A stretch of DNA of 64,000 nucleotides, taken from NCBI GenBank assembly GCA_017541325.1, contig JAFXZI010000014.1, positions 45,741 through 109,740 on the forward strand. The letters run 5' to 3'. This document shows, in pieces, positions 1 to 64,000 of this stretch; positions within the stretch are counted from its first letter, which is position 1; every line of letters starts with the position of its first letter. The notes under the pieces were generated by a model, which saw only the letters and a list, made by a program, of their open reading frames with translations, had not been told where the DNA came from and did not search any database. This DNA is from Bacilli bacterium. GTDB lineage: Bacteria > Bacillota_I > Bacilli_A > RF39 > UBA660. Position numbers and translations under genes: made by a program.

Positions 1-305
1 GTATTCATAATATTAGTATTACCATTTAAATTGCTACCATTCATGTTTCTAAAATTATTACCATTAACATTAGTTGTATTCATATTATTTGAATTACCAA
101 TATTATTCATAAATTCTGGATTATTCATAATATTTGTATTATTAATATTATTTCTATCCATCTCTTTCATAGCATTTAAAGTACTATTAACACTATCCAT
201 TGGATTATTCATAACATTTTGATTGTTCATATTATCTGGATTATTCATATTATCCATACCATTCATGTTATTAGTATTATTCATTCCATTCATATCGTTA
301 TCCAT
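1..305 (-). CDS. Partial CDS (N-terminus only; continues off the left edge). Asn/Met-rich low-complexity protein, MDNDMNGMNNTNNMNGMDNMNNPDNMNNQNVMNNPMDSVNSTLNAMKEM...
   Basis: Reverse complement of 1..305 is open for over 100 codons from ATG at 305..303. GGAGG Shine-Dalgarno at 312..316 with a 5-nt spacer. Periodic ATGAATAAT (MNN) codon repeats. Missed by the ORF track because no stop falls inside the window. Confidence 0.5.
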   Translation of the reverse strand, partial: MDNDMNGMNNTNNMNGMDNMNNPDNMNNQNVMNNPMDSVNSTLNAMKEMDRNNINNTNIMNNPEFMNNIGNSNNMNTTNVNGNNFRNMNGSNLNGNTNIMN

Positions 306-338
306 AAATACCTCCTACTTTGCTTTTAATATTATTTA

Positions 339-1328
339 TTAATCATAATAAATACCCGCAGTTTTAAAATAATATTTTCCATCTTTATATGCAAATATAT
401 ATTTTATTTGTGTTGGAAATTCATCAAGATATGCTCCTTTTTTAGTATCAGGAGCTTTACAATTTCCATATTTATTTGTTTCAGAATTATATTCTTTTAC
501 ATAATAATTAGTAGTTATTGTAAGTAAATTATACTCTTGTTTAATATTATCAATTGAATCATCGCACATATCATAACCGCCAAGTACCAACGTTAAATCT
601 GGTGGTTGATAGTGATTTGCTTCATAAAACAATTTTTTATCCTTGTTATATAGTACACCATATATACCAAATTCTTTCACTTCATCATTTAGTTTTTCAT
701 CAAACATTTTTAAATATTGCTTTTCAACATTTTCAAGCGTTGCATATCTAGTTTTAGTATCTATTTTATACTTACAAGGGCCTCCCCATTCACAATTAGT
801 AACAGATAAATCTGATTCATAACATGAACTCATATGTTGTGCAAGTCCATCTTTATTTAATTGTTCTAAATCCTTACAAGCCATTAAATCTTTTTCAAAA
901 CTATTTCTAACAGCATATTCAAGTTTTAATGCTTCTAAATCAGTTTTATCTCCCAAACCAACTTCTTCAACTAATACATGTAGATAATGATCATAATTCT
1001 TAATTCTATATAATTCAAATAATTCTTTAACTTCTTTACTATCCTTAGTTAGTTTTGGTTGTTGAACAGTTTTATCAATCCAATCTTCTATTTTTATTTT
1101 TTTATTATCATTAGATTCTTTTACTGTTTTTTCTTCTGTCTTTTTGTTGTCTTTTGAAGAGTTGTCTGCTGTTTGAGTATCTTTTTTTTCTACTTTAACA
1201 GTATCTTTATTAGAATTCTCTTTTGATTTAGTATTGTTATACGATGTCTTATTATTTATTGTAGTTCCACAAATAATTGAAACAACACCAATTAAAATTA
1301 TAACAATTCCAATTATGCGTTTCATCAT
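339..1328 (-). CDS. Hypothetical secreted/membrane-anchored protein: N-terminal signal-anchor, Lys/Asp/Thr-rich linker, Cys-containing C-terminal domain
   Basis: 329-aa ORF. Hydrophobic N-terminus (IIGIVIILIGVVSIICG) followed by a low-complexity K/E/D/T segment. 33-nt gap to the N-rich CDS downstream. Confidence 0.5.
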   Translation of the reverse strand: MMKRIIGIVIILIGVVSIICGTTINNKTSYNNTKSKENSNKDTVKVEKKDTQTADNSSKDNKKTEEKTVKESNDNKKIKIEDWIDKTVQQPKLTKDSKEVKELFELYRIKNYDHYLHVLVEEVGLGDKTDLEALKLEYAVRNSFEKDLMACKDLEQLNKDGLAQHMSSCYESDLSVTNCEWGGPCKYKIDTKTRYATLENVEKQYLKMFDEKLNDEVKEFGIYGVLYNKDKKLFYEANHYQPPDLTLVLGGYDMCDDSIDNIKQEYNLLTITTNYYVKEYNSETNKYGNCKAPDTKKGAYLDEFPTQIKYIFAYKDGKYYFKTAGIYYD

Positions 1329-1389
1329 ATCACCCTATAATAATCATATCAAAAAATCAAAAAAAGAGATAAATTTTTATTATCTCTTT

Positions 1390-2763
1390 TTAGAAGTTTA
1401 CTTTTTCCTTTACATAGTCTATTACTTCATCTATAGAAAGAGTTATTTGTTCCATTGTATCTCTATCTCTAACTGTTACAGTACCATTATTTAAAGTATT
1501 ATCATCTATAGTTACTGCAAAAGGAGTACCAACTATATCTGATCTATGATATCTTTTACCAATGTTTCCAGCTTCATCATAATCACACATAAAATGTTTA
1601 GATAGTTTTTCATATATCTCTTTAGCTTTTTCAGAATGATATTTTTTAATTAAAGGAAGAACTGTTACTTTATATGGTGCAAGGAATGGATGAAATTTCA
1701 TATATTCTCTTGTTCCTTCTTCTGTTTCTTCTTCAGTATAACTATTAAATAGTAAAGCAAGACAAGTTCTATCAAGTCCATAAGTAGATTCAATAATAAA
1801 TGGAATAAACTTCTCATTAGTTTCAGGATCTAAATATTCTTGAGATATACCACTATACTCTTGATGTCTAGATAAATCAAAGTTAGTACGATTATGAGTA
1901 CCATTTACTTCACCCCATCCAAATGGAAACTTATATTCTATATCACATGCACTTTTTGCATAATGAGCTAGTTTTTCATGATCATGAAATCTCAAATCTT
2001 CTTCTGGAATACCTAAATCCATATAGAACTTTTTACCATATTCTTTAAAGAAATCATATAATTTCATATCTTCTCCTTCTTTACAGAAAGTTTGATATTC
2101 CATTTGTTCAAATTCTATAGTTCTAAAAGTAAAGTTTCCTGGAGTTATTTCATTTCTAAATGCTTTACCAATTTGTCCAATACTAAATGGTAGTTTAGTT
2201 CTCATACTACGAAGTACATTTAAGAAATTAACATATTCTCCTTGAGCATTTTCTGGTCTTAAATAAACAACTGATTTAGAATCTTGTACAACTCCTCTAT
2301 GAGTTTCAAACATTAACTTAAATTGTCTTATATCAGTAAAATCACTTTTACCACATACAGGACATGGTACTTTATTATCTTTTATATATTTTTGTGCTTC
2401 TTCATTAGTTAATTTATCTCCTAGACTACTATTAGTATAATCATTTAATAGATTATCTACTCTAAATCTATTTTTACAATGCTTACAATCCATTAATGGA
2501 TCAGCAAAAGAATCAACATGTCCGCTAGCTTCCCATACTCTAGGATGCATTAATATATCTGCATCAAGTTCATATGCATTAGGTCTTTCTTGAATAAATC
2601 TTTTTCTCCAAGCATCTTTAATATTATTTTTAAATCTACTACCTAAAGGACCATAATCCCAAGTATTGGCAAGTCCTCCATAGATTTCACTACCTTGAAA
2701 AATGAATCCATATTGTTTACAAAAATTAACCATTTTTTCCATATTCATATTATTACTACTCAT
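1390..2763 (-). CDS. glyQS: Glycyl-tRNA synthetase, alpha2 (GlyQS) type
   Basis: 457 aa. N-terminus MEKMVNFCKQYGFIFQGSEIYGGLANTWDYGPLG is typical of dimeric GlyRS. AGGAGG RBS 6 nt upstream of the first ATG. T-box leader upstream. Confidence 0.93.
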   Translation of the reverse strand: MSSNNMNMEKMVNFCKQYGFIFQGSEIYGGLANTWDYGPLGSRFKNNIKDAWRKRFIQERPNAYELDADILMHPRVWEASGHVDSFADPLMDCKHCKNRFRVDNLLNDYTNSSLGDKLTNEEAQKYIKDNKVPCPVCGKSDFTDIRQFKLMFETHRGVVQDSKSVVYLRPENAQGEYVNFLNVLRSMRTKLPFSIGQIGKAFRNEITPGNFTFRTIEFEQMEYQTFCKEGEDMKLYDFFKEYGKKFYMDLGIPEEDLRFHDHEKLAHYAKSACDIEYKFPFGWGEVNGTHNRTNFDLSRHQEYSGISQEYLDPETNEKFIPFIIESTYGLDRTCLALLFNSYTEEETEEGTREYMKFHPFLAPYKVTVLPLIKKYHSEKAKEIYEKLSKHFMCDYDEAGNIGKRYHRSDIVGTPFAVTIDDNTLNNGTVTVRDRDTMEQITLSIDEVIDYVKEKVNF

Positions 2764-2770
2764 AATATCC

Positions 2771-2898
2771 TCCTAAAAACAAAAACTTCTAGAATTTGTA
2801 AGGACGATTTATCGCGGTTCCACCTTACTTATTCTAGAAGAATCTCTCTTTGTATATAGCTCTGGGATTCCACCCCGTCATCGCTTCAATAACTAAAG
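2771..2898 (-). promoter_or_regulatory. T-box riboswitch leader (glycine-type, short form) with intrinsic terminator
   Basis: Minus-strand RNA contains AAGUAAGGUGGAACCGCG (rev-comp of cgcggttccacc at 2813..2824), matching the T-box consensus AAUUAGGGUGGNACCGCG. Terminator arms CUUCUAGAAU/AUUCUAGAAG (2786..2795 / 2831..2840) followed by UUUUUGUUUUU. Leader about 130-160 nt, as in stem-II-less glyQS T-boxes. Confidence 0.85.
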
Positions 2899-2928
2899 TT
2901 TAATACTTTTTTTTATTTTTGTAAAGAA

Positions 2929-4983
2929 TTAGTGATCAACTACTTCGATATTACCGGCTTGATGTTCAATTGTTCCTGTTTTAAATTTTTGATTTGCAAT
3001 TTGAGCACCTGTAAATGAAGTCCAGTTCCACTCTTTTCCAGTATTATTAATGATTTTAACTAAATAAGGGTCATTTGTTGCTGTTTTTGCAAAAATACCA
3101 TTATTCATACTAGTAACATATTTTGGAATAGATACAGTACCATATGTTCTCCAAGTATATGTACCTGATAATTTAGTTATTTTAGTCCCGTCAGGGGCAG
3201 TTTCTGGAATTACAAGAGTTCCTGTTGTTCCTGGATTAGGTCCAACGAAATCTGATATTTCATTGTATAAAATAGTACCATTTGTAACTTTAAACATAAA
3301 TCCGTTATGAATATATTCACTATTATTTGTAATAACGTTATGATAAAAAGTATTAGTATCAATTGTTAAATTTGGTACATCTGATATAGGAGGCAAGTTT
3401 AATGTTTTAATATTACAACTTAAGAATGCTGCTCCTGAAATTTTTGTTAATGTTACCCCTTCTTTTTTTGCTGGTATAGTTAAAGCATAATTAGCAACTC
3501 TTCCTCCACCATAACTAACAATAGTTGTATAATCCCATTTTCCCTTTCCAGGATTATCTGGATCGGCTATTCTTTTATAGAAAATACCATCTATTCCATC
3601 CATTTTATTTTGAACAAATGCTCCTCCTCCAATTGATGTAACAGTATCAGGAATATCAATAGATGATAATTGATTTCCTCTAAATGCAGTTGAACCAATT
3701 GTTTTTAAATTTGCAGGTAATTTAACACTTGTTAAACTATTACTATAAAAAGCAGAACTATTAATTGTTTCTACTGAATCTGGAATAGTAACAGATCCTT
3801 TTAATCCAGCACTTTGGAAAGCACTACTATCTATAGTTTTTAATTGATATCCGTTTTTCCATTCAGGAATTACTATATTTTCTCTTGTTTCTCCACCATA
3901 ACCTACAATTGTAGTAAAGTCTTTTGATCCATTAGACTTTGTTTTATAAATAAATGCATTAGCATCAGTAAAATTATTGTTTGAGAATGCTGCTCCACCG
4001 ATTGTTGCATTACTATTTATATCGATATCTGATAAACAGTTACCTTGGAACGCATATGATCCAATACTCTTTAATGAAGCCGGAAGAGTTACATTACAAA
4101 TCTTATTACTTGCAAATCCATATGAACCTATTTTTTCTAGTCCTTCAGGAAGAATTAATTGTTGAATTTTTGAATTATAAAAACCAAAATCTTCAATTGT
4201 TTTAACTGACTTAGATAGTTTTACGCTTTTTAAATTATTTCCTTGGAATGCTGCATATCCAATTGTAACAATTCCATCATATGAACGAACACTTGTTATT
4301 CCTTTACCTTTAAACGCCCTATTTCCTATTCGTGTTACTTTTAAATTACCTATTTTAGAAGGTATATCAACATCTAATCCACAACTAGTATTATAGTTAG
4401 TTATTGTTATTGTCTCATCTTCATTTTCTTCCCACTCATAACAATCTTGTCCTTGTTCTAAGGTTATATTTACTGTAGGTTCTGTTTTTTCTTTATTTCC
4501 TTCTTCATCGACAATAACTATATTATCTCTTCCACCTATTGGGAAAGAATTATTAATAGTTTTATCATCAGTTACATAAATTTTACCAATTGATAAATCT
4601 TTTTCTGCAGTTAAATCAATCTTATGTCCTGTTTCATCTACACTTACCCAGTAATATTTAAATTCTTTTTTATTATTAATTACTACTACTACATAAGCCT
4701 CAACCCATTTTCCATAAGGACTATCTTTAACAGCACCATTATCTGTTTCTAGATTCTCTATATTATAATAATATGTAGTATTAGTATCTCTTGCTATTAA
4801 ATCATTTTTAGAAAGCATATTTGCACATATTTGAATGTACTCTCTAGCAGTATTAATATATAGTTTTCTTTTACTCTTGTCTATATAGTTTGATATTCCA
4901 AGAATTGCAATCATTCCCATTATACCTAATAATACAACTACTGCAATTATTTCTATTAAAGTAAATCCTTTTTGATTTTTCAT
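2929..4983 (-). CDS. Type IV pilin-like (class III signal) protein fused to a BspA-type leucine-rich-repeat adhesin domain
   Basis: N-terminus MKNQKG^FTLIEIIAVVVLLGIMGMI is the canonical prepilin/pseudopilin cleavage-methylation motif (G-1, F+1, E+5). AGGTGA RBS favours the second ATG at 4983 over 4992. The C-terminal half has about 20-residue repeats (IGSYAFQGNCLSDIDI, IGSTAFRGNQLSSIDIP) typical of BspA/Treponema-type LRRs. Confidence 0.7.
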   Translation of the reverse strand: MKNQKGFTLIEIIAVVVLLGIMGMIAILGISNYIDKSKRKLYINTAREYIQICANMLSKNDLIARDTNTTYYYNIENLETDNGAVKDSPYGKWVEAYVVVVINNKKEFKYYWVSVDETGHKIDLTAEKDLSIGKIYVTDDKTINNSFPIGGRDNIVIVDEEGNKEKTEPTVNITLEQGQDCYEWEENEDETITITNYNTSCGLDVDIPSKIGNLKVTRIGNRAFKGKGITSVRSYDGIVTIGYAAFQGNNLKSVKLSKSVKTIEDFGFYNSKIQQLILPEGLEKIGSYGFASNKICNVTLPASLKSIGSYAFQGNCLSDIDINSNATIGGAAFSNNNFTDANAFIYKTKSNGSKDFTTIVGYGGETRENIVIPEWKNGYQLKTIDSSAFQSAGLKGSVTIPDSVETINSSAFYSNSLTSVKLPANLKTIGSTAFRGNQLSSIDIPDTVTSIGGGAFVQNKMDGIDGIFYKRIADPDNPGKGKWDYTTIVSYGGGRVANYALTIPAKKEGVTLTKISGAAFLSCNIKTLNLPPISDVPNLTIDTNTFYHNVITNNSEYIHNGFMFKVTNGTILYNEISDFVGPNPGTTGTLVIPETAPDGTKITKLSGTYTWRTYGTVSIPKYVTSMNNGIFAKTATNDPYLVKIINNTGKEWNWTSFTGAQIANQKFKTGTIEHQAGNIEVVDH

Positions 4984-5073
4984 AATATTCACCTACTTTA
5001 ATAATAACATTTTGTATAGTAAAAAAGAGATATTTTTATTGTCTCTTTTATCTATTTTACTTAAAAATGTAAA

Positions 5074-5961
5074 TTATTTAGTTATTTTTCTCTTTTTCTT
5101 TAAAGTATTCTTAGCTTTTGTAGATTTAATATGATTTCCAATAATCTCAGATATATCAGAAACAGTTACAAATGCACTATTATCTTCATCATTTATAATT
5201 CGTCTAAGTTCTGGAAGTTCTAGTCTTGTTAAAACTACATAAATAATATCTTTTTTACCACTTATTAATCCAGAACCTTTCATAATAGTACAAGTTCTTC
5301 CAAGTCTTTCATAGATTAGATTAGATATTTTATCAGAATGATCTGTAATTATCATTATTTCTTTAGCTTGAGTTAATCCTTCACTTACAAAGTCTATTAC
5401 TTTAAAAGTAATTACATATGTAAGAAGTGAATATAAAGCTCTATCTATCCCAAAAATAAATCCAGCAGTTCCAAATATAATCATATTAAATAGTAATACT
5501 ATTTGCCCTACTGAAAAAGAAGTATTTTTACTAATTACAATAGCAACTGATTCAGTACCATCTACACATCCACCAGAACGAATTACAAGTCCAACACCAA
5601 TTCCAAGTAAAGCTCCTCCATAAACAAGTCCTAAAAGAGGATCTCCTGTAAGAGCTGGACTAGATGCGAACATTTCAAGTAGTAGTGAAAATAAAGCAAT
5701 ACTATATAATGCTTTTAATAAGAATTGTTTTCCTAAATTTTTATATCCAACATAAATAAATGGAATATTAATAAGAAATACAAGTAAACCTAAATTAATT
5801 TTAGATAGTTTATGAATAATGATAGAAATACCAGCTACTCCTCCATCTAAAATAGAATTAGGTATTAAGAACTCTTGTAGAGCAAAAGCTGCTAATAAAG
5901 AACCTAAAGTCATTCCTAAAAAATCGATAAATAGTTTTATTTCTTTACTTTTGTATTTCAT
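5074..5961 (-). CDS. YitT-family membrane protein (DUF161 + DUF2179)
   Basis: 295 aa. LGMTLGSLLAAFALQEFLIPNSILDGGVAGISIII N-terminal motif typical of YitT/YqfU. Polytopic. Confidence 0.75.
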   Translation of the reverse strand: MKYKSKEIKLFIDFLGMTLGSLLAAFALQEFLIPNSILDGGVAGISIIIHKLSKINLGLLVFLINIPFIYVGYKNLGKQFLLKALYSIALFSLLLEMFASSPALTGDPLLGLVYGGALLGIGVGLVIRSGGCVDGTESVAIVISKNTSFSVGQIVLLFNMIIFGTAGFIFGIDRALYSLLTYVITFKVIDFVSEGLTQAKEIMIITDHSDKISNLIYERLGRTCTIMKGSGLISGKKDIIYVVLTRLELPELRRIINDEDNSAFVTVSDISEIIGNHIKSTKAKNTLKKKRKITK

Positions 5962-5998
5962 ACCATCACCTATTATTAATTATATCACAAAATATGCT

Positions 5999-7144
5999 TT
6001 ATTCACTTTTTTCTCTATTAAATTTTTCTTCTACTAATCTTACTGGTAATGATTTATCTTTTAATATTGAATCTATAGATTGATCATTATGAATATTATA
6101 AATAATTTGTGCAATTAATTTTGAACAATCTGCAATATGTAACCATTTAGCTTTTTTATATTCTTCTGGAATATAAGATAAGTTTGTTGTATAAAGTCCA
6201 TTAAATTTACCAGCATTATAGTATTCTTCAAATTTATCTATTCCTTTTGTAAATAATGCATATGTAGTAGCAAGATAAATATATTTAACACCTAATTTAT
6301 TTAATTCTTCTATTATATCGAACATAGAGTTACCAGAAGAAATCATATCATCAGAAACAATTGCTGTATATCCATCTAAATCTTTCATACCACTATAATC
6401 ATGAGCAATAATTGGATATTTACCATCAACTAAATTATTATAATCTCTTTGTTTATAAAAGCTTCCTGCTTCACGAGTAATCTTTTTAGAATTAAATGAG
6501 TTTAAATAGACATTACGTCTACCAACAGCACCATTATCAGGAGCTACAAAGACTATTTTTTTTAATCTATTCATACTTAAATCATTAATCATTTTTTCAA
6601 GTATTTGATTTGTAGGAAAGAAGTTATCAAATTCCATATTATGAATAGCATGTTCTACTCCTTGATCATGTGCATCAAAAGTAATAAAACTCTTTACTCT
6701 ACTCATCATATCTAGTTCATGAAGCATCATACCACAAGCTAGATTTTCTCTTGTATTTCTTCTATGTTGTCTACCTGCATATAAAAGTGGCATAACTACA
6801 TTAATACTTTTAGCATGACAATTACATGCTCCTATACCATCTTTTAATTGTTGCATTAAGTCATTAGGACTCGTATGATTAATAAATCCATGCATTTTGT
6901 ATTCTAAAGAGTAATTACCAATATCTGTTAACATAAACATATCTTTTCCACGAACAGTTTCATTTATTTCTACTTTCAAATGCCCATCTTCAAAATAGTT
7001 TTGTTTAATCGGAATTAAAAAAGTATTTTTTTCTTTATCAAGATTATACATTTCTAATAAATGTTCATCTACTTTTTTCCCTAATTCTTCTGCACTATCA
7101 AATACCATTAGTCTTAAATTAATTGTTTCATTTTGTTTCTTCAT
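5999..7144 (-). CDS. Ribose-phosphate pyrophosphokinase family protein (Prs paralog, with insertions)
   Basis: 381 aa. Type I PRTase loop IVSDDMISSGNS. FxDGE..V.I.E.VRGKDMF N-domain pattern. RQHRR and TFDAHDQG motifs paralleling the Prs RQDRK / DLHA regions. AAGGAG RBS. Confidence 0.6.
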   Translation of the reverse strand: MKKQNETINLRLMVFDSAEELGKKVDEHLLEMYNLDKEKNTFLIPIKQNYFEDGHLKVEINETVRGKDMFMLTDIGNYSLEYKMHGFINHTSPNDLMQQLKDGIGACNCHAKSINVVMPLLYAGRQHRRNTRENLACGMMLHELDMMSRVKSFITFDAHDQGVEHAIHNMEFDNFFPTNQILEKMINDLSMNRLKKIVFVAPDNGAVGRRNVYLNSFNSKKITREAGSFYKQRDYNNLVDGKYPIIAHDYSGMKDLDGYTAIVSDDMISSGNSMFDIIEELNKLGVKYIYLATTYALFTKGIDKFEEYYNAGKFNGLYTTNLSYIPEEYKKAKWLHIADCSKLIAQIIYNIHNDQSIDSILKDKSLPVRLVEEKFNREKSE

Positions 7145-7160
7145 CTTCTTCTCCTTTTCT

Positions 7161-7193
7161 ACATAAAAAAGAGTAAGCTAAAAACTTACTCTT
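7161..7193 (-). terminator. Hairpin (9-bp stem AAGAGTAAG/CTTACTCTT) plus U-run between the flippase gene and the prs-like gene, ending 16 nt before the prs-like start codon
   Basis: Perfect inverted repeat at 7169..7177 / 7185..7193; minus-strand RNA is followed by UUUUAUGU. Could be a terminator for the upstream gene or an attenuator-type leader element. Confidence 0.5.
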
Positions 7194-7284
7194 TGTTTAT
7201 ATTTAAATTACTACATAAATTGGATTTGTTAAACATATTACCATCTCCATTTTAAGTATATCATAAGAAATAAAAAAAAGAATA

Positions 7285-8823
7285 TTAACTTATTCTTTTT
7301 CTTTTAAATATTTTTCTAATTATACTCTTCATTAAATCTAAAAAGTATTTAAATTCCTCAGTATTATGAAATAGTATAAAGAATATTAAATTAGGAATTA
7401 ATACACACATTAGACACTTAAATATAAATATTAATAATACTGGTCCAGTAAGTAAACTAAGTAAATAATACATTATATAGGCTAAAGCAATAGTAAAGAT
7501 CATTCTTAGAATATATTCCATATAATATTTAGAAACACTTACTTTAAACCCATCTTTATAAAGAATAAATACTTCTATCCAGAAAGGAAGTGTAAAATAA
7601 CTAATTAAAGTTCCCAAAAATACTCCAAGTACTCCTAATTTTATAGATAGAATAATAGAAATACCAATATTAGCTATTGCTTCATAAATAGTTATATATC
7701 TATCTTTATAAAAGATTCCACTAGCTTCTCTAAATGAATTAACTACTTTTCTCATTACTGTAAAATAGAATATTAATACTAAAACTAAGACTATTTCTAT
7801 ATTAAATATATATTCTTTTCCCGCTATGATTTCAATAAAATCATTAAATAATACCATTAAACATATTGAACAGAAAAAAGCAATCCAGAAAGTAGCTAAA
7901 TTAGCTTTGTTAAATAATTCTATTCTTCTTTTTTCATCTTGGTCTACCCAAAAGTTTCCTACTCCAGGAGTAAGAGATGTATATACTTGATTAATTATCA
8001 TATATAGTGCATACATAACTAAGTAATAGTTAGAATAAAAACCAACCGCTTCCAAACTAACAAATTTAGATATTACAAGGTTATCAGTAGAATTAACTGC
8101 TACTCCACCTACTTTTTTTAGCATTAATGCTTTAGTGTTTTTAATTATTTCTTTAGTATCTTTCTTATCTAATTTCTTAACATTCTTTTCTTTTAAGAAT
8201 GGATACATTTTATCAGCTTTTTTAGATAATGCCCAGTTAGAAATAATAGTTAAGATAACTTGAATAATTAAATATCCAAAATAATCATGTGACATAAATA
8301 AATATATTATTTGTAATACATTCATTAATATATAAAAACTATATCTATAAATAGTTTCTATATGTCTATTTTGATCTGCTAAAATAAGATTTCTCTTATA
8401 TGAAAAGAAATAAGATACTGCAGTATTTGTTACAAATAACATATATATTATTTCTATGCCTTCGATATCAGGCATATCTTTAATAAAAAATGATAAAAAT
8501 GGTGTTAAAAGAAATCCGATTGCAAATATAACTACACCTATTACAGAATATACATGTTTAAATAAAAGCATTAAGGATTTTATCTTTTCATTATCATGTT
8601 TTGCAAGTGGTCTATATAAAGAATAAGTTATTGCAGTTCCAACACCAAGTTCAGTTAATGATAAAATCGTTAAGATATTTGAGAACAATCCATTTAATCC
8701 CAAATAAGTACTATTTAATACTCTAATAAAAACAATACGGACAATAAAACTAGCTATAATACCTAATGTTTGTCCGATAAGTGACCAATATACATTTCTA
8801 ACCATATTATTTGTTCTAGACAT
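7285..8823 (-). CDS. Polysaccharide biosynthesis protein / MOP-superfamily oligosaccharide flippase (Wzx/MurJ-like)
   Basis: 512 aa with about 14 TM segments. N-terminal motif WSLIGQTLGIIASFIVRIVFIRVLNSTYLGLNGLFSNILTI typical of PST-family flippases. Confidence 0.75.
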   Translation of the reverse strand: MSRTNNMVRNVYWSLIGQTLGIIASFIVRIVFIRVLNSTYLGLNGLFSNILTILSLTELGVGTAITYSLYRPLAKHDNEKIKSLMLLFKHVYSVIGVVIFAIGFLLTPFLSFFIKDMPDIEGIEIIYMLFVTNTAVSYFFSYKRNLILADQNRHIETIYRYSFYILMNVLQIIYLFMSHDYFGYLIIQVILTIISNWALSKKADKMYPFLKEKNVKKLDKKDTKEIIKNTKALMLKKVGGVAVNSTDNLVISKFVSLEAVGFYSNYYLVMYALYMIINQVYTSLTPGVGNFWVDQDEKRRIELFNKANLATFWIAFFCSICLMVLFNDFIEIIAGKEYIFNIEIVLVLVLIFYFTVMRKVVNSFREASGIFYKDRYITIYEAIANIGISIILSIKLGVLGVFLGTLISYFTLPFWIEVFILYKDGFKVSVSKYYMEYILRMIFTIALAYIMYYLLSLLTGPVLLIFIFKCLMCVLIPNLIFFILFHNTEEFKYFLDLMKSIIRKIFKRKRIS

Positions 8824-8906
8824 ATCGACACCTCAAAGAAATTATATCATTTCCATATATTTTCTACAATTAGCAATAAAAAAATAGACATTTGTTGGAC
8901 AAATGT

Positions 8907-10646
8907 CTAAATTTCGTTATCTCTTTTCTTTTTTTCTTCTTCTTCAAGTTTTGTATAAGCTATTTTACCTATTAAAGTTTTAGGTAATTTATCTCTAAAT
9001 TCATATTCATGAGGCCATGAATAACGAGCTAAGTTTCTTTCACATAATTCTTTAATTGAATCTAGTATTTTATCATTTTTAGGAACTCCATCTTTTAAAA
9101 CAATAAACGCTTTTGCAACTTGAACTTTATATGGATGAGGTACTCCAATAACACAAGCACGTAATACATCAGGATGTGATTCAATAATACCTTCAATATA
9201 TTGTGGATAAAGATTATATCCAGATGATACTATCATTCTTTTTAATCTATTCTTAAAGTAAACAAATCCTTCATCATCCATTGAACCCATATCTCCGGTA
9301 TGAAGCCAAATCCTTCCTTCTTTATCTGGTTTTAATACTTTATTTGTTTGTTCTGGATCTTTTAAATATCCTTGCATGACAGATGGTCCACAAATAGCTA
9401 TTTCTCCTTCTTTTCCATGCTTTACTTCTCTATTTGTACCATGTTTAACTATTTTATAAAGTGTTCCAGGATAGGGAATTCCAATAGAACCAGCACGATA
9501 ATCATAATATGGAGTTAAGCAACTAGCACCACTACTTTCTGTAAGTCCATATCCTTCTCTTACTTGAATATTTACTGCACCATGTTCATGTAAGAAGTCA
9601 TCTACTTTTTTCTTTAAAGAAATAGATAAAGTATCTCCTCCAGAAATAAGTAATTTTAAGAAAGATAAATCCATTTGATTTATTTCTTCATTTTTTAAGA
9701 ACGCTTCATATAAAGTTGGTACTCCAATAATAATATTGGGTTTATATTTCTTTAATAAATTATCAAATTCTTTAGCATCAAATTGTGGTATTAAAATACT
9801 AGTACCACCAAAATATTGAACTGTATGAATACATACTCCAAGTCCAAAAGCATGGAATATTGGAAGTATTGCTAAGCACTTATCTCCTGCTTCTAATTTT
9901 CCACAAGCATAGAATGATTGAAGAGCACCACTATTAAAATTATAATTTGATAACATAATTCCTTTAGGGTCTCCAGTTGTACCACCACTATATAGTACAA
10001 CAGCAGTTTCATCTCCATCAAAATCATCTTTAATTTCACCCCAATATCTTAAAGATAATCTCATGAATTTTCTCCATTTTATAATACATTTATTATATTC
10101 AATATTAGTTTTTCTTCCTCTAGTTAATTTATAACCTATCTTTAAAAAGAAAGGCATAGAATCAGCTGGACTTACTAAAATAACATTCTTAACTCTAGTC
10201 TCATCTATAATATGATTAATTTTATTAAATGCAGAATCAAGTGCAACTACATAGTTGCTTTCAGATACATTTAAATAATATTTAATTTCATTTTCAGCTG
10301 AAAGTGGATGAATCATATTAGCTACTGCACCTATTTTATTTAATGCATAAAAACTAATAATAGCTTCAGGAGTATTAGGCATACATATGCTTACATAATC
10401 TCCTTTTTGTACTCCTAATCTTTTAAATGATTTAGCACATTTATTTATTTGTTTTAAAAAAGCTTTAAAAGTTTTCTTTTTACCAAAATAATCATAACTA
10501 ATATAATTTAAATGATCTTGAGCAGATTTTTCTAATAATTTATATATAGAACAGTTAGGATAATCAATATTTAAACTTTCATCATCATAAAACTTTTTCC
10601 ATATTCTTTCATCTGTTTGTTTTTTCAAAGTAATCACTCCAAACAA
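8907..10646 (-). CDS. AMP-binding acyl-CoA synthetase / fatty-acid-CoA ligase family
   Basis: 579 aa. AMP-binding signature LYSGGTTGDPKGIMLS and the C-terminal GYGLTE / ...GD... pattern. Confidence 0.75.
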   Translation of the reverse strand: MFGVITLKKQTDERIWKKFYDDESLNIDYPNCSIYKLLEKSAQDHLNYISYDYFGKKKTFKAFLKQINKCAKSFKRLGVQKGDYVSICMPNTPEAIISFYALNKIGAVANMIHPLSAENEIKYYLNVSESNYVVALDSAFNKINHIIDETRVKNVILVSPADSMPFFLKIGYKLTRGRKTNIEYNKCIIKWRKFMRLSLRYWGEIKDDFDGDETAVVLYSGGTTGDPKGIMLSNYNFNSGALQSFYACGKLEAGDKCLAILPIFHAFGLGVCIHTVQYFGGTSILIPQFDAKEFDNLLKKYKPNIIIGVPTLYEAFLKNEEINQMDLSFLKLLISGGDTLSISLKKKVDDFLHEHGAVNIQVREGYGLTESSGASCLTPYYDYRAGSIGIPYPGTLYKIVKHGTNREVKHGKEGEIAICGPSVMQGYLKDPEQTNKVLKPDKEGRIWLHTGDMGSMDDEGFVYFKNRLKRMIVSSGYNLYPQYIEGIIESHPDVLRACVIGVPHPYKVQVAKAFIVLKDGVPKNDKILDSIKELCERNLARYSWPHEYEFRDKLPKTLIGKIAYTKLEEEEKKKRDNEI

Positions 10647-10707
10647 AAAAATTCCTTATTCATAATAACATATAATACAAAAAAAATAAAGAAAACTTAA
10701 GTTTTCT

Positions 10708-11952
10708 TTATATTACTTCTATTGATTCTTCATATGATTTCTTTATTAGATAAAGCATTATAGAAGATGCTGATACATCAACTGATGCATGTTTTCCATT
10801 CTTTTTTATATATCGATAGAAAATATTACGATATAAATTAATGCTTTCAGTATCTTCTAATTTTAGACCATATAAAGTCTTCATAGATACTAAAGTTTCA
10901 TGTATAATTCTTTCTTTTTTTATTTTTATATTAAATTTCTTATTAAAATCTTTATAGTCGTTTAATATCTTTTCAGCTTGTTTATATGTAACTCCATATA
11001 TAATTGAAAAGAATGAAACCTTAAATAATAATAATTGATTATCATCATTCATAAGTGGGAAATCCTTTAATCTATTAAAAGTATTATTACCAATCTTTTT
11101 ATATCCCTCTACTCCAAACATCATTGTATTAACTAAATCTTTATCAGCATTATAATCTTTTTCTAAATTATCTAAACTATTTAGAATAGGAGGTACATTA
11201 TCAGTATAATATCTATTAATCATTAAATTAAATGAATAATCAATAAGCATTTTTAATTTTTGTTTATCAGTATCTCTTTTCTTTTTATAAATATATTCTT
11301 TATAATAATCCCACAATAATCTTCGGTAATTATTATAATTTAACAAAGAAAGTACAACATCAAAGAATTCATTATCACTTGAATAGTTTTCTAAAACATA
11401 ATTATCCATTAAAGAAACCATTTCTATAAATTTATCATTTCTTGATCTAAGTAGAGCTTTTACTACTTTACCTTTATCATCACTTTTAAAGACATTTAAT
11501 AGTAAATTTCTATATGATTCAACACTAAACTTATCAATTACATCTGCTGATAAAAAGTCAGATACTCTAAATTTATTAGACATAATAAGTTCATCGAATA
11601 ATTTTTCTCTTGTTAAAAAGATATAATCAATATATTCTTTTTCAGTATCATATAATATAAATAAATCTTTTAAATTACCTAAGTCATTTTTTTCTAAACT
11701 CATATAAATATATCTATTATTTCTAAAAGATGAAGAAGTTACTATTTGATAAAACTTACTATATTGATTCATATTTTTAATAGTTAGTATTCTTTTTACT
11801 ATAGAACCTGCAATAGATATAGAATATTCATCTGGGTAGTTATTTAAAGCTAAAAGATCTTGATTCATGATGGAAATAAATTCAGTATCACTTAATGATA
11901 ATGTTTCATCAATAGTTAAAGATAAAACTTTCTTCTTCATAACTTCACCCAC
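10708..11952 (-). CDS. Hypothetical protein (soluble, no recognisable motif)
   Basis: 414-aa ORF with gene-like codon usage; 82 nt downstream of yebC. Confidence 0.4.
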   Translation of the reverse strand: MGEVMKKKVLSLTIDETLSLSDTEFISIMNQDLLALNNYPDEYSISIAGSIVKRILTIKNMNQYSKFYQIVTSSSFRNNRYIYMSLEKNDLGNLKDLFILYDTEKEYIDYIFLTREKLFDELIMSNKFRVSDFLSADVIDKFSVESYRNLLLNVFKSDDKGKVVKALLRSRNDKFIEMVSLMDNYVLENYSSDNEFFDVVLSLLNYNNYRRLLWDYYKEYIYKKKRDTDKQKLKMLIDYSFNLMINRYYTDNVPPILNSLDNLEKDYNADKDLVNTMMFGVEGYKKIGNNTFNRLKDFPLMNDDNQLLLFKVSFFSIIYGVTYKQAEKILNDYKDFNKKFNIKIKKERIIHETLVSMKTLYGLKLEDTESINLYRNIFYRYIKKNGKHASVDVSASSIMLYLIKKSYEESIEVI

Positions 11953-12034
11953 TTTCCTATTCTAAAAATATTTTATCATACAAAAATAAAAAAGAGTATT
12001 TCTACTCTTTAATTATTAAACTAGTTTACACTTA

Positions 12035-12754
12035 TTAAGCATCTAAATTATGATATACATTTTGTACATCATCAATCTCTTCTAAGGCATCAGCTAAAGC
12101 TAATACTTTTTCAGTAGTTTCTTCATCAAGTGTTACAGTATTTTGGGCAATATATGTTATTTCACTTGTTATAAATTCTTCTACTCCAATACCTTCAAGT
12201 GCAGTTTTAACAGCAATAAAGTCTTCTGGAGAAGTATATATTTCATATCCATCATCAGTAGAAACTATATCTTGTGCTCCAGCATCAAGTGCAGTCATCA
12301 TAACTTCATCTTCATCATATTTTGAATCAATCATAATAAAACCTTTACGATCAAACATATATGAAACAGATCCATCTGTACCAAGGTTTCCTCCACGTTT
12401 TGTAAAAGTAGATCTTACAAGCATTGCAGTACGATTACGATTATCTGTTAGGCAATCAACCATGAATGCCACTCCTGATGGACCATATCCCTCATATCTA
12501 ATAGATTCATAGTTTTCACCTTCGTTAGACTTAACTGCTTTATCAATTGCTTTTTGAATATTATCTTTAGGCATATTATTACTTTTAGCTTTTTCAACTA
12601 CTAGTCTTAAATTAGGATTAGTTGCTGGATCTCCATTTGTTCCTTTAGCAGCTACATATAATTCTTTAGCTATCTTTTGGAATATTTTTCCTCTTTCAGC
12701 GTCTAATAATCCTTTTTTTCTGTGAATAGTTGCCCATTTAGAATGTCCACTCAT
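12035..12754 (-). CDS. yebC: YebC/PmpR-family transcriptional regulator
   Basis: 239 aa. MSGHSKWATIHRKKGLLDAERGKIFQKIAKEL N-terminus is diagnostic of YebC. Confidence 0.9.
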   Translation of the reverse strand: MSGHSKWATIHRKKGLLDAERGKIFQKIAKELYVAAKGTNGDPATNPNLRLVVEKAKSNNMPKDNIQKAIDKAVKSNEGENYESIRYEGYGPSGVAFMVDCLTDNRNRTAMLVRSTFTKRGGNLGTDGSVSYMFDRKGFIMIDSKYDEDEVMMTALDAGAQDIVSTDDGYEIYTSPEDFIAVKTALEGIGVEEFITSEITYIAQNTVTLDEETTEKVLALADALEEIDDVQNVYHNLDA

Positions 12755-12764
12755 ATTTTCCTCC

Positions 12765-13460
12765 TTAACTTAGTTTTAAATATTCTATTATTACCGGTGT
12801 AAGAATTAGTAATAATATTAATGGTATATAAAATAATACCGATATAACAGAAACCTTTACAGGTATCTTGTTAATGATTGCTTTTATTTTTAATACTTGT
12901 CTTTCTCTTATATAATCAATTTGAGTATATATATCTTCAATAATATCATTACCTAAAGTATTAGATTCAGATATATGAAGAATAATACTATTTACTTCAT
13001 CTGATGGAATTCTCTCTCTTAATGAATCAAGTGCTTCGTTAAGACCTTTTCCATATTTCATTTCTTCTAAAGTAATTTTAAATTCATTAGATAAATCATT
13101 ATCTACATTTATAGTTGCAACTTCTATAGAATCAACTATGCTTTTTCCTGATTCTAAGGAAAGTGCCATTACTTCAAAGAATTCCATAGCATTATACTCT
13201 AAATTATCTTTTCTTTTATTTATTGGAATCTCAATTAAATAATAAGTAATTAATTTAAAATAAATAAAAGTAATAATCGGACTAAGTAAATATCCCCAAT
13301 CAAGCATATATAATAACATGAAAAATATAATTAGAGAAGAAAAAGTTCTAAAGTTAAGAAAGAATATACTACTCATATTACTTTTTCCCATTTTTAATTT
13401 CTTTTCAAATTCTTCTATTTTTTTTCGAGGATAAATATAATACCAAAATTTATTTTTCAT
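12765..13460 (-). CDS. tadC: Tad pilus platform protein, TadC-like (T2SS-F domain)
   Basis: 231 aa. Membrane protein directly downstream of the TadB-like gene (overlapping) and the CpaF ATPase. Canonical tadZ-tadA-tadB-tadC order. Confidence 0.65.
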   Translation of the reverse strand: MKNKFWYYIYPRKKIEEFEKKLKMGKSNMSSIFFLNFRTFSSLIIFFMLLYMLDWGYLLSPIITFIYFKLITYYLIEIPINKRKDNLEYNAMEFFEVMALSLESGKSIVDSIEVATINVDNDLSNEFKITLEEMKYGKGLNEALDSLRERIPSDEVNSIILHISESNTLGNDIIEDIYTQIDYIRERQVLKIKAIINKIPVKVSVISVLFYIPLILLLILTPVIIEYLKLS

Positions 13461-14446
13461 AATTTCACCTCGATGTATACTATTTTTCTAATTATTATTA
13501 TATAGAATACATATAACATTATTATTAACACAAATGCTAAAAATCCTATGGTTGTAGTAAATAAAGTTACAAAGTATGCTGGATTAAGTAATAATAAGAA
13601 TAAAACTAATATCGGTGGCATTGAAACTAAAATACGATAAACGAATCTAGCTTGAGAAGAATTACTTTTAAGTTCTTCTCTTAATTTTTTTCGTGCTAAT
13701 GCATTTTTTTCAATAGAATCAAATACAGATACAATGTTTCCACCAGTTTTACTTAATACACTAATTGAACTAGTTAAGTATGTAGCTTCAACACTTTTTA
13801 CTCTTTTACTAAATCTTTTAAAAGCTTCTTCTATATCTAATCCAAATTTAATATCTTCACTTATACGTTTAAACTCTATAGATATAGGTCCTTGCATCTC
13901 TTTAGCAACTAAGTCTATAGCTTGAATAATACTTTTTCCTGATTTAAAAGCATTATTCATTATTACTATTGCTTCTGAGATATCATTATCTAGTCTATTA
14001 TCTTCATATTTTCCAAGTACATATAAATAAATATCATATAAGAAGAATCCTGCTAAGAAAGATATTAGAATATTTACGATAGTTAGAACATTTTCTTTAG
14101 CAAATGAATTACATATAAGTAATAATAAACATAATAATCCTATAAATATTTTTCTACTAATGTAATTCATATTTGTAAGAAGTTTTTTACTACCTGAATA
14201 CTTTATATATTTTTTACTATAATCATCAAATACATGAGTTTTTATTAGTCTCCTAGATAGTTTTTCTTCTATATTTCTATAACTACTTACTAAAACATCA
14301 ACAATAGAAAGAGTATCATTATCATAATCTACAGTATAATTATTAAATCTTTTAGTTAATTTATAACTGTTATATGATTTTATAAATAACCATACCAATA
14401 ATAGAATTAAACATATTAACAATAATACTAATAAATATAATTCCAT
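13457..14446 (-). CDS. tadB: Tad pilus platform protein, TadB-like (T2SS-F domain)
   Basis: 329 aa with N-terminal TM, central soluble helical domain and C-terminal TMs. Position immediately after cpaF. Confidence 0.7.
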   Translation of the reverse strand: MELYLLVLLLICLILLLVWLFIKSYNSYKLTKRFNNYTVDYDNDTLSIVDVLVSSYRNIEEKLSRRLIKTHVFDDYSKKYIKYSGSKKLLTNMNYISRKIFIGLLCLLLLICNSFAKENVLTIVNILISFLAGFFLYDIYLYVLGKYEDNRLDNDISEAIVIMNNAFKSGKSIIQAIDLVAKEMQGPISIEFKRISEDIKFGLDIEEAFKRFSKRVKSVEATYLTSSISVLSKTGGNIVSVFDSIEKNALARKKLREELKSNSSQARFVYRILVSMPPILVLFLLLLNPAYFVTLFTTTIGFLAFVLIIMLYVFYIIIIRKIVYIEVKL

Positions 14447-14459
14447 ATTTTACTCCTTT

Positions 14460-15812
14460 CTATTTTTTCTTAGTTGTAGTCTTTTTAGTAATTTTATTTT
14501 TTGCTTTAGATTCAAACATATCTAAAACAATTCCTTTATTTTTAATTTTTTCATATATTTTTGGTACATTTTCATAAAGAATAAATTCTCCGTTTACTTC
14601 TTTATTTTCAGTTATACCATGCTTTAAGAATGCAAATATATCTTCAATAATAATATTTTCTCCATCAAATCCAGTTATTTCTGAAATATTAGTAACTTTT
14701 CTTTTACCATCACTTAATCTTTCAACCGATATTACTATATCAATAGCACTATCTATATACCCTCTAATAGCTTTAATAGGCAATTCTACTTCGCTCATAA
14801 GAATCATTGTTTCAAGTCTATTTAATGCATCTTTTACTCCGTTAGCATGTAGAGTGGTTAATGATCCATCATGACCTGTATTCATCGCTTGTAGCATATC
14901 AAACGCTTCTTTACCACGAACTTCACCAACTATTATTCTATCAGGACGCATACGAAGAGAGTTTCTTACTAAATCTCTTATTGTTATTTCTCCTTCTTTT
15001 TCATAGTTTTCAGTTTTAGTCTCAAGTGAAATAACATGTTCTTGTTTAAGACGAAGTTCAACTGCATCTTCAATAGTAATTATTCTCTCATCATTAGGAA
15101 TAGATCCTGAAAGAACATTTAAAAGTGTTGTTTTACCAGAACCAGTTCCTCCACATATTAAGATATTTAATCTTGCTTTAATACAAGCATCTAAGAAAGT
15201 AGCCATATATGGAGTTAATGTACCATTTCCTATTAAACTATCCATATCTTCAACATCATCTCTAAATTTACGAATAGTTACAACTGGCCCCTTTACTGAT
15301 AATGGTGGAATAATAGCATTTATTCTAGATCCATCAGGAAGACGAGAATCTACCATTGGGTTACTACTATCAATAGTTCTACCTAGTGGTTGAATGATAC
15401 GACTTACTGTTCTTATTATATGTTCATCATTAATAAATGAAACATCATAATCACGAGATATTATACCATCTACTTCAATATATATTTCATCAGGAGAATT
15501 AATCATTATCTCTGTTACATTTTTATCTTTTAATAATTCTGTAATAGGTCCAAATCCATTTAATTCATTATTAATAAGATTTTTTAAATAGTCTCTTTGT
15601 TCATTTAAAAGATCATATTCAACTGCAATTCTATCTATTACTTCTTCTATATTTTCTTCTTCTATTTCATGAGAATCAATTAATTCTTGAATAATCTTAA
15701 TACGTAATTTATCAAGTTCTTCTTTATTCTCAAAAATATCATAATCAGTATTAGTATAAGTATTGGAACTATTATCTTCTAAATTGAACTCTTCCATCCA
15801 ACTATTATTCAT
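14460..15812 (-). CDS. cpaF: Tad/Flp pilus assembly ATPase CpaF/TadA
   Basis: 450 aa. Walker [20 protein letters not shown]. CpaF-specific [60 protein letters not shown]. Confidence 0.9.
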
Positions 15813-16563
15813 AATCTTCCTCCTCTACTAAACTACGTATATTATTACTAAATGTTTCATATTCTTTTTTAGCTTCACCAGTAAATATTTCATTAAAATT
15901 AATTATTTTTTCATCCATAACTAATTCATTATAATTATTTATAAATAATTTATTACTTATAGAATAATCTAATTTTTTAATTACTGTTTTTATATCATAA
16001 ATATCATAATTATCTTTAATATCTCGATATGATTTATTTAGTAGTACAACAACATTATCTACTTTCATATTTTTAGTTATAGAAATGAAACTCTTATTAA
16101 TTTCTAAATTATAAGCATCATCTCCAACTATATCTATAATCTTCATACTTTTATCAAAAAGAAGCATATTAAGTGGGCTTAAAGTATTATTTGTATCAAT
16201 TACTATATATTCATATGAATACATTAATAAATCTAAAACTTGAGACAATGCTTTTACATCTATTTTAGATGATAATCTCATATCTATAGGAGCAGGAATA
16301 AAAGATAAGTTATCTCTTACATAATAAGTATATGGAGTAGAACTTTCATATTTTTTATTTCTTAAATCATCACACATATTATAAATAGTCTTTTTAGGTT
16401 TAATACCTAGTGCAAAAGCAAGATTTCCTCCATATAAATCTAAATCTATTAAAAGAGTACTTTTATTTTTACTTAAAATATCTGCAATCATCATTGAAAC
16501 AGTAGTTTTACCTACTCCACCTTTCATAGATGTTACAGTTATTATCTTAGCTTTATTCTTCAT
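15805..16563 (-). CDS. cpaE: ParA/MinD-family ATPase, CpaE/TadZ-like (ATPase domain only, no N-terminal receiver-like domain)
   Basis: 252 aa. Deviant Walker A TSMKGGVGKTTVS. 8-nt overlap with cpaF. Confidence 0.75.
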   Translation of the reverse strand: MKNKAKIITVTSMKGGVGKTTVSMMIADILSKNKSTLLIDLDLYGGNLAFALGIKPKKTIYNMCDDLRNKKYESSTPYTYYVRDNLSFIPAPIDMRLSSKIDVKALSQVLDLLMYSYEYIVIDTNNTLSPLNMLLFDKSMKIIDIVGDDAYNLEINKSFISITKNMKVDNVVVLLNKSYRDIKDNYDIYDIKTVIKKLDYSISNKLFINNYNELVMDEKIINFNEIFTGEAKKEYETFSNNIRSLVEEEDYE

Positions 16564-17341
16564 CTAACCAACTCCTATTTTTATTATAATTATTTATTAT
16601 ATTATTTTCTGTTAATAACATATCATATGATTTTACATATTTAATATTCTTAGTATTAATAATTAAATCTCCACTTAAATTATCTATTTCTTTTATAAAG
16701 TCTCCATTTAAATATAGACGTGCTTTGTTAGTACCAACTAAATCTATAATATTTCTTTCATTAACTGGACCAATTAAAATATCATTTAAATACAGACTAT
16801 TATTACTTATAAAGAACCTACTATTACCAATCATAAATTGAGTATCATCTAAATTAGTAAAACCAATTTCTAAAGAATAATTTTCTAAATCAAAATTCTT
16901 TATATTAATTACACCATTAATTATGTTGTAGCCTCTACCATCTAAACTATTTACTTCATTATTATTTATTTCAAAATACATTAAAATATTACTTGTATAT
17001 TTTACTTCTTTTTCTGATGTAACAGTATATTTATCCATACCTATAATTTTTCCAAATATAGGTTTTATATCTTTATGCGTTTTTATATAAATAGATCTGT
17101 TTTCTATTTTTACTTCATCTATAACGATATCTTCATCATTTAAACTATATAATAATTTAATATCTTCATTAGAAACATCAATCTTTTTATTTAAACTAGT
17201 TAAAATATCTTTATTAACGTTATCTAAATAATTTTTATTATAAAACATCAAAGATGAATCTATAATAAAAGCTAAAGCAAGTGTAATAATAGGTAGTAAA
17301 AGTAAGAATAATACCAGTACTTGTCCTTTATTATTCTTCAT
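16553..17341 (-). CDS. TadE/TadG-like pseudopilin (larger paralog)
   Basis: 262 aa. N-terminus MKNNKGQVLVLFLLLLPIITLALAFIIDSSL resembles the TadE N-terminal motif. Overlaps cpaE start by 11 nt. Confidence 0.55.
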   Translation of the reverse strand: MKNNKGQVLVLFLLLLPIITLALAFIIDSSLMFYNKNYLDNVNKDILTSLNKKIDVSNEDIKLLYSLNDEDIVIDEVKIENRSIYIKTHKDIKPIFGKIIGMDKYTVTSEKEVKYTSNILMYFEINNNEVNSLDGRGYNIINGVINIKNFDLENYSLEIGFTNLDDTQFMIGNSRFFISNNSLYLNDILIGPVNERNIIDLVGTNKARLYLNGDFIKEIDNLSGDLIINTKNIKYVKSYDMLLTENNIINNYNKNRSWLDEE

Positions 17342-17684
17342 TATTAATAGTCCTTTCTACTTTAACACTATATGGATCTTTTATTATTCTATTAATTCCT
17401 GGAGTCATTAAATCAACATCTTTAGTAATAATAATTGTTGTAATAGAACCCTTATCAGTAATATCAACATTAATATTTTTGTATCCAATACTAGCTAGAT
17501 ATGACTCTATTTCATCATTATCACTATTCTTTTGATATAGTGAAATAACTTCATTACTAACTCCTTCTAATTTACTATTTTCAAGTATTATTCTTCCTAA
17601 ATCTAAAAATGAAAAGAGAAGTAATATTATTACTGGTAATATAAGAACAAATTCAATAAGTGCTTGACCCTTATTATTCTTCAT
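17331..17684 (-). CDS. tadE: TadE-like pseudopilin
   Basis: 117 aa. N-terminus MKNNKG^QALIEFVLILPVIILLLFSFLDLGRI closely matches the TadE consensus (G-x-A-x-x-EF-ALvLPvllll...g). Confidence 0.65.
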   Translation of the reverse strand: MKNNKGQALIEFVLILPVIILLLFSFLDLGRIILENSKLEGVSNEVISLYQKNSDNDEIESYLASIGYKNINVDITDKGSITTIIITKDVDLMTPGINRIIKDPYSVKVERTINNEE

Positions 17685-17746
17685 AATAACACCTTCCCTA
17701 TCTTACATAATTATATCAAACAAATAAAAAAAAGAGAATAACTACT

Positions 17747-18898
17747 TTAAATATCATGAATATTTATTGTAGTATCCTCTTCTGTATCTTTTCTAAATAT
17801 ATCTTCTTTTCTTAACCTATAATTACTAATTATTAACTGCTCTATATTTCTATCTAAAGTTATATAATCTTCTCTATGAAGGGTATTTATTACAAGTCCC
17901 CATATATTAGCTTCTTTAATTGGTTTTGTTTTTAAAGAAAGACTATATATTCCTAAAAGATCCATATTAAATAATTCTTCTAAAGTTCTTTTATCAATAT
18001 CTTTTATTTTTCTTAAAACAAAATCATAACTAGAAGATACAAAATGTTCAAATGCTCCTAGTAATTTATCTTTACCACCAATAGTATTTAATAACTGATT
18101 AATAGTTAAAGCAAAGAAATTATAATTTATCTTTCTAAAAGCTTCATTTTTATATAAAGATTTAGGTAATGAATCACTAGCTGGATCAAAGAAATAAAAT
18201 CCATCTGCTTCATATTTAGAATCTTCTATATAAATTACAGAAACATATTCAGTATCATCTCTTTTAATTGGAACAATATAAACAGGAATATTTAATCTAG
18301 ATAATATTTCTTTAAATAGATTATTAAATCCTAAAGAATTAGTTTTTCTAGTTCTAACTATATCTGGTAATCTATCACTACTAGTTCTATCTAAATCAAG
18401 TAATTTAACAAAATCATATACTTCCTTTACCTTTTCTAGAGGTGACATTTTCTTATCAATAGATAATATTACTATATTAATATATTCCTCCATCATTCTA
18501 TAATTTGGAAGAGTTGTTATTTGATAAGTACCATCTTTATAACTATAAGAAAATTTCCAAGAATCAGGATTTTCATAAGGAAAAGATAATAATTCCTTAA
18601 CTTCATCCGGATTATTATCTCTTAAAACTAATTTTTCGACACTACTATCAGTAATCATAGGAGATAATTCTAAAACATGTTTAATTGTTTCTATATCTCT
18701 AACTTGAACCTGATCTCTAAAAGTAACTTGCGCTACTGTATTTATAGAAAATAGCATTTTCTTTACTTCTTCTAAAGTGTCAGCAGTTATAGGGGTGCTG
18801 AAGTCTAGATTGGTAATTCCAATGTATTTTAGTAGTTCTTCATCAATTGTCCCTAAATCGGATTCGAAACCATTTTCCAACTCAAAACACCCTCTCAT
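17747..18898 (-). CDS. Hypothetical soluble protein, first gene after ddl and immediately upstream of the Tad genes; start codon uncertain (ATG at 18898 lacks an SD; a TTG about 18 nt downstream is preceded by GAGGGTG)
   Basis: 383-aa ORF with no TM. 10-nt gap to ddl and 62-nt gap to tadE. Confidence 0.4.
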   Translation of the reverse strand: MRGCFELENGFESDLGTIDEELLKYIGITNLDFSTPITADTLEEVKKMLFSINTVAQVTFRDQVQVRDIETIKHVLELSPMITDSSVEKLVLRDNNPDEVKELLSFPYENPDSWKFSYSYKDGTYQITTLPNYRMMEEYINIVILSIDKKMSPLEKVKEVYDFVKLLDLDRTSSDRLPDIVRTRKTNSLGFNNLFKEILSRLNIPVYIVPIKRDDTEYVSVIYIEDSKYEADGFYFFDPASDSLPKSLYKNEAFRKINYNFFALTINQLLNTIGGKDKLLGAFEHFVSSSYDFVLRKIKDIDKRTLEELFNMDLLGIYSLSLKTKPIKEANIWGLVINTLHREDYITLDRNIEQLIISNYRLRKEDIFRKDTEEDTTINIHDI

Positions 18899-18908
18899 AA
18901 TTATTGTT

Positions 18909-20099
18909 TTACTTTAAATTTTTAACCCCTTTAGTACCTTTAGCACCTTTTAATCCACTAAATCCACTTAAAATATTAGTATCAAATGAATTTATTTTAC
19001 CAGTTTTCTTTTTATAATCTTTAACACCTATGTTAATTAATTCATCAAGAAGTTCAGTATAATTCTTTCCAGCTGGTTCCCATAAATAGAAAGCTAAACT
19101 TCCAGGAATTGTATTAACTTCATTAATATATACTTTTTTCTTTTTATTATCGATTAAGAAATCTATTCTTACATCTCCACTTAGGTTAAGAGCTTTGCTT
19201 GCTTTAACAGCAATGTCTCTAACTTCACTAGATAATTTTTCTGATATATCAGCAGGAATCTTACGAGTAGCAGAAAGCATTCCTTTACTTCCACTACCTT
19301 TCTTTCCACCAACATATTTATCTTCATAAGTAAGAAGTTCATTACCAGTTAATACTCTTTCAATTACACTAGTATCATATCCATCAGGATTTCCTACAAC
19401 ACTAATATTAACTTCGCAAAGATTTTTAATTACTTCTTCTACAACAATCTTACTATCATATGTAATAGCTTCTTCTACTGCTTTTTGTAATTCTTCACGA
19501 TTACTTGCAATATTTATACCTACAGAACTACCTAAAGTAGCTGGTTTAACTATTACTGGATATTTTATTTGTTCTATCATCTTTAAAACCTTTTCAGGAT
19601 TATCTTCATATTCAGAATCAAAGAACCATACATATTCAGGAATTGGTAATCCTTCACTACCCCAAATTTGTTTTTGGAATACTTTATCTTGTCCAATAGC
19701 AGCTCCTGCAATGTCACTTCCTACATATGGAATACCAATTGTTTTTAAATATCCTTGTAAAACTCCATCTTCAACATTAGTACCATGAACAATTGGAAAA
19801 GCAATATCTATTTCTTTAACTACTTTTCTAAATCCTTTCTTACTTTGAAGAACAAATGAACCATACTTATTACGATATAGTACTACATTTTTACCATACT
19901 TTCTAAGTAGACTCATATCTTGGAATGTTTCTATTTCATTTAAGAAGCTTCCTGTATACCATTCTCCATTTTTATCTATATAAATAGGTACTATTTCATA
20001 TTTCTCAGCATCCATTTTATTCATAGCTTGAATAGCTGAAATAATACTTACTTCGTGTTCAACACTTTCTCCACCAAATATAACTCCTACTTTTATCAT
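18909..20099 (-). CDS. ddl: D-alanine--D-alanine ligase (long form with Lys/Gly-rich C-terminal tail)
   Basis: 396 aa. MIKVGVIFGGESVEHEVSIISA N-terminus and ATP-grasp motifs. An extra tail of about 40 aa (KKKTGKINSF...GAKGTKGVKNLK). Confidence 0.9.
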   Translation of the reverse strand: MIKVGVIFGGESVEHEVSIISAIQAMNKMDAEKYEIVPIYIDKNGEWYTGSFLNEIETFQDMSLLRKYGKNVVLYRNKYGSFVLQSKKGFRKVVKEIDIAFPIVHGTNVEDGVLQGYLKTIGIPYVGSDIAGAAIGQDKVFQKQIWGSEGLPIPEYVWFFDSEYEDNPEKVLKMIEQIKYPVIVKPATLGSSVGINIASNREELQKAVEEAITYDSKIVVEEVIKNLCEVNISVVGNPDGYDTSVIERVLTGNELLTYEDKYVGGKKGSGSKGMLSATRKIPADISEKLSSEVRDIAVKASKALNLSGDVRIDFLIDNKKKKVYINEVNTIPGSLAFYLWEPAGKNYTELLDELINIGVKDYKKKTGKINSFDTNILSGFSGLKGAKGTKGVKNLK

Positions 20100-20111
20100 A
20101 AAAAATCCTCC

Positions 20112-21752
20112 TTATTTTTCGTTATATGTATCAGGTAAATCATTTTCAAATAATGCATATATTTTTTTCTTAGTTTTCATACTATTAAGTATCATATAAG
20201 CTTTAGTAACATCATTTATTATTTCAATATCTGATTCTTTAAAACCTTTTTCTTTTAATCCTTCAAGTATAGGTTTTGTTTGTTTTTCTCCAACTAGTAT
20301 TACATGATCTGCAACTTCTGCTATATCCTTACCAAATTCTTTATTATAGTATTCTTCTTTATCTCCTAATTCTATCATTCCAGGAGTAACAACTACTTTA
20401 TATCCATCCATCATATTAAGGACTTCTAAAGCTCTTTTTGATCCTTCTGGATTAGAATTATATGCATCATCTATAAATACAAATTTTGGAAAATTCTTCA
20501 TACTTAAACGATGTTCAATTGGTTTTAATCTACCAACTGCTCTTTGTAAATGTTCTACATTGATTCCAAGTTCATAACCTAATGCTAAACAAGAAATAAT
20601 ATTATAAACATTATGCTTTCCAAGAAGTCTTGTTTTAAACTCATATTTCTTTTTATCACCTTTAAATTCTACTGTAAATGTTGTTCCTTCATGATTAACT
20701 TTAATCTTACTAGCACGTACATCAACATCATCTTTAGTATCTATTCCTACCCAAAGTAGTTTACAATGATTTTTATTTTTAAATTTATAATTCTTTTGTT
20801 TTTCATCATCTCTATTTAAAACTCCAACTCCATCTTCTGGTAGATATTCAATTAATTCCATCTTTCCTGATTGAATATTTTCTTCACTACCAAATGTTTC
20901 TAAATGAGCTGTACCAATCTTTGTAATTATTCCATATTTAGGATTTACTAGTTTACATAGTCCATTTATTTCACCTTTAACATAAGCACCCATTTCTGCA
21001 ATAAATACTTCATCAAATTTAGATAATGAATTATTTACTGTTATCATAAGTCCATTAAAAGTATTTAGACTTTTTGGAGTAGCTAGTACATTATATTTTT
21101 CACTTAAAATCTCATTTAAAAAGTTCTTAGTACTAGTTTTTCCATAACTTCCAGTTATTCCAACTACTTTTAAATTTTCCATACTAGCTAGTTTTCTTTT
21201 AGCTTTTTTTTCAAAATGTCTATATACAAAATACTCTATTGGTTTATTAATTAAATAAGCAATATATACTACATAATAATTTAGTACTGACATAACAGAT
21301 AATAATATTATAGAATCACATAAACGTGGAAAATCTATTTTAGTATCTACTAAGATAAATTGTACTGTAATACCTAAAGCACAAACAATAAGATGTAATA
21401 ATATTAAAGTAGCTATAAGTCTTTTAATTCTTGCAGTATATACTAATGGTTTCTTATTTTTTTCCTTCTTTTTCTTTTTTTCTTTTAATAGACAATATCC
21501 ATATAAAATAATAATTAAAGCAAGGAAATAGTAAGAAATTAAAGTATCAACACATAAAGCAAATAAAGAAACGAAGATGATTCCATATATATCTATGTTG
21601 GTAAACATTTCTTTTTTATTCTTCCATACCCATTTTAAGTATCTATTGTTCTCATTATATAGATTTTGCTGAAGCATATGTAATGCCCTTCTAGTTTTTA
21701 ACATTGAATAGATAAAAACTATTGCCATTGTCACATAAATTCTAATTAACAT
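20112..21752 (-). CDS. murF: UDP-MurNAc-tripeptide--D-Ala-D-Ala ligase MurF, with an N-terminal polytopic membrane segment in place of the canonical N-domain
   Basis: 546 aa. Mur-ligase core GITGSYGKTSTKNFLNEILSEKYNVLATPKSLNTFNGL...AEMGAY...AHLETFGS...LNRDDE starts at about residue 196. Residues 1-190 contain about 5 hydrophobic helices and no DSR / DGH.F substrate-domain motifs. Confidence 0.8.
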   Translation of the reverse strand: MLIRIYVTMAIVFIYSMLKTRRALHMLQQNLYNENNRYLKWVWKNKKEMFTNIDIYGIIFVSLFALCVDTLISYYFLALIIILYGYCLLKEKKKKKEKNKKPLVYTARIKRLIATLILLHLIVCALGITVQFILVDTKIDFPRLCDSIILLSVMSVLNYYVVYIAYLINKPIEYFVYRHFEKKAKRKLASMENLKVVGITGSYGKTSTKNFLNEILSEKYNVLATPKSLNTFNGLMITVNNSLSKFDEVFIAEMGAYVKGEINGLCKLVNPKYGIITKIGTAHLETFGSEENIQSGKMELIEYLPEDGVGVLNRDDEKQKNYKFKNKNHCKLLWVGIDTKDDVDVRASKIKVNHEGTTFTVEFKGDKKKYEFKTRLLGKHNVYNIISCLALGYELGINVEHLQRAVGRLKPIEHRLSMKNFPKFVFIDDAYNSNPEGSKRALEVLNMMDGYKVVVTPGMIELGDKEEYYNKEFGKDIAEVADHVILVGEKQTKPILEGLKEKGFKESDIEIINDVTKAYMILNSMKTKKKIYALFENDLPDTYNEK

Positions 21753-21761
21753 AAGTACCTC

Positions 21762-22535
21762 CTATACAAATTCATTAATTATATTAGTAACTTGATTTAA
21801 GTTTTCTAAATAAGCATAATGTGTTGAGTTAGGTAGAATTATTAAAGCAGCATCTTTAAATAATTTTTCTGTTTCTTTAGCTTCTTCTATACTAACTTCA
21901 GTATCATTATCTCCCCAAATTAAAAGTGTTGATGCAGAGACCTTTTTAGCACAATCTGATAAGTCTTCATTAACTGTCTTAACAAGAATATCTCTCATCA
22001 TTGGACTTGCAGCTTTATAATCTCTACTTCCAATATGACGTTTTGCAAATCCTTCTAATTTATTTAATCCTGGAACCTTTTTAAGTTTCTTTAAGATTCT
22101 AACTTTTAAACTAAGTTTCTTTTCTTTACGAATACAAGGACTTCCAAAAAGAATTAATTTATCTACATCATTACGTGATGCATAAACTATACTAATCCTT
22201 CCTCCAAATGAATGACCTATCATCGTAGGATTTTTTACTTTTAACTCGTTTAATAATTTTTCTACAACCTCATTGTAATCATAAATATTCATTACTTCTT
22301 TAGGTTCATCAGATCCTCCAAATCCAGGAAGATCAATTATTATTATGTGATATTTATCTTGTAGTCTATCAGCAAGAGGTCTCATCATTTCTATATTTTG
22401 TCCCCAACCATGTAAGAATACTAATGTCTTACCTTTTTTATTACCATATTCTTTATAATTTATGTCTATATCATTAATATTAAGTTTCATATTTACACCC
22501 AATATAATTATAAACAAAAAAAGGTTTAAATACAA
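21762..22535 (-). CDS. Alpha/beta-fold hydrolase
   Basis: 257 aa. VFLHGWGQN oxyanion region and nucleophile elbow GHSFGG. Confidence 0.75.
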   Translation of the reverse strand: MYLNLFLFIIILGVNMKLNINDIDINYKEYGNKKGKTLVFLHGWGQNIEMMRPLADRLQDKYHIIIIDLPGFGGSDEPKEVMNIYDYNEVVEKLLNELKVKNPTMIGHSFGGRISIVYASRNDVDKLILFGSPCIRKEKKLSLKVRILKKLKKVPGLNKLEGFAKRHIGSRDYKAASPMMRDILVKTVNEDLSDCAKKVSASTLLIWGDNDTEVSIEEAKETEKLFKDAALIILPNSTHYAYLENLNQVTNIINEFV

Positions 22536-22550
22536 ACCTTTTGACTAAAT

Positions 22551-23552
22551 TTAGATTAAAGAATCTCTTATAAATTCTGAAACATTTAAATCTATATATA
22601 AATCTATTTTTGCTTTAGATACTATTTTAATAAAACCAAGTCCTGGAATTACTAAATCTTCTCTATAATTTATATCCAAAGTTTTCTTAGATAAATCCTT
22701 TAATAAAGTAGATTTATACATATTATATCTTTTTACTTTAATATCATTAGATAAATATAAAGTAAAACTATTTTTAGCACCTTCTACATAATCTATTCTA
22801 AGAAGGTCTCCTATTACAAGACATTGACCAACTTTAATTTGATATGTTTTAGGTTTAATCTCTTTCTTAGGATTAATTTTCTTAAGTAAAGAATTATCTA
22901 CATAATTAATAATATTACCTCTATCAACAAGTCCTGGGGTATCTATTAAAATTAAATCATCACTCATCTTTATACTTATTTTATTTAAAGTAGTAGATGG
23001 CATTGGAGATATAGTTAATTCTCCTTCATATTCAGAATAATTCTTCATAAGTTTATTAATTAAACTACTCTTACCAACATTAGTATTACCTACTACATAT
23101 ACATTTTTACTAGTTTTATATTTCTTTATCATAGATAATAATTCATCTATATTATAATTTTTCAAAGTACTAATAATAATTATATCTTCAAAATCTAAAT
23201 CTAAATTTTTTAAATAAGAAATAATTTTTTCATCTTTAATACTTTTAGGAAGAACATCTCTTTTATTAAGTACCAATATCATTTTATTATTAATATATTT
23301 TCTTATTTCTTTTAAATCTTTTCCTATATTTAAAATATCAACTATATATAAAACTAAATCTTTAGTATTATTAACATCTTCTAATATTTTAATATATTCA
23401 TCATTTGATTTAGTAACGATTTGATATTCACCATAGTTCTTCATGCGGAAGCATCTATTACATATATCATTTTCTAGATTTGAAGTATATCCTTCTAAAG
23501 TAACATTTTCATCTTGTAATTCTACTCCACATCCTAAACATTTCTTACTCAT
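22551..23552 (-). CDS. yqeH: Ribosome biogenesis GTPase YqeH
   Basis: 333 aa. N-terminal Zn-ribbon CLGCG...CNRCF. Circularly permuted GTPase motifs (VGNTNVGKSSLIN). Conserved yqeG-yqeH synteny. Confidence 0.85.
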   Translation of the reverse strand: MSKKCLGCGVELQDENVTLEGYTSNLENDICNRCFRMKNYGEYQIVTKSNDEYIKILEDVNNTKDLVLYIVDILNIGKDLKEIRKYINNKMILVLNKRDVLPKSIKDEKIISYLKNLDLDFEDIIIISTLKNYNIDELLSMIKKYKTSKNVYVVGNTNVGKSSLINKLMKNYSEYEGELTISPMPSTTLNKISIKMSDDLILIDTPGLVDRGNIINYVDNSLLKKINPKKEIKPKTYQIKVGQCLVIGDLLRIDYVEGAKNSFTLYLSNDIKVKRYNMYKSTLLKDLSKKTLDINYREDLVIPGLGFIKIVSKAKIDLYIDLNVSEFIRDSLI

Positions 23553-24063
23553 AGTATTTTCCTCTTTCTAAGATTCCTTTCTTTGATAGATGATTAATTA
23601 TTCTATTTTCAATAAAACGATTAACAAAAGTAACTTTTAAATCCTTCTTACCTAAAGGATCTACTAAAATAGTAAAGCACTTATATCTATTACCTCCAAA
23701 GATATCTGTCATTAATTGATCTCCAATAACACACATTTCAGATTTTTTATAATTTCTTTTTCTTTTAATTTGACGGAAACCTTTAGATAATGGTTTTAAG
23801 GCAAAAGATACAAACTCTGCATTAAATGGCTTACAGAATTTTTCAATTCTATCACGATTATTATTAGATACGATATATATATCAAAATCTTTAGATAACT
23901 TACCTATAAAATCTAATACTTTTTTAGGTGGTAAGCCTTCTGATATAAGAGCCAAAGTGTTATCTAAATCAAATAGAAGTGCTCTAATTCCTTCATTTCT
24001 TAATTTTTTATAATCGATATCATATATAGATTTGTAATACCTATTAGGAATAAATACTTTCAT
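23545..24063 (-). CDS. yqeG: YqeG-family HAD phosphatase
   Basis: 172 aa. HAD motif I LLFDLDNTLA. Overlaps the yqeH start. Confidence 0.8.
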   Translation of the reverse strand: MKVFIPNRYYKSIYDIDYKKLRNEGIRALLFDLDNTLALISEGLPPKKVLDFIGKLSKDFDIYIVSNNNRDRIEKFCKPFNAEFVSFALKPLSKGFRQIKRKRNYKKSEMCVIGDQLMTDIFGGNRYKCFTILVDPLGKKDLKVTFVNRFIENRIINHLSKKGILERGKYYE

Positions 24064-24127
24064 AAAGTCCTCCCTTTAGCAAAAAAATGATAAATAGATA
24101 AAATCTAAGTATCATTTTTTCTATTTA

Positions 24128-25699
24128 TTATAAATTAAGTTCTTTAGTTGTCAACTCTTTAGTTGCTTCAAGTTCAGGATCAGGATCTGGTTCTACTGGC
24201 GGTTCACCATTTCTTCTTCTTTCCCTTCTTGGCTCTACGATTAATTGTTTTTCTTCTTTTTTCTTTTCTACTTTTTCTTCTATTATTTTATCTTCTTTAG
24301 GATTCTTTTCTTCTTTTTTTCTTTTTATCCATAATACAAGTATTACTATTAAAATAGCAAATATTAAGAATAATTCTAATAATAAGAAGAAACTAACTCT
24401 TTTATCTTTTTCAATAACGATTGTATATTTACTAGACTCTCCATCAATTCCTGTAATAGTTATCTCTATTTCATCCCCAACTTTTAAGTCTTTTATTAAT
24501 TCTTTATTATTATTAATATCAGGATTCATAGTAACTGTTACTTCATCTTCCGGACTTACTGTTGTGTAATAAATTTTTAAATCTTCAAATTTCAATCTAT
24601 TATAATTTATCTTATATTGATAATTATTTTTATCAAAACTTATATCATATCCTTTTATAGATAATGATTTTAACATCTTACTAATACTTTTATCTAGATT
24701 GTTAACTATTACTGTATATGTAGCTTTTTCTCCTTTTTCAGAAGTAACTATAATTTTAAATTCATTATCTCCAACAAGTAATTTTTGTGGACCAGTAACT
24801 TCTGCTTTAGCATTAGGATCATTTGTTATCGCTTCTATTTTAACAGTCTCTGCTTTATATTTCTTAATAGTATATTTATATTTATTGGATTTAAATTCTT
24901 CAAGAGCAGTACCATCTATTGTAATTCCTGATAAAGTTGCATCAGTACTTCTTGTATCTTCTCTAGTAATATTAAGAGTATATATTTGTTCAGTACCACT
25001 TTCAGATACAACATTTAATTTAATTGTATTATTTCCATATTCCAAATTAACTGTTCTAGGTCCTAAACCATTTTTAAATGATGCTTTAGAAGATGTAGTT
25101 GTTGCTTCTATCTTAGCATTTGCAATATCACCTGTAACACTAACATCATAAGTTAAATTTTCAGAATGAAATTTTTCTACACTCACACCATTTATTTTAA
25201 TACCAGATAAACTAGCATCACTTGATTTGATGCTGATGGTTTTAGTGATTTTAGTACCCAGTTGTGTCACATCTCCAGCAGCATTTGTTATTTGTGTTGT
25301 ATTAAATGTTAGATTTGCACTATTTGCAGTTGGTTTTGATGTTACTTTGAAAACTAGCCTTCCAACTTCATTAGAGCAATTACCGGTTTTACAATTAAAT
25401 ACTACATCTTTACCAGAAATCCCGGGTTCTGATTGATTTTCCCAATTCCCAGATTGTTTAATAGCTTTAAAAGTAAACACCTTAGAATCATAACTAATTT
25501 GGGTAGTAAATGTAGTACCAGTCGTTGCTTGTATCCCATTAACATAAATTATATATTCAAATTCTTCAGATGGAGATACTGCAGTCGGACCAGTTATATT
25601 AACTTGAGGTTGACTTTGTGCATAAGCAAAAATAGGCATAAAAAATGCTAATATGCTTACTAGAATCCCCTTTACTTTCATCTTTTTTATTCTATTCAT
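24128..25699 (-). CDS. Cell-surface protein with signal peptide, tandem cadherin-like beta-sandwich domains and a C-terminal TM anchor plus charged tail
   Basis: 523 aa. Signal peptide MNRIKKMKVKGILVSILAFFMPIFAYAQ. Three repeats of about 90 aa beginning (D/A)(A)SLSGI(K/T)I(N/D)G. C-terminal hydrophobic segment followed by an acidic/basic tail. Confidence 0.6.
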   Translation of the reverse strand: MNRIKKMKVKGILVSILAFFMPIFAYAQSQPQVNITGPTAVSPSEEFEYIIYVNGIQATTGTTFTTQISYDSKVFTFKAIKQSGNWENQSEPGISGKDVVFNCKTGNCSNEVGRLVFKVTSKPTANSANLTFNTTQITNAAGDVTQLGTKITKTISIKSSDASLSGIKINGVSVEKFHSENLTYDVSVTGDIANAKIEATTTSSKASFKNGLGPRTVNLEYGNNTIKLNVVSESGTEQIYTLNITREDTRSTDATLSGITIDGTALEEFKSNKYKYTIKKYKAETVKIEAITNDPNAKAEVTGPQKLLVGDNEFKIIVTSEKGEKATYTVIVNNLDKSISKMLKSLSIKGYDISFDKNNYQYKINYNRLKFEDLKIYYTTVSPEDEVTVTMNPDINNNKELIKDLKVGDEIEITITGIDGESSKYTIVIEKDKRVSFFLLLELFLIFAILIVILVLWIKRKKEEKNPKEDKIIEEKVEKKKEEKQLIVEPRRERRRNGEPPVEPDPDPELEATKELTTKELNL

Positions 25700-25787
25700 A
25701 AATATAACTCCTTCGTTATAAGAAACTTCTTATTATTAATAATATTATATGATTATTTTTCTTATTTGTCTATAAAACAGATGTTCT

Positions 25788-26636
25788 TTATTTTAAGTAT
25801 TTTTTGATATCTTTTAATCTAGACTTTGTATCACTTACTCCTAAGTCATATTGTTCTTGCATAATATTAGGATCTTTTTCTACTCTACTAATTTTAACAA
25901 GTCTTGTAGGTTTAATTACTAATATACGTCCTTCATCTTCTAATCTATTCATTTCCATTAAAGTATTATTATACATTTTATCTCGATTAATAAACGCTTC
26001 AGCAAACTTAGGATATTTTCTATACATTACTTTAGCATAAGGTCTTCTTTTATGTTTCATACGATAACTATCAACTCTAGTAGTTACTACTATTACTTTT
26101 TCATATCCCATTTCAATTGCTTTTAAAACAGGAATAGAATCTCCTATTGCACCATCTAAATATAAATCATTTCCTATTTTAACTGGTTTTGATAAGCATG
26201 GCATAGATCCACTTGCACGTAGTTTTTCCATATCTTCTTCTTTTCTCATATCTTTTACTAATTTATATTCAGCTTTACCAGTCTTTAAATTTGTTACTAC
26301 AGCATAAAAGTCTACTTTAGAATTTTTAAAAGTATCATAATCAAAAGGATCAAGTTCATTTACTAAAGTATCAAAACAAAATTCTTTATTCATTATATTT
26401 CCTGTTGTAATAAGAGAATGAAATCCCATATATCTCTTATCAGCTCCATATTTTTGATTATAACGAAGTGCTCTTCCTTTTTGTTTTGAACAATAATTAA
26501 CTCCAAATAAAGCTCCAGCAGATACTCCAATAATACAATCAACCTTGATATTTTCTTCCATTAAAACATCTAGTACTCCTGCACTATATATACCTCTTAA
26601 TCCTCCACCTTCTAATACTAAAGCAGTCTTTTTCAT
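25788..26636 (-). CDS. Patatin-like phospholipase
   Basis: 282 aa. GGGLRG oxyanion motif and GVSAGA (GxSxG) nucleophile. Confidence 0.85.
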   Translation of the reverse strand: MKKTALVLEGGGLRGIYSAGVLDVLMEENIKVDCIIGVSAGALFGVNYCSKQKGRALRYNQKYGADKRYMGFHSLITTGNIMNKEFCFDTLVNELDPFDYDTFKNSKVDFYAVVTNLKTGKAEYKLVKDMRKEEDMEKLRASGSMPCLSKPVKIGNDLYLDGAIGDSIPVLKAIEMGYEKVIVVTTRVDSYRMKHKRRPYAKVMYRKYPKFAEAFINRDKMYNNTLMEMNRLEDEGRILVIKPTRLVKISRVEKDPNIMQEQYDLGVSDTKSRLKDIKKYLK

Positions 26637-26671
26637 AACATCACCTATTTCATTATAACAAAAAAGACAAC

Positions 26672-28369
26672 TTATTTTAAGTTGTCTTTAATATATTCTT
26701 TGATTTTATTAGTTATATCTGATAGTTGTATATCTTCTGCTTCAGCTTCACTTCTTAATTTAAATTCTACTAAATTATCAGATATCTTTTTACCAACTGT
26801 TACTCTAATTGGTATTCCTACTAAGTCCATATCTTTAAATTTAACTCCAGGACGTTCTTCTCTATCATCATAAATAACTTCAATACCAGCATTTGTTAAT
26901 TCTTCATAGATAGATTCTGCTACTTCTGTTTGTTCTTTATTATTCATATCAATTTGTACTAATGCTACTTGATATGGTGCAATATTAATAGGTAGAATCA
27001 TACCATGTTCATCATTATTTTGTTCAACAATTGATGCAAGTATTCTTCCTGGTCCTATTCCATAAGAACCCATTAATGGATATTGCTCTTTATTATTTTC
27101 ATCTAAGTAAGTAATACCTAAATCACGACAATAGTGATCTCCTAATTTAAATAAATTACCTATTTCAATTCCGTGTTTAAAGTATAATTTTCCTCCACAT
27201 TTAGGACAAACATCTCCTTCAACAACATTTGAAATATCAGCAGCAAGATCATAATTAATATCTTTAACATTTGCATTTATATAGTGATAATCTTCTTTAT
27301 TAGCACCACAACAGAAATTCTTCATTTTTAATACTTCATTATCAACTACTATCTTACATCCACTTAAATTAATTGGACCAGTAAATCCAGGATAAGCATT
27401 AGATTCAGCTATTTGTTCATCATTAGCAAAACCTATTTCTTTTCCACCAACTGCTTTTAAAGCTTTTTCTTCATTTAATTCTCTATCTCCTCTAATAAAG
27501 AAAATAGTTAGTTTACCATCAACATGCATAAGTAATGCTTTTACAGTATGTTTAATATCAAGTTTTAAATAGTTACATACGTCTTCAATAGTATGAGCAT
27601 TTGGAGTATTTACTTCTTCAAGAGTCTTTTCTTCTTCCTCTTCTTCTTCTATTTTAAAATTAGCAACTTCCATATTTGATGCATAATCACATTTATCACA
27701 TAAAACAAGAATATCTTCACCAATATCAGTTAATGCTTGATACTCTTCAGATAAAGTACCACCCATTGCACCAACAGATGCTCTAACTATTTTATAATCA
27801 ATACCCATTCTATTAAAAATATTACAATAAGCATCATACATCTTTTTATAAGAAGAATCTTGCATCTTTTCATCTCTATCAAATGTATAAGCATCTTTCA
27901 TAATAAATTCTTTTACTCTAACTAATCCATAACGAGGACGCATTTCATCTCTAAATTTATCAGCTTGTTGATAAATATTAAAAGGTAAATTCTTATAACT
28001 TTTTAAATACATAGAAGCAGCAATTGCAAATAATTCTTCATGAGTTGGACCTAAAACCATATGAGCGTTTTTTCTATCTCTTAAATTAAACATATTATCT
28101 CCAAATGCTTCTACACGACCACATTTTTCATAATACTCACTTGGTATTAAGGAAGGCATTAATAATTCTTGTGCTCCTGTTTTATCCATTTCTTCTTTAA
28201 TAATATTCTTAATTTTATCTAAAACTCTGTAACCTAAAGGTAGATACATATATATTCCTGCACCTACTTTTTTAATCATTCCACTACGTACTAAAAGATT
28301 TCCACTTTTACTTTCTTCGTCTTTAGCGTCTTCTCTTAAAGTATAAAAATAACTATTACTTATTCTCAT
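26672..28369 (-). CDS. proS: Prolyl-tRNA synthetase (bacterial type)
   Basis: 565 aa. MRISNSYFYTLREDAKDEESKSGNLLVRSGMIKKVGAGIYMYLPLGYRVL N-terminus. T-box leader upstream. Confidence 0.93.
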   Translation of the reverse strand: MRISNSYFYTLREDAKDEESKSGNLLVRSGMIKKVGAGIYMYLPLGYRVLDKIKNIIKEEMDKTGAQELLMPSLIPSEYYEKCGRVEAFGDNMFNLRDRKNAHMVLGPTHEELFAIAASMYLKSYKNLPFNIYQQADKFRDEMRPRYGLVRVKEFIMKDAYTFDRDEKMQDSSYKKMYDAYCNIFNRMGIDYKIVRASVGAMGGTLSEEYQALTDIGEDILVLCDKCDYASNMEVANFKIEEEEEEEKTLEEVNTPNAHTIEDVCNYLKLDIKHTVKALLMHVDGKLTIFFIRGDRELNEEKALKAVGGKEIGFANDEQIAESNAYPGFTGPINLSGCKIVVDNEVLKMKNFCCGANKEDYHYINANVKDINYDLAADISNVVEGDVCPKCGGKLYFKHGIEIGNLFKLGDHYCRDLGITYLDENNKEQYPLMGSYGIGPGRILASIVEQNNDEHGMILPINIAPYQVALVQIDMNNKEQTEVAESIYEELTNAGIEVIYDDREERPGVKFKDMDLVGIPIRVTVGKKISDNLVEFKLRSEAEAEDIQLSDITNKIKEYIKDNLK

Positions 28370-28371
28370 AA

Positions 28372-28590
28372 ATACCTCCTATAAATAAAAAAGAATGATA
28401 CCTAAGGAGTGCATAAGCACGGTACCATCCTCTATTTAACTCAAATCTTTAACGGAACTATCCGGAAGCGATTAACTTCTCTTATGGGTAGGAATTAATT
28501 ACTATTAATATTTGGTTCGCACTATCCCAAACTCACTTAATTAAGGAAATAACTAATTATGTCCCATTCATCGATTTAACTACATGTAAT
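28372..28590 (-). promoter_or_regulatory. T-box riboswitch leader (proline-type) with terminator
   Basis: Minus-strand RNA contains AGAGGAUGGUACCGUG (rev-comp of gcacggtaccatcc near 28424..28437), a near match to the T-box consensus. An 11-bp terminator stem (AGGAUGGUACC / GGUAUCAUUCU, two G-U pairs) is followed by UUUUUUAUUU, immediately 5' of the GGAGG RBS. Confidence 0.7.
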
Positions 28591-28595
28591 ATAAA

Positions 28596-28624
28596 ACAAA
28601 TATTTAAATTTGTCAATTTTCTTT
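28596..28624 (-). promoter_or_regulatory. Sigma-A-type promoter for the proS T-box leader (TTGACA-17 nt-TATATT)
   Basis: Minus-strand TTGACA at 28624..28619 and TATATT at 28601..28596 with an exact 17-nt spacer. Confidence 0.55.
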
Positions 28625-28659
28625 GTATAATAAAAAATATAAAGAAAAGGAGTTATTTA

Positions 28660-28877
28660 TGGATAATATTAAAGAAAAGATTGATGAAATCGTAAACAAA
28701 GTTAAAAACGATAAAGATTTCGCTAGTAAATTTCAAAAAGATCCAGTTAAAGCAGTTGAAAGTGTTTTAGGAGTTGATTTACCAGATGATCAAATTAAAA
28801 ATGTTGTAGATGCTGTTAAAACAAAAGTAAACGTTGATAACGCTGGAAGTTTTTTAAAAGGATTATTAAATAAATAA
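28660..28877 (+). CDS. Small hypothetical protein (72 aa), divergent from proS
   Basis: ATG at 28660 preceded by AAAGGAG and an extended -10 TGTATAAT. The ORF-track start at 28623 lacks an RBS. Confidence 0.5.
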
Positions 28878-29288
28878 TCTTTTTTTTTCATTTAAAATAT
28901 CAATTGTTAATTGGTCTAATTCACCATGATAGTACTTATCTAATACTTTTTTATATATTTCTTCATTACTAGCTAAATAAAATAAAGTCATTGAAGATCT
29001 TAATTTTAAAGAATCGACTGTTCCAAAAATATTTATAGGATTTGATGTATCTAACTTCAATAATTCACTACAAATATTTTCTAAATTATTTCTTAAATAA
29101 TCATTATCTAAATACTCTTTAGCTTCATCTAAATCGTTAATTGCATATTCTATAGAAGTAGCTGTTTGTCCAAGGCCTTTTATTTGTGGAAAAATATACC
29201 ACATCCAATGTGTTTCTTTTTTTCCATTTTTAATCTCACTTAAAGCTTGATTATATTTTTGTTTTTGTATTTCTATAAATCTTTCCAT
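28866..29288 (-). CDS. DUF1810-family protein
   Basis: 140 aa. HWMWYIFPQ motif characteristic of DUF1810. Confidence 0.6.
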   Translation of the reverse strand: MERFIEIQKQKYNQALSEIKNGKKETHWMWYIFPQIKGLGQTATSIEYAINDLDEAKEYLDNDYLRNNLENICSELLKLDTSNPINIFGTVDSLKLRSSMTLFYLASNEEIYKKVLDKYYHGELDQLTIDILNEKKRLFI

Positions 29289-29291
29289 ATC

Positions 29292-29963
29292 TTAAATAAA
29301 ACTACTCTTTTTTCTTTCATTTAAGAATAATATTCCTGTATATAATACAGATAAAAGAAATAAAGAAATAATAATTCCACCAATAATATCAGTAAACCAA
29401 TGTACTCCAGATAATGTTCTTCCTACTACAATTAATATCATTACTATTAAAGATATAGTATCTATATATTTTTTTGTTTTTAAATTAGTTATAAAATACT
29501 TACTAGTTAAAAGTGAACTTCCACAAAAACATAAAGCTAAAATAGTATGACTAGATGGAAATGATGCTTCAAGTTCTCCATCTATTATTACTGGTCTATA
29601 GTTAATAGCTAATTTTTCAAATAAAATATATACTAGTAATACTACTACATAAAAACATCCTAATAATATTAACTTCTTATTTACTTTAAATAAACTTTTC
29701 TTTTGAATTAACTCATATAATCCTATTAATGCATACATTACAACTAATAGTATTGGTACTACTCCAAGATATTTAGTTAATTTATATAAAATATCATTAT
29801 AACCAAATACTTTATGAAAAGATTCATTAATTGTACTTAAACCGACACTAGTATTATTTGGTCCGATTGTTCTAACATCAACATTTTTAATTACTATAAT
29901 ATATAAAATAGATATTATAAGTAAAAATAAACTAATAATTAAAAAAACATATTTCTTTTTCAT
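29292..29963 (-). CDS. PAP2-family phosphatase (membrane)
   Basis: 223 aa, polytopic. PAP2 motifs PSSHT and SGVHWFTDIIGG. Confidence 0.7.
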   Translation of the reverse strand: MKKKYVFLIISLFLLIISILYIIVIKNVDVRTIGPNNTSVGLSTINESFHKVFGYNDILYKLTKYLGVVPILLVVMYALIGLYELIQKKSLFKVNKKLILLGCFYVVVLLVYILFEKLAINYRPVIIDGELEASFPSSHTILALCFCGSSLLTSKYFITNLKTKKYIDTISLIVMILIVVGRTLSGVHWFTDIIGGIIISLFLLSVLYTGILFLNERKKSSFI

Positions 29964-30011
29964 ATATCCTCCAACTCTAAAATAAGTATATCACAAAATA
30001 ATAAAAAAGAA

Positions 30012-30383
30012 CTAAGAGTTCTTCATATCATTATCAATCCATTTCATTATTAATAAAACTAAATAGTTAATTTGATTATCTGTTAGTTCTACTCCTTTTT
30101 CTATATGATGCCATTTATATAGGCAAGATCTACAACAACATCCGGTAGCATGTTGAGCGATAAATACTGGATGATTTTTCATTGGAGTTTGTTTACCATC
30201 ATTTATAGGATTTTCTGGTTTTAGATTTTTGTTTAAAAAATCATAAGCATGAACACTTATCTTAGAATATCCTTTTTCTTTAACATATTCCTTCATCTTT
30301 TTATTAAGATGAAAACTACTTCTAAATTTAGATTTAGATAATTCTTCTAACTTATTATTAATGATTGCTTCTTTATTATTCAT
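30012..30383 (-). CDS. DUF4186-family protein
   Basis: 123 aa. HATGCCCRSCLYKWH Cys-cluster resembling DUF4186. Confidence 0.45.
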   Translation of the reverse strand: MNNKEAIINNKLEELSKSKFRSSFHLNKKMKEYVKEKGYSKISVHAYDFLNKNLKPENPINDGKQTPMKNHPVFIAQHATGCCCRSCLYKWHHIEKGVELTDNQINYLVLLIMKWIDNDMKNS

Positions 30384-30384
30384 A

Positions 30385-30579
30385 TTAACTAATTACTTTT
30401 AAGAATATTAGAATAACAGATAAAACAGCAATTAATCCAGTTAGAATCATAGATATATCAATTCTAATAGATAATCCCTTTTTATTATCTTTATTCTTTT
30501 TAAAATATCTTATAAATTCTAAATAAGATAATAGATTTAATACTATTAAAGTAATAATTACAATCATTAATATTTTCAT
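30385..30579 (-). CDS. Small two-TM membrane protein (64 aa)
   Basis: Two hydrophobic helices separated by a basic loop. Tightly packed between neighbouring genes. Confidence 0.35.
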   Translation of the reverse strand: MKILMIVIITLIVLNLLSYLEFIRYFKKNKDNKKGLSIRIDISMILTGLIAVLSVILIFLKVIS

Positions 30580-30587
30580 TAGTCCTC

Positions 30588-31526
30588 CTATAGTCTAATT
30601 AATCCTTTTTGAGGATCTTTCTTTTTCTCAAATCCATCTACAGAGTAGTCTCTTTCAGTATCATAATAGAAGAAATATGATTTATCTTTTGCTTTTATAA
30701 CACAAAAATCATCTAATTTTAAATGTTTTTTTCCATAAACAAAACTATCATAATCTTCTTGAGTAAAATCATCTAATAAAACCATATATGGAGCTTTACC
30801 ACAAAAAGAACCAGCCTCGTTATATACATCTACTCCATTAGCCATATCAAGCAAACTATAATCATCTTGTTTATAAGCAGCCATTGAAAAATTATGAACT
30901 TCTCCATCTACTTTTCCACATAAAAAAATAGTAGAAAAATCAAATAGACATAAAATATTAGAAGTCATTGCCGAGTATTCAGTACACATTGCTGCACCAT
31001 TACCTTTATAATCACTTATTCCATGTCCTAGTTTAGGTTCGATATATTTTCCGTCTTTATCAACTAAAACAGTATGCATTTCTTCTCTTGTTATTCCGTT
31101 TATCTTAAAAGCACCCAAATAACTATATAAAAAATCAAATACTATTGGTATCAATTTATATGGACTACTTAAAACTGGTTTTAAATCTCTTAAATAAAGA
31201 CAAAAATCTTTTAGATAGTCTTCACTATCCATATAAAAGTATCTTCCTTTATTACTACCAAAACCACTTCTTCCATCAAGTTCTCCACCATAAACTATTT
31301 TCATACCTTTAGGTATATAATCTATCCAATTATTTATAATATTAAAATTAACTTCTTTATGTTCTGGATCTTTAAATACTTGATGATCAAGCTCTATTTC
31401 ATATCCAATAACATCATAATGTCCATTATAAGTTATAGATGCATTTGTTAATTCTTGTATTCTTGTAGTTAGAATCTCATCTAATTCTTCATCTTTACAA
31501 TTAAGAATCCTTTCCAAAAAATCCAT
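30588..31526 (-). CDS. Hypothetical protein (312 aa) with conserved-looking Cys/His cluster
   Basis: Soluble ORF. Segment KGNGAAMCTEYSAMTSNILCLFDF...H is suggestive of a thiol-enzyme fold but cannot be assigned. Confidence 0.4.
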   Translation of the reverse strand: MDFLERILNCKDEELDEILTTRIQELTNASITYNGHYDVIGYEIELDHQVFKDPEHKEVNFNIINNWIDYIPKGMKIVYGGELDGRSGFGSNKGRYFYMDSEDYLKDFCLYLRDLKPVLSSPYKLIPIVFDFLYSYLGAFKINGITREEMHTVLVDKDGKYIEPKLGHGISDYKGNGAAMCTEYSAMTSNILCLFDFSTIFLCGKVDGEVHNFSMAAYKQDDYSLLDMANGVDVYNEAGSFCGKAPYMVLLDDFTQEDYDSFVYGKKHLKLDDFCVIKAKDKSYFFYYDTERDYSVDGFEKKKDPQKGLIRL

Positions 31527-31544
31527 AACCCCACCTCTAAATAA

Positions 31545-31892
31545 TTAGTCTTTTTTCATAAAATTAATTAATTCTAAATCAGGATCATCTTTTTGATGAT
31601 ATTCCTCTCTAGTTTTTTCATATAATCCATTTAATCTTTTACTTATAAAAATATCTATTTGTCTATCAGTTAATCTTTTTTCTTTATTAAGAAGTTTTAT
31701 TTCATCTTCATCCATATCTTCTTCATAAAAACTATCTTTTAATAATCTTTTCATCTCTTCATCAGATAAACCTTTATATTTTAATTTATGTTCTTTACAC
31801 TCTAGAGTTAATTCTTTATGATTCATTTTATTTACTTGATCTCTGTAATCTCTAGCAAGTTTAAGTTCTAGTCCTCCCCATTTATCGTTCAT
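31545..31892 (-). CDS. Hypothetical charged protein (115 aa)
   Basis: K/E/D-rich, likely helical. Sits between radC and the 312-aa gene. Confidence 0.4.
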   Translation of the reverse strand: MNDKWGGLELKLARDYRDQVNKMNHKELTLECKEHKLKYKGLSDEEMKRLLKDSFYEEDMDEDEIKLLNKEKRLTDRQIDIFISKRLNGLYEKTREEYHQKDDPDLELINFMKKD

Positions 31893-31911
31893 ACTATCCC
31901 TCCTAAATCTA

Positions 31912-32574
31912 TTATAAACTATTTTTATTATCTAAAAAACTAAAATAAGTATTATTGCCAATAATTATATGATCTAGTACCGGTATATTTTGTACTTCTC
32001 CAATACCAATAATTGCTTGAGTAAGTTTAATATCTTCTCTTGATGGAGTAACATCTCCACTTGGATGATTATGAATACATATTATTCCTGATGCTGACAA
32101 TAAATAAGCATATTTAAATATTTCTCTAGGATGAACTACACTTTTATTAATAGTTCCAATAAATAATAATTTCTTATCTATTACAATATTCTTATTATTT
32201 AAATAAATACAATAAAAAAGTTCTTGTTTTTGATTATCAAACAAATACTTATAATTATTATAAATATCCATAGATCTTTTTATTTTAATAGAACTAATAC
32301 TAATATCACTATTTATTCTTTTAGATAGTTCTATTATAGCCATTACTTCTATTGCTTTTACTTTACCTATTCCTTTAATAGATAATAATTTGTTATATGT
32401 TAGATCTTTTAAATTACCTAAAAGTAATATTTCATTAGATAAATCTTTAACTGATTTATTCTTAGTACCACATCTAATAATAATAGATAGTAACTCTCCT
32501 GTTGATAATTTATCTATTCCGTCTATTAATGCTCTTTCTCTCGGTCTTTCAAGTATTGGTAATTCTTTTATCAT
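31912..32574 (-). CDS. radC: RadC-family (JAB/MPN) protein
   Basis: 220 aa. HNHPSG(D) JAMM-like motif (ICIHNHPSGDVTPSREDIKLT). Confidence 0.9.
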   Translation of the reverse strand: MIKELPILERPRERALIDGIDKLSTGELLSIIIRCGTKNKSVKDLSNEILLLGNLKDLTYNKLLSIKGIGKVKAIEVMAIIELSKRINSDISISSIKIKRSMDIYNNYKYLFDNQKQELFYCIYLNNKNIVIDKKLLFIGTINKSVVHPREIFKYAYLLSASGIICIHNHPSGDVTPSREDIKLTQAIIGIGEVQNIPVLDHIIIGNNTYFSFLDNKNSL

Positions 32575-32663
32575 AATTCACCTCTATTAGTATTATTATC
32601 TTTAAATACTAATTTTACTTATTTTATTTTTAAAGTATAATATTAGAAAAAGGAGGAATTCTT

Positions 32664-33764
32664 ATGAAAACTATTGGTATTATTTGTGAATATAATCCAT
32701 TTCATAATGGTCATATTTATCATATTAATAAAATAAAAGAATTATTTCCTGATTCTTTAATCGTTTTAGTAGTTACTAACAATTTTACTGAACGCGGAAG
32801 TATAAGCGTTTTAAATAAAAAAGAAAAAACAGAAATTGCTCTTAATCATAATATAGATTTAGTAGTAGAATTACCATTTAAATTTGCTTGTTCTAGTGCT
32901 GATACTTTTGCAGAAGGATCTATAAAAATACTTAAAGAATTAAAAGTAGATTATTTAGTCTTTGGTAGTGAATCAAATAATATAGATAAATTAATTAATC
33001 TAGCTAATATTCAATTAAAAAGCAAAGAGTATTCTAGTTTAGTTAAATCTTATCTAAAAGAAGGAATTAATTATCCAACTGCTTTATCTAAAGCATTAAA
33101 AGAAATAACAAATACAACTGTTGAAGAACCAAATGATCTATTAGGTCTTTCTTATGTTAAAGAAATAATTAAACAAAAAACAAATATTAACGCAATAACT
33201 ATAAAAAGAAGTAATGATTATCACAAAAGTTCTACAGATATTAGAAATAGTTTAAATAAAAATAGTATAAAAGAATTTGTTCCTGATGATGTATACAAAG
33301 TACTTAAGAATAAAAAAGATATTGATTACTTTAAATATATAAAATATAAAATATTAACAGATAAAGATTTATCTATATATTTAGATGTAGATGAAGGTAT
33401 AGAAAATAGATTATTAAAATATATAAATGAGTGTAATAATTTAGATGATTTTATAAAACATATAAAGACCAAAAGATATACTTATAATAAGATTAATAGA
33501 ATGTTAATACATATATTAACTTCTTATACAAAAATAGATAATAATACAAATTTAGATTATATTAGAATACTCGGATTTAATAAATTAGGAAAAGAATACT
33601 TAAATAAGATAAAGAAAGATATTAATGTACCAGTAATAACTAATATAAAAAAGAAAGATGAAGTATTATTAAATACAGATATTAAAGTAGAAAAAATATA
33701 TAGTTTAATAACAAATAATGATCTTAATAGTTATAAAGATCCAGTAATATATTTAGATAAATAA
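32664..33764 (+). CDS. tmcAL: tRNA(Met) cytidine acetate ligase TmcAL (YlbM family nucleotidyltransferase)
   Basis: 366 aa. MKTIGIICEYNPFHNGHIYHI matches the TmcAL/YlbM N-terminal HxGH nucleotidyltransferase motif. RBS AAGGAGG. Confidence 0.8.
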   Translation: MKTIGIICEYNPFHNGHIYHINKIKELFPDSLIVLVVTNNFTERGSISVLNKKEKTEIALNHNIDLVVELPFKFACSSADTFAEGSIKILKELKVDYLVFGSESNNIDKLINLANIQLKSKEYSSLVKSYLKEGINYPTALSKALKEITNTTVEEPNDLLGLSYVKEIIKQKTNINAITIKRSNDYHKSSTDIRNSLNKNSIKEFVPDDVYKVLKNKKDIDYFKYIKYKILTDKDLSIYLDVDEGIENRLLKYINECNNLDDFIKHIKTKRYTYNKINRMLIHILTSYTKIDNNTNLDYIRILGFNKLGKEYLNKIKKDINVPVITNIKKKDEVLLNTDIKVEKIYSLITNNDLNSYKDPVIYLDK

Positions 33765-33792
33765 AAAAAGGAAGTTTAATTACTTCCTTTTT
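33765..33792. terminator. Bidirectional intrinsic terminator between convergent tmcAL and the pilin-HYR gene
   Basis: AAAAAGGAAGT-ttaatt-ACTTCCTTTTT perfect 11-bp palindrome flanked by A-run and T-run. Confidence 0.65.
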
Positions 33793-33796
33793 ATTA

Positions 33797-36700
33797 TTAA
33801 TAGTAAACAGTTGCTCCGTTACATGCTACATCTCCATAAGAAGCTGTACATGAGCTTGTTGGATAATATGTACCTGTTCCTGACCAACCATTCCATATTT
33901 TACATCCCCAAGCTGCACTATAACATGATTTTGCACATGTATCACATACAAACTCGGTTGTAGATTGATAATGACATGTACAGAATTGTTGTGAATCATC
34001 AGTACCTGTTCCTGTATCAGAACAAGAACATACGTGAGGACTACAGAACGCTCTACATCTTGCTTCAGCTCCTGTACCTCTAAAGGCATTGTCTATTGTT
34101 TTTCCAACACAGTTACAATCTTCTGTTCCACATACACTTGAACTTGGTCCACCCCAATTATGTTGATAACATGTATTCTTTTGATACATATATGCTGATG
34201 ATACAGATACAGTACAACTATTTGTTAGCCCTGCACCGTTTGTACATGTATATGTTTTATCAGATGTTTGATTAGTATTTGAGAAAGAAGCTGTTACAAC
34301 ACCACTTGTACCGTCTGCACATGTTGCTCCTGTTGTTACCCCATTTGAATGATATTGATGGGATTTACTTGGTGTACATGACGGAACAGATGCATCTCTC
34401 TTAAATTTTATTGAACATGTATTAGTGTTTCCAGCATTATCTTTTATATGTCCTGTATATGTTACACTTTTTGTATCAGTAGTATGTGATGCTGTTTTGC
34501 TTCCAGTTACTGAATCTATTCCATATGATGCTGTTCCACTTAAGTCATCTCCAGTATTACCTTTTCCACTTACAAAGCTAACACTTACATTTGATGTATA
34601 CCAATTATCATTTCCAACTGTTCCAGATGTAGTTAACTTACAATATGGTTTTGTTTTATCTAGTTTAAACCAAATCTCACATTTATTTGTTCTTCCTGCT
34701 TTATCCTTTATATATCCATAATATGTTATTCCTGATGTTGTTGTATTAGTAGATTGTGTTTTCTTTGTGCTTTTATTATAACTTGGCGTTGCTGATGTTG
34801 TTATATCCCATGATGCTTTATCACTCATTGAATTATCTTTTTTAACATCTTCATATTTTTTAAATGTTACATCTACATTTCCTTCTTTATACCAATTATT
34901 ATCTCCTTTAGTACCAGTAAGTTGTAATTCACATGTAGGATTTTGTGAATCTTTTTTAACTACACTACTACAATCTTTTAAGTTTCCAGCATTATCTCTT
35001 ACATATCCATACCATGTATGACTTGTTGTATCTTTTGTTTGAGTTCCTGTATCATTTCCATTATATTCTAATCCACTTGAATTTTTTAATCCATAGTTTC
35101 TTGTTCCTGATTTTGTATATTTATTTGCAATTTCAGCATTATCATCTTTTGTTAATTTAACTGGAACATTTTCCCAGAAATAATCATTTTCATGTCTTAC
35201 GACTCTATCACTACCAAATGTTATTGTACATTTTGGCTCTGTTTTATCTATATTTGTTATTTCTCTTGTTTCTGGTAAACTTTCATTTCCTGATGTATCT
35301 TTTACTTTCATTATTACTGTTGCAAGAGTTGGATAAGTATAACTATTATCTTTTTGCCATGGATTATTATCAAATTTGTAGTCTCCTCTTCCTGATACTG
35401 AGTCTGTTGCATTTATATATAATGTTACATCTCTATTTGTATAATATCCTACTGTATCATCTCTTGTTAATAATTCTATTCTTGTTACATTATTTAACTC
35501 TGTTGCACTTGCAAATGATATTTCTAAATTACTAAATGAAGTTGGAGTTGCAAAATAGTTTCTTGCCTTTGATGTTGATGTTGGAATTGTTACAGTTAAT
35601 GTTTTATTTTTTACTGTATCTTTTATTGTTGCAGTTCCACCCTTTCCTGATGCCATATATACATATACTCCATATATATTACCGTACTCACCAGTTATGC
35701 TCGTTAAACTAATTTTTGTTGATGTTTTAGAAGCAAGTAAATCAGCTTTATCTTTTTCTGTACCTACTCCATATACTACTGTTCCATAGTCTATTGATTT
35801 AATAACTGGAATTACTGGATCATATGGAATTTCTCTATAACATGTTCCTACATTTCCAGCATTATCTTTTACATATCCATATACTGTTGTTATACCATCT
35901 TGTACTTCATATTCTGTTTCTTTATTAAAGTCGTAATTACTTCTACTAACTCCCATTCCATATGTTGCAATTCCACTTGTATCTCTTTCATCTACTTTTA
36001 ATTTAACTACTGGTCTTGGACTTGCTTTATACCATCCATTTTCCCCCATAGTTCCTTCAACTTCTAATGTACATTTTGGTGGTGTTTTATCAATATAAAC
36101 ATCTACTGGACACGCATTTGTTTTTCCAGCATTATCGGCAATTGTTATTGTTCCAGTTTCTCCTTCTTCAGTGAACTTCTTTGTAAACGTATCTTGAACA
36201 CATCCTGTACAATTATCACTACATCCAATAGTTATAGTTCTATCTTTATTTGTCCACACTTTAGAATCTCCTTGTGCAACACCACAAAGAGGAGGTTCAT
36301 CATCCATTTCTTCAGTACAAACACGTTGTGGTGGAATTCTTTTACTTAAATCTTCACATTTTCCTGATTGATAATCTCCACAAACTAAACATACTTCATA
36401 TGATAAATTTGTTATGTTTGGTCCTTCATTTTTAACTAAAACGAAACTTTGGAAAGGATCACAATCTTTAGAATCATCTTTAGGATCTCTTAACTTATTT
36501 GAATATCCTGTAGATATTAATTCTGATAAAGTTACTTTTTTATACTTATCTACTCCAGGAATGCAAATAGTATCATTTTTTTCTACACATTCAGTCATTA
36601 GATTTTGTGCAGAAACCTTCATATCAGCTTCATACATTTTATAAGTATTATTTCTTGTATCAATTATGTACCTTGAAATAGCAGGGAATAATAAACCCAT

Positions 36701-36943
36701 TAATAAACCTAGCAATACTACTACTGCTAGCATTTCTATCAAAGTAAAACCAAAACCAATTGTACCATTCTTTTTTTCATGTTTCTTTGGAGTTTGGTCT
36801 TTTCTTTTTATATTTGTTTGTAAAACTTTAATATCTTTTTTAGGTTTTTTAGTAGTTTTTGCTTCATTAGTAACCTTTTTTGTAATCTTTTTATTGTTAA
36901 TACTACTACTTTGTCCCCTTTTTTTAGTTTTATTCTCACTCAT
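33797..36943 (-). CDS. Giant type IV pilin-like protein: 64-aa polybasic leader, class-III G^FTLIEM motif, about 5 HYR/Ig-like repeats, Cys-rich C-terminal domain
   Basis: 1048 aa. GGTGAT RBS before the first ATG. ...KKNGTIGFG^FTLIEMLAVVVLLGLLMGLLFP. Repeated blocks of about 90 aa ending (Y)G(Y/H)(V/I)KD(N/K)AGNxxxC...DKTxPxC(T/E)L, matching the HYR consensus. Last 200 aa contain over 30 Cys. Confidence 0.65.
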   Translation of the reverse strand: MSENKTKKRGQSSSINNKKITKKVTNEAKTTKKPKKDIKVLQTNIKRKDQTPKKHEKKNGTIGFGFTLIEMLAVVVLLGLLMGLLFPAISRYIIDTRNNTYKMYEADMKVSAQNLMTECVEKNDTICIPGVDKYKKVTLSELISTGYSNKLRDPKDDSKDCDPFQSFVLVKNEGPNITNLSYEVCLVCGDYQSGKCEDLSKRIPPQRVCTEEMDDEPPLCGVAQGDSKVWTNKDRTITIGCSDNCTGCVQDTFTKKFTEEGETGTITIADNAGKTNACPVDVYIDKTPPKCTLEVEGTMGENGWYKASPRPVVKLKVDERDTSGIATYGMGVSRSNYDFNKETEYEVQDGITTVYGYVKDNAGNVGTCYREIPYDPVIPVIKSIDYGTVVYGVGTEKDKADLLASKTSTKISLTSITGEYGNIYGVYVYMASGKGGTATIKDTVKNKTLTVTIPTSTSKARNYFATPTSFSNLEISFASATELNNVTRIELLTRDDTVGYYTNRDVTLYINATDSVSGRGDYKFDNNPWQKDNSYTYPTLATVIMKVKDTSGNESLPETREITNIDKTEPKCTITFGSDRVVRHENDYFWENVPVKLTKDDNAEIANKYTKSGTRNYGLKNSSGLEYNGNDTGTQTKDTTSHTWYGYVRDNAGNLKDCSSVVKKDSQNPTCELQLTGTKGDNNWYKEGNVDVTFKKYEDVKKDNSMSDKASWDITTSATPSYNKSTKKTQSTNTTTSGITYYGYIKDKAGRTNKCEIWFKLDKTKPYCKLTTSGTVGNDNWYTSNVSVSFVSGKGNTGDDLSGTASYGIDSVTGSKTASHTTDTKSVTYTGHIKDNAGNTNTCSIKFKRDASVPSCTPSKSHQYHSNGVTTGATCADGTSGVVTASFSNTNQTSDKTYTCTNGAGLTNSCTVSVSSAYMYQKNTCYQHNWGGPSSSVCGTEDCNCVGKTIDNAFRGTGAEARCRAFCSPHVCSCSDTGTGTDDSQQFCTCHYQSTTEFVCDTCAKSCYSAAWGCKIWNGWSGTGTYYPTSSCTASYGDVACNGATVYY

Positions 36944-36999
36944 AGTATCACCTACTATAACAATTATATCAAAAATAGTATAAAAAAAGAAATATAATA

Positions 37000-38430
37000 T
37001 TATATTTCTTCTATTTTTATAAAATTAGTTTCATTTGGCTTACCACGTCTATGAATTCCACCTGTAATAATTATTACATCACCTTTTTCTAAGTCTAAAA
37101 TCTTTTGAGAAGTTTTACGTGATATTTCAGTTAATTCATTAAAATCATCAACTACTGGAACCACTACTGGTATAACACCAAAAGCAAGAGATAGTTTTCT
37201 CGCAACATCTTCTGTTGGAGTTGGTGCAACAATAATTGGTTTTGGTTTTAAATTACTCATTACTCTTGCACTATGTCCTCCCATAGTAGGAACTACTACT
37301 GCTTTAGCATCAACTTCTGTAATACTTGCAACAACTGCTTTAGCTACAGCTGCAGTTATAGCTTTATCATGTTCATATTCAAAATAATAATCATAATCGT
37401 AATTATTTTCTGCTTCACGACAAATTCTACTCATATATGAAACTGCTTCAACCGGATGAAGACCTACTGTTGTTTCAGCACTAAGCATTACAGCATCACA
37501 TCCATCTAACACGGCATTAGCAACATCAGTTACTTCTGCTCTTGTTGGACGAGGTGCTTTTTCCATAGAAGCAAGCATTTCAGTAGCAACTATACATATT
37601 TTTCCTTTTTCACGACATTTTTGTACTAACATCTTTTGAATAATAGGTAATCTTTCAACAGGAATTTCTACTCCTAAATCTCCTCTTGCTACCATTATTC
37701 CATCTGATGAATCAATTATTTCATCAATGTTTTCTAGTGCTGTTTCGTTTTCTATTTTAGATATTATTTGCATTGTACTATTATTATTATCAAGAACTTC
37801 TCTAACTTTTAATATATCTTCTTTACTACTTACAAAAGAAAGTGCTATAAAGTCTCCATTTTTACTACAAGCATAAGTAATATCATTAAAATCGTTTTCA
37901 GACATAAACGGAAGATGAAGATCTCTTCCTGGAACTGATACTCCTTTATGAGATGATACTTCTCCACCACTAATTACCTTACATGTTATACCATCTTTTT
38001 CAACAGATACTACTTTTAAAACTATTAAACCATCATTTATTAAAACAGTATCATCTACTTTTATATTTTTAATAACTTCATTATGATTAACTAATAAACC
38101 ATTTTTAGTACCAATTGAACCTTTTTTTACAATACGGATATTTTCTCCTTCTACAAGATTAATACATCCATTTTCAACATCTAATAATCTAAAATCAGGT
38201 CCTTTTGTATCAAATAAAATACCAATTTGTTTTTTAGATTTTTCTCTTACTTTTTCAACTAGTTCTACTACTTTATCATATTCTTCATAAGTACCATGAG
38301 AAAAATTAACTCTTACTACGTCCATTCCTTCATTTACTAAACTTGTAAGAATTTCAACATTTTCAGTAGCTGGTCCAATACTAGCAATTATTTTAGTTCT
38401 TTTAATATCCATATTATCACCTATTATCAT
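37000..38430 (-). CDS. pyk: Pyruvate kinase
   Basis: 476 aa. TKIIASIGPATE, NFSHG, MVARGDLGVEIP motifs. Confidence 0.92.
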   Translation of the reverse strand: MIIGDNMDIKRTKIIASIGPATENVEILTSLVNEGMDVVRVNFSHGTYEEYDKVVELVEKVREKSKKQIGILFDTKGPDFRLLDVENGCINLVEGENIRIVKKGSIGTKNGLLVNHNEVIKNIKVDDTVLINDGLIVLKVVSVEKDGITCKVISGGEVSSHKGVSVPGRDLHLPFMSENDFNDITYACSKNGDFIALSFVSSKEDILKVREVLDNNNSTMQIISKIENETALENIDEIIDSSDGIMVARGDLGVEIPVERLPIIQKMLVQKCREKGKICIVATEMLASMEKAPRPTRAEVTDVANAVLDGCDAVMLSAETTVGLHPVEAVSYMSRICREAENNYDYDYYFEYEHDKAITAAVAKAVVASITEVDAKAVVVPTMGGHSARVMSNLKPKPIIVAPTPTEDVARKLSLAFGVIPVVVPVVDDFNELTEISRKTSQKILDLEKGDVIIITGGIHRRGKPNETNFIKIEEI

Positions 38431-38500
38431 TATATATCATTTATTACAAAAACAATTTAAAAAGAAGAATCTACTTGTAAAAATTGACATAAAAAAGGAC

Positions 38501-40234
38501 TTAATCTCTAAGTCCTATTCCTAATTCTTTTAATTGTTTTTCATCTACTACATTTGGGGCATCACTCATTAAACAATATGCACTAGCAGTCTTAGGGAAT
38601 GCTACAACGTCTTTTATGTTATCAGTATCACATAAAATCATTATTAATCTTTCAAGTCCAATACCTACTCCACCATGAGGAGGTGCACCATATTTAAATG
38701 CATCAATAAAGAATCCAAATTTAGCTTTAGCTTGTTCTTCAGTAAGACCAATCGCTTCAAATACTTTTCTTTGTGTTTCAGAGTCATGTATACGAATTGA
38801 TCCACTTAATAATTCATATCCATTTAAAACAAGGTCATATGCTCTTGAATAACAATTTTCTTTATCTGTTAATAATTTATCAATATCTTCACGTCTTGGT
38901 GAAGTAAAAGGATGATGTGCTGCTTCGAATCTTTGTTCTTCTTCGCTCCACTCATACATTGGGAATTCTGTTACCCATAAGAAATTATATTTAGAGTGAT
39001 CAATTAAATCTAAATCATGTCCAAGTTTTACTCTTAATGCACCAAGTGCAGTTTTAACTATTTTTTCTTTTCCAGCTAAAACAAGTACTAAGTCATTATT
39101 TTCAAGATTAAATTTACTAATTAATCCATTCTTTTCTTCGTCACTCATAACTTTAGCAATTGAACCACTTAACTCTCCATCAGTAAGTTTTAAGTAAGAT
39201 AGTACATTTGCTTTATAAGTTTTTACAAATTCTTGTAATTTATCTATTTCTTTACGAGAATACTTGTCAGCAGCATCTTTTACTACTAAACAGTTAATAA
39301 TTCCTTTTTCTTCTAAAATACCTTTAAATATTTCAAAAGTAGTATTTTTAAATATATCTGTAATATCTTGTAACTCCATTTCAAAACGAGTATCAGGTTT
39401 ATCAGATCCAAATCTATTAATACAATCTACATATTTTAATCTTTCAAACTTAGGAAGATCTATTCCTTTAATATCTTTAAAGATTGCTTTCATTGTACCT
39501 TCTACTACTTCCCAAATATCTTCTTCTTCAACAAAACTCATCTCGATATCTATTTGAGTAAATTCTGGTTGACGGTCAGCACGTAAGTCTTCATCTCTAA
39601 AGCATCTAGCAATTTGGAAATATTTTTCCATACCACCAATCATTAATAATTGTTTATATATTTGTGGAGATTGAGGAAGTGCATAGAATTTACCATTAAA
39701 TACTCTTGAAGGTACTAAATAGTCTCTAGCTCCTTCTGGAGTAGATTTACATAAAATTGGAGTTTCTACTTCAACAAATCCTAAACTATTTAAATAGTTT
39801 CTTACAATTAGAGTAACTTTATTTCTTAATATTAAGTTATTTTTAATATTTTCTCTTCTTATATCTAAATAACGATATTTTAATCTTGTATCTTCTAAGG
39901 CAGTAGTATCTCCATTTATTTCAAACGGAATATCAATACTATTATTAATTAGTTCAAGATCTGATACTATTACTTCGATATCTCCTGTTTTAATTTTAGT
40001 ATTCTTACTTTCCCTTTCAGATACTTTTCCAACAGCTTTTATAACTGCTTCAGTCTTTAAGGAAGATGCTACTTCATTTCCTTCTTTTAGAACTAATTGA
40101 ATAATTCCACTTCTATCTCTTAAATCAATAAATGTAAGTCCACCTAAATCACGTTTCTTTTGAACCCATCCAAAAAGTGTTACTTCTTTTCCAACATCTT
40201 TTATACTTAGATCTGTATTATTAATTGTTTTCAT
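38501..40234 (-). CDS. aspS: Aspartyl-tRNA synthetase (bacterial type)
   Basis: 577 aa. FIDLRDRSGIIQLV anticodon-binding region and class II motifs. Directly downstream of hisS. Confidence 0.93.
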   Translation of the reverse strand: MKTINNTDLSIKDVGKEVTLFGWVQKKRDLGGLTFIDLRDRSGIIQLVLKEGNEVASSLKTEAVIKAVGKVSERESKNTKIKTGDIEVIVSDLELINNSIDIPFEINGDTTALEDTRLKYRYLDIRRENIKNNLILRNKVTLIVRNYLNSLGFVEVETPILCKSTPEGARDYLVPSRVFNGKFYALPQSPQIYKQLLMIGGMEKYFQIARCFRDEDLRADRQPEFTQIDIEMSFVEEEDIWEVVEGTMKAIFKDIKGIDLPKFERLKYVDCINRFGSDKPDTRFEMELQDITDIFKNTTFEIFKGILEEKGIINCLVVKDAADKYSRKEIDKLQEFVKTYKANVLSYLKLTDGELSGSIAKVMSDEEKNGLISKFNLENNDLVLVLAGKEKIVKTALGALRVKLGHDLDLIDHSKYNFLWVTEFPMYEWSEEEQRFEAAHHPFTSPRREDIDKLLTDKENCYSRAYDLVLNGYELLSGSIRIHDSETQRKVFEAIGLTEEQAKAKFGFFIDAFKYGAPPHGGVGIGLERLIMILCDTDNIKDVVAFPKTASAYCLMSDAPNVVDEKQLKELGIGLRD

Positions 40235-41554
40235 CTATTCACCTTCTACTATTTCTTCTTCTATTTCTAATTCATCAAATAATTCTTCTGATAGTTTTTC
40301 TTCAAAGTAATATAATATATAATCTACTCCAACTAAAGTTTCTTCTTTAGTTTTATTATCTTTTATTTTAATTTGATCATTCTTTAATTCTTCATCATTC
40401 AAGATAATAAAGAATCTACTATTTAGACGATCTGCTTGTTTAAATTGACTCTTTAGGCTTCTACCTAGATTTTCCATTTCTATTTTATAACCATTCATTC
40501 TTAAATATTGGCATAAAGTAACTGCATAATCTTTTTCTGTATCAGATACATACATAATATAAGCATCAAGTGCTTTATCAACAGGTAGTTCTACTTTTTC
40601 AAGATCTAACGCCATAATAAGTCTTCCCATACCTAAAGCAAATCCTATTCCTGGAGTTGATGGCCCATCTAATTGTTCTGCTAGTCCATTATATCTTCCC
40701 CCACCAGCTAAAACATTATTAGAACCAAATCCATCTACTTTAGCTTCTATCTCAAATACTGTATGGTTATAGTAATCAAGTCCTCTTACTATATTAGGAT
40801 TTACTTCATAATCTACTTCAAGAAGTGATAAATATTTTTTAACTGTTTCAAATCTTTCTTTACTCTCTTCATTTAAATAATCAATAGTTTTAGGAGCATT
40901 TTTTAATATTGGATTATCACAATCTACTTTACAATCAAGAATTCTTAAAGGATTCTTTTTAAATCTTTCTTGGCAGTCTTCACATAAAGTATCAATATGT
41001 GGACGAAAATACTCTACTAAAGCTTCTCTATAATTATTACGAGATTCATTATCACCTAAAGTATTAATATTAACTTTTACTTCTTGTAATCCTAATAATT
41101 TAAATAAATTAACTGGAATAGATATTACTTCAGCATCTATATATGGATCATCACACCCTAATACTTCTACACCAAATTGTGTAAGTTCTCTATCTCTTCC
41201 TGATTGAGGTCTTTCGTAACGATACATTGTACCATTATAGTAAATCTTAACTGGTTGAGCACCATCTCCATACATTTTGTTTTCAATATAACTTCTTACT
41301 ATTCCTGCAGTTCCTTCTGGACGTAGAGTCATATTACGTCCACCTCTATCTACAAAATCATATGTTTCTTTTGTAACTATATCAGTTGTATCTCCTACTC
41401 CTCTATGGAATAATTCACTAGATTCAAAAATTGGTGTACGCATGAAATCATAATTATATTCTTTCATTAAATCATCAATTACTTGATCAACATATTTAAA
41501 TTTTCTAGCTTGATCACCATATATATCATGGCATCCTTTTGGTTTAGTTATCAT
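40235..41554 (-). CDS. hisS: Histidyl-tRNA synthetase
   Basis: 439 aa. Class II motifs; RPEGTAGIVRSY and GGGRYNGL patterns. CCTCC RBS. Confidence 0.93.
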   Translation of the reverse strand: MITKPKGCHDIYGDQARKFKYVDQVIDDLMKEYNYDFMRTPIFESSELFHRGVGDTTDIVTKETYDFVDRGGRNMTLRPEGTAGIVRSYIENKMYGDGAQPVKIYYNGTMYRYERPQSGRDRELTQFGVEVLGCDDPYIDAEVISIPVNLFKLLGLQEVKVNINTLGDNESRNNYREALVEYFRPHIDTLCEDCQERFKKNPLRILDCKVDCDNPILKNAPKTIDYLNEESKERFETVKKYLSLLEVDYEVNPNIVRGLDYYNHTVFEIEAKVDGFGSNNVLAGGGRYNGLAEQLDGPSTPGIGFALGMGRLIMALDLEKVELPVDKALDAYIMYVSDTEKDYAVTLCQYLRMNGYKIEMENLGRSLKSQFKQADRLNSRFFIILNDEELKNDQIKIKDNKTKEETLVGVDYILYYFEEKLSEELFDELEIEEEIVEGE

Positions 41555-41564
41555 AAATACCTCC

Positions 41565-41800
41565 TAAAAATGCAAAAAGATGATACCAGTATAAGGACGA
41601 ATCTCTCGTGGTACCACCTTAATTCATAACAATAGTTATCTCAAATATCTTAACGCGATATAACGTTCTATGTTTATATAAAGTGTCTTCAATACATATT
41701 AGCTTAAGTATTTTCACCAACCATACTTTCTCTAAAAGCAATTACATATTTACTCCTCTTTCATAGAAGTTAACCTAATTTTATATCTAAAACACCTTTT
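41565..41800 (-). promoter_or_regulatory. T-box riboswitch leader (histidine-type) controlling hisS-aspS
   Basis: Minus-strand RNA contains AAUUAAGGUGGUACCACGAG (rev-comp of ctcgtggtaccaccttaatt at about 41605..41624), a T-box consensus match. Terminator arms GGUACCA/UGGUAUC followed by CAUCUUUUUGCAUUUUU just 5' of the RBS. Confidence 0.75.
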
Positions 41801-41806
41801 TTTCAA

Positions 41807-41840
41807 GTGAAAAAAATAGAAACATATAAATTGTTTCTAT
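41807..41840 (-). terminator. Intrinsic terminator of greA (overlaps its stop codon)
   Basis: 9-bp stem ATAGAAACA/TGTTTCTAT (41816..41824 / 41832..41840), loop TATAAAT, followed on the minus strand by UUUUUUU. Confidence 0.6.
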
Positions 41841-42304
41841 TTAATTTCAGTAATCTCTATTTTATAAACTCCGTTTGGACTTTCAACTTCAACAATGTCT
41901 CCAACTTTTTTATTTAAAATTGCTTTAGCAATTGGACTTTCATTAGATATTTTGCTCATAAATGGATCTGCTTCTTGACTACCAACGATTTTATATTCAT
42001 CAGTATCATCATCATCTACATATTTAACAGATACAGTTGACCCAATAGATACTTTATCAGTTTTAACTTCATTGATAATTTCTGCATTTTCTAACATTTT
42101 CTCTATTTTCTTAATGCGTCCTTCGATTTCTGCTTGTTCATTTTTAGCAGCATCGTAGTCTGCATTTTCTGACAAATCTCCTAAAGCACGTGCTTCTTTA
42201 ATAGCAATAATATTTCTTGGACGTTGTACATTAATTAAATCATCTAGCTCTTTTTTTAGTTCATCTAATCCTTCTTGAGTTAAATAGGTTTTCTTTTCTT
42301 TCAT
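41837..42304 (-). CDS. greA: Transcription elongation factor GreA
   Basis: 155 aa. LTQEGLDELKKELDDL N-terminal coiled-coil and C-terminal FKBP-like domain pattern. Confidence 0.9.
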   Translation of the reverse strand: MKEKKTYLTQEGLDELKKELDDLINVQRPRNIIAIKEARALGDLSENADYDAAKNEQAEIEGRIKKIEKMLENAEIINEVKTDKVSIGSTVSVKYVDDDDTDEYKIVGSQEADPFMSKISNESPIAKAILNKKVGDIVEVESPNGVYKIEITEIK

Positions 42305-42390
42305 AGTAATGCACCTCTTTCAAACACATACTTTTAACAAGATACTACAAATAGGCAAAAAAGTCAAGTTGTTATGGTATGAACTTAACA

Positions 42391-42415
42391 ATAAAAAAAA
42401 GACCTATAAGGTCTT
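42391..42415 (-). terminator. Short intrinsic terminator after the SPFH gene
   Basis: AAGACC-tataa-GGTCTT hairpin followed on the minus strand by UUUUUUAU. Confidence 0.5.
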
Positions 42416-42419
42416 GTTT

Positions 42420-43319
42420 TTAACTTTCTTTGTCTTTATGATCCTTAAACATTTCTTCAATAGTTGTTGATAAAGTAGCAATATTTTGTAAATCTGATGG
42501 AACAATAATCTTTGTAGACTTTCCATCTGCTACCTTAGCAAGTGCTTCAAAGCTCTTTAAAGTAAGAACTGATTTATCAGCTTTAGCTTCTTTTAATAAC
42601 TTAATTCCATTTGCTTCAGCCTCTTTAATTCTAAGAATTGCTTCTGCTTGTCCTTCTGCTTCTTTAATAGCAGTTTGTTTAATAGCTTCTGCTCTTAAAA
42701 TAGCACTTTCTTTTTCTCCCTCAGCAATAAGGATTGCAGATTTCTTTTCTCCTTCTGCTTGAAGAATTTTTTCACGTCTTTCACGTTCAGCACGCATTTG
42801 TTTTTCCATTGCTTCTTGAATATCACGAGGTGGAATAATATTTTTAACTTCTACTCTGTTTATTTTAATTCCCCATGGATTTGTAGCTTCATCAAGAATA
42901 GCGCACATTTTTTCATTAATAGCATCCCTACTTGTTAAAGTTTGGTCTAATTCTAGTTCACCAATTAAGTTACGAAGTGTAGTTGCAGTTAAATTTTCAA
43001 TTGCAACAATTGGATTTTCAATTCCGTAAGTATATAACTTAGGATCTGTAATTTGATAATATACGATAGTATCTATTTGCATACTAACATTATCTTTTGT
43101 AATAACTGATTGTGGTAAGAAATCTCTAACAATTTCTTTTAAAGTAATTCTGTTAACAATTCTGTCAACGAATGGTAATTTGAAGTGTAGTCCATTATTC
43201 CATGTTTCTAGATATGAACCAACACGTTCAATAACTACTGCTTCTGCTTGTGATACAACTTTTACACAAGTAAGTATGATAATAACAGCAAGTATTAATA
43301 AAAACCAAAATAATTCCAT
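42420..43319 (-). CDS. SPFH/band-7 (stomatin/prohibitin-like) protein
   Basis: 299 aa. N-terminal TM then SPFH domain, Ala/Glu-rich coiled-coil. Overlaps the nfeD stop. Confidence 0.85.
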   Translation of the reverse strand: MELFWFLLILAVIIILTCVKVVSQAEAVVIERVGSYLETWNNGLHFKLPFVDRIVNRITLKEIVRDFLPQSVITKDNVSMQIDTIVYYQITDPKLYTYGIENPIVAIENLTATTLRNLIGELELDQTLTSRDAINEKMCAILDEATNPWGIKINRVEVKNIIPPRDIQEAMEKQMRAERERREKILQAEGEKKSAILIAEGEKESAILRAEAIKQTAIKEAEGQAEAILRIKEAEANGIKLLKEAKADKSVLTLKSFEALAKVADGKSTKIIVPSDLQNIATLSTTIEEMFKDHKDKES

Positions 43320-43738
43320 TAATCTTTTTCCTCCTCTACGACTAATTTTACCCCATCAATTCGAAGTATTTTAACTGTAGCACCTACTTCAATCTTTTTA
43401 TCAGCTACAGCAGTCCATCTTTTTCCATCAACTTTAACTTCTCCATTTTCGTTTTTAGTTATTTCTTTAGTAACTACACCAGTCATTTCTAAAACACGAT
43501 CTAGATTAGTTTTGTGTTTAGTTTTATTAAGCCACTTAGTAAGTTGTTTTCTTGTAGTTATTAATAGAACAATACCTAATACTACAAAGACAGCAAATTG
43601 TACTGCGAATGGTATATCAAAGAAAGATAATATCCATGCAACAATTGCACTGGCAACAAACCATACTGTAACTAAATTAATAGTAATTAGTTCAATAAAA
43701 CTTAAAACTAAAATCATTACAAACCAAAAGTACTCCAT
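43319..43738 (-). CDS. NfeD-family membrane protein (OB-fold C-terminus)
   Basis: 139 aa. Three TM helices plus C-terminal beta-rich segment. Canonical NfeD-SPFH operon partner. Confidence 0.8.
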   Translation of the reverse strand: MEYFWFVMILVLSFIELITINLVTVWFVASAIVAWILSFFDIPFAVQFAVFVVLGIVLLITTRKQLTKWLNKTKHKTNLDRVLEMTGVVTKEITKNENGEVKVDGKRWTAVADKKIEVGATVKILRIDGVKLVVEEEKD

Positions 43739-43769
43739 AATCTACCTCCTGGATATATTATACCATAAA

Positions 43770-45404
43770 TTAGTCTTTTTTTGAAGATGGATAATACTCA
43801 TTTATTCTTTTTTCTATACGAGTTTTTCCAAGTATTTTTAAGATGTTATAAAGATTTGGAGTATTATCTTTAGTAGTCATAGATATTCTAATCATATTAG
43901 AGATATCAACAATACTTCCAGGATATGAATCTGGTTCTTCTTTATAGGCTTTCATATCAGTTGCATATCCATATTTAGATGCAAGATCTTTCATCTTATT
44001 AAACCACTCTTCTTCAGTATCAGAACTATCATAATAATTATTAAAATAATCTATTATAATTTCACTATTATCTAAACTCTTCTTTTCTTTAAAAAACAAC
44101 TCATCAAACATGTACCACATATTATCTTTAACTTCACTAAAACTAGAATAATCTTTTCTTGGTTTTTTTCTTTCTCTTTCAATATTAATAAATTCTATAG
44201 AATCATCTTTATATTTAACTAATAAATTGTAAAACTCTGAATCATATTCTTTAGTATATTCTAATAATCTATTATAAAAATCAGATGCACTTAAATAACT
44301 TAAATAATTTTTAGAAATATTAAGTAGTTTTTCCATATCAAAAAGAGAACCACTACTAGAAACTTTTTTAAAATCAAATTTAAATTTATCAATACTTTCA
44401 CGAGGATTAGCATTGTACCATTCCTCAAAATTACTATTAGCTATTGTTAATAAATATAATTTAATTGCTTCTTTTGGAACTCCAAGTTCATGATAGAAAG
44501 AAATTGCTGCTTCTTTATCTTTTCTCTTACTAAGTTTTCTTCTTATTTCTCCATCTTGAATCATTATAGGAGATAAATGGCAATACTTAGGTAATTTATA
44601 TCCTAATACTTTAAATAATTCATAGTGAATTGGAAGAGAACTTAACCATTCATCTCCACGTATAACATGAGTAGTATGCATTAAAGAATCATCTACTGCA
44701 TGAGCAAAATGATATGTAGGAAAACCATCTCCTTTTATTAGTACAACATCTATATTATTTTCTGGAAATTCTAAATCTCCTTTTATTAAATCTTTTATAT
44801 GAATTCTTTTATTTATATCACCTTGTGATTTTAATCTAATAATATATGGTTCTCCATTTTTTATTTTTTTAATTCTTTCTTCATCACTTAAATCTCTATA
44901 TTTAGCAAACGCCCCATAACATCCTATTTCTAGTTTATCTTTTTCTTGAATTTCTCTCATCTCTTCTAATTCTTTTTCAGTTAAAAAGCAAGGATAAGCA
45001 AGATCAATACTCATAAGATAGGAAGCAAAGGACTCATATATTTCTTTACGATGAGTTTGAATATAAGGACCATATATTCCAACCTCTCCATTAGATGTAA
45101 CACCTTCATCTATCTTAATATCAAAATTATCAAGATCTCGAATAATATTTTCTATTCCATTTTCTACTTCACGTTTTTGATCAGTATCTTCTATTCTTAA
45201 AAAGAAAACACCATCAGTATCATGTGCTGCTTTACTTGAAACATATGCAGAAAAAAGTGATCCCATATGAACAAATCCTGTTGGAGATGGTGCAAAACGT
45301 GTAACAACTGCACCTTCTTTTAAATCTCTTTTTGGATATTTTTCTTCATAGTAAGATTTATCTTTTACATTAGGAAATATTAATTTTATTAATTCATCTT
45401 TCAT
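43770..45404 (-). CDS. gltX: Glutamyl-tRNA synthetase
   Basis: HIGH-region FAPSPTGFVHMGS and KLSKR (KMSKS). Start reassigned to ATG at 45404 (MKDELIKL...), which has GAGG 10 nt upstream; the ORF-track start at 45467 lacks an RBS. Confidence 0.88.
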   Translation of the reverse strand: MKDELIKLIFPNVKDKSYYEEKYPKRDLKEGAVVTRFAPSPTGFVHMGSLFSAYVSSKAAHDTDGVFFLRIEDTDQKREVENGIENIIRDLDNFDIKIDEGVTSNGEVGIYGPYIQTHRKEIYESFASYLMSIDLAYPCFLTEKELEEMREIQEKDKLEIGCYGAFAKYRDLSDEERIKKIKNGEPYIIRLKSQGDINKRIHIKDLIKGDLEFPENNIDVVLIKGDGFPTYHFAHAVDDSLMHTTHVIRGDEWLSSLPIHYELFKVLGYKLPKYCHLSPIMIQDGEIRRKLSKRKDKEAAISFYHELGVPKEAIKLYLLTIANSNFEEWYNANPRESIDKFKFDFKKVSSSGSLFDMEKLLNISKNYLSYLSASDFYNRLLEYTKEYDSEFYNLLVKYKDDSIEFINIERERKKPRKDYSSFSEVKDNMWYMFDELFFKEKKSLDNSEIIIDYFNNYYDSSDTEEEWFNKMKDLASKYGYATDMKAYKEEPDSYPGSIVDISNMIRISMTTKDNTPNLYNILKILGKTRIEKRINEYYPSSKKD

Positions 45405-45460
45405 ATATAAACCTCGATTCATATAAATAATATCATAAAATAAAAATAATAGTATTATTA

Positions 45461-45500
45461 AAATCAAAAAAGCACTTAATTATAATAATTAAATGCTTTT
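45461..45500 (-). terminator. Intrinsic terminator downstream of the 512-aa gene
   Basis: GCACTTAATT-ataat-AATTAAATGC (10-bp stem, 1 mismatch) followed on the minus strand by UUUUUUGAUUUU. Confidence 0.55.
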
Positions 45501-45506
45501 AAATAT

Positions 45507-47045
45507 TTATCTTTCTGTTAAGTGAGGACAAGATTGATTTCCTTTGTAAGCTGCAATATATTTTTTTAACATTTCATAATATTTAGATCCATGTCCACCT
45601 GACATTGGTTCAATATCACGACTACATTCTTGAGTATACTCATCAGTAAATGTTCCACCATATAAACATAATGCAGTCCACTCATTCCACCAAGTAACTG
45701 TTACAACCTTTGGATGATATTTAAATGCTGTTTTCCATTGATTATAGAAAGTTTCACCATTTCTTCTACAAACAGCATCAGATGATGACATATAACTTCT
45801 TTGCATGGCAACACTAACACCAATTTGTTCAACAGCTCCGTTTTTATCTCTAGCAGGTTTATCATTATCTACTTCTAAATATGTCCAATCATATCTACTT
45901 ACTCCATTTAATCCCCACATACTTCTAACTGTAATATCTCTTTCTGGATTCCTTGTAGGAGGACTTGTTGTTAAAAAGAACGGTTTGCTATTCCAATAAA
46001 CCCAAATATTCTCATATTTACTATTTTTATAGAAATCATCATATATTGCATTTACACTTTGCCATCCTTCAAATTGGTTATTTCCACCAGAATTACCTGT
46101 CCATACCCAATTCATTACATAAGGAGTTTTTTCTCCTTCACTTCTCATTTCATATACAGTTTCAAGAATAGCTTTTAATGGTGAATCAACATGAGCATTC
46201 CATCCACTAGAATGATGAGCAAAACCAGCATTTGGATTCATATTTGTATAATCTATAATTATAAAATCTACTCCAGCAGCTGCTAACTGCTTCATATGAG
46301 TCCTTATAACATTTTTATCGTTACTATTGTAAAAACCTAACGCAGGTTTTCCCCAATAATATTCAGCACCACCTTCACAAAAACTAGATTGTTGAGAAAT
46401 AATTCTAACTTTACTTTGATTAGGATGATGCCATGTCGTATAGAATATTCCTACTAAATTTTTAGAATTAGCTATATCAAGTTTAGTTCCACCTAATCTT
46501 TTTTGTTCTTCTTCTAAAAGTTTCTTTATAATATCATCATTTTTCTTTTCATTAGCTTCTCTTGCTTTTTCTCTTTTCTTTTCTCTTTCTTCTCTTTCTT
46601 CACTTTCTTTTTTAGCATTTTCAAATTCTTTAGTATTATCTTTTTTTAATTCTTTATCATAATAATTGCATATATCATTATCATTTATAAAGCAATTAAT
46701 ACATTCAATCATTGAATTTTGTTCTAGCATTTTAAATAACAATTGTGCACCAAAAACTACAAAGAATACTGCTGCTGCAGCAATAAATTTAGGTACTACT
46801 TTTCGTCTTAATCTGTCTAAATCTGGATCTTTATTAATTACAGTTTTAAATATATCTATTCCTGCATATAAAACTAGCAAAATTGGAATTAATATTTTTA
46901 TAATATCAACTGATGTCTTTATAACTGCTGGTACAGCAGCTGGTACCCCACTTATATTTCCACACGAAGCAAAATGTTCGGCAAAAACAATATCAGACGG
47001 AAAAACATATAGTATTAAAAATAAATAAACTAATCTTTTTTTCAT
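45507..47045 (-). CDS. Secreted/membrane protein: signal peptide + two-TM hairpin (VirB2/TrbC-like topology) + Lys/Glu coiled-coil linker + C-terminal TIM-barrel glycoside-hydrolase-like domain
   Basis: 512 aa. Signal peptide ...VFA^EH. TM1 IIKILIPILLVLYAGIDIF. Basic loop. TM2 FIAAAAVFFVVFGAQLLF. EKKREKAREANEKK linker. C-terminal domain with VDFIIIDYTN and WWNEW motifs reminiscent of clan GH-A hydrolases. Confidence 0.45.
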   Translation of the reverse strand: MKKRLVYLFLILYVFPSDIVFAEHFASCGNISGVPAAVPAVIKTSVDIIKILIPILLVLYAGIDIFKTVINKDPDLDRLRRKVVPKFIAAAAVFFVVFGAQLLFKMLEQNSMIECINCFINDNDICNYYDKELKKDNTKEFENAKKESEEREEREKKREKAREANEKKNDDIIKKLLEEEQKRLGGTKLDIANSKNLVGIFYTTWHHPNQSKVRIISQQSSFCEGGAEYYWGKPALGFYNSNDKNVIRTHMKQLAAAGVDFIIIDYTNMNPNAGFAHHSSGWNAHVDSPLKAILETVYEMRSEGEKTPYVMNWVWTGNSGGNNQFEGWQSVNAIYDDFYKNSKYENIWVYWNSKPFFLTTSPPTRNPERDITVRSMWGLNGVSRYDWTYLEVDNDKPARDKNGAVEQIGVSVAMQRSYMSSSDAVCRRNGETFYNQWKTAFKYHPKVVTVTWWNEWTALCLYGGTFTDEYTQECSRDIEPMSGGHGSKYYEMLKKYIAAYKGNQSCPHLTER

Positions 47046-47086
47046 ACAATGGTACCTTTCTTTATTATTATTCTAAATAAATAATA

Positions 47087-47803
47087 TCACATCGTTTTAT
47101 AGAACTCTATTATTTTATCTAAAGTATCAAAATCAATTGTCTCTTTACTGTCACATAAACTTTGACTTGGATCATAATGAACTTCAATTAATAGTCCATC
47201 CGCTCCTGCTGTTAAAGCAGCACAAGACATAGATTCAACCATGTAAGATAGTCCACTAGCATGAGATGGATCAATTATTATTTTATAATCTGTATTATTC
47301 TTTATATATGGAATCGCTTGTAAATCAAGTATATTTCTAGTTTCATTTGAAATAGTATTTCTAACTCCTCTTTCACATAAAATAATATTTGTATTACCTT
47401 CTCTTTTTATATATTCTGCTGCTTTAATCCATTCATTATAAGAAGCTGCAAAATTTCTTTTTAAAATAACTGGAGTTTTTGTTTTTCCTACTTCTTTTAA
47501 CAATTCATAATTATACATATTTCTTGTACCTATTTGAATTATATCTATTTTATCTCCGTACTTTTTAACCTGTTCAATAGTAGTTAACTCAGTAACTATT
47601 TTAATATCTAGTTCTTCTTTTAATTTAAGAAGCATTTCCATACCCTCATCTCTTAACCCTTGAAAAGAATTGGGATCAGTTCTCATTTTAAAAGTTCCAG
47701 CTCGAAAATATTCAATTCCTCTTTCTTTTAAAAGAGATGCTATTTTTTTAATCTCATCATAACTTGCGAAAGTACATGGACCAGCAATAATTATTTTATT
47801 CAT
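47087..47803 (-). CDS. aroF: 3-deoxy-7-phosphoheptulonate (DAHP) synthase, unfused class I-beta
   Basis: 238 aa. IIAGPCTFAS..., FKMRTDPNSFQG, LKEVGKTKTPVILKR, IILCERGVR, DPSHASG align with Pyrococcus/Thermotoga-type I-beta DAHPS (a KDO8PS-like fold; KDO8PS is unlikely in a Gram-positive). Confidence 0.78.
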   Translation of the reverse strand: MNKIIIAGPCTFASYDEIKKIASLLKERGIEYFRAGTFKMRTDPNSFQGLRDEGMEMLLKLKEELDIKIVTELTTIEQVKKYGDKIDIIQIGTRNMYNYELLKEVGKTKTPVILKRNFAASYNEWIKAAEYIKREGNTNIILCERGVRNTISNETRNILDLQAIPYIKNNTDYKIIIDPSHASGLSYMVESMSCAALTAGADGLLIEVHYDPSQSLCDSKETIDFDTLDKIIEFYKTM

Positions 47804-47912
47804 AATATCACCCTCTACATTTTTATTATATCACTATTGTTTTACAATAATATACATTAAAAAGACTAAAATATTTACGTAAACAAATTATATTTGATAT
47901 GATTAAATTGAG

Positions 47913-48734
47913 ATGATAAATATGAATAAAAACAAATTAATAATAGTTAGTATTATTTGTATCTTATTATTTTCTTTTAGTTTTTATTATATATCTTTTA
48001 ATAAAGAGAAAAATAATAAAGAAATTAATAAAAAAGACGAACCAATTATAAATAATGAAAAAGATGATAATAAGAAAGATGAAGAAACGCAAGTAATAGA
48101 TAGTACAGAAACAAAAGATGATAAACAAGAAGTAACCGAAACAAATACTAATACAACTACAAACAATACTAATACTACTAAAGAAACAACTACTAATACT
48201 AAAAAGAGTAATACAACTTCTACTAGCAAAAGTAATACAACAAAAAAGAGTAATACTAATACTAGTACAAATACAAAAAAACCAACTAGTCAAAATAATA
48301 CTAATCATTCTAGTAGTACTACTCAACAAAATAATAACACAAGCACTAGCAGTAACAACAATAATACAAGTAGTAGTAATAACAACACTTCTACTACACC
48401 ACCAGAAACACCTTCAACACCTACAATTACATATTCTTGTCCTAGTGGATATACTCTAAATGGTACTAAATGTACAATAACTGTAAATGCTAGTTTAGTA
48501 TGTCCAGATAATACAACGGAATCTATTAATGATAGTTGTATCAATCTAAGTGAAGGGTATGAAAGTCAAAGCGAAGAATGTCCAAGTGGATATATTATGA
48601 TTAAAATGATTGGTATTGGTATACCTGATAAATATATGTGTCATCCTGCACACTCAAAAGTATATAGATGTGAAAGTGGTTATACTTTAAGTAATAATAA
48701 ATGTACTAAAACAATTGATGCAACACAAAATTAA
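47913..48734 (+). CDS. Secreted protein: signal-anchor, Thr/Asn/Ser-rich low-complexity stalk, C-terminal triple CxSGY(T/I)(L/M)...KC(T) repeat
   Basis: 273 aa. N-terminal TM. About 120 aa of T/N/S/K low complexity. Repeats YSCPSGYTLNGTKCTIT / ECPSGYIMIK / YRCESGYTLSNNKCTKT. One of only three plus-strand genes in the window. Confidence 0.5.
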   Translation: MINMNKNKLIIVSIICILLFSFSFYYISFNKEKNNKEINKKDEPIINNEKDDNKKDEETQVIDSTETKDDKQEVTETNTNTTTNNTNTTKETTTNTKKSNTTSTSKSNTTKKSNTNTSTNTKKPTSQNNTNHSSSTTQQNNNTSTSSNNNNTSSSNNNTSTTPPETPSTPTITYSCPSGYTLNGTKCTITVNASLVCPDNTTESINDSCINLSEGYESQSEECPSGYIMIKMIGIGIPDKYMCHPAHSKVYRCESGYTLSNNKCTKTIDATQN

Positions 48735-48764
48735 AACTATTAACTTAATGTTAATAGTTTTTTA
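48735..48764. terminator. Bidirectional terminator between the plus-strand secreted-protein gene and the minus-strand GNAT-like gene
   Basis: AACTATTAAC-ttaat-GTTAATAGTT perfect 10-bp stem flanked by A-run (5') and TTTTTTATTT (3'). Confidence 0.65.
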
Positions 48765-49460
48765 TTTGGTATGATTTCTAATTGTACTTTCAGATTTTAC
48801 TTCAGCAATATCCCTATCTAATAATTGATAATCAGCACGTAATCTTTTTTGACTTTGAAGCGGTAATAAAACATTATCTAATGAAACAAATCCACTCATA
48901 GTATGAATAATACTATAATTATCTTCTTTAAAAGAATTTGTACCAACAAATACTTTTTCATGTTTAGGATCTTTAAAAGATAAATACTTCGTTTTATCCA
49001 AACTATCTAGACTTCGACATATAGTAATAACTTCAGGTCTTGTTTCATATAAAGATTTATCTAGTATTTCAAATCCATAAGTTTTTAATAAATATAGTAA
49101 AAATGGTTTTCTTTGTTTAGGATTAACTCCTAAAAAATCATATCCATTATTAAGACACATATCTATCCATGAAGCAACCAAAAAAGAACCAATATTTAAA
49201 TCGCGAAACTCAGGATTTACTTTTATACCTATAAAATCACTTCTTTTTTGTTCATGATCTAAATAGAAATATAAATATCCTTGCATCACTAATCTGTCTC
49301 CAATAGGTGAAAAAGCATTTATGTAAAATTTAGGGCGATGAGAACCATCATCAAAAGATCTTCTTAAATATAATTTTTGATCATAATTTCCTGAAAATAC
49401 ATCATCTTTATATATTATTTCTTCCCCTTCAGGAATTTGTTTAAAAGTATCCATATGCAC
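48762..49460 (-). CDS. Hypothetical protein with GNAT-acetyltransferase-like core plus C-terminal extension
   Basis: 232 aa. FIGIKVNPEFRDLNIGSFLVASWIDMCLNNGYDF resembles GNAT motif A (R/Q-x-x-G-x-G/A). 4-nt gap to the upstream 1153-aa gene (operonic). Confidence 0.4.
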   Translation of the reverse strand: MHMDTFKQIPEGEEIIYKDDVFSGNYDQKLYLRRSFDDGSHRPKFYINAFSPIGDRLVMQGYLYFYLDHEQKRSDFIGIKVNPEFRDLNIGSFLVASWIDMCLNNGYDFLGVNPKQRKPFLLYLLKTYGFEILDKSLYETRPEVITICRSLDSLDKTKYLSFKDPKHEKVFVGTNSFKEDNYSIIHTMSGFVSLDNVLLPLQSQKRLRADYQLLDRDIAEVKSESTIRNHTK

Positions 49461-49464
49461 CTCT

Positions 49465-52400
49465 TTAATTTCTACTAACAGTTCTATCAGTTGTAAGAGA
49501 ATCTGTTAAGTGTGTTGATCTATCTTGTATTCTTGTTTCTGTACCTTTCATATATTTTCTACAAGCTTCAACCATATTACGGTATCCCTCTTCTCTCATA
49601 TTATCTGATACAAATTCATCAAATCCTTTTCCATAAAAGTTTCTACCAAAGTCATATACTTTATATTTTTCTTTAAATTCTTCAAAAGATACCATTCTTC
49701 CATCAGGAGTTAAAGCAGCTGATAAGAAACTTCTACAAGCGTCAGTAAAACTTCCTCCATTTTGTAAAATCCAGTTTTCTACACCAACTCCACCTAAACC
49801 TCCTGTACTATCTGGAGAATGTGCTGGTTTATAACATTCATTTTCTTTTAAGAACTTTTTAGCAAATATAATATTATCTAGTACTCTCTGATATTTTAAA
49901 GGATCTTGTCGTTTAATATTTTCTAATCTATCTTTTAAACATTCATCTGTACTATAAAAATCCATTTCATCTTTTTTAACGTAAGATATATCTAAATCAA
50001 CCGGTTCTTCAAGTCCTGGAATAACTACTCCTTTTAACCTTAAATTACCATTTGCAAGTACTTGTCCATCTTCTACAGCTTTTTCATAATTAATTCCTAA
50101 TTTAGCACATATAGTTTTACTTAATTCTTCTGGTTTTTCACGTACATCTATTCTCATAATAAAATCAAAGTCACTTGTTATTTCTGTATTAGTTCCTCTT
50201 CCAGTTGAACCTGTATCGATTAAATCTACTCCTCCTAAAGTTAAATCTTCAGATTGAGATGAACTAAATCTTAAACCTCTTTCACTCATAGCTTCAGCAA
50301 CAACTCTATTAATATGAGCTCTTTTGTTATTAGAGTCTTCTATTAATTTTTGATTATTATAATCTGGAACATCATCTAAATGAGATGAGAAAGTATATTC
50401 TTCACATCCATATCTAGATAATCCAGACATTTTACTTCTTATTAAATCATATTCTTCTGGTGTAAATAGTAGTTTCCCAGTATTTTTATCATATACCGGA
50501 ATATAAAAACCATTTAAAGCGATTGCAAATTTAGTATCTTCAACAAGCATTTCTCTTCTTTTTAATTCATCTTCATTTAGATTATCTGTATCACCTTTTT
50601 TTATAGTAGGATCAATTATGACATAGTCTATATCACAAGAACCAAATCCAGTTCTAATTCCCCATTCAATTCCTGTTGAAAAGACTTCTTTTCCATAACA
50701 TACTTCAGAAGACTTCTTAGTATCTGCATCTCTAGTCACTTTAAATCTTCCATCATTTTTAATAACAAACCAAATTGGTCCCCATCCACTAGAATATGAA
50801 TTATCTACTCTATCTTTTACTTTTCTTTCTTTTCCAATTCTTGTAAGATCTGTATCACATGGAGTTTGATCACTTCCAGGAGTCCCTACCCCTAAATATT
50901 CTTTGGCTAGAGAACCATTTTGTAATATATCATATAAGAATTGTGTATCTCCAATTCCTTTTAAGAAATCTCCTTCTTCAAGTGAAATCCCTTCTCTTGC
51001 ATATCTTCTTCCTCTTATATCTGCTCTTGTTTTTGATTCATCCATCATTGTTTTTAGTTGTTCAAAAGATTTAATACCACCCATAAATCCAAACATTCTA
51101 ACAATTCTATCTGGAAGATCATATCTTGAAGTAGTTCCAAACAAAGAATGAAGTTTATTTAAATCTTCTTTAGTATCACCAGATAATTCGACTGGATGTT
51201 CTCTTCCTGCTTTTGATTGATTATAAACCGCCTCTAAATGTTTTAAAAAAGTAGTAAGTATCTTTTTATTTCTATCATCTAAACTCTCAATATCTACTTC
51301 ATTTGATGTTATTAGTAAATATAGAGCATTTCCTCTTTCAATAGTATTTAAATAATTTCTTAAAGATAGATTATTAGATTCTGCAGCTATTCTAATTAAA
51401 TCACCTAAAATAACCATATTTCTTCTTTCATCATCTATATTAGATAATGTTGGACTCATCATATCTTCTTTAACTGTTTCAAAATCAAATTCAGGATACA
51501 TTATTTTATATATTAAAAATCTTTTTGCCATTTCCGGAAGATTATTATGAATAAATACATTTTCTATTTTTGCAAGTTTATCTTCATAATTATCTGGATT
51601 ATTTAAAATTTGTCCTAGTATTTCACAAAAGAATTTATTTAATTCTTTACAATTGGAATTCTCCATATGTTTTTTTAAACACTCGTAAACTTCAATTAGT
51701 TTTGATGCTTTTTTATCATCTATACTAAGGAGTGAACCATCAGAAAATATTTTATCTATTAATACTCCAGCTGAATCATAATTACCTCTTGATATTTTAA
51801 TTAAAACTTCAAACATTGATCTTGAAATACCTAATTTTTCATAATCATATTCATCTAATAAATTCATATTATATTGTTCGATATATTCAAAAACATGTAA
51901 TAGGTTAATTTTACCAATAAACTCTCTAAAATGATCTTCATTAAACATTAATTCCCCTGATTTACTAAGTCTAAATACTTTATTAAAATCTATTGTTTCA
52001 TTTTCTTCATCATGAAAAACATGTCGTCTAAAATCCATAAATAAATAATATGGATAATAAGATGACTCTAATATTTTTAATTCTACTTCTGTTAAATGTT
52101 TTGCAAGTTCTGGTATTACTTTACCATCTTGAATAAATGGCCTTGATGTAGATTCAAACGGATCAATCAATTCATATAACTTATCATTAACTAATAAATA
52201 ATATCCATCAATAGAAAATGCTTCTTTTATATTATTTCTATTTAAACTCCCTTTTTTTAATAAATTCTTAATTAAACTAAAATATTCATCTACATTAGAT
52301 TTTCTTTTATAGTTACCATCTCTAACAACAGTAATAAATTTAGAAACATCTTCTCCAAATAGTTTTTTTATAAAATCACTTGAAAAAGTATTTTTACGAA

Positions 52401-52926
52401 AATAAAAATTTATATTTCCATCAATAAAATAATCAGCACCTTTACTTAATAATAAATCATAGAATTCTGATTTAATTTTATTATTTTCATCAAATATATC
52501 TGAAATAGTTAATCCTTTAAATTTTAATAAATATGTAAGTACACATCCTAAAAGTGCTCTATCATTTGGTTTAAAAGACTTAGTTAATTCTCTAAACGCT
52601 TCTGCTTTTTTTAAATCTTCTTCACTAAAAGAGTTTTCCCAGTTAACACCAAGATTAGATAAGAATTTTTGAACATCAGGTGATAATAAAATAGCCGGAT
52701 TTCCATTAAATGTTCCATTTGAATTAATGAAATCTAATAAATTTTGTGCTGATAAATGTTTTTTATTTAAAATTTTAGAAAAAGAATCTGTAACTGATGA
52801 ATAATCATAATAATGACTAATTGTTTCTCTAAGTTCATCTAATGGTCCTCTTCTTAATAATCTTTTAAATCTTCTTTTACCATATAAAAACCATGTAAAA
52901 GCATTATATCGCATTAATATCACCAC
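49465..52926 (-). CDS. Large (1153 aa) multidomain protein with C-terminal Pol-beta-superfamily nucleotidyltransferase domain
   Basis: Residues about 905-925 DTGSTGRGTNTEITSDFDFIMRID form the minimal NTase core GS-x9-SDxD(h). Downstream acidic residues (VDLDISY). Later Gly-rich DSTGGLGGVGVENWILQNGG. About 850 N-terminal residues without a recognisable motif. No TM. Confidence 0.5.
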   Translation of the reverse strand: MVILMRYNAFTWFLYGKRRFKRLLRRGPLDELRETISHYYDYSSVTDSFSKILNKKHLSAQNLLDFINSNGTFNGNPAILLSPDVQKFLSNLGVNWENSFSEEDLKKAEAFRELTKSFKPNDRALLGCVLTYLLKFKGLTISDIFDENNKIKSEFYDLLLSKGADYFIDGNINFYFRKNTFSSDFIKKLFGEDVSKFITVVRDGNYKRKSNVDEYFSLIKNLLKKGSLNRNNIKEAFSIDGYYLLVNDKLYELIDPFESTSRPFIQDGKVIPELAKHLTEVELKILESSYYPYYLFMDFRRHVFHDEENETIDFNKVFRLSKSGELMFNEDHFREFIGKINLLHVFEYIEQYNMNLLDEYDYEKLGISRSMFEVLIKISRGNYDSAGVLIDKIFSDGSLLSIDDKKASKLIEVYECLKKHMENSNCKELNKFFCEILGQILNNPDNYEDKLAKIENVFIHNNLPEMAKRFLIYKIMYPEFDFETVKEDMMSPTLSNIDDERRNMVILGDLIRIAAESNNLSLRNYLNTIERGNALYLLITSNEVDIESLDDRNKKILTTFLKHLEAVYNQSKAGREHPVELSGDTKEDLNKLHSLFGTTSRYDLPDRIVRMFGFMGGIKSFEQLKTMMDESKTRADIRGRRYAREGISLEEGDFLKGIGDTQFLYDILQNGSLAKEYLGVGTPGSDQTPCDTDLTRIGKERKVKDRVDNSYSSGWGPIWFVIKNDGRFKVTRDADTKKSSEVCYGKEVFSTGIEWGIRTGFGSCDIDYVIIDPTIKKGDTDNLNEDELKRREMLVEDTKFAIALNGFYIPVYDKNTGKLLFTPEEYDLIRSKMSGLSRYGCEEYTFSSHLDDVPDYNNQKLIEDSNNKRAHINRVVAEAMSERGLRFSSSQSEDLTLGGVDLIDTGSTGRGTNTEITSDFDFIMRIDVREKPEELSKTICAKLGINYEKAVEDGQVLANGNLRLKGVVIPGLEEPVDLDISYVKKDEMDFYSTDECLKDRLENIKRQDPLKYQRVLDNIIFAKKFLKENECYKPAHSPDSTGGLGGVGVENWILQNGGSFTDACRSFLSAALTPDGRMVSFEEFKEKYKVYDFGRNFYGKGFDEFVSDNMREEGYRNMVEACRKYMKGTETRIQDRSTHLTDSLTTDRTVSRN

Positions 52927-53000
52927 ACTTTATTATTATCTATTTTAATTATAACACGACTAAAGATTTAAATAATTCTATTTGACAACTAATCCGTAAA

Positions 53001-53033
53001 ACAAAAAACAAAAAAAGTCCTCAAAAAGGACTT
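53001..53033 (-). terminator. Intrinsic terminator of the tRNA operon
   Basis: AAGTCCT-caaaa-AGGACTT (7-bp stem) followed on the minus strand by UUUUUUGUUUUUUG. Confidence 0.65.
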
Positions 53034-53044
53034 TAATAACAACA

Positions 53045-53121
53045 TGGTGACCAGTACGGGATTCGGACCCGTGTATCCTGCCGTGAAAGGGCAGTGTGTT
53101 AAACCGCTTCACCAACTGGCC
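53045..53121 (-). tRNA. tRNA-Glu (anticodon UUC)
   Basis: Minus-strand sequence GGCCAGTTGGTGAAGCGG...CTGCCCTTTCACGGCAG...CGGGTCCGAATCCCGTACTGGTCACCA. Cloverleaf with anticodon loop CUUUCAC. Encoded CCA. Confidence 0.85.
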
Positions 53122-53126
53122 ATAAA

Positions 53127-53203
53127 TGGCGCCTCAACTGGGACTTGAACCTAGGACCCCTTGATTAACAGTCAAGTGCTCTAACCAACTGAGCTATTGA
53201 GGC
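53127..53203 (-). tRNA. tRNA-Asn (anticodon GUU)
   Basis: GCCTCAATAGCTCAGTTGGTTAGAGC...CTTGACTGTTAATCAAG...GGTTCAAGTCCCAGTTGAGGCGCCA. Anticodon loop CUGUUAA. Encoded CCA. Confidence 0.85.
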
Positions 53204-53206
53204 AAC

Positions 53207-53283
<77 letters not shown>

Positions 53284-53323
53284 ATACTTACAACTTCTTC
53301 TCTCAAATCAGTCATACTTCTAA

Positions 53324-53352
53324 ATTGTATAATAAGAAATAGAAAAATGCAA
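53324..53352 (-). promoter_or_regulatory. Promoter of the tRNA operon (TTGCAT-17 nt-TACAAT)
   Basis: Minus-strand TTGCAT at 53352..53347, TACAAT at 53329..53324, 17-nt spacer. About 40 nt upstream of tRNA-Ile 5' end. Confidence 0.5.
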
Positions 53353-53367
53353 GTATTTTTTTCTTTT

Positions 53368-54012
53368 TTATTTAATGTCAAAGTCTTTTACTTTGCCATA
53401 ATCCTTATATTCTAATTCAACTATTACCTTTCTTGCTGCTTCTCCTCTTGCAATAGCATAATTAGTATAATCAATAGTTACTTTACTTATATGATTATCC
53501 TTATATTTTATTTTAATTGTATTTAGACTTTTATCATTTACTTCAATATCATATGCTAAAGCAAAATTAGTAGTTGAAAGTTTATATATTTTATCTTTTT
53601 TATCATATTCACTCATATTAATTATTTTATTAATTTCATTTATATTAAAATAATCAATATAAAAATAAGGTTTTTTAGTTAATACATAATCATTATCTTT
53701 TTTTATTAAAGCAATATCTTTATATATATAATAATCATTTTCTTCTTTATCTTTAGTTACTCTAAATGATTCTTTATCATTGAATTTTTTTCCTTCATAT
53801 ATATAAGTATCATCATTAATAGTTAACTTATAAGTATAATAATAATTATTTTTAGTAAGATTATCTTCTTTAACAGGATTTTCTTGAATTTTAGAATCAT
53901 TTATTCTTACTATTACTATCATAAAGATAATTATTAATAAATAAATAGCACCAACTACATAATTCTTTATTCTCTGTTCTTTCTCAGTTTCTTTTTTTGT
54001 TTTCTTTTTCAT
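53368..54012 (-). CDS. Hypothetical membrane-anchored protein (214 aa), Lys/Tyr/Asp-rich ectodomain
   Basis: Basic N-terminus, single TM (VVGAIYLLIIIFMIVIV), then repetitive KD/YY-rich sequence. 1-nt gap after fmt. Confidence 0.4.
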   Translation of the reverse strand: MKKKTKKETEKEQRIKNYVVGAIYLLIIIFMIVIVRINDSKIQENPVKEDNLTKNNYYYTYKLTINDDTYIYEGKKFNDKESFRVTKDKEENDYYIYKDIALIKKDNDYVLTKKPYFYIDYFNINEINKIINMSEYDKKDKIYKLSTTNFALAYDIEVNDKSLNTIKIKYKDNHISKVTIDYTNYAIARGEAARKVIVELEYKDYGKVKDFDIK

Positions 54013-54013
54013 T

Positions 54014-54961
54014 TTATTCCCCTTTATTAAAGATTTTTCCTAATAATTTATCTCCATCATGTCCATTAAAATAATCCTTCATAAGTACTCTTTTACCACC
54101 AGCAAATTTTATATCTGTAATTATTACTTCTCCATCTTTACAAGCAACACCAATTCCATCTTTATATATTTTTCCAATTTCACCTAGTTGTTTTTCTGTA
54201 TAAAAATCATTTGTTTTACGAGAATTATATATCTTTACTATTTCTCCATCTAACACTGCATATCCTCCTGGGAATGGAGATAACGCTCTAATTTGGTTAT
54301 ATACAGTATTAGCATCTTTACTAAAATCAATTAACTCATCATCTCTCGTAATAATTGGTGCAAAAGTAGCTTCACTATCATTTTGTTTAATACTTTCATT
54401 AGTACCATTAATAATATCAGGTAATGTTTTTAAAAGAAGATCTCTACCTACTATAGATAATTTATCATGTAATGTTTCAAAATTATCATCTTCTTTAATT
54501 TCTACTACTTCTTTAGATATCATATTTCCTGTATCCATATGTTCATCCATATACATTATAGTGATTCCAGTTTCTTTTTCTCCATTTAATATTGCTCTTT
54601 GAATTGGAGCTCCACCTCTATATTTTGGAAGTAAAGATGCATGAACATTTATACAACCAAGTTTAGGTGTTTCAAGTATCTCTTTTGGAATTATTTGACC
54701 ATATGCACAAGTTACTATTAAATCTGGTTTTCTCATTGTTACTTCATTATATTCTTTTCTTATTTTTTCAGGTTGAATAACAACTATTCCATATTTTTCA
54801 GCTAATAACTTAACTGGACTTTTTCTTAATTCTTTATGTCTACCTACTTCTTTATCAGGTTGAGTAACAACTGCTATAACATTATAATTATCTATTAAAC
54901 TTTGTAAAATAGGTACACAAAAATCAGGAGTACCCATAAAAATAACATCTATCTTTTTCAA
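54014..54961 (-). CDS. fmt: Methionyl-tRNA formyltransferase
   Basis: FMGTPDF..., HASLLPKYRG SLYG motif region, C-terminal domain. Start reassigned to TTG at 54961 (GGTGA 6 nt upstream; (M)KKIDVIFMGTPDF). The upstream ATG at 55006 adds 15 hydrophobic residues and overlaps the upstream gene stop. Confidence 0.85.
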   Translation of the reverse strand: MKKIDVIFMGTPDFCVPILQSLIDNYNVIAVVTQPDKEVGRHKELRKSPVKLLAEKYGIVVIQPEKIRKEYNEVTMRKPDLIVTCAYGQIIPKEILETPKLGCINVHASLLPKYRGGAPIQRAILNGEKETGITIMYMDEHMDTGNMISKEVVEIKEDDNFETLHDKLSIVGRDLLLKTLPDIINGTNESIKQNDSEATFAPIITRDDELIDFSKDANTVYNQIRALSPFPGGYAVLDGEIVKIYNSRKTNDFYTEKQLGEIGKIYKDGIGVACKDGEVIITDIKFAGGKRVLMKDYFNGHDGDKLLGKIFNKGE

Positions 54962-55015
54962 TTTAATCACCAATCTAATTATAAAATAATAAAAACTAAT
55001 AATCAATTAAGATTA

Positions 55016-57556
55016 TTAGTTTAATTCTGTAGGTGGTTCTTCCAAAGCTTGTTCACCATCTAATTCTCTTTTTTCTCCAATTGTTGTTGTATTTACTTCT
55101 GTCATCATAACTTTAACAGTTTCTCCCTCTTTATCTGGTGTAACATTAGAGGTTTTATGTGATCTATATCTTTTTGCAGTTGTTGAATTATCATAAGTAG
55201 TCTTACTACTTGAATAATCTTTTTCAGCAATTTCTGCAGCTTTTGATTTTACTTGCCACTCAGTATAAGCATTACTTCTTCTCTCGTTATATGCTTCTGT
55301 TGATTCTCCTTCATATTGACCAGTTTCAATTACTTCACGATATTTATTCTCTGCAGCTTGTGCAGCGACAATAGCATTTTTCAAATTATCTCTACTTGTT
55401 TCCAGTGCCTTTCCACCTAAATTAGTTTTTCTATATTGAGCATCAGCTCTACTTTTGTTAACACTATTTTGGAAGGCTCTATTTACACTTCCTTTTAATC
55501 TATTAGCATCTAATTGAGTCTCACTATCAATTGTATTCCAAGCATTTCTTAATTGGTCGTTCGCAGCACTTCTATATCTTTCGTTCATACCACGAACACC
55601 TTCTTTAAGACTTCCTCTAATTCCAGCACCACTAGCAAGTCCTGATACTAAACCAGATCCAAATCCTAAAACACCACCAGTTACATTTCCTAAGAAACTA
55701 CCATTATGTGTATCAAGTCCAAAGAATTTATTTAAGTATTTAGGTGACTGATAAACAAATAGTAATAAGCCAACTATTAAGAATGATTTTAAATATAAAA
55801 GTCTAAGTGGCGTTATACCAGTACCTTCTGCACCTTCCCAAGTAATAAATAAATCATTTATTTTTATTTCAGAAGCTAAATATAAAATCATATACATTAA
55901 GCCAATTTTAATAAATAAATCTACAAATGTAATTGCTGTTTCTTTTAACCATTCTTTTAATGGATCATTTTCATCTCTATATGGACTAATATTAAGAAGG
56001 ATTGGAATTGGTGCTAACATTTCTAATACTAAAAGTCTAAAGAACCTAACTCCAGCACTTACTGTTATTCCAACAAGAAGGAATAATGTAATCATTCCAA
56101 CTATAGTAGATAATAAATATCTATATTCATAACTATATCCAGGATTTTTACCATCTCTTCCAAATGGACTTACATCATTTATATGTTTTACAAAATCATC
56201 AATTGATGCAATATCTTTACTTCCATCAATAGATGCAAATTCTTGTTTTTTATTAGTATAATTTGGATGAAAGAATGGAGATAATACAACTACTGCTAAA
56301 TCATCCGATATTTTTTCTATATCTTTCTGCGCTTCATCTTCGTTTTGACCCAATAATACTTTTGGAACTATTGGTATAAAAGTATATTGAATTCTATATG
56401 CAAGTTCAAATAAACCAGGAGTCATTAATAAAAGTATTAACATTGCAATTGTTTTAAATATTAAAGTTCTACTTCCTTTAAATCTATCCGTTAATTCATC
56501 TGGATTAAACATATATCTTATAAATGTTAAACTAAGTCTAAATAGCATTATAATACCTAAAACTACATATATCTTATTTCTAACATTACTAACAATATCT
56601 GTATATATTCTAAGTCTTGCTATATCGAATAAACCTTGAATTACCCAAATAATAGATGAATATATATAATAATCTAAAGTAAAGAATACACTTCTTACAA
56701 CATTAACAAATTTATATCCTTTAAATATTGTTAATTCTGTAGATTGAACATTTATATTTCCTAGAACTGCACTGCTATATATTTCTCCAGTTTCATAAAG
56801 TAATAACGCTTTATTTTCTGATACAGTAAGAGATACTAAGTTATTATTACCAACTTTCATTTCATTAGATATATAATATGTTTTTTTATGTTTTCCTCTT
56901 AAATCAAATATATATATTACATTTCCATTTTTCTCAACAGAATCAAATATCTTTTCTCCAGTAGAATTATGAGTTATTAAATAAACATATCCCGTACTAT
57001 AACTTAAATCATTTCTAGTACCTCTAATATCTACATCAAAATTATTTTCTAACTTTTTCTCTTCGCTATAGACACTACCTTTTTTACCATCGTATGTAAA
57101 ATATCTATTAAATCTATTAGAAAAAGCAATATGACTACCAGATAAATTTATAGTACTTGTCTCAGTTAAAGTTTCCATATCAATAACTGAATATTGTCCA
57201 CTGCCTTTACTTGCTAATAAAGTATTAGTATTAGGATCATATGAAATACTTGCACTACTACTTAAATTAAATCTTTTTTCTTCTAAAACACTATATGTAT
57301 TTTTATCTAAAAACATAAGTGTACCATTACCTCTAGATACAACTAAATAATCTCTAGTTGAAGCAATAGATTTAAAAGTACTATTACCACCTAAGCCATC
57401 AGTCTTAGATAGTTTTTTTTCTAAACTAATATCTATTACTTCTGTAAGTCTTTTTTTAGATAATCCTCTTAAGTTATTTTTAATATCTTCAACCGCAAAA
57501 ACACTTACAGGAATCATAAGTAATAATAAAATTAATACTAAATATCTTCTCCTCAT
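55016..57556 (-). CDS. Large membrane protein: signal peptide, beta-rich (propeller-like) N-terminal domain, polytopic core with about 10 TM helices, C-terminal Gly-rich and coiled-coil tail
   Basis: 846 aa. Signal MRRRYLVLILLLLMIPVSVFA. Residues about 30-270 are beta-strand-rich. Multiple 20-25-aa hydrophobic helices from about 280-640. Then GGVLGFGSGLVSGLASGAG and a Q/N/K/A/E-rich tail. Has its own promoter/RBS (AAGGTGG). Confidence 0.45.
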   Translation of the reverse strand: MRRRYLVLILLLLMIPVSVFAVEDIKNNLRGLSKKRLTEVIDISLEKKLSKTDGLGGNSTFKSIASTRDYLVVSRGNGTLMFLDKNTYSVLEEKRFNLSSSASISYDPNTNTLLASKGSGQYSVIDMETLTETSTINLSGSHIAFSNRFNRYFTYDGKKGSVYSEEKKLENNFDVDIRGTRNDLSYSTGYVYLITHNSTGEKIFDSVEKNGNVIYIFDLRGKHKKTYYISNEMKVGNNNLVSLTVSENKALLLYETGEIYSSAVLGNINVQSTELTIFKGYKFVNVVRSVFFTLDYYIYSSIIWVIQGLFDIARLRIYTDIVSNVRNKIYVVLGIIMLFRLSLTFIRYMFNPDELTDRFKGSRTLIFKTIAMLILLLMTPGLFELAYRIQYTFIPIVPKVLLGQNEDEAQKDIEKISDDLAVVVLSPFFHPNYTNKKQEFASIDGSKDIASIDDFVKHINDVSPFGRDGKNPGYSYEYRYLLSTIVGMITLFLLVGITVSAGVRFFRLLVLEMLAPIPILLNISPYRDENDPLKEWLKETAITFVDLFIKIGLMYMILYLASEIKINDLFITWEGAEGTGITPLRLLYLKSFLIVGLLLFVYQSPKYLNKFFGLDTHNGSFLGNVTGGVLGFGSGLVSGLASGAGIRGSLKEGVRGMNERYRSAANDQLRNAWNTIDSETQLDANRLKGSVNRAFQNSVNKSRADAQYRKTNLGGKALETSRDNLKNAIVAAQAAENKYREVIETGQYEGESTEAYNERRSNAYTEWQVKSKAAEIAEKDYSSSKTTYDNSTTAKRYRSHKTSNVTPDKEGETVKVMMTEVNTTTIGEKRELDGEQALEEPPTELN

Positions 57557-57610
57557 GGCTTACCACCTTATTATAATTATATCAAATAGATAAGCATTAT
57601 TAAACAAAAT

Positions 57611-57640
57611 ATAAAAAAAGAAAAAGACTTTACAAGTCTT
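57611..57640 (-). terminator. Intrinsic terminator after the Bat-like locus (overlaps the TPR gene stop)
   Basis: AAGACTT-tac-AAGTCTT hairpin followed on the minus strand by UUUCUUUUUUUAU. Confidence 0.55.
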
Positions 57641-58310
57641 AATAGTTTTTTCCTTTATATTGATATCTAGTATCTTCTTTTCTATTGATGTCGTCTCTTT
57701 CTCTATCATTTCTATCTTGTTGCGTTTGTTTTTGTTGTTCTTTTATTTGTTCTTCTAATTCTTTTTCTTTAGAATCATCATCATTATTATTATTTTGATT
57801 TTCTTTATTATTATCTTTATCTCCAGTACTTCCACCTTTTGAAGATTTTTCTTGTTTTAATTTTTCTAACTCATTATATATTTCTTGTGAATTACTATCT
57901 TTACCACTTACTAAGTCTTTTGCAGCACAATTATTAACTAAAAGAATATCTTGAATATATTCTATATCATCTATTAAATCTTCTTTAGTTAAGTTAAGTA
58001 TTTTCATATATGAAAGTGATAAATTATTTCTAACTTTGCATTCTCTTTTTTTAGATACTGTTTTTAAAGCTTTTTCATATTCTAAAATAGCATCACTATA
58101 TTCTCCTAAATTATATAAATTATTTCCTTTATTATAGTATGCTATATAACTTTCAGGAAAATTTAAAATAAATAATTGTTCTACTAAACTACTATTATAA
58201 TAACCTTTATTACTTTTAGAAATATATGCTTCATTAATTACATATCTAATTGATAAATGAAATAAGAATAAAGACATAATTACTAGTACAAATATTATTA
58301 TTTTTTTCAT
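57639..58310 (-). CDS. BatC-like TPR protein with acidic/basic low-complexity C-terminal tail
   Basis: 223 aa. N-terminal TM. TPR-like NLGEYSDAILEYEKALK. Tail DKDNNKENQNNNNDDDSKEKELEEQIKEQQKQTQQDRNDRERDD. Confidence 0.55.
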   Translation of the reverse strand: MKKIIIFVLVIMSLFLFHLSIRYVINEAYISKSNKGYYNSSLVEQLFILNFPESYIAYYNKGNNLYNLGEYSDAILEYEKALKTVSKKRECKVRNNLSLSYMKILNLTKEDLIDDIEYIQDILLVNNCAAKDLVSGKDSNSQEIYNELEKLKQEKSSKGGSTGDKDNNKENQNNNNDDDSKEKELEEQIKEQQKQTQQDRNDRERDDINRKEDTRYQYKGKNY

Positions 58311-59245
58311 AATCTTACCTTCCTATAATTATATAATTCTATAAGTAAAAGAATACCTATTAAAGGAGTTATAAAATAATATGTATCTTTATAAATATAC
58401 TTTTTTTGATCTCCCTTAACACTATTTTTTTCTTTACTAATTTCATTTATACTTTTATCTACTTCATTTGTACTAGTCATATGAATATAGTCAATTCCAA
58501 GATCTAATGCAATATTTTTCATATTATCTTCATCTATTTTAGAGAATGCTTTTGTACTTCTATAATTTTCATCATAATAATATAAATCTTCTGCTTCTCC
58601 GTAATAAGTATCTATCTTTATAGTAGATCCTTTTGTCGTTCCATATCCTAAAACTGCTCCACCATCTATATATTTTTTTAAATGATTTAGACTATCTTCT
58701 CCAGAGTCACTTGTATTTTCTCCATCTGTAAAAATATATACTATTACTTTATGATCAGTATCTTTTTCTTTTTCTAACATTTTTTCAAGTTGATTTCTAA
58801 ATAAAGTTACTTTTGTACCTCTTGCATAATATTTATTGATTACAGTTATAGAATCAACCGATGCTGAAATAGCATTAGCATCTTTTGTCATAATCATTCT
58901 TGTATAGGCATTATTATCAAAAGTTATAGTAGCATAACTTGCTCCTGCAGTTTTATCAATTATATAATTAATATCTTTTTTTACTTGATCAAGTCTAGTA
59001 GGTTTAACATCATTCGCAGCCATACTAAGAGTTGAATCAACAATAAATATAATATCTAAATTGTTTTCAAATACTGTTATATCTCCATTAGGTAGCATTA
59101 TTCTTAAATTAACGATAAATAATATTACTAATAATAAAAATCTAATTAGTTTTTTTATTCCTGTACTATAAATTAATACCATCAATAGTATAAATATAGA
59201 TAAAGGAATCATTATCCATAAAGATATAATAGGATTAATTATCAT
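58307..59245 (-). CDS. vWA-domain protein (BatB-like)
   Basis: 312 aa. Two N-terminal TMs. MIDAS DxTxS (IVDSTLSMAAND). C-terminal TM. Confidence 0.7.
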   Translation of the reverse strand: MIINPIISLWIMIPLSIFILLMVLIYSTGIKKLIRFLLLVILFIVNLRIMLPNGDITVFENNLDIIFIVDSTLSMAANDVKPTRLDQVKKDINYIIDKTAGASYATITFDNNAYTRMIMTKDANAISASVDSITVINKYYARGTKVTLFRNQLEKMLEKEKDTDHKVIVYIFTDGENTSDSGEDSLNHLKKYIDGGAVLGYGTTKGSTIKIDTYYGEAEDLYYYDENYRSTKAFSKIDEDNMKNIALDLGIDYIHMTSTNEVDKSINEISKEKNSVKGDQKKYIYKDTYYFITPLIGILLLIELYNYRKVRL

Positions 59246-60231
59246 CTAATCAACTCCTTATCTATAAATAGTAAAACAACAAAAGAAATCATTAATAGAA
59301 TAAATGGTACTTCTGGTTGATCATACTCTACTTCTTGCTTTTTTCCTTCTAATAAGCTTGTTTCTTTTTTATTTATTTCATTAACAATTACACTAACATC
59401 ATCTGTTTGAATATATGATTTACCTCCAGTTGTTTTAGCTGCTTCTTGAAGTATACTAATATCCTTTTTAAAAGCAAAAGTAGGTGCGATAGTATAAAGA
59501 GTTATATCTTTCTTTTTAGCTAATTTAGAAGCTTCAGTAACATCTATTAATTCTTTTCCTAATACATCGTTATCTGTAACTAAAATAATTGATCTAGTTC
59601 TTTTCTCATCTAATTTTGGAAAAGCAAAAATACAAGAAGCTAATCCATCTCCTATTAAAGAAGAACCTCTACTTCTATCAGTTAAAGTACCATCTGTTAC
59701 ATACATATCATGAGTTGTAAACATACATGTTAAATCATTACGGCAAGTTAATGACTTATTCATTTTAGTTAATACTTCTTTTAAATAATCATAATCTTCT
59801 GTAAGAGGTGCTAATAAGTAAGAAGTACTATTAAAAATAGAAATACCAATTCTTTCTCCTTTTAATCCATCTATTAATTTTATATATTCATCTATAAACT
59901 CTATATTTAACTGATCAGTTGATGATGAAACATCTAAACATAACATAATATCTCTATTATATTTTTCTTCTTTTATAATGCTTCTATTAACAATTCTAGA
60001 AGATAATACTGAAGATGAGATAATTCCTAAAAATAAGACACCATAAATAAGATATAGTAATACTCTATATCTAAACAAAATATTTTTATAATACGCTGTT
60101 CTTTTTACTATATTAGTATTAGCAATTTTAATATTATTTTTCTTTTTTTCTTTTTTTAATCTACTAATAAAAAATACAATAATAAAAAGAACAATGAATA
60201 TAAATATAAATGCTGGATATCTTATTTCCAT
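59242..60231 (-). CDS. vWA-domain protein (BatA-like)
   Basis: 329 aa. N-terminal TMs. MIDAS MLCLDVSSSTDQ. C-terminal TM. Confidence 0.7.
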   Translation of the reverse strand: MEIRYPAFIFIFIVLFIIVFFISRLKKEKKKNNIKIANTNIVKRTAYYKNILFRYRVLLYLIYGVLFLGIISSSVLSSRIVNRSIIKEEKYNRDIMLCLDVSSSTDQLNIEFIDEYIKLIDGLKGERIGISIFNSTSYLLAPLTEDYDYLKEVLTKMNKSLTCRNDLTCMFTTHDMYVTDGTLTDRSRGSSLIGDGLASCIFAFPKLDEKRTRSIILVTDNDVLGKELIDVTEASKLAKKKDITLYTIAPTFAFKKDISILQEAAKTTGGKSYIQTDDVSVIVNEINKKETSLLEGKKQEVEYDQPEVPFILLMISFVVLLFIDKELIR

Positions 60232-60677
60232 TCTTCTATTACCTTCCTTGTTTTATTAATGGAAGAAATAATGTCTCCCTTATTATTCTTTGAAAATTCT
60301 GGTTCATAATACTCTTTAATTAGATCATATAAAATACCAGTATCTTTTTCTTTTATTTCCGATAAACTACTTTTAAGTAAATCTATATCTGTAGCATCTA
60401 ATACAAAACTTCTTATTAAAACACTCAATCTATTATAAGCAGTTCTACTTTTTATTTTATTAGAATTTATTTCATTATAAAGACTATCTATTTGATATAG
60501 ATATTTCTTTTTTATTATTAAAATATCTTTAGTTATAATATTATTCTTTGGGGTTGGTTTATGTTTAAAAAGTACATATAAAAAATATGCTACTAAAGAT
60601 ACAAGTAATATTATAAAAAGAATAAAACCAACGATATTATAACTAAATTGTCCTTCTAAACTAACTTTTGACTGCAT
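60222..60677 (-). CDS. Small membrane protein (DUF4381-like position in MoxR-vWA operons)
   Basis: 151 aa, single TM (IVGFILFIILLVSLVAYFLYVLF). Positioned between DUF58 and the vWA genes, as in Bat operons. Confidence 0.45.
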   Translation of the reverse strand: MQSKVSLEGQFSYNIVGFILFIILLVSLVAYFLYVLFKHKPTPKNNIITKDILIIKKKYLYQIDSLYNEINSNKIKSRTAYNRLSVLIRSFVLDATDIDLLKSSLSEIKEKDTGILYDLIKEYYEPEFSKNNKGDIISSINKTRKVIEEWK

Positions 60678-61536
60678 GATTATGCCTTTCTAATAAATCA
60701 ATAATTTTATTAACTATTTCATTTTTGCTATTAATTGTTGTAGAACTTACTCTGTACTTAGTAAATAAATAAGATTGTTCTTCAATTAATTCTTGTTTTA
60801 TATTTTCTTCTACTTGTTTTAAAGCATAATTCTTAGAAAATAATTTAGGTACATTATTTTTAGAATCCAAATCATATAAATCATCACCAAATAAAGATGC
60901 ATCAGATATATTTATAAATAATAAATCATGAGATGCAGTAACATTTTTTAATAATTGATTATCTATACTTTCCATTCCCGAAATATCAGAAATAATTACA
61001 AAAATCATCTTTCTTTTAGAATTATCCATACAATAATTAATTCTATCTAAAAGAGTATAATTATTCTCTTCTGTTACATGGTTTTCTAAGTCATTTAGAG
61101 TTAATTCTACATTTAATATACTTTCTTTAAAACTAGTCATATATAAAGTATTTTCTTTTACATAAGAAGTTGCGACCTCATCTCCATTTTTACAAACTAA
61201 ATAAGCAAGAGTTCCATATACGTACATTAGAACATCTCTTTTGTGTTCATAACTTGAAGTAACTCCATCCATCTTTATATTGTTATCAATTATAAAAACA
61301 ACATTATGTCTTTTTAATGCTTCATACCTTCTAACTAAAAGAGAACCATTTCTAATAGATGATTTCCAATCTATATCTTTACTTTCATCTCCTAAAGTAT
61401 AATCTCTTAAATCATCAAAATCCATACTACGACCTTTATAAATAGAACGATATAGCCCATTTAATAAAGCGATTGCTTTTTTAGATGAATTAATAGATAT
61501 ATTTGCTTTTATTTTTTCTATATATTTTGTTTTCAT
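60661..61536 (-). CDS. DUF58-family protein (MoxR partner)
   Basis: 291 aa. DUF58 motif RDYTLGDESKDIDWKSSIRNGSLLVRRYE. Confidence 0.75.
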   Translation of the reverse strand: MKTKYIEKIKANISINSSKKAIALLNGLYRSIYKGRSMDFDDLRDYTLGDESKDIDWKSSIRNGSLLVRRYEALKRHNVVFIIDNNIKMDGVTSSYEHKRDVLMYVYGTLAYLVCKNGDEVATSYVKENTLYMTSFKESILNVELTLNDLENHVTEENNYTLLDRINYCMDNSKRKMIFVIISDISGMESIDNQLLKNVTASHDLLFINISDASLFGDDLYDLDSKNNVPKLFSKNYALKQVEENIKQELIEEQSYLFTKYRVSSTTINSKNEIVNKIIDLLERHNHAVKS

Positions 61537-62522
61537 GGAGTATCTATTGCTCCTACAATAGCATCTATAATTTGTTCTGTAGTAATTCCATCAGCAACAG
61601 CAGCATAATTAAGTTCAATTCTATGTCTTAAAATACTATGAATCATCTCTTTACAATCATCTGGTGTAACATAATTACGACCATTTAAAATAGCTAGAGC
61701 CTTACTAACATTCATAATAGCAATACTTCCTCTAGGAGATGCTCCAATTTCTATATAATTAGCTAAATCTTCATGAATAAATTCATGTGGATGACGTGTT
61801 GCATAAATAATTCTAGAAATATAACTCTTTATAGTTCCATCTACATAAACTTTCTTTGTTAATTCTTGTAAATATTTAATAGCACTTATATCTAATATTT
61901 TAGGATTATCAATAATTACTCCACTTTCTACTCTATTTAATATTTCTATTTCTTCTTCTATAGTTGGATAATTAATAACTTCTTTTAGCAAAAATCTATC
62001 TAATTGTGCTTCTGCAAGTAAATAAGTACCTTCTTGTTCAATAGGATTTTGTGTTGCAATAACTATAAAAGGATCTGGTACATTATAAGTTACACCAGCA
62101 ATAGTTAATTTCTTTTCTTGCATAACTTCAAGCATAGCACTTTGAGTTTTTGCACTAGATCTATTTATTTCATCTAATAGAACAAAGTTAGCATTAACTG
62201 GTCCAATTATAGTTTCAAATTTATTAGTAGAATAATTGAATATTTGTGTTCCAACTATATCACTAGGAAGTAAATCAGGTGTACATTGAATTTTACTAAA
62301 TTTAGCAGAAAAAGCATCTGTTAATACTTTAGCAGCAGTTGTTTTTGCAAGTCCTGGAACAGACTCAAGTAAAATATGCCCTTCTGTCATTAAAGCTACT
62401 AGTAGTGCCTTTTTTAAATTACTTTGCCCAACTATTCTATAATCATAATATGCTGATATCTTATTTATAATTGTAGCTGCTTCATTTAATTCTTCTTCTC
62501 TTAATTCATTATTCATATACAC
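61533..62522 (-). CDS. MoxR-family AAA+ ATPase
   Basis: 329 aa. Walker A ESVPGLAKTTAAKVL. Walker B VLLDEINRSS. AAA_3 lid pattern. Confidence 0.9.
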   Translation of the reverse strand: MYMNNELREEELNEAATIINKISAYYDYRIVGQSNLKKALLVALMTEGHILLESVPGLAKTTAAKVLTDAFSAKFSKIQCTPDLLPSDIVGTQIFNYSTNKFETIIGPVNANFVLLDEINRSSAKTQSAMLEVMQEKKLTIAGVTYNVPDPFIVIATQNPIEQEGTYLLAEAQLDRFLLKEVINYPTIEEEIEILNRVESGVIIDNPKILDISAIKYLQELTKKVYVDGTIKSYISRIIYATRHPHEFIHEDLANYIEIGASPRGSIAIMNVSKALAILNGRNYVTPDDCKEMIHSILRHRIELNYAAVADGITTEQIIDAIVGAIDTP

Positions 62523-62577
62523 TTCACCTATTATAAATTATACCAATAAAAAAAGACTAAAAGTAGTCTTTTATTTA

Positions 62578-63123
62578 TTAAACGTCAACCTTTACATCTG
62601 CTTTTTTCTTTTCATCTGCTTCAAAAAATTCTTTTTTAGTTAAACCTTTTGAGTTAGCAATAACACTTTTTGGAAATGTAACTAGCATTTGATTAAAATG
62701 AGAAACATTTGCATTATACATTCTTCTAGCAGCTTGTAAATGTTCTTCTGTATCAGCAATTGCTTGTTGTAATGTTTTATAATTTTCACTAGATTTAAGT
62801 TCAGGATATGATTCTGCTAAAACATTAATTTTTTCAAAGTTAGCATCCATTTTTTCACTTTCTTTAGCTTTTTCATCAACACTCATACCTTTTCTTAAAT
62901 TAATAACTTCAAATAAAGTTTCTTTTTCATGTTTAGCATATCCTTTAACTACATCAATCATTTTTGTTAAAACATCATATCTTTTTTCTAAAGCTACATC
63001 TATTCCAGATTCTGCTTCTTCAATTTTAACTTGTGCTCTATTTAAACTATTAGAAATTGAAATAACACATAATATAATTATTAAAACTACTGCAACAATT
63101 ATTCCGACATATAATAGATCCAT
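62578..63123 (-). CDS. LemA-family protein
   Basis: 181 aa. N-terminal TM then the LemA helical domain (NRAQVKIEEAESGIDVALEKRYDVL...). Confidence 0.85.
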   Translation of the reverse strand: MDLLYVGIIVAVVLIIILCVISISNSLNRAQVKIEEAESGIDVALEKRYDVLTKMIDVVKGYAKHEKETLFEVINLRKGMSVDEKAKESEKMDANFEKINVLAESYPELKSSENYKTLQQAIADTEEHLQAARRMYNANVSHFNQMLVTFPKSVIANSKGLTKKEFFEADEKKKADVKVDV

Positions 63124-63165
63124 AAGTTCACCTCCTTCATATCATGATTTAATTATAACAAATTA

Positions 63166-63978
63166 CTATTCATTTTTAAATAATTCTTTATTATCTTCTA
63201 TTTCATCTGAAATACTTTTTATAAAACTAATTTGATCAGATAATTCTTTTATAGCAGTTTCTGAATTATTATGTATTTTATTTAGATTAAATAAATTATT
63301 AGAACTTTTTAAAAGAACATGCATCTTATCTGATTCAAAAATTACACATATAGGACACTTAGCACGATTTTTTATTCTTTTAATTTGTTCAATAACGGTT
63401 GGAGTTAAAACATAAAAAACTTCTTGTTCATCGCTGCCACTAATATTAAAATTTTCCATAAAACTAGCATCTTCTATTTTATACTTTTCTCCTATGGCTC
63501 TCATTCTTTTATCACAAACATATATTTCACTTTTTATTTCTTTATAAAAATCAAAAACTAACCATTGGCCAGTAAACTCGGAAGGAAAATTCTGATCACT
63601 ATTATCAAAGTAAAAGACATCATATATTTCTATTGTTTTATTATTATATTTTCCTTTAAAATAATCATTTATAATATTAAAATGAAACACAAACTTCTTT
63701 GTATTAAGATATAATTCCATGTCTTCTATCAGATTATCATCATGACGGAATACATTGTTACCGAATTCTTTTTCTAATAACTCTTTAACTATTGTATCTT
63801 TTATTTCTTTAGATTTATCATCCATCATAGATAAAATGCAAAAGAATAATACAACTCCAATACCATATGTAACAAAATATGCAATAAAATTAGGATATTG
63901 AATATTCGTCTTAAAAATAGCATTAATAATCATTAGAATAAATGGGGAAAAGAATAAAATAAACATAACAGTCCACAT
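63166..63978 (-). CDS. Hypothetical two-TM membrane protein (270 aa) upstream of lemA
   Basis: Two N-terminal TM helices and a soluble C-terminal domain. A common LemA-neighbour arrangement, but no motif recognised. Confidence 0.4.
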   Translation of the reverse strand: MWTVMFILFFSPFILMIINAIFKTNIQYPNFIAYFVTYGIGVVLFFCILSMMDDKSKEIKDTIVKELLEKEFGNNVFRHDDNLIEDMELYLNTKKFVFHFNIINDYFKGKYNNKTIEIYDVFYFDNSDQNFPSEFTGQWLVFDFYKEIKSEIYVCDKRMRAIGEKYKIEDASFMENFNISGSDEQEVFYVLTPTVIEQIKRIKNRAKCPICVIFESDKMHVLLKSSNNLFNLNKIHNNSETAIKELSDQISFIKSISDEIEDNKELFKNE

Positions 63979-64000
63979 AAGAATATACTGAATATTTATT

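Follow-up and report, generated by a model that had tools for sequence, protein, structure and literature searches.

A candidate modular type IV pilin with a BspA-type leucine-rich repeat cargo in uncultured gut Bacilli

The gene and its predicted product

The window, i.e. the whole 64,000-nucleotide stretch of DNA that was analysed, harbours an intact gene for a 684-aa protein on its minus strand (positions 2929-4983, stop codon at 2929-2931). The corresponding open reading frame extends from 2929 to 4992, and direct reading of the sequence places the actual start at the ATG at 4983, 5 nt downstream of a Shine-Dalgarno sequence (AGGTGA, 4989-4994, minus strand). Since the GTG at 4992 lies inside this Shine-Dalgarno sequence, it was dismissed as a start codon. 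A scan for promoters and terminators was uninformative in the AT-rich DNA of the window, with 18 promoter-like sites found and 18 expected. A protein identical to the 684-aa product is present in a public collection (P0001).

Class III signal peptides consist of a short basic leader up to Gly(-1), followed by a hydrophobic residue at +1 (Phe), Glu at +5 and around 20 hydrophobic residues. All of these are found at the N-terminus of the 684-aa protein (MKNQKG^FTLIEIIAVVVLLGIMGMIAILG), with residues 1-6 (MKNQKG; 4966-4983, minus strand) forming the leader peptide. The protein, which starts with MKNQKG^FTLIEIIAVVVLLGIMG, had been credited with a pseudopilin N-terminus in an earlier sequence-only reading, and profile searches bear this out: Pfam N_methyl (PF07963) matches residues 1-26 with 29.5 bits (cut-off 21.2, E 5e-7) and TIGR02532 scores 25.7 bits (cut-off 16.3), i.e. 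both exceed their curated cut-offs. In 68 members of the family, Gly6 is at least 90 % conserved, while Phe7 and Glu11 are invariant. An A24 prepilin peptidase is predicted to cut the protein after Gly6.

The AF2 model of the protein (pLDDT 93.6, pTM 0.82) contains, in this order, a pilin helix of around 50 residues, a beta-sheet head and, after a small connector, an LRR solenoid, so that the N-terminal alpha1 helix plus LRR solenoid proposed earlier were recovered by structure prediction. The alpha1 helix (residues 7-58; 4810-4965, minus strand; helix 9-58 in the model) has a hydrophobic N-terminal half followed by an amphipathic half. The pilin module is completed by a globular head (residues 59-150; 4534-4809, minus strand), modelled as a four-stranded beta-sheet (strands 69-74, 93-102, 108-116 and 120-126) with the conserved motifs DTTYY, SPYG, AYVVV and YYW.S.D. 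It is followed by a connector beta-domain (residues 151-210; 4354-4533, minus strand) with strands 154-158, 164-167, 182-186 and 191-197 and a helix at 175-181, in which Cys181 and Cys201, both invariant across the family, may form a disulfide.

The remaining part (residues 211-684; 2932-4353, minus strand) is a BspA-type LRR (LRR_5) solenoid with a C-terminal cap, as recognised by Pfam, the repeats and Foldseek. Pfam LRR_5 (PF13306) scored 167.7 bits (cut-off 27.7, E 1.3e-49), so far over the cut-off that the possibility of the LRR region failing profile searches can be set aside; the scores of N_methyl, TIGR02532 and LRR_5 are all far beyond chance. The repeats IGSYAFQGNCLSDIDI and IGSTAFRGNQLSSIDIP were confirmed, and the domain comprises 13 xIGxxAF units in blocks at residues 219-335, 384-458, 515-547 and 626, with a spacing of 21-23 residues inside blocks and beta-hairpin insertions between them. 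In comparisons with solved structures by Foldseek, the solenoid matched 4gt6 (E 2.8e-11), 4h09 (3.7e-8), PcpA (4cp6, 7e-8) and TpLRR (6mlx, 1e-6), and the BspA-type assignment was thus upheld by profile, repeats and fold alike.

The 21-23-residue LRR_5 repeats are shared with BspA-type adhesins, such as Tannerella forsythia BspA, pneumococcal PcpA and Treponema pallidum TpLRR, and LRR surface proteins of gut Firmicutes and Bacteroides (4gt6, 4h09 and 4fs7) show the same solenoid fold, with Foldseek E-values of 1e-11 to 1e-6 across the BspA-type set. In contrast to the 684-aa protein, none of the BspA-type adhesins has a prepilin N-terminus; instead, they carry Sec signal peptides together with T9SS, choline-binding, lipoprotein or other anchors. 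LRR_5 repeats are also shared with HupY/LrrG of Streptococcus agalactiae (NF047961, E 9e-31, residues 224-340). Since this match is limited to the repeat region, and its score of 106.7 bits compares with an equivalog cut-off of 1250, the protein is not a member of the HupY/LrrG family.

Family distribution and modular architecture

The protein belongs to a family of around 630-700 aa that is conserved in metagenome-assembled genomes of low-GC gut Bacilli, and its design is common in uncultured gut Bacilli. Among the best 120 homologue clusters, most are 630-700 aa in length and have both N_methyl and LRR_5. Conservation is similar over all domains of the family, with the pilin head kept as well as the LRR region.

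A total of 619 representative proteins, 126-1505 aa in length, contain the pilin module, in every case at the N-terminus, and the cargo of the module consisted of LRR_5 of varied length, DUF6273 or nothing at all, the latter in a 168-aa gene comprising the module only. In a relative (locus L015), a 168-aa pilin-only gene even occupies the same slot, i.e. YitT-X-GlyRS. The pilin module is thus an independent unit with swappable cargo, which is the organisation of a modular pilin. The 684-aa gene itself is an orphan flanked by yitT and glyS, in a chromosomal slot that is conserved in relatives; six contexts of family members comprised orphan genes, tandem duplicates or an adjoining N_methyl gene, and in none of them did the family gene adjoin an ATPase, platform or peptidase gene. 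The lineage is in general rich in pilin-like genes (130-1321 aa), which are scattered through the genome and often form tandem arrays. Small pilins of about 170-200 aa, encoded in pairs, also occur in related assembled genomes.

The combination of N_methyl and BspA-type LRR is already known, and the 684-aa protein is, judged from its sequence, a further case. Dataset S1 of Raynaud et al. 2021 (PMC8179133) lists, without assigning a function, the architecture IPR012902-IPR026906 for 18 proteins in which the LRR entry occurs once and 6 in which it occurs twice. IPR026906 is the BspA-type LRR region, and the pairing of N_methyl with LRR_5 therefore corresponds to a modular pilin in the sense of IPR012902 plus a non-T4P domain. 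Beyond this catalogue (PMC8179133), no papers on pilin-BspA fusions were found in the literature, and the literature on RF39, RFN20 and related orders did not mention pili or competence.

The prototype modular pilins are PilB, with a vWA module, and PilC, with a lectin module, of Streptococcus sanguinis, and presentation on filaments as well as adhesion have been shown for PilB (PMC8179133). Like these, the 684-aa protein combines a class III signal peptide, a small pilin module and a bulky adhesive domain, and both hosts are monoderm Firmicutes. Unlike PilB and PilC, however, it carries a BspA-type LRR solenoid rather than a vWA or lectin cargo, possesses the additional connector domain with its two invariant Cys residues, and is encoded between yitT and glyS, outside any pil locus.

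A closer relationship to ComGC, as implied by the earlier label 'ComGC-type', did not hold up. ComGC has in common with the 684-aa protein the short basic leader, G^FTL(I/V)E and a monoderm Bacilli host, but it comprises only around 100 aa and is encoded after comGA-comGB, whereas the present gene is a 684-aa orphan with yitT and glyS as neighbours and lies outside a comG operon; nothing resembling ComGA/ComGB was found in the window. Leader and helix are of a kind shared by T4a/T2SS-class pilins in general: in phmmer searches of PDB chains, the N-terminus aligned with those of PilA-N, MshA, PilE1 and PilA, which were the best solved-structure matches, and no ComGC model was among the matches of an NCBIfam search.

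Assembly machinery and proposed function

Neither PilB/ComGA or PilC/ComGB-type genes nor an A24 peptidase were found in the window and its 10-kb left extension, and PilM was not found in the window. A scan of genome contigs with the generic pattern GFTLIELLAV returned pilins of many Bacillota. In 67 low-GC loci of the metagenome-assembled genomes (1.03 Mb), none of the G^FTLIE pilin genes adjoins an ATPase, platform or peptidase gene; in the loci of cultured Bacillales, Paenibacillus and Clostridium that were examined, such genes adjoin machinery in every one. In line with this, phmmer searches with TadA, PilB, PilC, PilD and PilM detected machinery only in the loci of these cultured organisms and in one Myxococcota locus, and all-against-all clustering of 1041 ORFs from the 67 low-GC loci yielded housekeeping genes (nfo, efp, dnaG, rpoD and PBP) as the only recurrent neighbours. 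Since pilin genes of this class never adjoin machinery in these 67 loci, its absence from the window means little.

Metagenome contigs were also scanned with the pilin-module alignment, again a generic pattern, and the best scaffolds (L099-L103) were without machinery. One further locus (L104) was a low-GC T4P cluster of the Clostridia type, with no shared genes linking it to the lineage. As no PilB/ComGA/PilC-type machinery was found in the window and 10 kb to its left or beside about 70 pilin loci of related assembled genomes, the assembly machine is a postulated one. Its motor would most likely be a PilB/ComGA plus PilC/ComGB-type system elsewhere in the genome, a choice that we base on the N-terminus, which belongs to the T4a/T2SS rather than the Flp/TadE class; this is the least secure point of the interpretation.

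We consider it probable, at about 0.68, that the gene product is a modular type IV pilin, i.e. a carrier pilin module with a grafted adhesive cargo. Given the class III signal peptide motif, the precursor would enter the membrane via this signal, and an A24 prepilin peptidase, whose gene would lie outside the window, would remove MKNQKG, exposing Phe+1 and leaving Glu+5 in alpha1, as suggested by the motif and its invariance in the family. The 50-residue alpha1 and the beta-sheet head, i.e. the predicted pilin fold, would then bring the protein into a type IV filament. By analogy with S. sanguinis PilB, it would most likely be a low-abundance minor pilin that presents the LRR solenoid at the tip, a position that we infer since the filament shaft offers too little room for a cargo of around 470 residues. 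As in other BspA-type LRR proteins, the solenoid may bind a conserved protein or glycoprotein ligand on the host mucosa or on microbes. The most likely function by analogy would thus be to put an adhesin on a type IV filament.

If so, uncultured gut Bacilli with small genomes would carry BspA-type LRR adhesins at the tips of their type IV filaments and swap cargo on one conserved pilin scaffold, of which there are 619 representatives of 126-1505 aa. This would provide these abundant but little-studied gut bacteria with a simple and evolvable route of attachment to hosts or microbes. It would also add many natural examples to the modular pilin principle, for which experimental demonstration has so far come from Streptococcus sanguinis only.

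Alternatively, the protein might be a surface anchor without any filament, which we regard as unlikely: the signal peptide would serve for export, and the cleaved alpha1 would anchor or stub the LRR domain at the surface, comparable to archaeal binding proteins with class III signals. No second anchoring signal was seen in the sequence, which fits the pilin reading as well. Machinery is linked to none of the lineage pilin loci examined, and the many diverse, scattered and often tandem pilin-like genes do resemble a general surface-protein repertoire. However, family members invariably have Phe+1 and Glu+5, the residues through which subunits contact each other in filaments, and conservation of the full pilin head to the same degree as the LRR region would be unexpected for a mere anchor. 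Moreover, the lineage has peptidoglycan genes, with those for Ddl and MurF in the window, and a membrane-anchored protein would therefore be partly buried under the wall.

The Tad cluster and a second giant pilin-like protein

The sequence-only reading was right that the window has no type IV filament machinery other than a Tad (T4c) cluster. The cluster (12765-17684, minus strand) consists of tadC, tadB, tadA/cpaF, a tadZ-like gene (ParA) and two TadE-like genes, with Pfam matches to T2SSF (twice), T2SSE, ParA/AAA_31 and TadE, and no PilB/PilC-type component was found in the window. It is syntenic across the lineage and 68-100 % conserved, with TadA being 68-100 % identical over hundreds of clusters. 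The window's Tad system also has its own cognate pilin, i.e. a canonical Flp gene (MRNNKKG^QALVEY; Flp_Fap, 33.1 bits vs 32.2) that lies in the same organism around 8.5 kb beyond the left end of the window.

Improbable in our view is that Tad serves as the only type IV filament engine of this small-genome lineage and displays the 684-aa pilin as a TadG-type tip or anchor on Flp filaments. Besides the lack of other filament machinery in the window, the strong conservation and synteny of the Tad cluster, a core feature of the lineage, would fit this idea, as would the dispersal of the Tad parts themselves, with around 26 kb separating Flp from tadA and the LRR pilin gene located between the two. 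Tad pilins (Flp, TadE, TadF and TadG) share with the 684-aa pilin a class III-like leader with Glu+5, Tad systems have large minor subunits, and Tad cluster and Flp lie here within 26 kb in the same genome. The leaders of the 684-aa pilin (MKNQKG), the TadE-like protein of the window (MKNNKG; TadE, 37.5 bits) and Flp (MRNNKKG) are near-identical, so that one peptidase could serve all three, although such short basic leaders with a terminal KG are common to pilins at large. In no locus of the lineage was a G^FTLIE pilin gene linked to a PilB/PilC-type machine, and a 621-aa pilin-like protein, 'pilin 938', is reported to be encoded inside a Tad cluster of the gut clade TANB77 (PMC11680825).

Against Tad display speaks the textbook T4a/T2SS-class N-terminus of the 684-aa protein, which matches neither Flp_Fap (PF04964) nor TadE (PF07811) at E<=0.01 and has Ile at position +6, where the motif G^xxxxE[YF] of Flp, TadE and TadF has Tyr or Phe. 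Together with the position of its gene outside the tad locus, i.e. 7.8 kb and six housekeeping genes away from tadC, this argues against membership of the Flp/TadE/TadF group. Four Tad clusters of the lineage, including those in L092-L094, are without an N_methyl pilin gene, and two loci (L003 and L006) have no tad cluster within 10 kb; nor was a precedent found in the review literature. The idea is thus weakened by the nearby cognate Flp, by the missing Flp/TadE match and by the fact that the absence of other machinery is uninformative.

A broader variant, in which Tad assembles or displays, besides Flp, the many scattered T4a-class modular pilins, the LRR pilin and the 1048-aa protein described below among them, is likewise doubtful. 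Were it true, pilin classes and machine classes would no longer pair one to one, as has been assumed, and if these genomes were without a PilB/ComGA-type system, the Tad machine would handle T4a-class pilins.

That the gene is an artefact, decaying or mobile, i.e. a chance pilin-like N-terminus on a secreted LRR protein or phage-borne cargo, is most improbable, and the conservation of the family effectively refutes it. Many of the more distant matches are LRR_5 proteins with other N-termini, and an integrase-bearing element adjoins the family gene in L003-L005, but the open reading frame is intact with a good Shine-Dalgarno sequence, the N-terminal 210 residues are conserved in the family, the pilin module also exists without the LRR, the slot on the chromosome is maintained, and no relatives were found in the viral contigs searched.

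The modular pilin is not the only giant of this kind in the window. A motif scan detected G^FTLIEM in a second, 1048-aa protein (33797-36943, minus strand), with a 64-residue Lys-rich extension ahead of the cleavage motif. Its earlier description as a giant filament-subunit-like protein is consistent with motif and length, whereas the 'HYR' label has to be dropped, as Pfam at E<=10 gave a weak N_methyl match (E 0.012) and DUF1573 alone, with no HYR. The protein is akin to giant pilins encoded at three other loci (L038, L034 and L024).

Architecture and family of the LRR pilin

The open reading frame listed at 2929..4992 (-) actually begins at an ATG (position 4983), 5 nt downstream of an AGGTGA Shine-Dalgarno sequence within which the alternative GTG start falls. 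Its 684-aa product begins with MKNQKG^FTLIEIIAVVVLLGIMG and exceeds the Pfam cut-offs for N_methyl (29.5 vs 21.2 bits) and LRR_5, i.e. BspA-type LRR (167.7 vs 27.7 bits, E 1.3e-49), as well as the NCBIfam threshold for TIGR02532; matches to the N-termini of GspG, GspH, PpdD and PilA stayed below threshold in NCBIfam. These profiles confirm the pilin-like N-terminus and BspA-type LRR region claimed by the sequence-only reading, and the repeats quoted there are present, with 13 xIGxxAF units spaced by 21–23 residues within blocks. The finding is real at the coordinates given for it and was for the most part read correctly. Its ‘ComGC-type’ label, however, was not borne out, and identity with ComGC was rejected, given the length of 684 aa, the lack of a comG operon and the lack of a ComGC profile match. 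Likewise rejected were an identity as Flp, TadE or TadF (no profile match, Ile at +6 and a gene outside the tad locus) and as a HupY/LrrG equivalog (106.7 bits vs a cut-off of 1250).

Structure prediction, which the same reading had proposed as a check, gives an N-terminal alpha1 helix plus LRR solenoid in a confident AlphaFold2 model (68 homologues as input; pLDDT 93.6, pTM 0.82). After the leader (residues 1–6), the model predicts an alpha1-plus-sheet module, i.e. a single long pilin alpha1 helix (residues 9–58) and a head of four beta-strands (residues 69–126), followed by a small connector beta-domain (residues 154–207) and, from there to the C-terminus, the LRR solenoid, broken by three beta-hairpin insertions.

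With residues 1–210 as query, 619 of 1.84 billion representative proteins were matched at E≤1e-10; they are 126–1505 aa long and have the module N-terminal in every case, while the cargo of sampled carriers was LRR_5 of varied lengths, DUF6273, unknown domains or none. The protein thus has the ‘carrier plus cargo’ design named modular pilins by Raynaud et al. 2021 (PMC8179133); it works like modular type IV pilins and counts as one of them, with a member of the LRR_5 family as its cargo. Dataset S1 of that study lists the combination IPR012902-IPR026906 in 18 proteins, and a version with two LRR entries in six, with IPR026906, which is the BspA-type LRR region, grouped among domains of no clear function. 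Our literature search found no paper on the study of such a pilin–BspA LRR fusion. The architecture is therefore already catalogued but experimentally unstudied, and the present protein is a further example.

What the present analysis adds at the family level is the conserved pilin scaffold with interchangeable cargo and its tandem amplification. Among the best 120 homologue clusters, most are 630–700 aa with both N_methyl and LRR_5, at 30–57 % identity to the present protein, and the named homologues come from ‘Bacilli bacterium’ metagenome-assembled genomes. In the class III motif of the family, residues +1 and +5 are invariant. Conservation is similar across all domains and, if anything, higher in the LRR than in the head, a sequence pattern which argues for a conserved ligand rather than a hypervariable surface. 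The gene slot yitT–X–glyS is kept in the window, L095/L096 (L095 being an overlapping contig of the same organism), L001, L003–L005 and L006, the last with a tandem pair of LRR pilin genes, as also found in L011. In L015, from a fairly close relative (PNPase 85 %, Lon 77 % identity), the slot is occupied by a 168-aa gene encoding the pilin module alone, and one Hadza gut assembled genome (L013:4537-15298) carries five head-to-tail LRR pilin paralogues of 679–691 aa, every one of them bearing a class III leader. In one relative (L003:12047-15806, L004, L005), inserted vanY and an integrase/SHOCT-bearing element separate the LRR pilin gene from glyS, and the slot seems prone to insertions.

Filament machinery and its linkage to pilin genes

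The window carries a Tad-type cluster at 12765-17684 (TadC, TadB, TadA/CpaF, a TadZ-like ParA and two TadE-like pseudopilins). Neither a prepilin peptidase nor any further filament machinery turned up in the window with PilB, PilC, PilD/A24 and PilM as queries or in Pfam scans of its uncharacterised ORFs, so that the earlier claim of Tad as the only machinery there stands. Its weight is nevertheless reduced by three observations. First, a 10-kb leftward extension, the overlapping contig L095 with identical genes, harbours a canonical Flp pilin gene (L095:18481-18672, around 8.5 kb beyond the left end of the window; MRNNKKG^QALVEY; Flp_Fap 33.1 vs 32.2 bits in Pfam), and the Tad machine therefore has a major subunit of its own. 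This gene adjoins a divergent DUF192 gene around 26 kb from the tadZABC cluster, as it does in L001; the Tad system of the lineage is split over several loci, with its parts dispersed among housekeeping genes, and no prepilin peptidase was seen near any of them. Second, the LRR pilin matches neither the Flp_Fap nor the TadE profile.

Third, non-linkage is general in the lineage. In low-GC gut genomes that carry the label Bacilli, Tenericutes or Erysipelotrichaceae, G^FTLIE pilin genes are numerous (130–1321 aa, often in tandem), and in none of 67 such loci (1.03 Mb) was an ATPase, platform protein, peptidase or PilM found within 10 kb of a pilin gene; the recurrent neighbours are housekeeping genes. 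In loci from cultured Bacillales, Paenibacillus and Clostridium species, machinery adjoins the pilin genes in every case. An additional metagenome scan gave no pilin–machinery link for the lineage. Pilin genes unlinked from machinery are thus the rule here, a further point that this analysis adds for small-genome gut Bacilli, and the absence of other machinery from 64 kb reveals little about what the genome encodes elsewhere.

Many low-GC assembled genomes with the label Bacilli share a recurrent pair of small G^FTLIE pilins (around 170 and 190–200 aa), which are candidates for the major pilins of some filament. The pair lies near position 10000 of L024, L027, L017, L025, L031, L036, L044, L045, L058, L059, L062 and L065, flanked by a conserved set of housekeeping genes (dnaG-rpoD-trmK ... 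pair ... nfo, PBP, efp).

Proposed assembly and display

We favour, at a probability of around 0.7, a reading in which an A24 peptidase encoded elsewhere would cleave the leader, alpha1 would take the protein into a type IV filament, and the LRR would bind a ligand. Since the cargo is bulky, the protein would probably sit at the filament tip, by analogy with the position proposed for PilB of S. sanguinis (Raynaud et al. 2021, PMC8179133). The T4a-class N-terminus makes a PilB/ComGA-type system, encoded outside the window, the most likely machine.

A non-polymerising surface protein fixed by a membrane anchor is rather unlikely. Display by the Tad machine, which the sequence-only reading had raised, we consider unlikely. 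In its favour, the Tad core is conserved, the leaders are nearly identical (MKNQKG, MKNNKG, MRNNKKG) and the lack of pilin–machinery linkage is universal, but the pilin class speaks against it and no precedent was found in the reviews consulted. The Tad clusters of four relatives, with TadA 68–92 % identical to that of the window, contain no N_methyl pilin. An artefact or mobile cargo is highly improbable, as the family is conserved and absent from viral contigs.

Second giant pilin-like protein and other features of the window

The ‘HYR’ label given earlier to the second giant, a pilin-like protein of 1048 aa (33797-36943 (-)), is unsupported, since Pfam returns only a weak N_methyl (E 0.012) and DUF1573; the protein is related to other giant pilins of the lineage. 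Its G^FTLIEM motif follows a 64-residue Lys-rich extension in frame from the ATG at 36943 (-), and just upstream of the motif lies an ATG in another frame with an A7 run after it, where A8 would yield MKKKNGTIGFG^FTLIEM, a leader of conventional form. Either a very long leader or a tract prone to slippage, toggling between two starts, could explain the arrangement.

A 383-aa protein (17747-18898 (-)) with no Pfam match lies immediately upstream of the TadE-like genes; its position between ddl and the tad genes is conserved in two further loci (L092, L093), and it could be a Tad-cluster component that has escaped recognition. In one relative (L092:5969-8407), four tandem genes of 165–182 aa, absent from the Tad cluster of the window, lie between the conserved gene of around 380 aa and tadE; they have N-termini reminiscent of signal peptides of the TasA/SipW type (MKDSKNLVIGLLCAVICVMAVAYAAF...), and 10 kb downstream there is a gene for an S26 signal peptidase.

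By the appearance of its genes, 57639-62522 (-) resembles a BatA/BatB-like operon (a MoxR-type AAA ATPase, a DUF58-like protein, two vWA-domain membrane proteins and a TPR-like protein). Two large ORFs have no significant Pfam family, i.e. 49465-52926 (-) of 1153 aa and 55016-57556 (-) of 846 aa, the latter combining a signal peptide with several transmembrane segments and possibly a beta-propeller region. Further predicted surface proteins are one of 523 aa, in which three beta-sandwich domains of cadherin-like type precede a transmembrane anchor at the C-terminus (24128-25699 (-)), and a Thr/Asn-rich one of 273 aa with Cys-rich repeats (47913-48734 (+)). The latter is among the very few genes on the + strand; nearly all others are on the - strand, including three adjacent tRNA genes (Glu-TTC, Asn-GTT and Ile-GAT; 53045-53283 (-)), and GC skew is negative across the entire window.

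Follow-up and report, generated by a model that had tools for sequence, protein, structure and literature searches.

A probable minimal Tad pilus assembly operon with a distant flp gene in an uncultured gut Bacillota bacterium

Described Tad systems and the present locus

In the actinobacterium Bifidobacterium breve UCC2003, the minimal Tad system (Tfpc) comprises Flp, two TadE/F-type minor pilins, a TadZ-position ATPase, TadA/CpaF, TadB and TadC; secretin, Rcp and TadD are missing, and the prepilin peptidase is encoded at another locus (PMC6916266). Absence of the outer-membrane and periplasmic parts is expected in monoderms (PMC6916266), and earlier work on Gram-positive Tad systems already reports both a remote peptidase and a flp gene unlinked from the machinery (PMC6916266, PMC3244431). 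Imam et al. (2011) reported 'no Flp_1' operons, with TadE-like prepilins and TadA, TadB, TadC and TadZ but no flp gene, and proposed TadE-like structural subunits for such operons (PMC3244431). In Bulleidia extructa PP_925 (Erysipelotrichales), tadV, the pilin genes and a DUF192 gene share one 13-gene operon, alongside which the bacterium has a separate comG-type system (PMC12786226). TadE, TadF and TadG have been described as modular tip complexes; like the KilL/M/N tips, they are minor pilins encoded beside the machinery that prime assembly and carry variable C-terminal tip modules (PMC12075869).

The locus studied here lies in a 64-kb stretch of DNA (hereafter the window) from an uncultured, small-genome gut Bacillota bacterium. 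We consider it quite probable that it is an operon for the assembly of a minimal monoderm Tad (type IVc) pilus, that it is driven by a promoter of its own and that the major pilin, Flp, is encoded about 20 kb away. The parts are those of the B. breve system, likewise from a gut commensal. Domain searches found no RcpA secretin, RcpB, RcpC or TadD in or around the operon, which we do not count against membership in the monoderm subtype since it is expected there. The two systems differ in that flp too is unlinked here, the TadZ-like protein lacks a receiver-like domain, and the second minor pilin, TadE2, has a lectin-like module and no Glu5; the host is moreover a low-GC bacterium with a reduced genome. 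Bulleidia shares with it a Gram-positive, small-genome host and a DUF192 gene consistently associated with tad, but in the present bacterium neither the peptidase gene nor the flp–DUF192 pair is placed with the machinery.

An intact machinery operon and its unlinked pilin gene

Six intact co-oriented ORFs, tadE1, tadE2, cpaE/tadZ-like, cpaF, tadB and tadC, occupy positions 12765-17684 (Table 1), and every junction between them is overlapping or at most 13 nucleotides long. Domain profile searches identified murF, ddl and the 383-aa gene X383 upstream and yebC downstream. Coordinates and domain matches thus agree with the original prediction of an intact, tightly packed six-gene Tad set, and its reading as a monoderm type IVc assembly gene set is correct. 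The identity of CpaF, which that prediction had called firm, was confirmed by its T2SSE domain and by its closest solved relative, Caulobacter crescentus CpaF (PDB 8rjf; E 1e-97, residues 52–410); the match to TIGR03819 (E 4e-94) falls below that model's cut-off. The Caulobacter protein (8rjf, 9e24) is a bifunctional extension/retraction motor from a diderm system with a secretin and CpaE receiver domains, unlike the present one. TadB and TadC contain one T2SSF domain each and are paired in nearly all clade loci with sufficient downstream sequence.

Table 1. Features of the Tad locus and its flanks (window coordinates)
Feature	Position	Strand	Remarks
X383, 383-aa flanking gene, outside the Tad module	17747..18898	−	transglutaminase-like fold
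Terminator-like hairpin + T8	17726..17781	−	straddles X383 stop codon; predicted to close the …murF–ddl–X383 unit
Extended −10 promoter TGaTATAAT (perfect, predicted)	17710..17718	−	ends 26 nt before tadE1 ATG
tadE1, TadE-type minor pilin, 117 aa	17331..17684	−	PF07811, E 2.6e-9, above cut-off
tadE2, modular minor pilin, 262 aa	16553..17341	−	PF07811, E 1.8e-3, below threshold
TadE2 lectin-like (ConA/LamG-type jelly-roll) module, predicted	16625..16987	−	residues ~119–239; Foldseek against PDB
cpaE/tadZ-position ParA/MinD-type ATPase, 252 aa	15805..16563	−	AAA_31, CbiA and ParA domains
cpaF/tadA motor ATPase, 450 aa	14460..15812	−	T2SSE, E 3e-64
tadB platform protein, 329 aa	13457..14446	−	T2SSF, E 1.6e-14
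tadC platform protein paralogue, 231 aa	12765..13460	−	T2SSF, E 1.5e-11
yebC (YebC/PmpR family)	12035..12754	−	NF001030, 337 bits; 10 nt after tadC
Terminator-like hairpin + T6	11988..12009	−	−7.7 kcal/mol; 3' of yebC

The CpaE-like protein consists, as predicted, of the ATPase domain only, without an N-terminal receiver-like domain. It has a deviant Walker A motif (KGGVGKT). Among solved structures, PF-32, MinD and Soj, not TadZ, come closest to it in sequence, and none of the TadZ or CpaE models and structures gave a specific match. Its length is similar in all clade loci (238–275 aa).

The module as a whole is found in uncultured gut Bacilli with reduced genomes, in about 61 species, including complete genomes of 1.2–1.3 Mb, with identities of 60–70% for CpaF and 30–50% for the other proteins. 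This conservation, along with the gene identities, the operon signals and the flp gene on the same scaffold, is established here. A decaying, non-functional remnant is a highly improbable reading of the locus: its catalytic motifs are intact, the module is widely conserved, and all six ORFs are undamaged in the window as well as in four further assemblies of the species, in which the tad region is identical. What speaks for decay is another metagenome assembly of the same species, ERZ28018745, where cpaF carries a nonsense change (L44*) and two nearby missense changes. These three changes fall within 56 bp and could be assembly or sequencing errors; alternatively, some populations may manage without the Tad system.

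The locus had originally been described as devoid of both flp and a prepilin peptidase gene. For the window this is correct: a clade-specific Flp HMM found no flp in its 64 kb, and the GxGDxK prepilin-peptidase motif is absent from it. It does not hold for the scaffold. Finding flp and tadV just outside the window had been named in advance as a result that would make the locus a conventional one, and a flp gene lies 7.2 kb past the left end, about 19.9 kb downstream of tadC, on a scaffold that overlaps the window at 99.98% identity. The encoded protein has 63 residues, the N-terminus MRNNKKG/QALVEY and two conserved cysteines; it matches PF04964, and the clade Flp profile scores it at 120 bits. 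Since flp is found so close by, the locus is no pilin-less curiosity but an ordinary Gram-positive Tad system of the split kind; nor is its configuration unusual, given the remote peptidases and unlinked flp genes described previously. Across the clade, flp adjoins the machinery in about half of the species and lies elsewhere in the rest; of 50 metagenome loci that could be judged, 16 have it unlinked, and in one more the tad genes are 6.5 kb distant.

Is Flp, then, the major pilin, or could the filament be built of TadE1, with the distant flp unrelated or serving some other purpose? The proposal of Imam et al. would fit the latter, as would the roughly half of clade tad loci that lack an adjacent flp. 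However, Flp, TadE1 and TadE2 share one leader and cleavage motif, NNK(K)G/Q, and in 28 of 61 related loci Flp is encoded directly upstream of tadE1, the gene set being otherwise identical. The present flp is monocistronic, with a predicted promoter and terminator of its own, as would befit a separately expressed pilin gene, and a single Tad machinery was seen. We thus regard a TadE1 filament as very unlikely. With flp on the same scaffold, in contrast to the 'no Flp_1' operons, TadE is not needed as a major subunit.

Motif searches and precomputed Pfam annotation, covering about 83 kb of the scaffold and about 2.1 Mb of related loci, revealed no A24 prepilin peptidase. Because the window encodes four prepilin-type substrates, a peptidase gene is expected elsewhere in the genome, as in B. 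breve. Next to flp, in divergent orientation, stands a DUF192 gene; this pair adjoins tadE1 in more than 20 species, lies about 20 kb off here and is an orphan pair in one locus (L125). DUF192 stays with flp wherever flp moves, whereas no canonical A24 peptidase was seen linked to either locus in the clade.

Transcription signals and flanking genes

The original prediction also had transcription continue from ddl and X383 into the tad genes as a single unit, and it took the placement inside a peptidoglycan-precursor operon to suggest constitutive co-expression with cell-wall synthesis. Transcription signals predicted from the sequence argue against both. The hairpin at the X383 end folds at −21.1 kcal/mol (z −4.0; none of 200 shuffles folded equally well), and with its T8 run (−16.6 kcal/mol) it is the strongest hairpin-plus-T-run on the minus strand between 7 and 26 kb; a consensus terminator scan made no call at this site, which was picked up by folding and the T-run scan. 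It is followed by a perfect extended −10 element ahead of tadE1. The motif TGnTATAAT has 13 matches in the window, all on the coding strand, and 11 of these are located in intergenic DNA (5.4% of the window), each 15–29 nucleotides ahead of a start codon. Among related loci, it occurs within 60 nucleotides upstream of tadE1 in 37 of 53 and upstream of tadE2 in none of 54.

At the other end, a hairpin-plus-T-run scan of the minus strand found no terminator-like structure between tadE1 and yebC, and a motif scan found no extended −10 element upstream of yebC. In about ten related loci tadC is likewise followed by yebC, a housekeeping passenger that is probably the last gene of the tad unit; the hairpin with T6 after it is the likely 3' end of this predicted unit. 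The housekeeping gene co-transcribed with tad thus appears, from these signals, to be yebC and not ddl or murF.

The adjacency to the ddl–murF cluster itself is real, and close relatives have it too (L001, L166 and L167, with L026 for ddl), but elsewhere in the clade the flanks differ. How far does this adjacency support a Tad operon truly devoid of Flp and peptidase, co-transcribed with the essential ddl–murF operon and constitutively expressed with cell-wall synthesis? Such a reading can draw on the lack of flp and peptidase genes in the 64-kb window, on ddl and X383 lying immediately upstream on the same strand, on the conservation of this ddl–X383–tad order in close relatives, and on murC following tadC in another sub-clade. 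We nevertheless give it very little credence. The shared orientation is barely informative, because almost all genes of the window lie on one strand. Between X383 and tadE1, relatives hold a hotspot with 0–4.6 kb of variable cargo, the flanks vary across the clade, and flp is present on the scaffold. With a conserved predicted promoter of its own preceded by a terminator-like hairpin, the tad operon would not be expected to be co-transcribed with ddl and murF.

X383 has no Pfam or NCBIfam match. It belongs to a family of about 60 members, and two remote hits carry PF01841. The protein is cytoplasmic and lacks catalytic Cys/His residues, no Cys or His being invariant in the family. Its AF2 core is confident; the Foldseek matches are weak (TGase 4xz7, cysteine proteases, menin and LapG).

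Minor pilins, proposed working and the DUF192 partner

TadE1 begins with the leader MKNNKG/QALIEF, with Glu at +5, and the N-terminus KG/QAL(V/I)EF is kept in all its clade homologues. TadE2 falls in the TadE family of the clade by clustering, and its leader (MKNNKG/QVLVLF) has no Glu at +5. This glutamate is missing from all clade TadE2 proteins, which is a mildly new point. Most of these proteins are short (97–136 aa), the C-terminal extension being found only in five close homologues and in L167. In the AF2 model of TadE2 (pLDDT 83, pTM 0.67, from an alignment of six sequences), residues 5–41 form a helix and residues 119–239 a β-sandwich, and there is a small α/β head. Its top Foldseek matches in the PDB are the lectin-like receptor-binding (HCN) domains of botulinum neurotoxins (E 3e-7), followed by Streptococcus sanguinis PilC (7oa7; E 5.5e-7 over 265 aligned columns), with modest TM-scores of 0.33–0.40.

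TadE2 would accordingly conform, in its modelled form, to a modular-pilin architecture of class III signal peptide, pilin module and extra C-terminal module. PilC (PDB 7oa7; work cited in PMC12075869) has the same arrangement, ending in a ConA-like β-sandwich. PilC is however a type IVa protein and only 10% identical over the alignment; TadE2 belongs to a Tad (IVc) system, is much smaller, and its glycan binding is putative. Unlike the TadE/TadF/TadG and KilL/M/N tips, the present locus has two minor pilins only, with no TadG, and the module, borne by the protein in the TadF position, is a small jelly roll. Because of this modelled lectin-like module and its resemblance to PilC, TadE2 is likely a tip adhesin for a glycan or surface ligand.

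It is unlikely that the pilus, like the Flp pili of Micrococcus luteus, is primarily an organelle for DNA uptake (competence) rather than an adhesin. Tfpc-dependent transformation is known in monoderms (PMC6916266, PMC4322843), and uptake of DNA or nucleotides could help small-genome, auxotrophy-prone lineages. Against this, the usual Com-like route is present in the clade as a separate system of the PilB/GspE type, whose pilins are of the GFxxxE kind, the predicted lectin-like module of TadE2 points to ligand binding, and no linkage to comEA or comEC was seen in a non-systematic look at the loci.

How might a minimal adhesive Tad pilus work here? Transcription would start at the dedicated extended −10 promoter just past the terminator of the preceding gene and yield a transcript of tadE1, tadE2, the cpaE-like gene, cpaF, tadB, tadC and yebC, stopping at the hairpin after yebC. 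From their families, we infer filament assembly in which CpaF would act as hexameric motor and TadB with TadC as membrane platform, while the short ParA/MinD-type ATPase would replace TadZ/CpaE as organiser. TadE1 and TadE2, with and without Glu5 respectively, would serve as minor pilins, priming the filament and occupying its tip, where the jelly roll of TadE2 would be displayed, probably as the adhesin. The canonical Flp, expressed from its separate gene, would form the body of the filament as major pilin. All three prepilins would presumably be cut by a single, remotely encoded peptidase. Both the tip position and the adhesive function of TadE2 are thus ones that we infer.

As to the small cytoplasmic DUF192 protein, we tentatively raise the possibility that it is an obligate partner of the Flp pilin gene, whether as its dedicated regulator, say, or as a factor in maturation or export. 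Such a partnership, if true, would give DUF192 a function and monoderm Tad systems a new component.

Gene content and predicted transcription of the tad locus

The window (about 25% G+C, with nearly all genes on the − strand) contains a compact six-gene tad block, whose components are listed in the table. Upstream of it lie yqeG, yqeH, an α/β-hydrolase gene, murF, ddl and X383, a gene of 383 codons at 17747-18898 (−); downstream come yebC and a 414-aa gene of no assigned function. Domain matches, spacing and flanking genes all agree with the gene-level description in the original prediction, including the short CpaE-like protein, and that part of it is borne out.

Features of the tad locus and of related elements in and around the window
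Feature	Location	Description
Six-gene tad block	12765–17684	junctions: 4–11 nt overlap or 13 nt gap
tadE1		117 aa; PF07811, E 2.6e-9
tadE2		262 aa; PF07811, sub-threshold match
cpaE-like gene	between tadE2 and cpaF	252-aa ParA/MinD-type ATPase
cpaF		450 aa; T2SSE E 3e-64; top solved relative Caulobacter CpaF, E 1e-97
tadB and tadC		one T2SSF domain apiece
Extended −10 of tadE1	17718–17710 (−)	26 nt before tadE1 ATG
Intergenic TGnTATAAT copies	5979, 8841, 17710, 26652, 36963, 43757, 47825, 52948, 57576, 62537, 63152 (−)
Terminator-like hairpin + T8	end of X383, just before tadE1 promoter	−21.1 kcal/mol, z −4.0
Next terminator-like hairpin	12009–11988 (−)	just after yebC
cpaF changes in assembly contig L082	window equivalents 15691, 15682, 15635	I41N, L44*, D60Y, respectively
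Giant prepilin-like protein 1	2929–4992 (−)	687 aa; TIGR02532 GFxxxE cut-off passed; leader KGFTLIE
Giant prepilin-like protein 2	33797–36943 (−)	1048 aa; TIGR02532 cut-off passed; leader GFGFTLIEM
DUF192–flp divergent pair	L169 (left-flanking scaffold region) 18098-18672	6.8–7.3 kb to the left of window position 1, same scaffold

At 25% GC, a consensus promoter and terminator scan was uninformative: it returned fewer promoter-like sites than shuffled sequences and missed real-looking terminators. We replaced it with motif enrichment and a search for hairpins followed by a T-run. The window has 13 copies of the extended −10 element TGnTATAAT, a total no higher than expected by chance, yet every copy is on the coding strand; 11 of them fall in intergenic DNA, which makes up 5.4% of the window, each 15–29 nt before a start codon. 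This position implies that 5' leaders would be very short, and the motif provides a usable promoter signature for this organism. Among related loci, it lies at most 60 nt 5' of tadE1 in 37 of 53 cases, and 5' of tadE2 in none of 54.

The original prediction had a single transcription unit running on from ddl. The signals at the X383–tadE1 junction, a hairpin with T8 followed by an extended −10, contradict this. None of 200 shuffled sequences folds as well as the hairpin, which is the strongest hairpin-plus-T-run on the − strand between 7 and 26 kb. We found no promoter signal before yebC, which starts 10 nt past tadC, and the next terminator-like hairpin comes after it. Together, these elements predict a discrete unit, tadE1–tadE2–cpaE–cpaF–tadB–tadC–yebC, separate from ddl–X383. 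Close relatives harbor 0–4.6 kb of unrelated cargo between X383 and tadE1, which fits a transcription-unit boundary at this point. This hotspot, empty in the window, holds three paralogous ~179-aa proteins with a hydrophobic AYAAF(S/A)TTL N-terminal signal in L001 (6569-8381), three unknown genes in L166 (11221-13010), and a 911-aa GFTLME pilin with two paralogous unknown genes in L167 (11226-15659). Elsewhere in the window, we observed a T-box leader upstream of hisS–aspS (41590-41770, −) and a cluster of three tRNA genes (53048-53283, −).

Could X383 itself be a Tad component? We rejected this possibility: we found neither a signal peptide nor a transmembrane segment in the protein, its gene is confined to the closest sub-clade and is set apart from tadE1 by the terminator and the variable cargo, and its transglutaminase-like fold appears catalytically dead. 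X383 belongs to a narrow family of ~60 proteins, none with a Pfam domain (two remote relatives carry Transglut_core), which has no invariant Cys or His; the confident core of its model gives weak matches to transglutaminase-fold proteins. X383 is treated here as a flanking gene. Two further unannotated proteins, at 30588-31526 of the window and in L166 (5283-6329), have Cys-bearing segments that by eye may likewise resemble transglutaminase or cysteine-protease cores.

At least 12 contigs, drawn from several metagenome assemblies, belong to this species; of the five assemblies examined, four have an identical tad region. In a 'strain' contig (L083, 99.3%), this region shows no change, the differences all being confined to murF, at the end of the contig. 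Another contig (L082, ERZ28018745) has three changes within 56 bp of cpaF, including a nonsense codon, L44*, where the other assemblies are intact; this may be a genuine variant with loss of function or a cluster of errors.

The Flp pilin and the DUF192 gene beside it

In 28 of the 61 related loci, a gene of 63–89 codons directly 5' of tadE1 encodes a protein of the form …KG/QALVEY…GGYLKD…C…C (the slash marks the cleavage point), which is a Flp pilin. The gene facing it across a divergent promoter region in these 28 loci encodes a ~110-aa protein resembling DUF192. Protein databases contain more than 3,800 members of this Flp family (PF04964, NCBI name 'Flp family type IVb pilin'). In a metagenome scan with a clade profile derived from these Flp sequences, flp was frequently separate from the machinery: it was beside tadE1 in 33 of 50 judgeable loci and alone among housekeeping genes in 16; in the remaining locus, the tad genes are 6.5 kb from flp.

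Scanned with the clade Flp profile, the window gave matches to the N-termini of TadE1 and TadE2 only, and no flp. The proposed absence of flp holds for the 64-kb window but not for its surroundings. Looking up the leftmost complete gene of the window in public assemblies yielded an ENA scaffold of 169.6 kb that overlaps window positions 1–11328 with 99.98% identity. On this scaffold, 7.2 kb past the window edge, a 97-aa DUF192 gene stands divergent from a 63-aa flp; flp shares its strand with tadC and lies ~19.9 kb downstream of that gene's stop codon. The encoded Flp protein, MRNNKKG/QALVEYVLIIALISVIVIGIINTFGGYIKDSITKTSCSISDKEYVEGKNPGDGYCK, matches PF04964 and reaches 120 bits with the clade profile. 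A TTGACA-17-TAAAAT element stands before flp; after it come a GC-containing hairpin with T8, then tRNA-Lys and tRNA-Ser. The organism is therefore not Flp-less. The original prediction held that flp and tadV just outside the window would make the locus a conventional one; flp was found there, the peptidase was not. The pilus machine without a pilin was a window-edge artefact, which calls for caution in window-based scans.

The DUF192–flp pair stays together whether it is beside tadE1 (L004–L059), ~20 kb off as in this organism, or orphan (L125). To our knowledge, DUF192 has no known function, and its recurring pairing with flp offers a testable lead on this domain. In L135, L115, L161 and L121 (~2650-8950), an orphan flp lies directly 3' of an eight-gene cluster encoding, by eye, an F-type c-subunit-like protein and two α/β-like ATPase subunits; this may be an F1-like ATPase operon. 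On the opposite flank, to the right of window position 64000, the first 9958 nt of the adjoining scaffold region (L170 1-9958) carry repeated genes for WXG100, DUF4176 and unknown ~505–525-aa proteins, next to DUF3137 and LemA genes. This cluster has the appearance of an effector/immunity-style array of type VII secretion.

Minor pilins, other prepilins and the prepilin peptidase

The two TadE-like proteins differ in their leaders throughout the clade: TadE1 has KG/QAL(V/I)EF, with Glu at +5; in TadE2, which has KG/Q(T/S/V)L(V/I)x(F), position +5 is hydrophobic. In related filaments, absence of this Glu5 is a mark of the first, tip-most subunit (GspK-type pseudopilins). In the clade loci compared by leader, TadE2 has 97–136 aa; the protein of the window reaches 262 aa, those of five close homologues 259–262 aa, and that of L167 at least 245 aa. 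Its AlphaFold model (pLDDT 83, pTM 0.67) shows a helix at the N-terminus together with a small pilin head, and residues 119–239 form an all-β domain. Foldseek grouped the model with receptor-binding regions of clostridial neurotoxins, in their lectin-like jelly-roll sub-domain (E 3e-7); the second match was PilC, a modular lectin-bearing minor pilin from the type IV pili of Streptococcus sanguinis (7oa7, E 5.5e-7). We read TadE2, on the basis of this model, as a bimodular tip pilin with a putative adhesive module, in agreement with the TadE/F/G tip-complex model (PMC12075869). A species-specific lectin-like module on a Glu5-less minor pilin makes a concrete candidate for a tip adhesin.

The window encodes four prepilin-type substrates: TadE1, TadE2 and two very large proteins, one of which (2929-4992) has BspA-type leucine-rich repeats. 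Both giant proteins have leaders in type IVa style, and giant pilin-like genes also occur in or beside the tad loci of L007, L034, L059, L060 and L167. That they are Tad substrates was rejected as the main reading, since the clade has a PilB/GspE-type ATPase beside such pilins. This ATPase, with a CxxC…CxxC motif, is encoded next to KGFxxxE pilin-like genes in L037 (552-3719), ~8 kb from the tad operon, and also in L043 and L061. The clade thus has a second type IV filament system, of a Com/T4a-like kind.

What enzyme would process these substrates? [quoted passage not shown] Across the window and all loci retrieved, the only tad loci with the GxGDxK motif were those of out-groups (diderm or Caldisericia). 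Given the four substrates and the PilB/GspE-type ATPase of relatives, a peptidase gene is expected elsewhere in the genome, by analogy with B. breve (PMC6916266).

Distribution and relation to known Tad systems

CpaF relatives with 60–70% identity are found in ~61 species-level, metagenome-assembled genomes of uncultured gut 'Bacilli/Tenericutes/Mollicutes', including Clostridium sp. CAG:710, Firmicutes bacterium CAG:822 and Candidatus Coprosoma; two of the genomes are closed (1.20 and 1.34 Mb). The tadE–tadE–cpaE–cpaF–tadB–tadC module is common to loci with sufficient flanking sequence, bar a few (L003, L021, L050, L058) in which one member is missing, split or unmatched. Its flanks vary. Only the closest relatives of the window (L001, L166, L167) have ddl and X383 upstream, with ddl likewise upstream in L026, and tadC is followed by yebC in ~10 loci. 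In a second sub-clade (L008, L013 and ~25 other loci), where TadB has ~500 aa versus ~330 aa, murC directly follows tadC (TIGR01082, 365 bits), so that the module adjoins peptidoglycan genes in two arrangements. The proposed placement of the tad genes in a ddl–murF cluster is thus real as an adjacency, but it was inherited in one sub-clade and is no general property of the module, since flanks elsewhere in the clade differ.

The locus is of a known type. Its parts list and dispersed peptidase match the minimal monoderm type IVc pili of B. breve and M. luteus (PMC6916266); a catalogue from 2011 lists operons that have TadE-like genes and lack flp (PMC3244431), and DUF192 was noted beside tad genes in Bulleidia (and Helcococcus) in 2025 (PMC12786226). 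Tad-like clusters were reported in 2024 in TANB77, another uncultured gut clade with reduced genomes (PMC11680825); pili go unmentioned in the main genomic survey of RF39/RFN20-type lineages (PMC7301438). Our findings involve no departure from known Tad biology, and their additions are modest: a split flp–DUF192 pair, a clade-wide Glu5-less TadE2 and a species-specific lectin-like module.

A complete minimal Tad system is kept in ~61 species of uncultured gut Bacilli with reduced genomes, some of merely 1.2–1.3 Mb. Colonisation by B. breve requires Tad pili and, by analogy, this retention suggests that the system is important for life in the gut.
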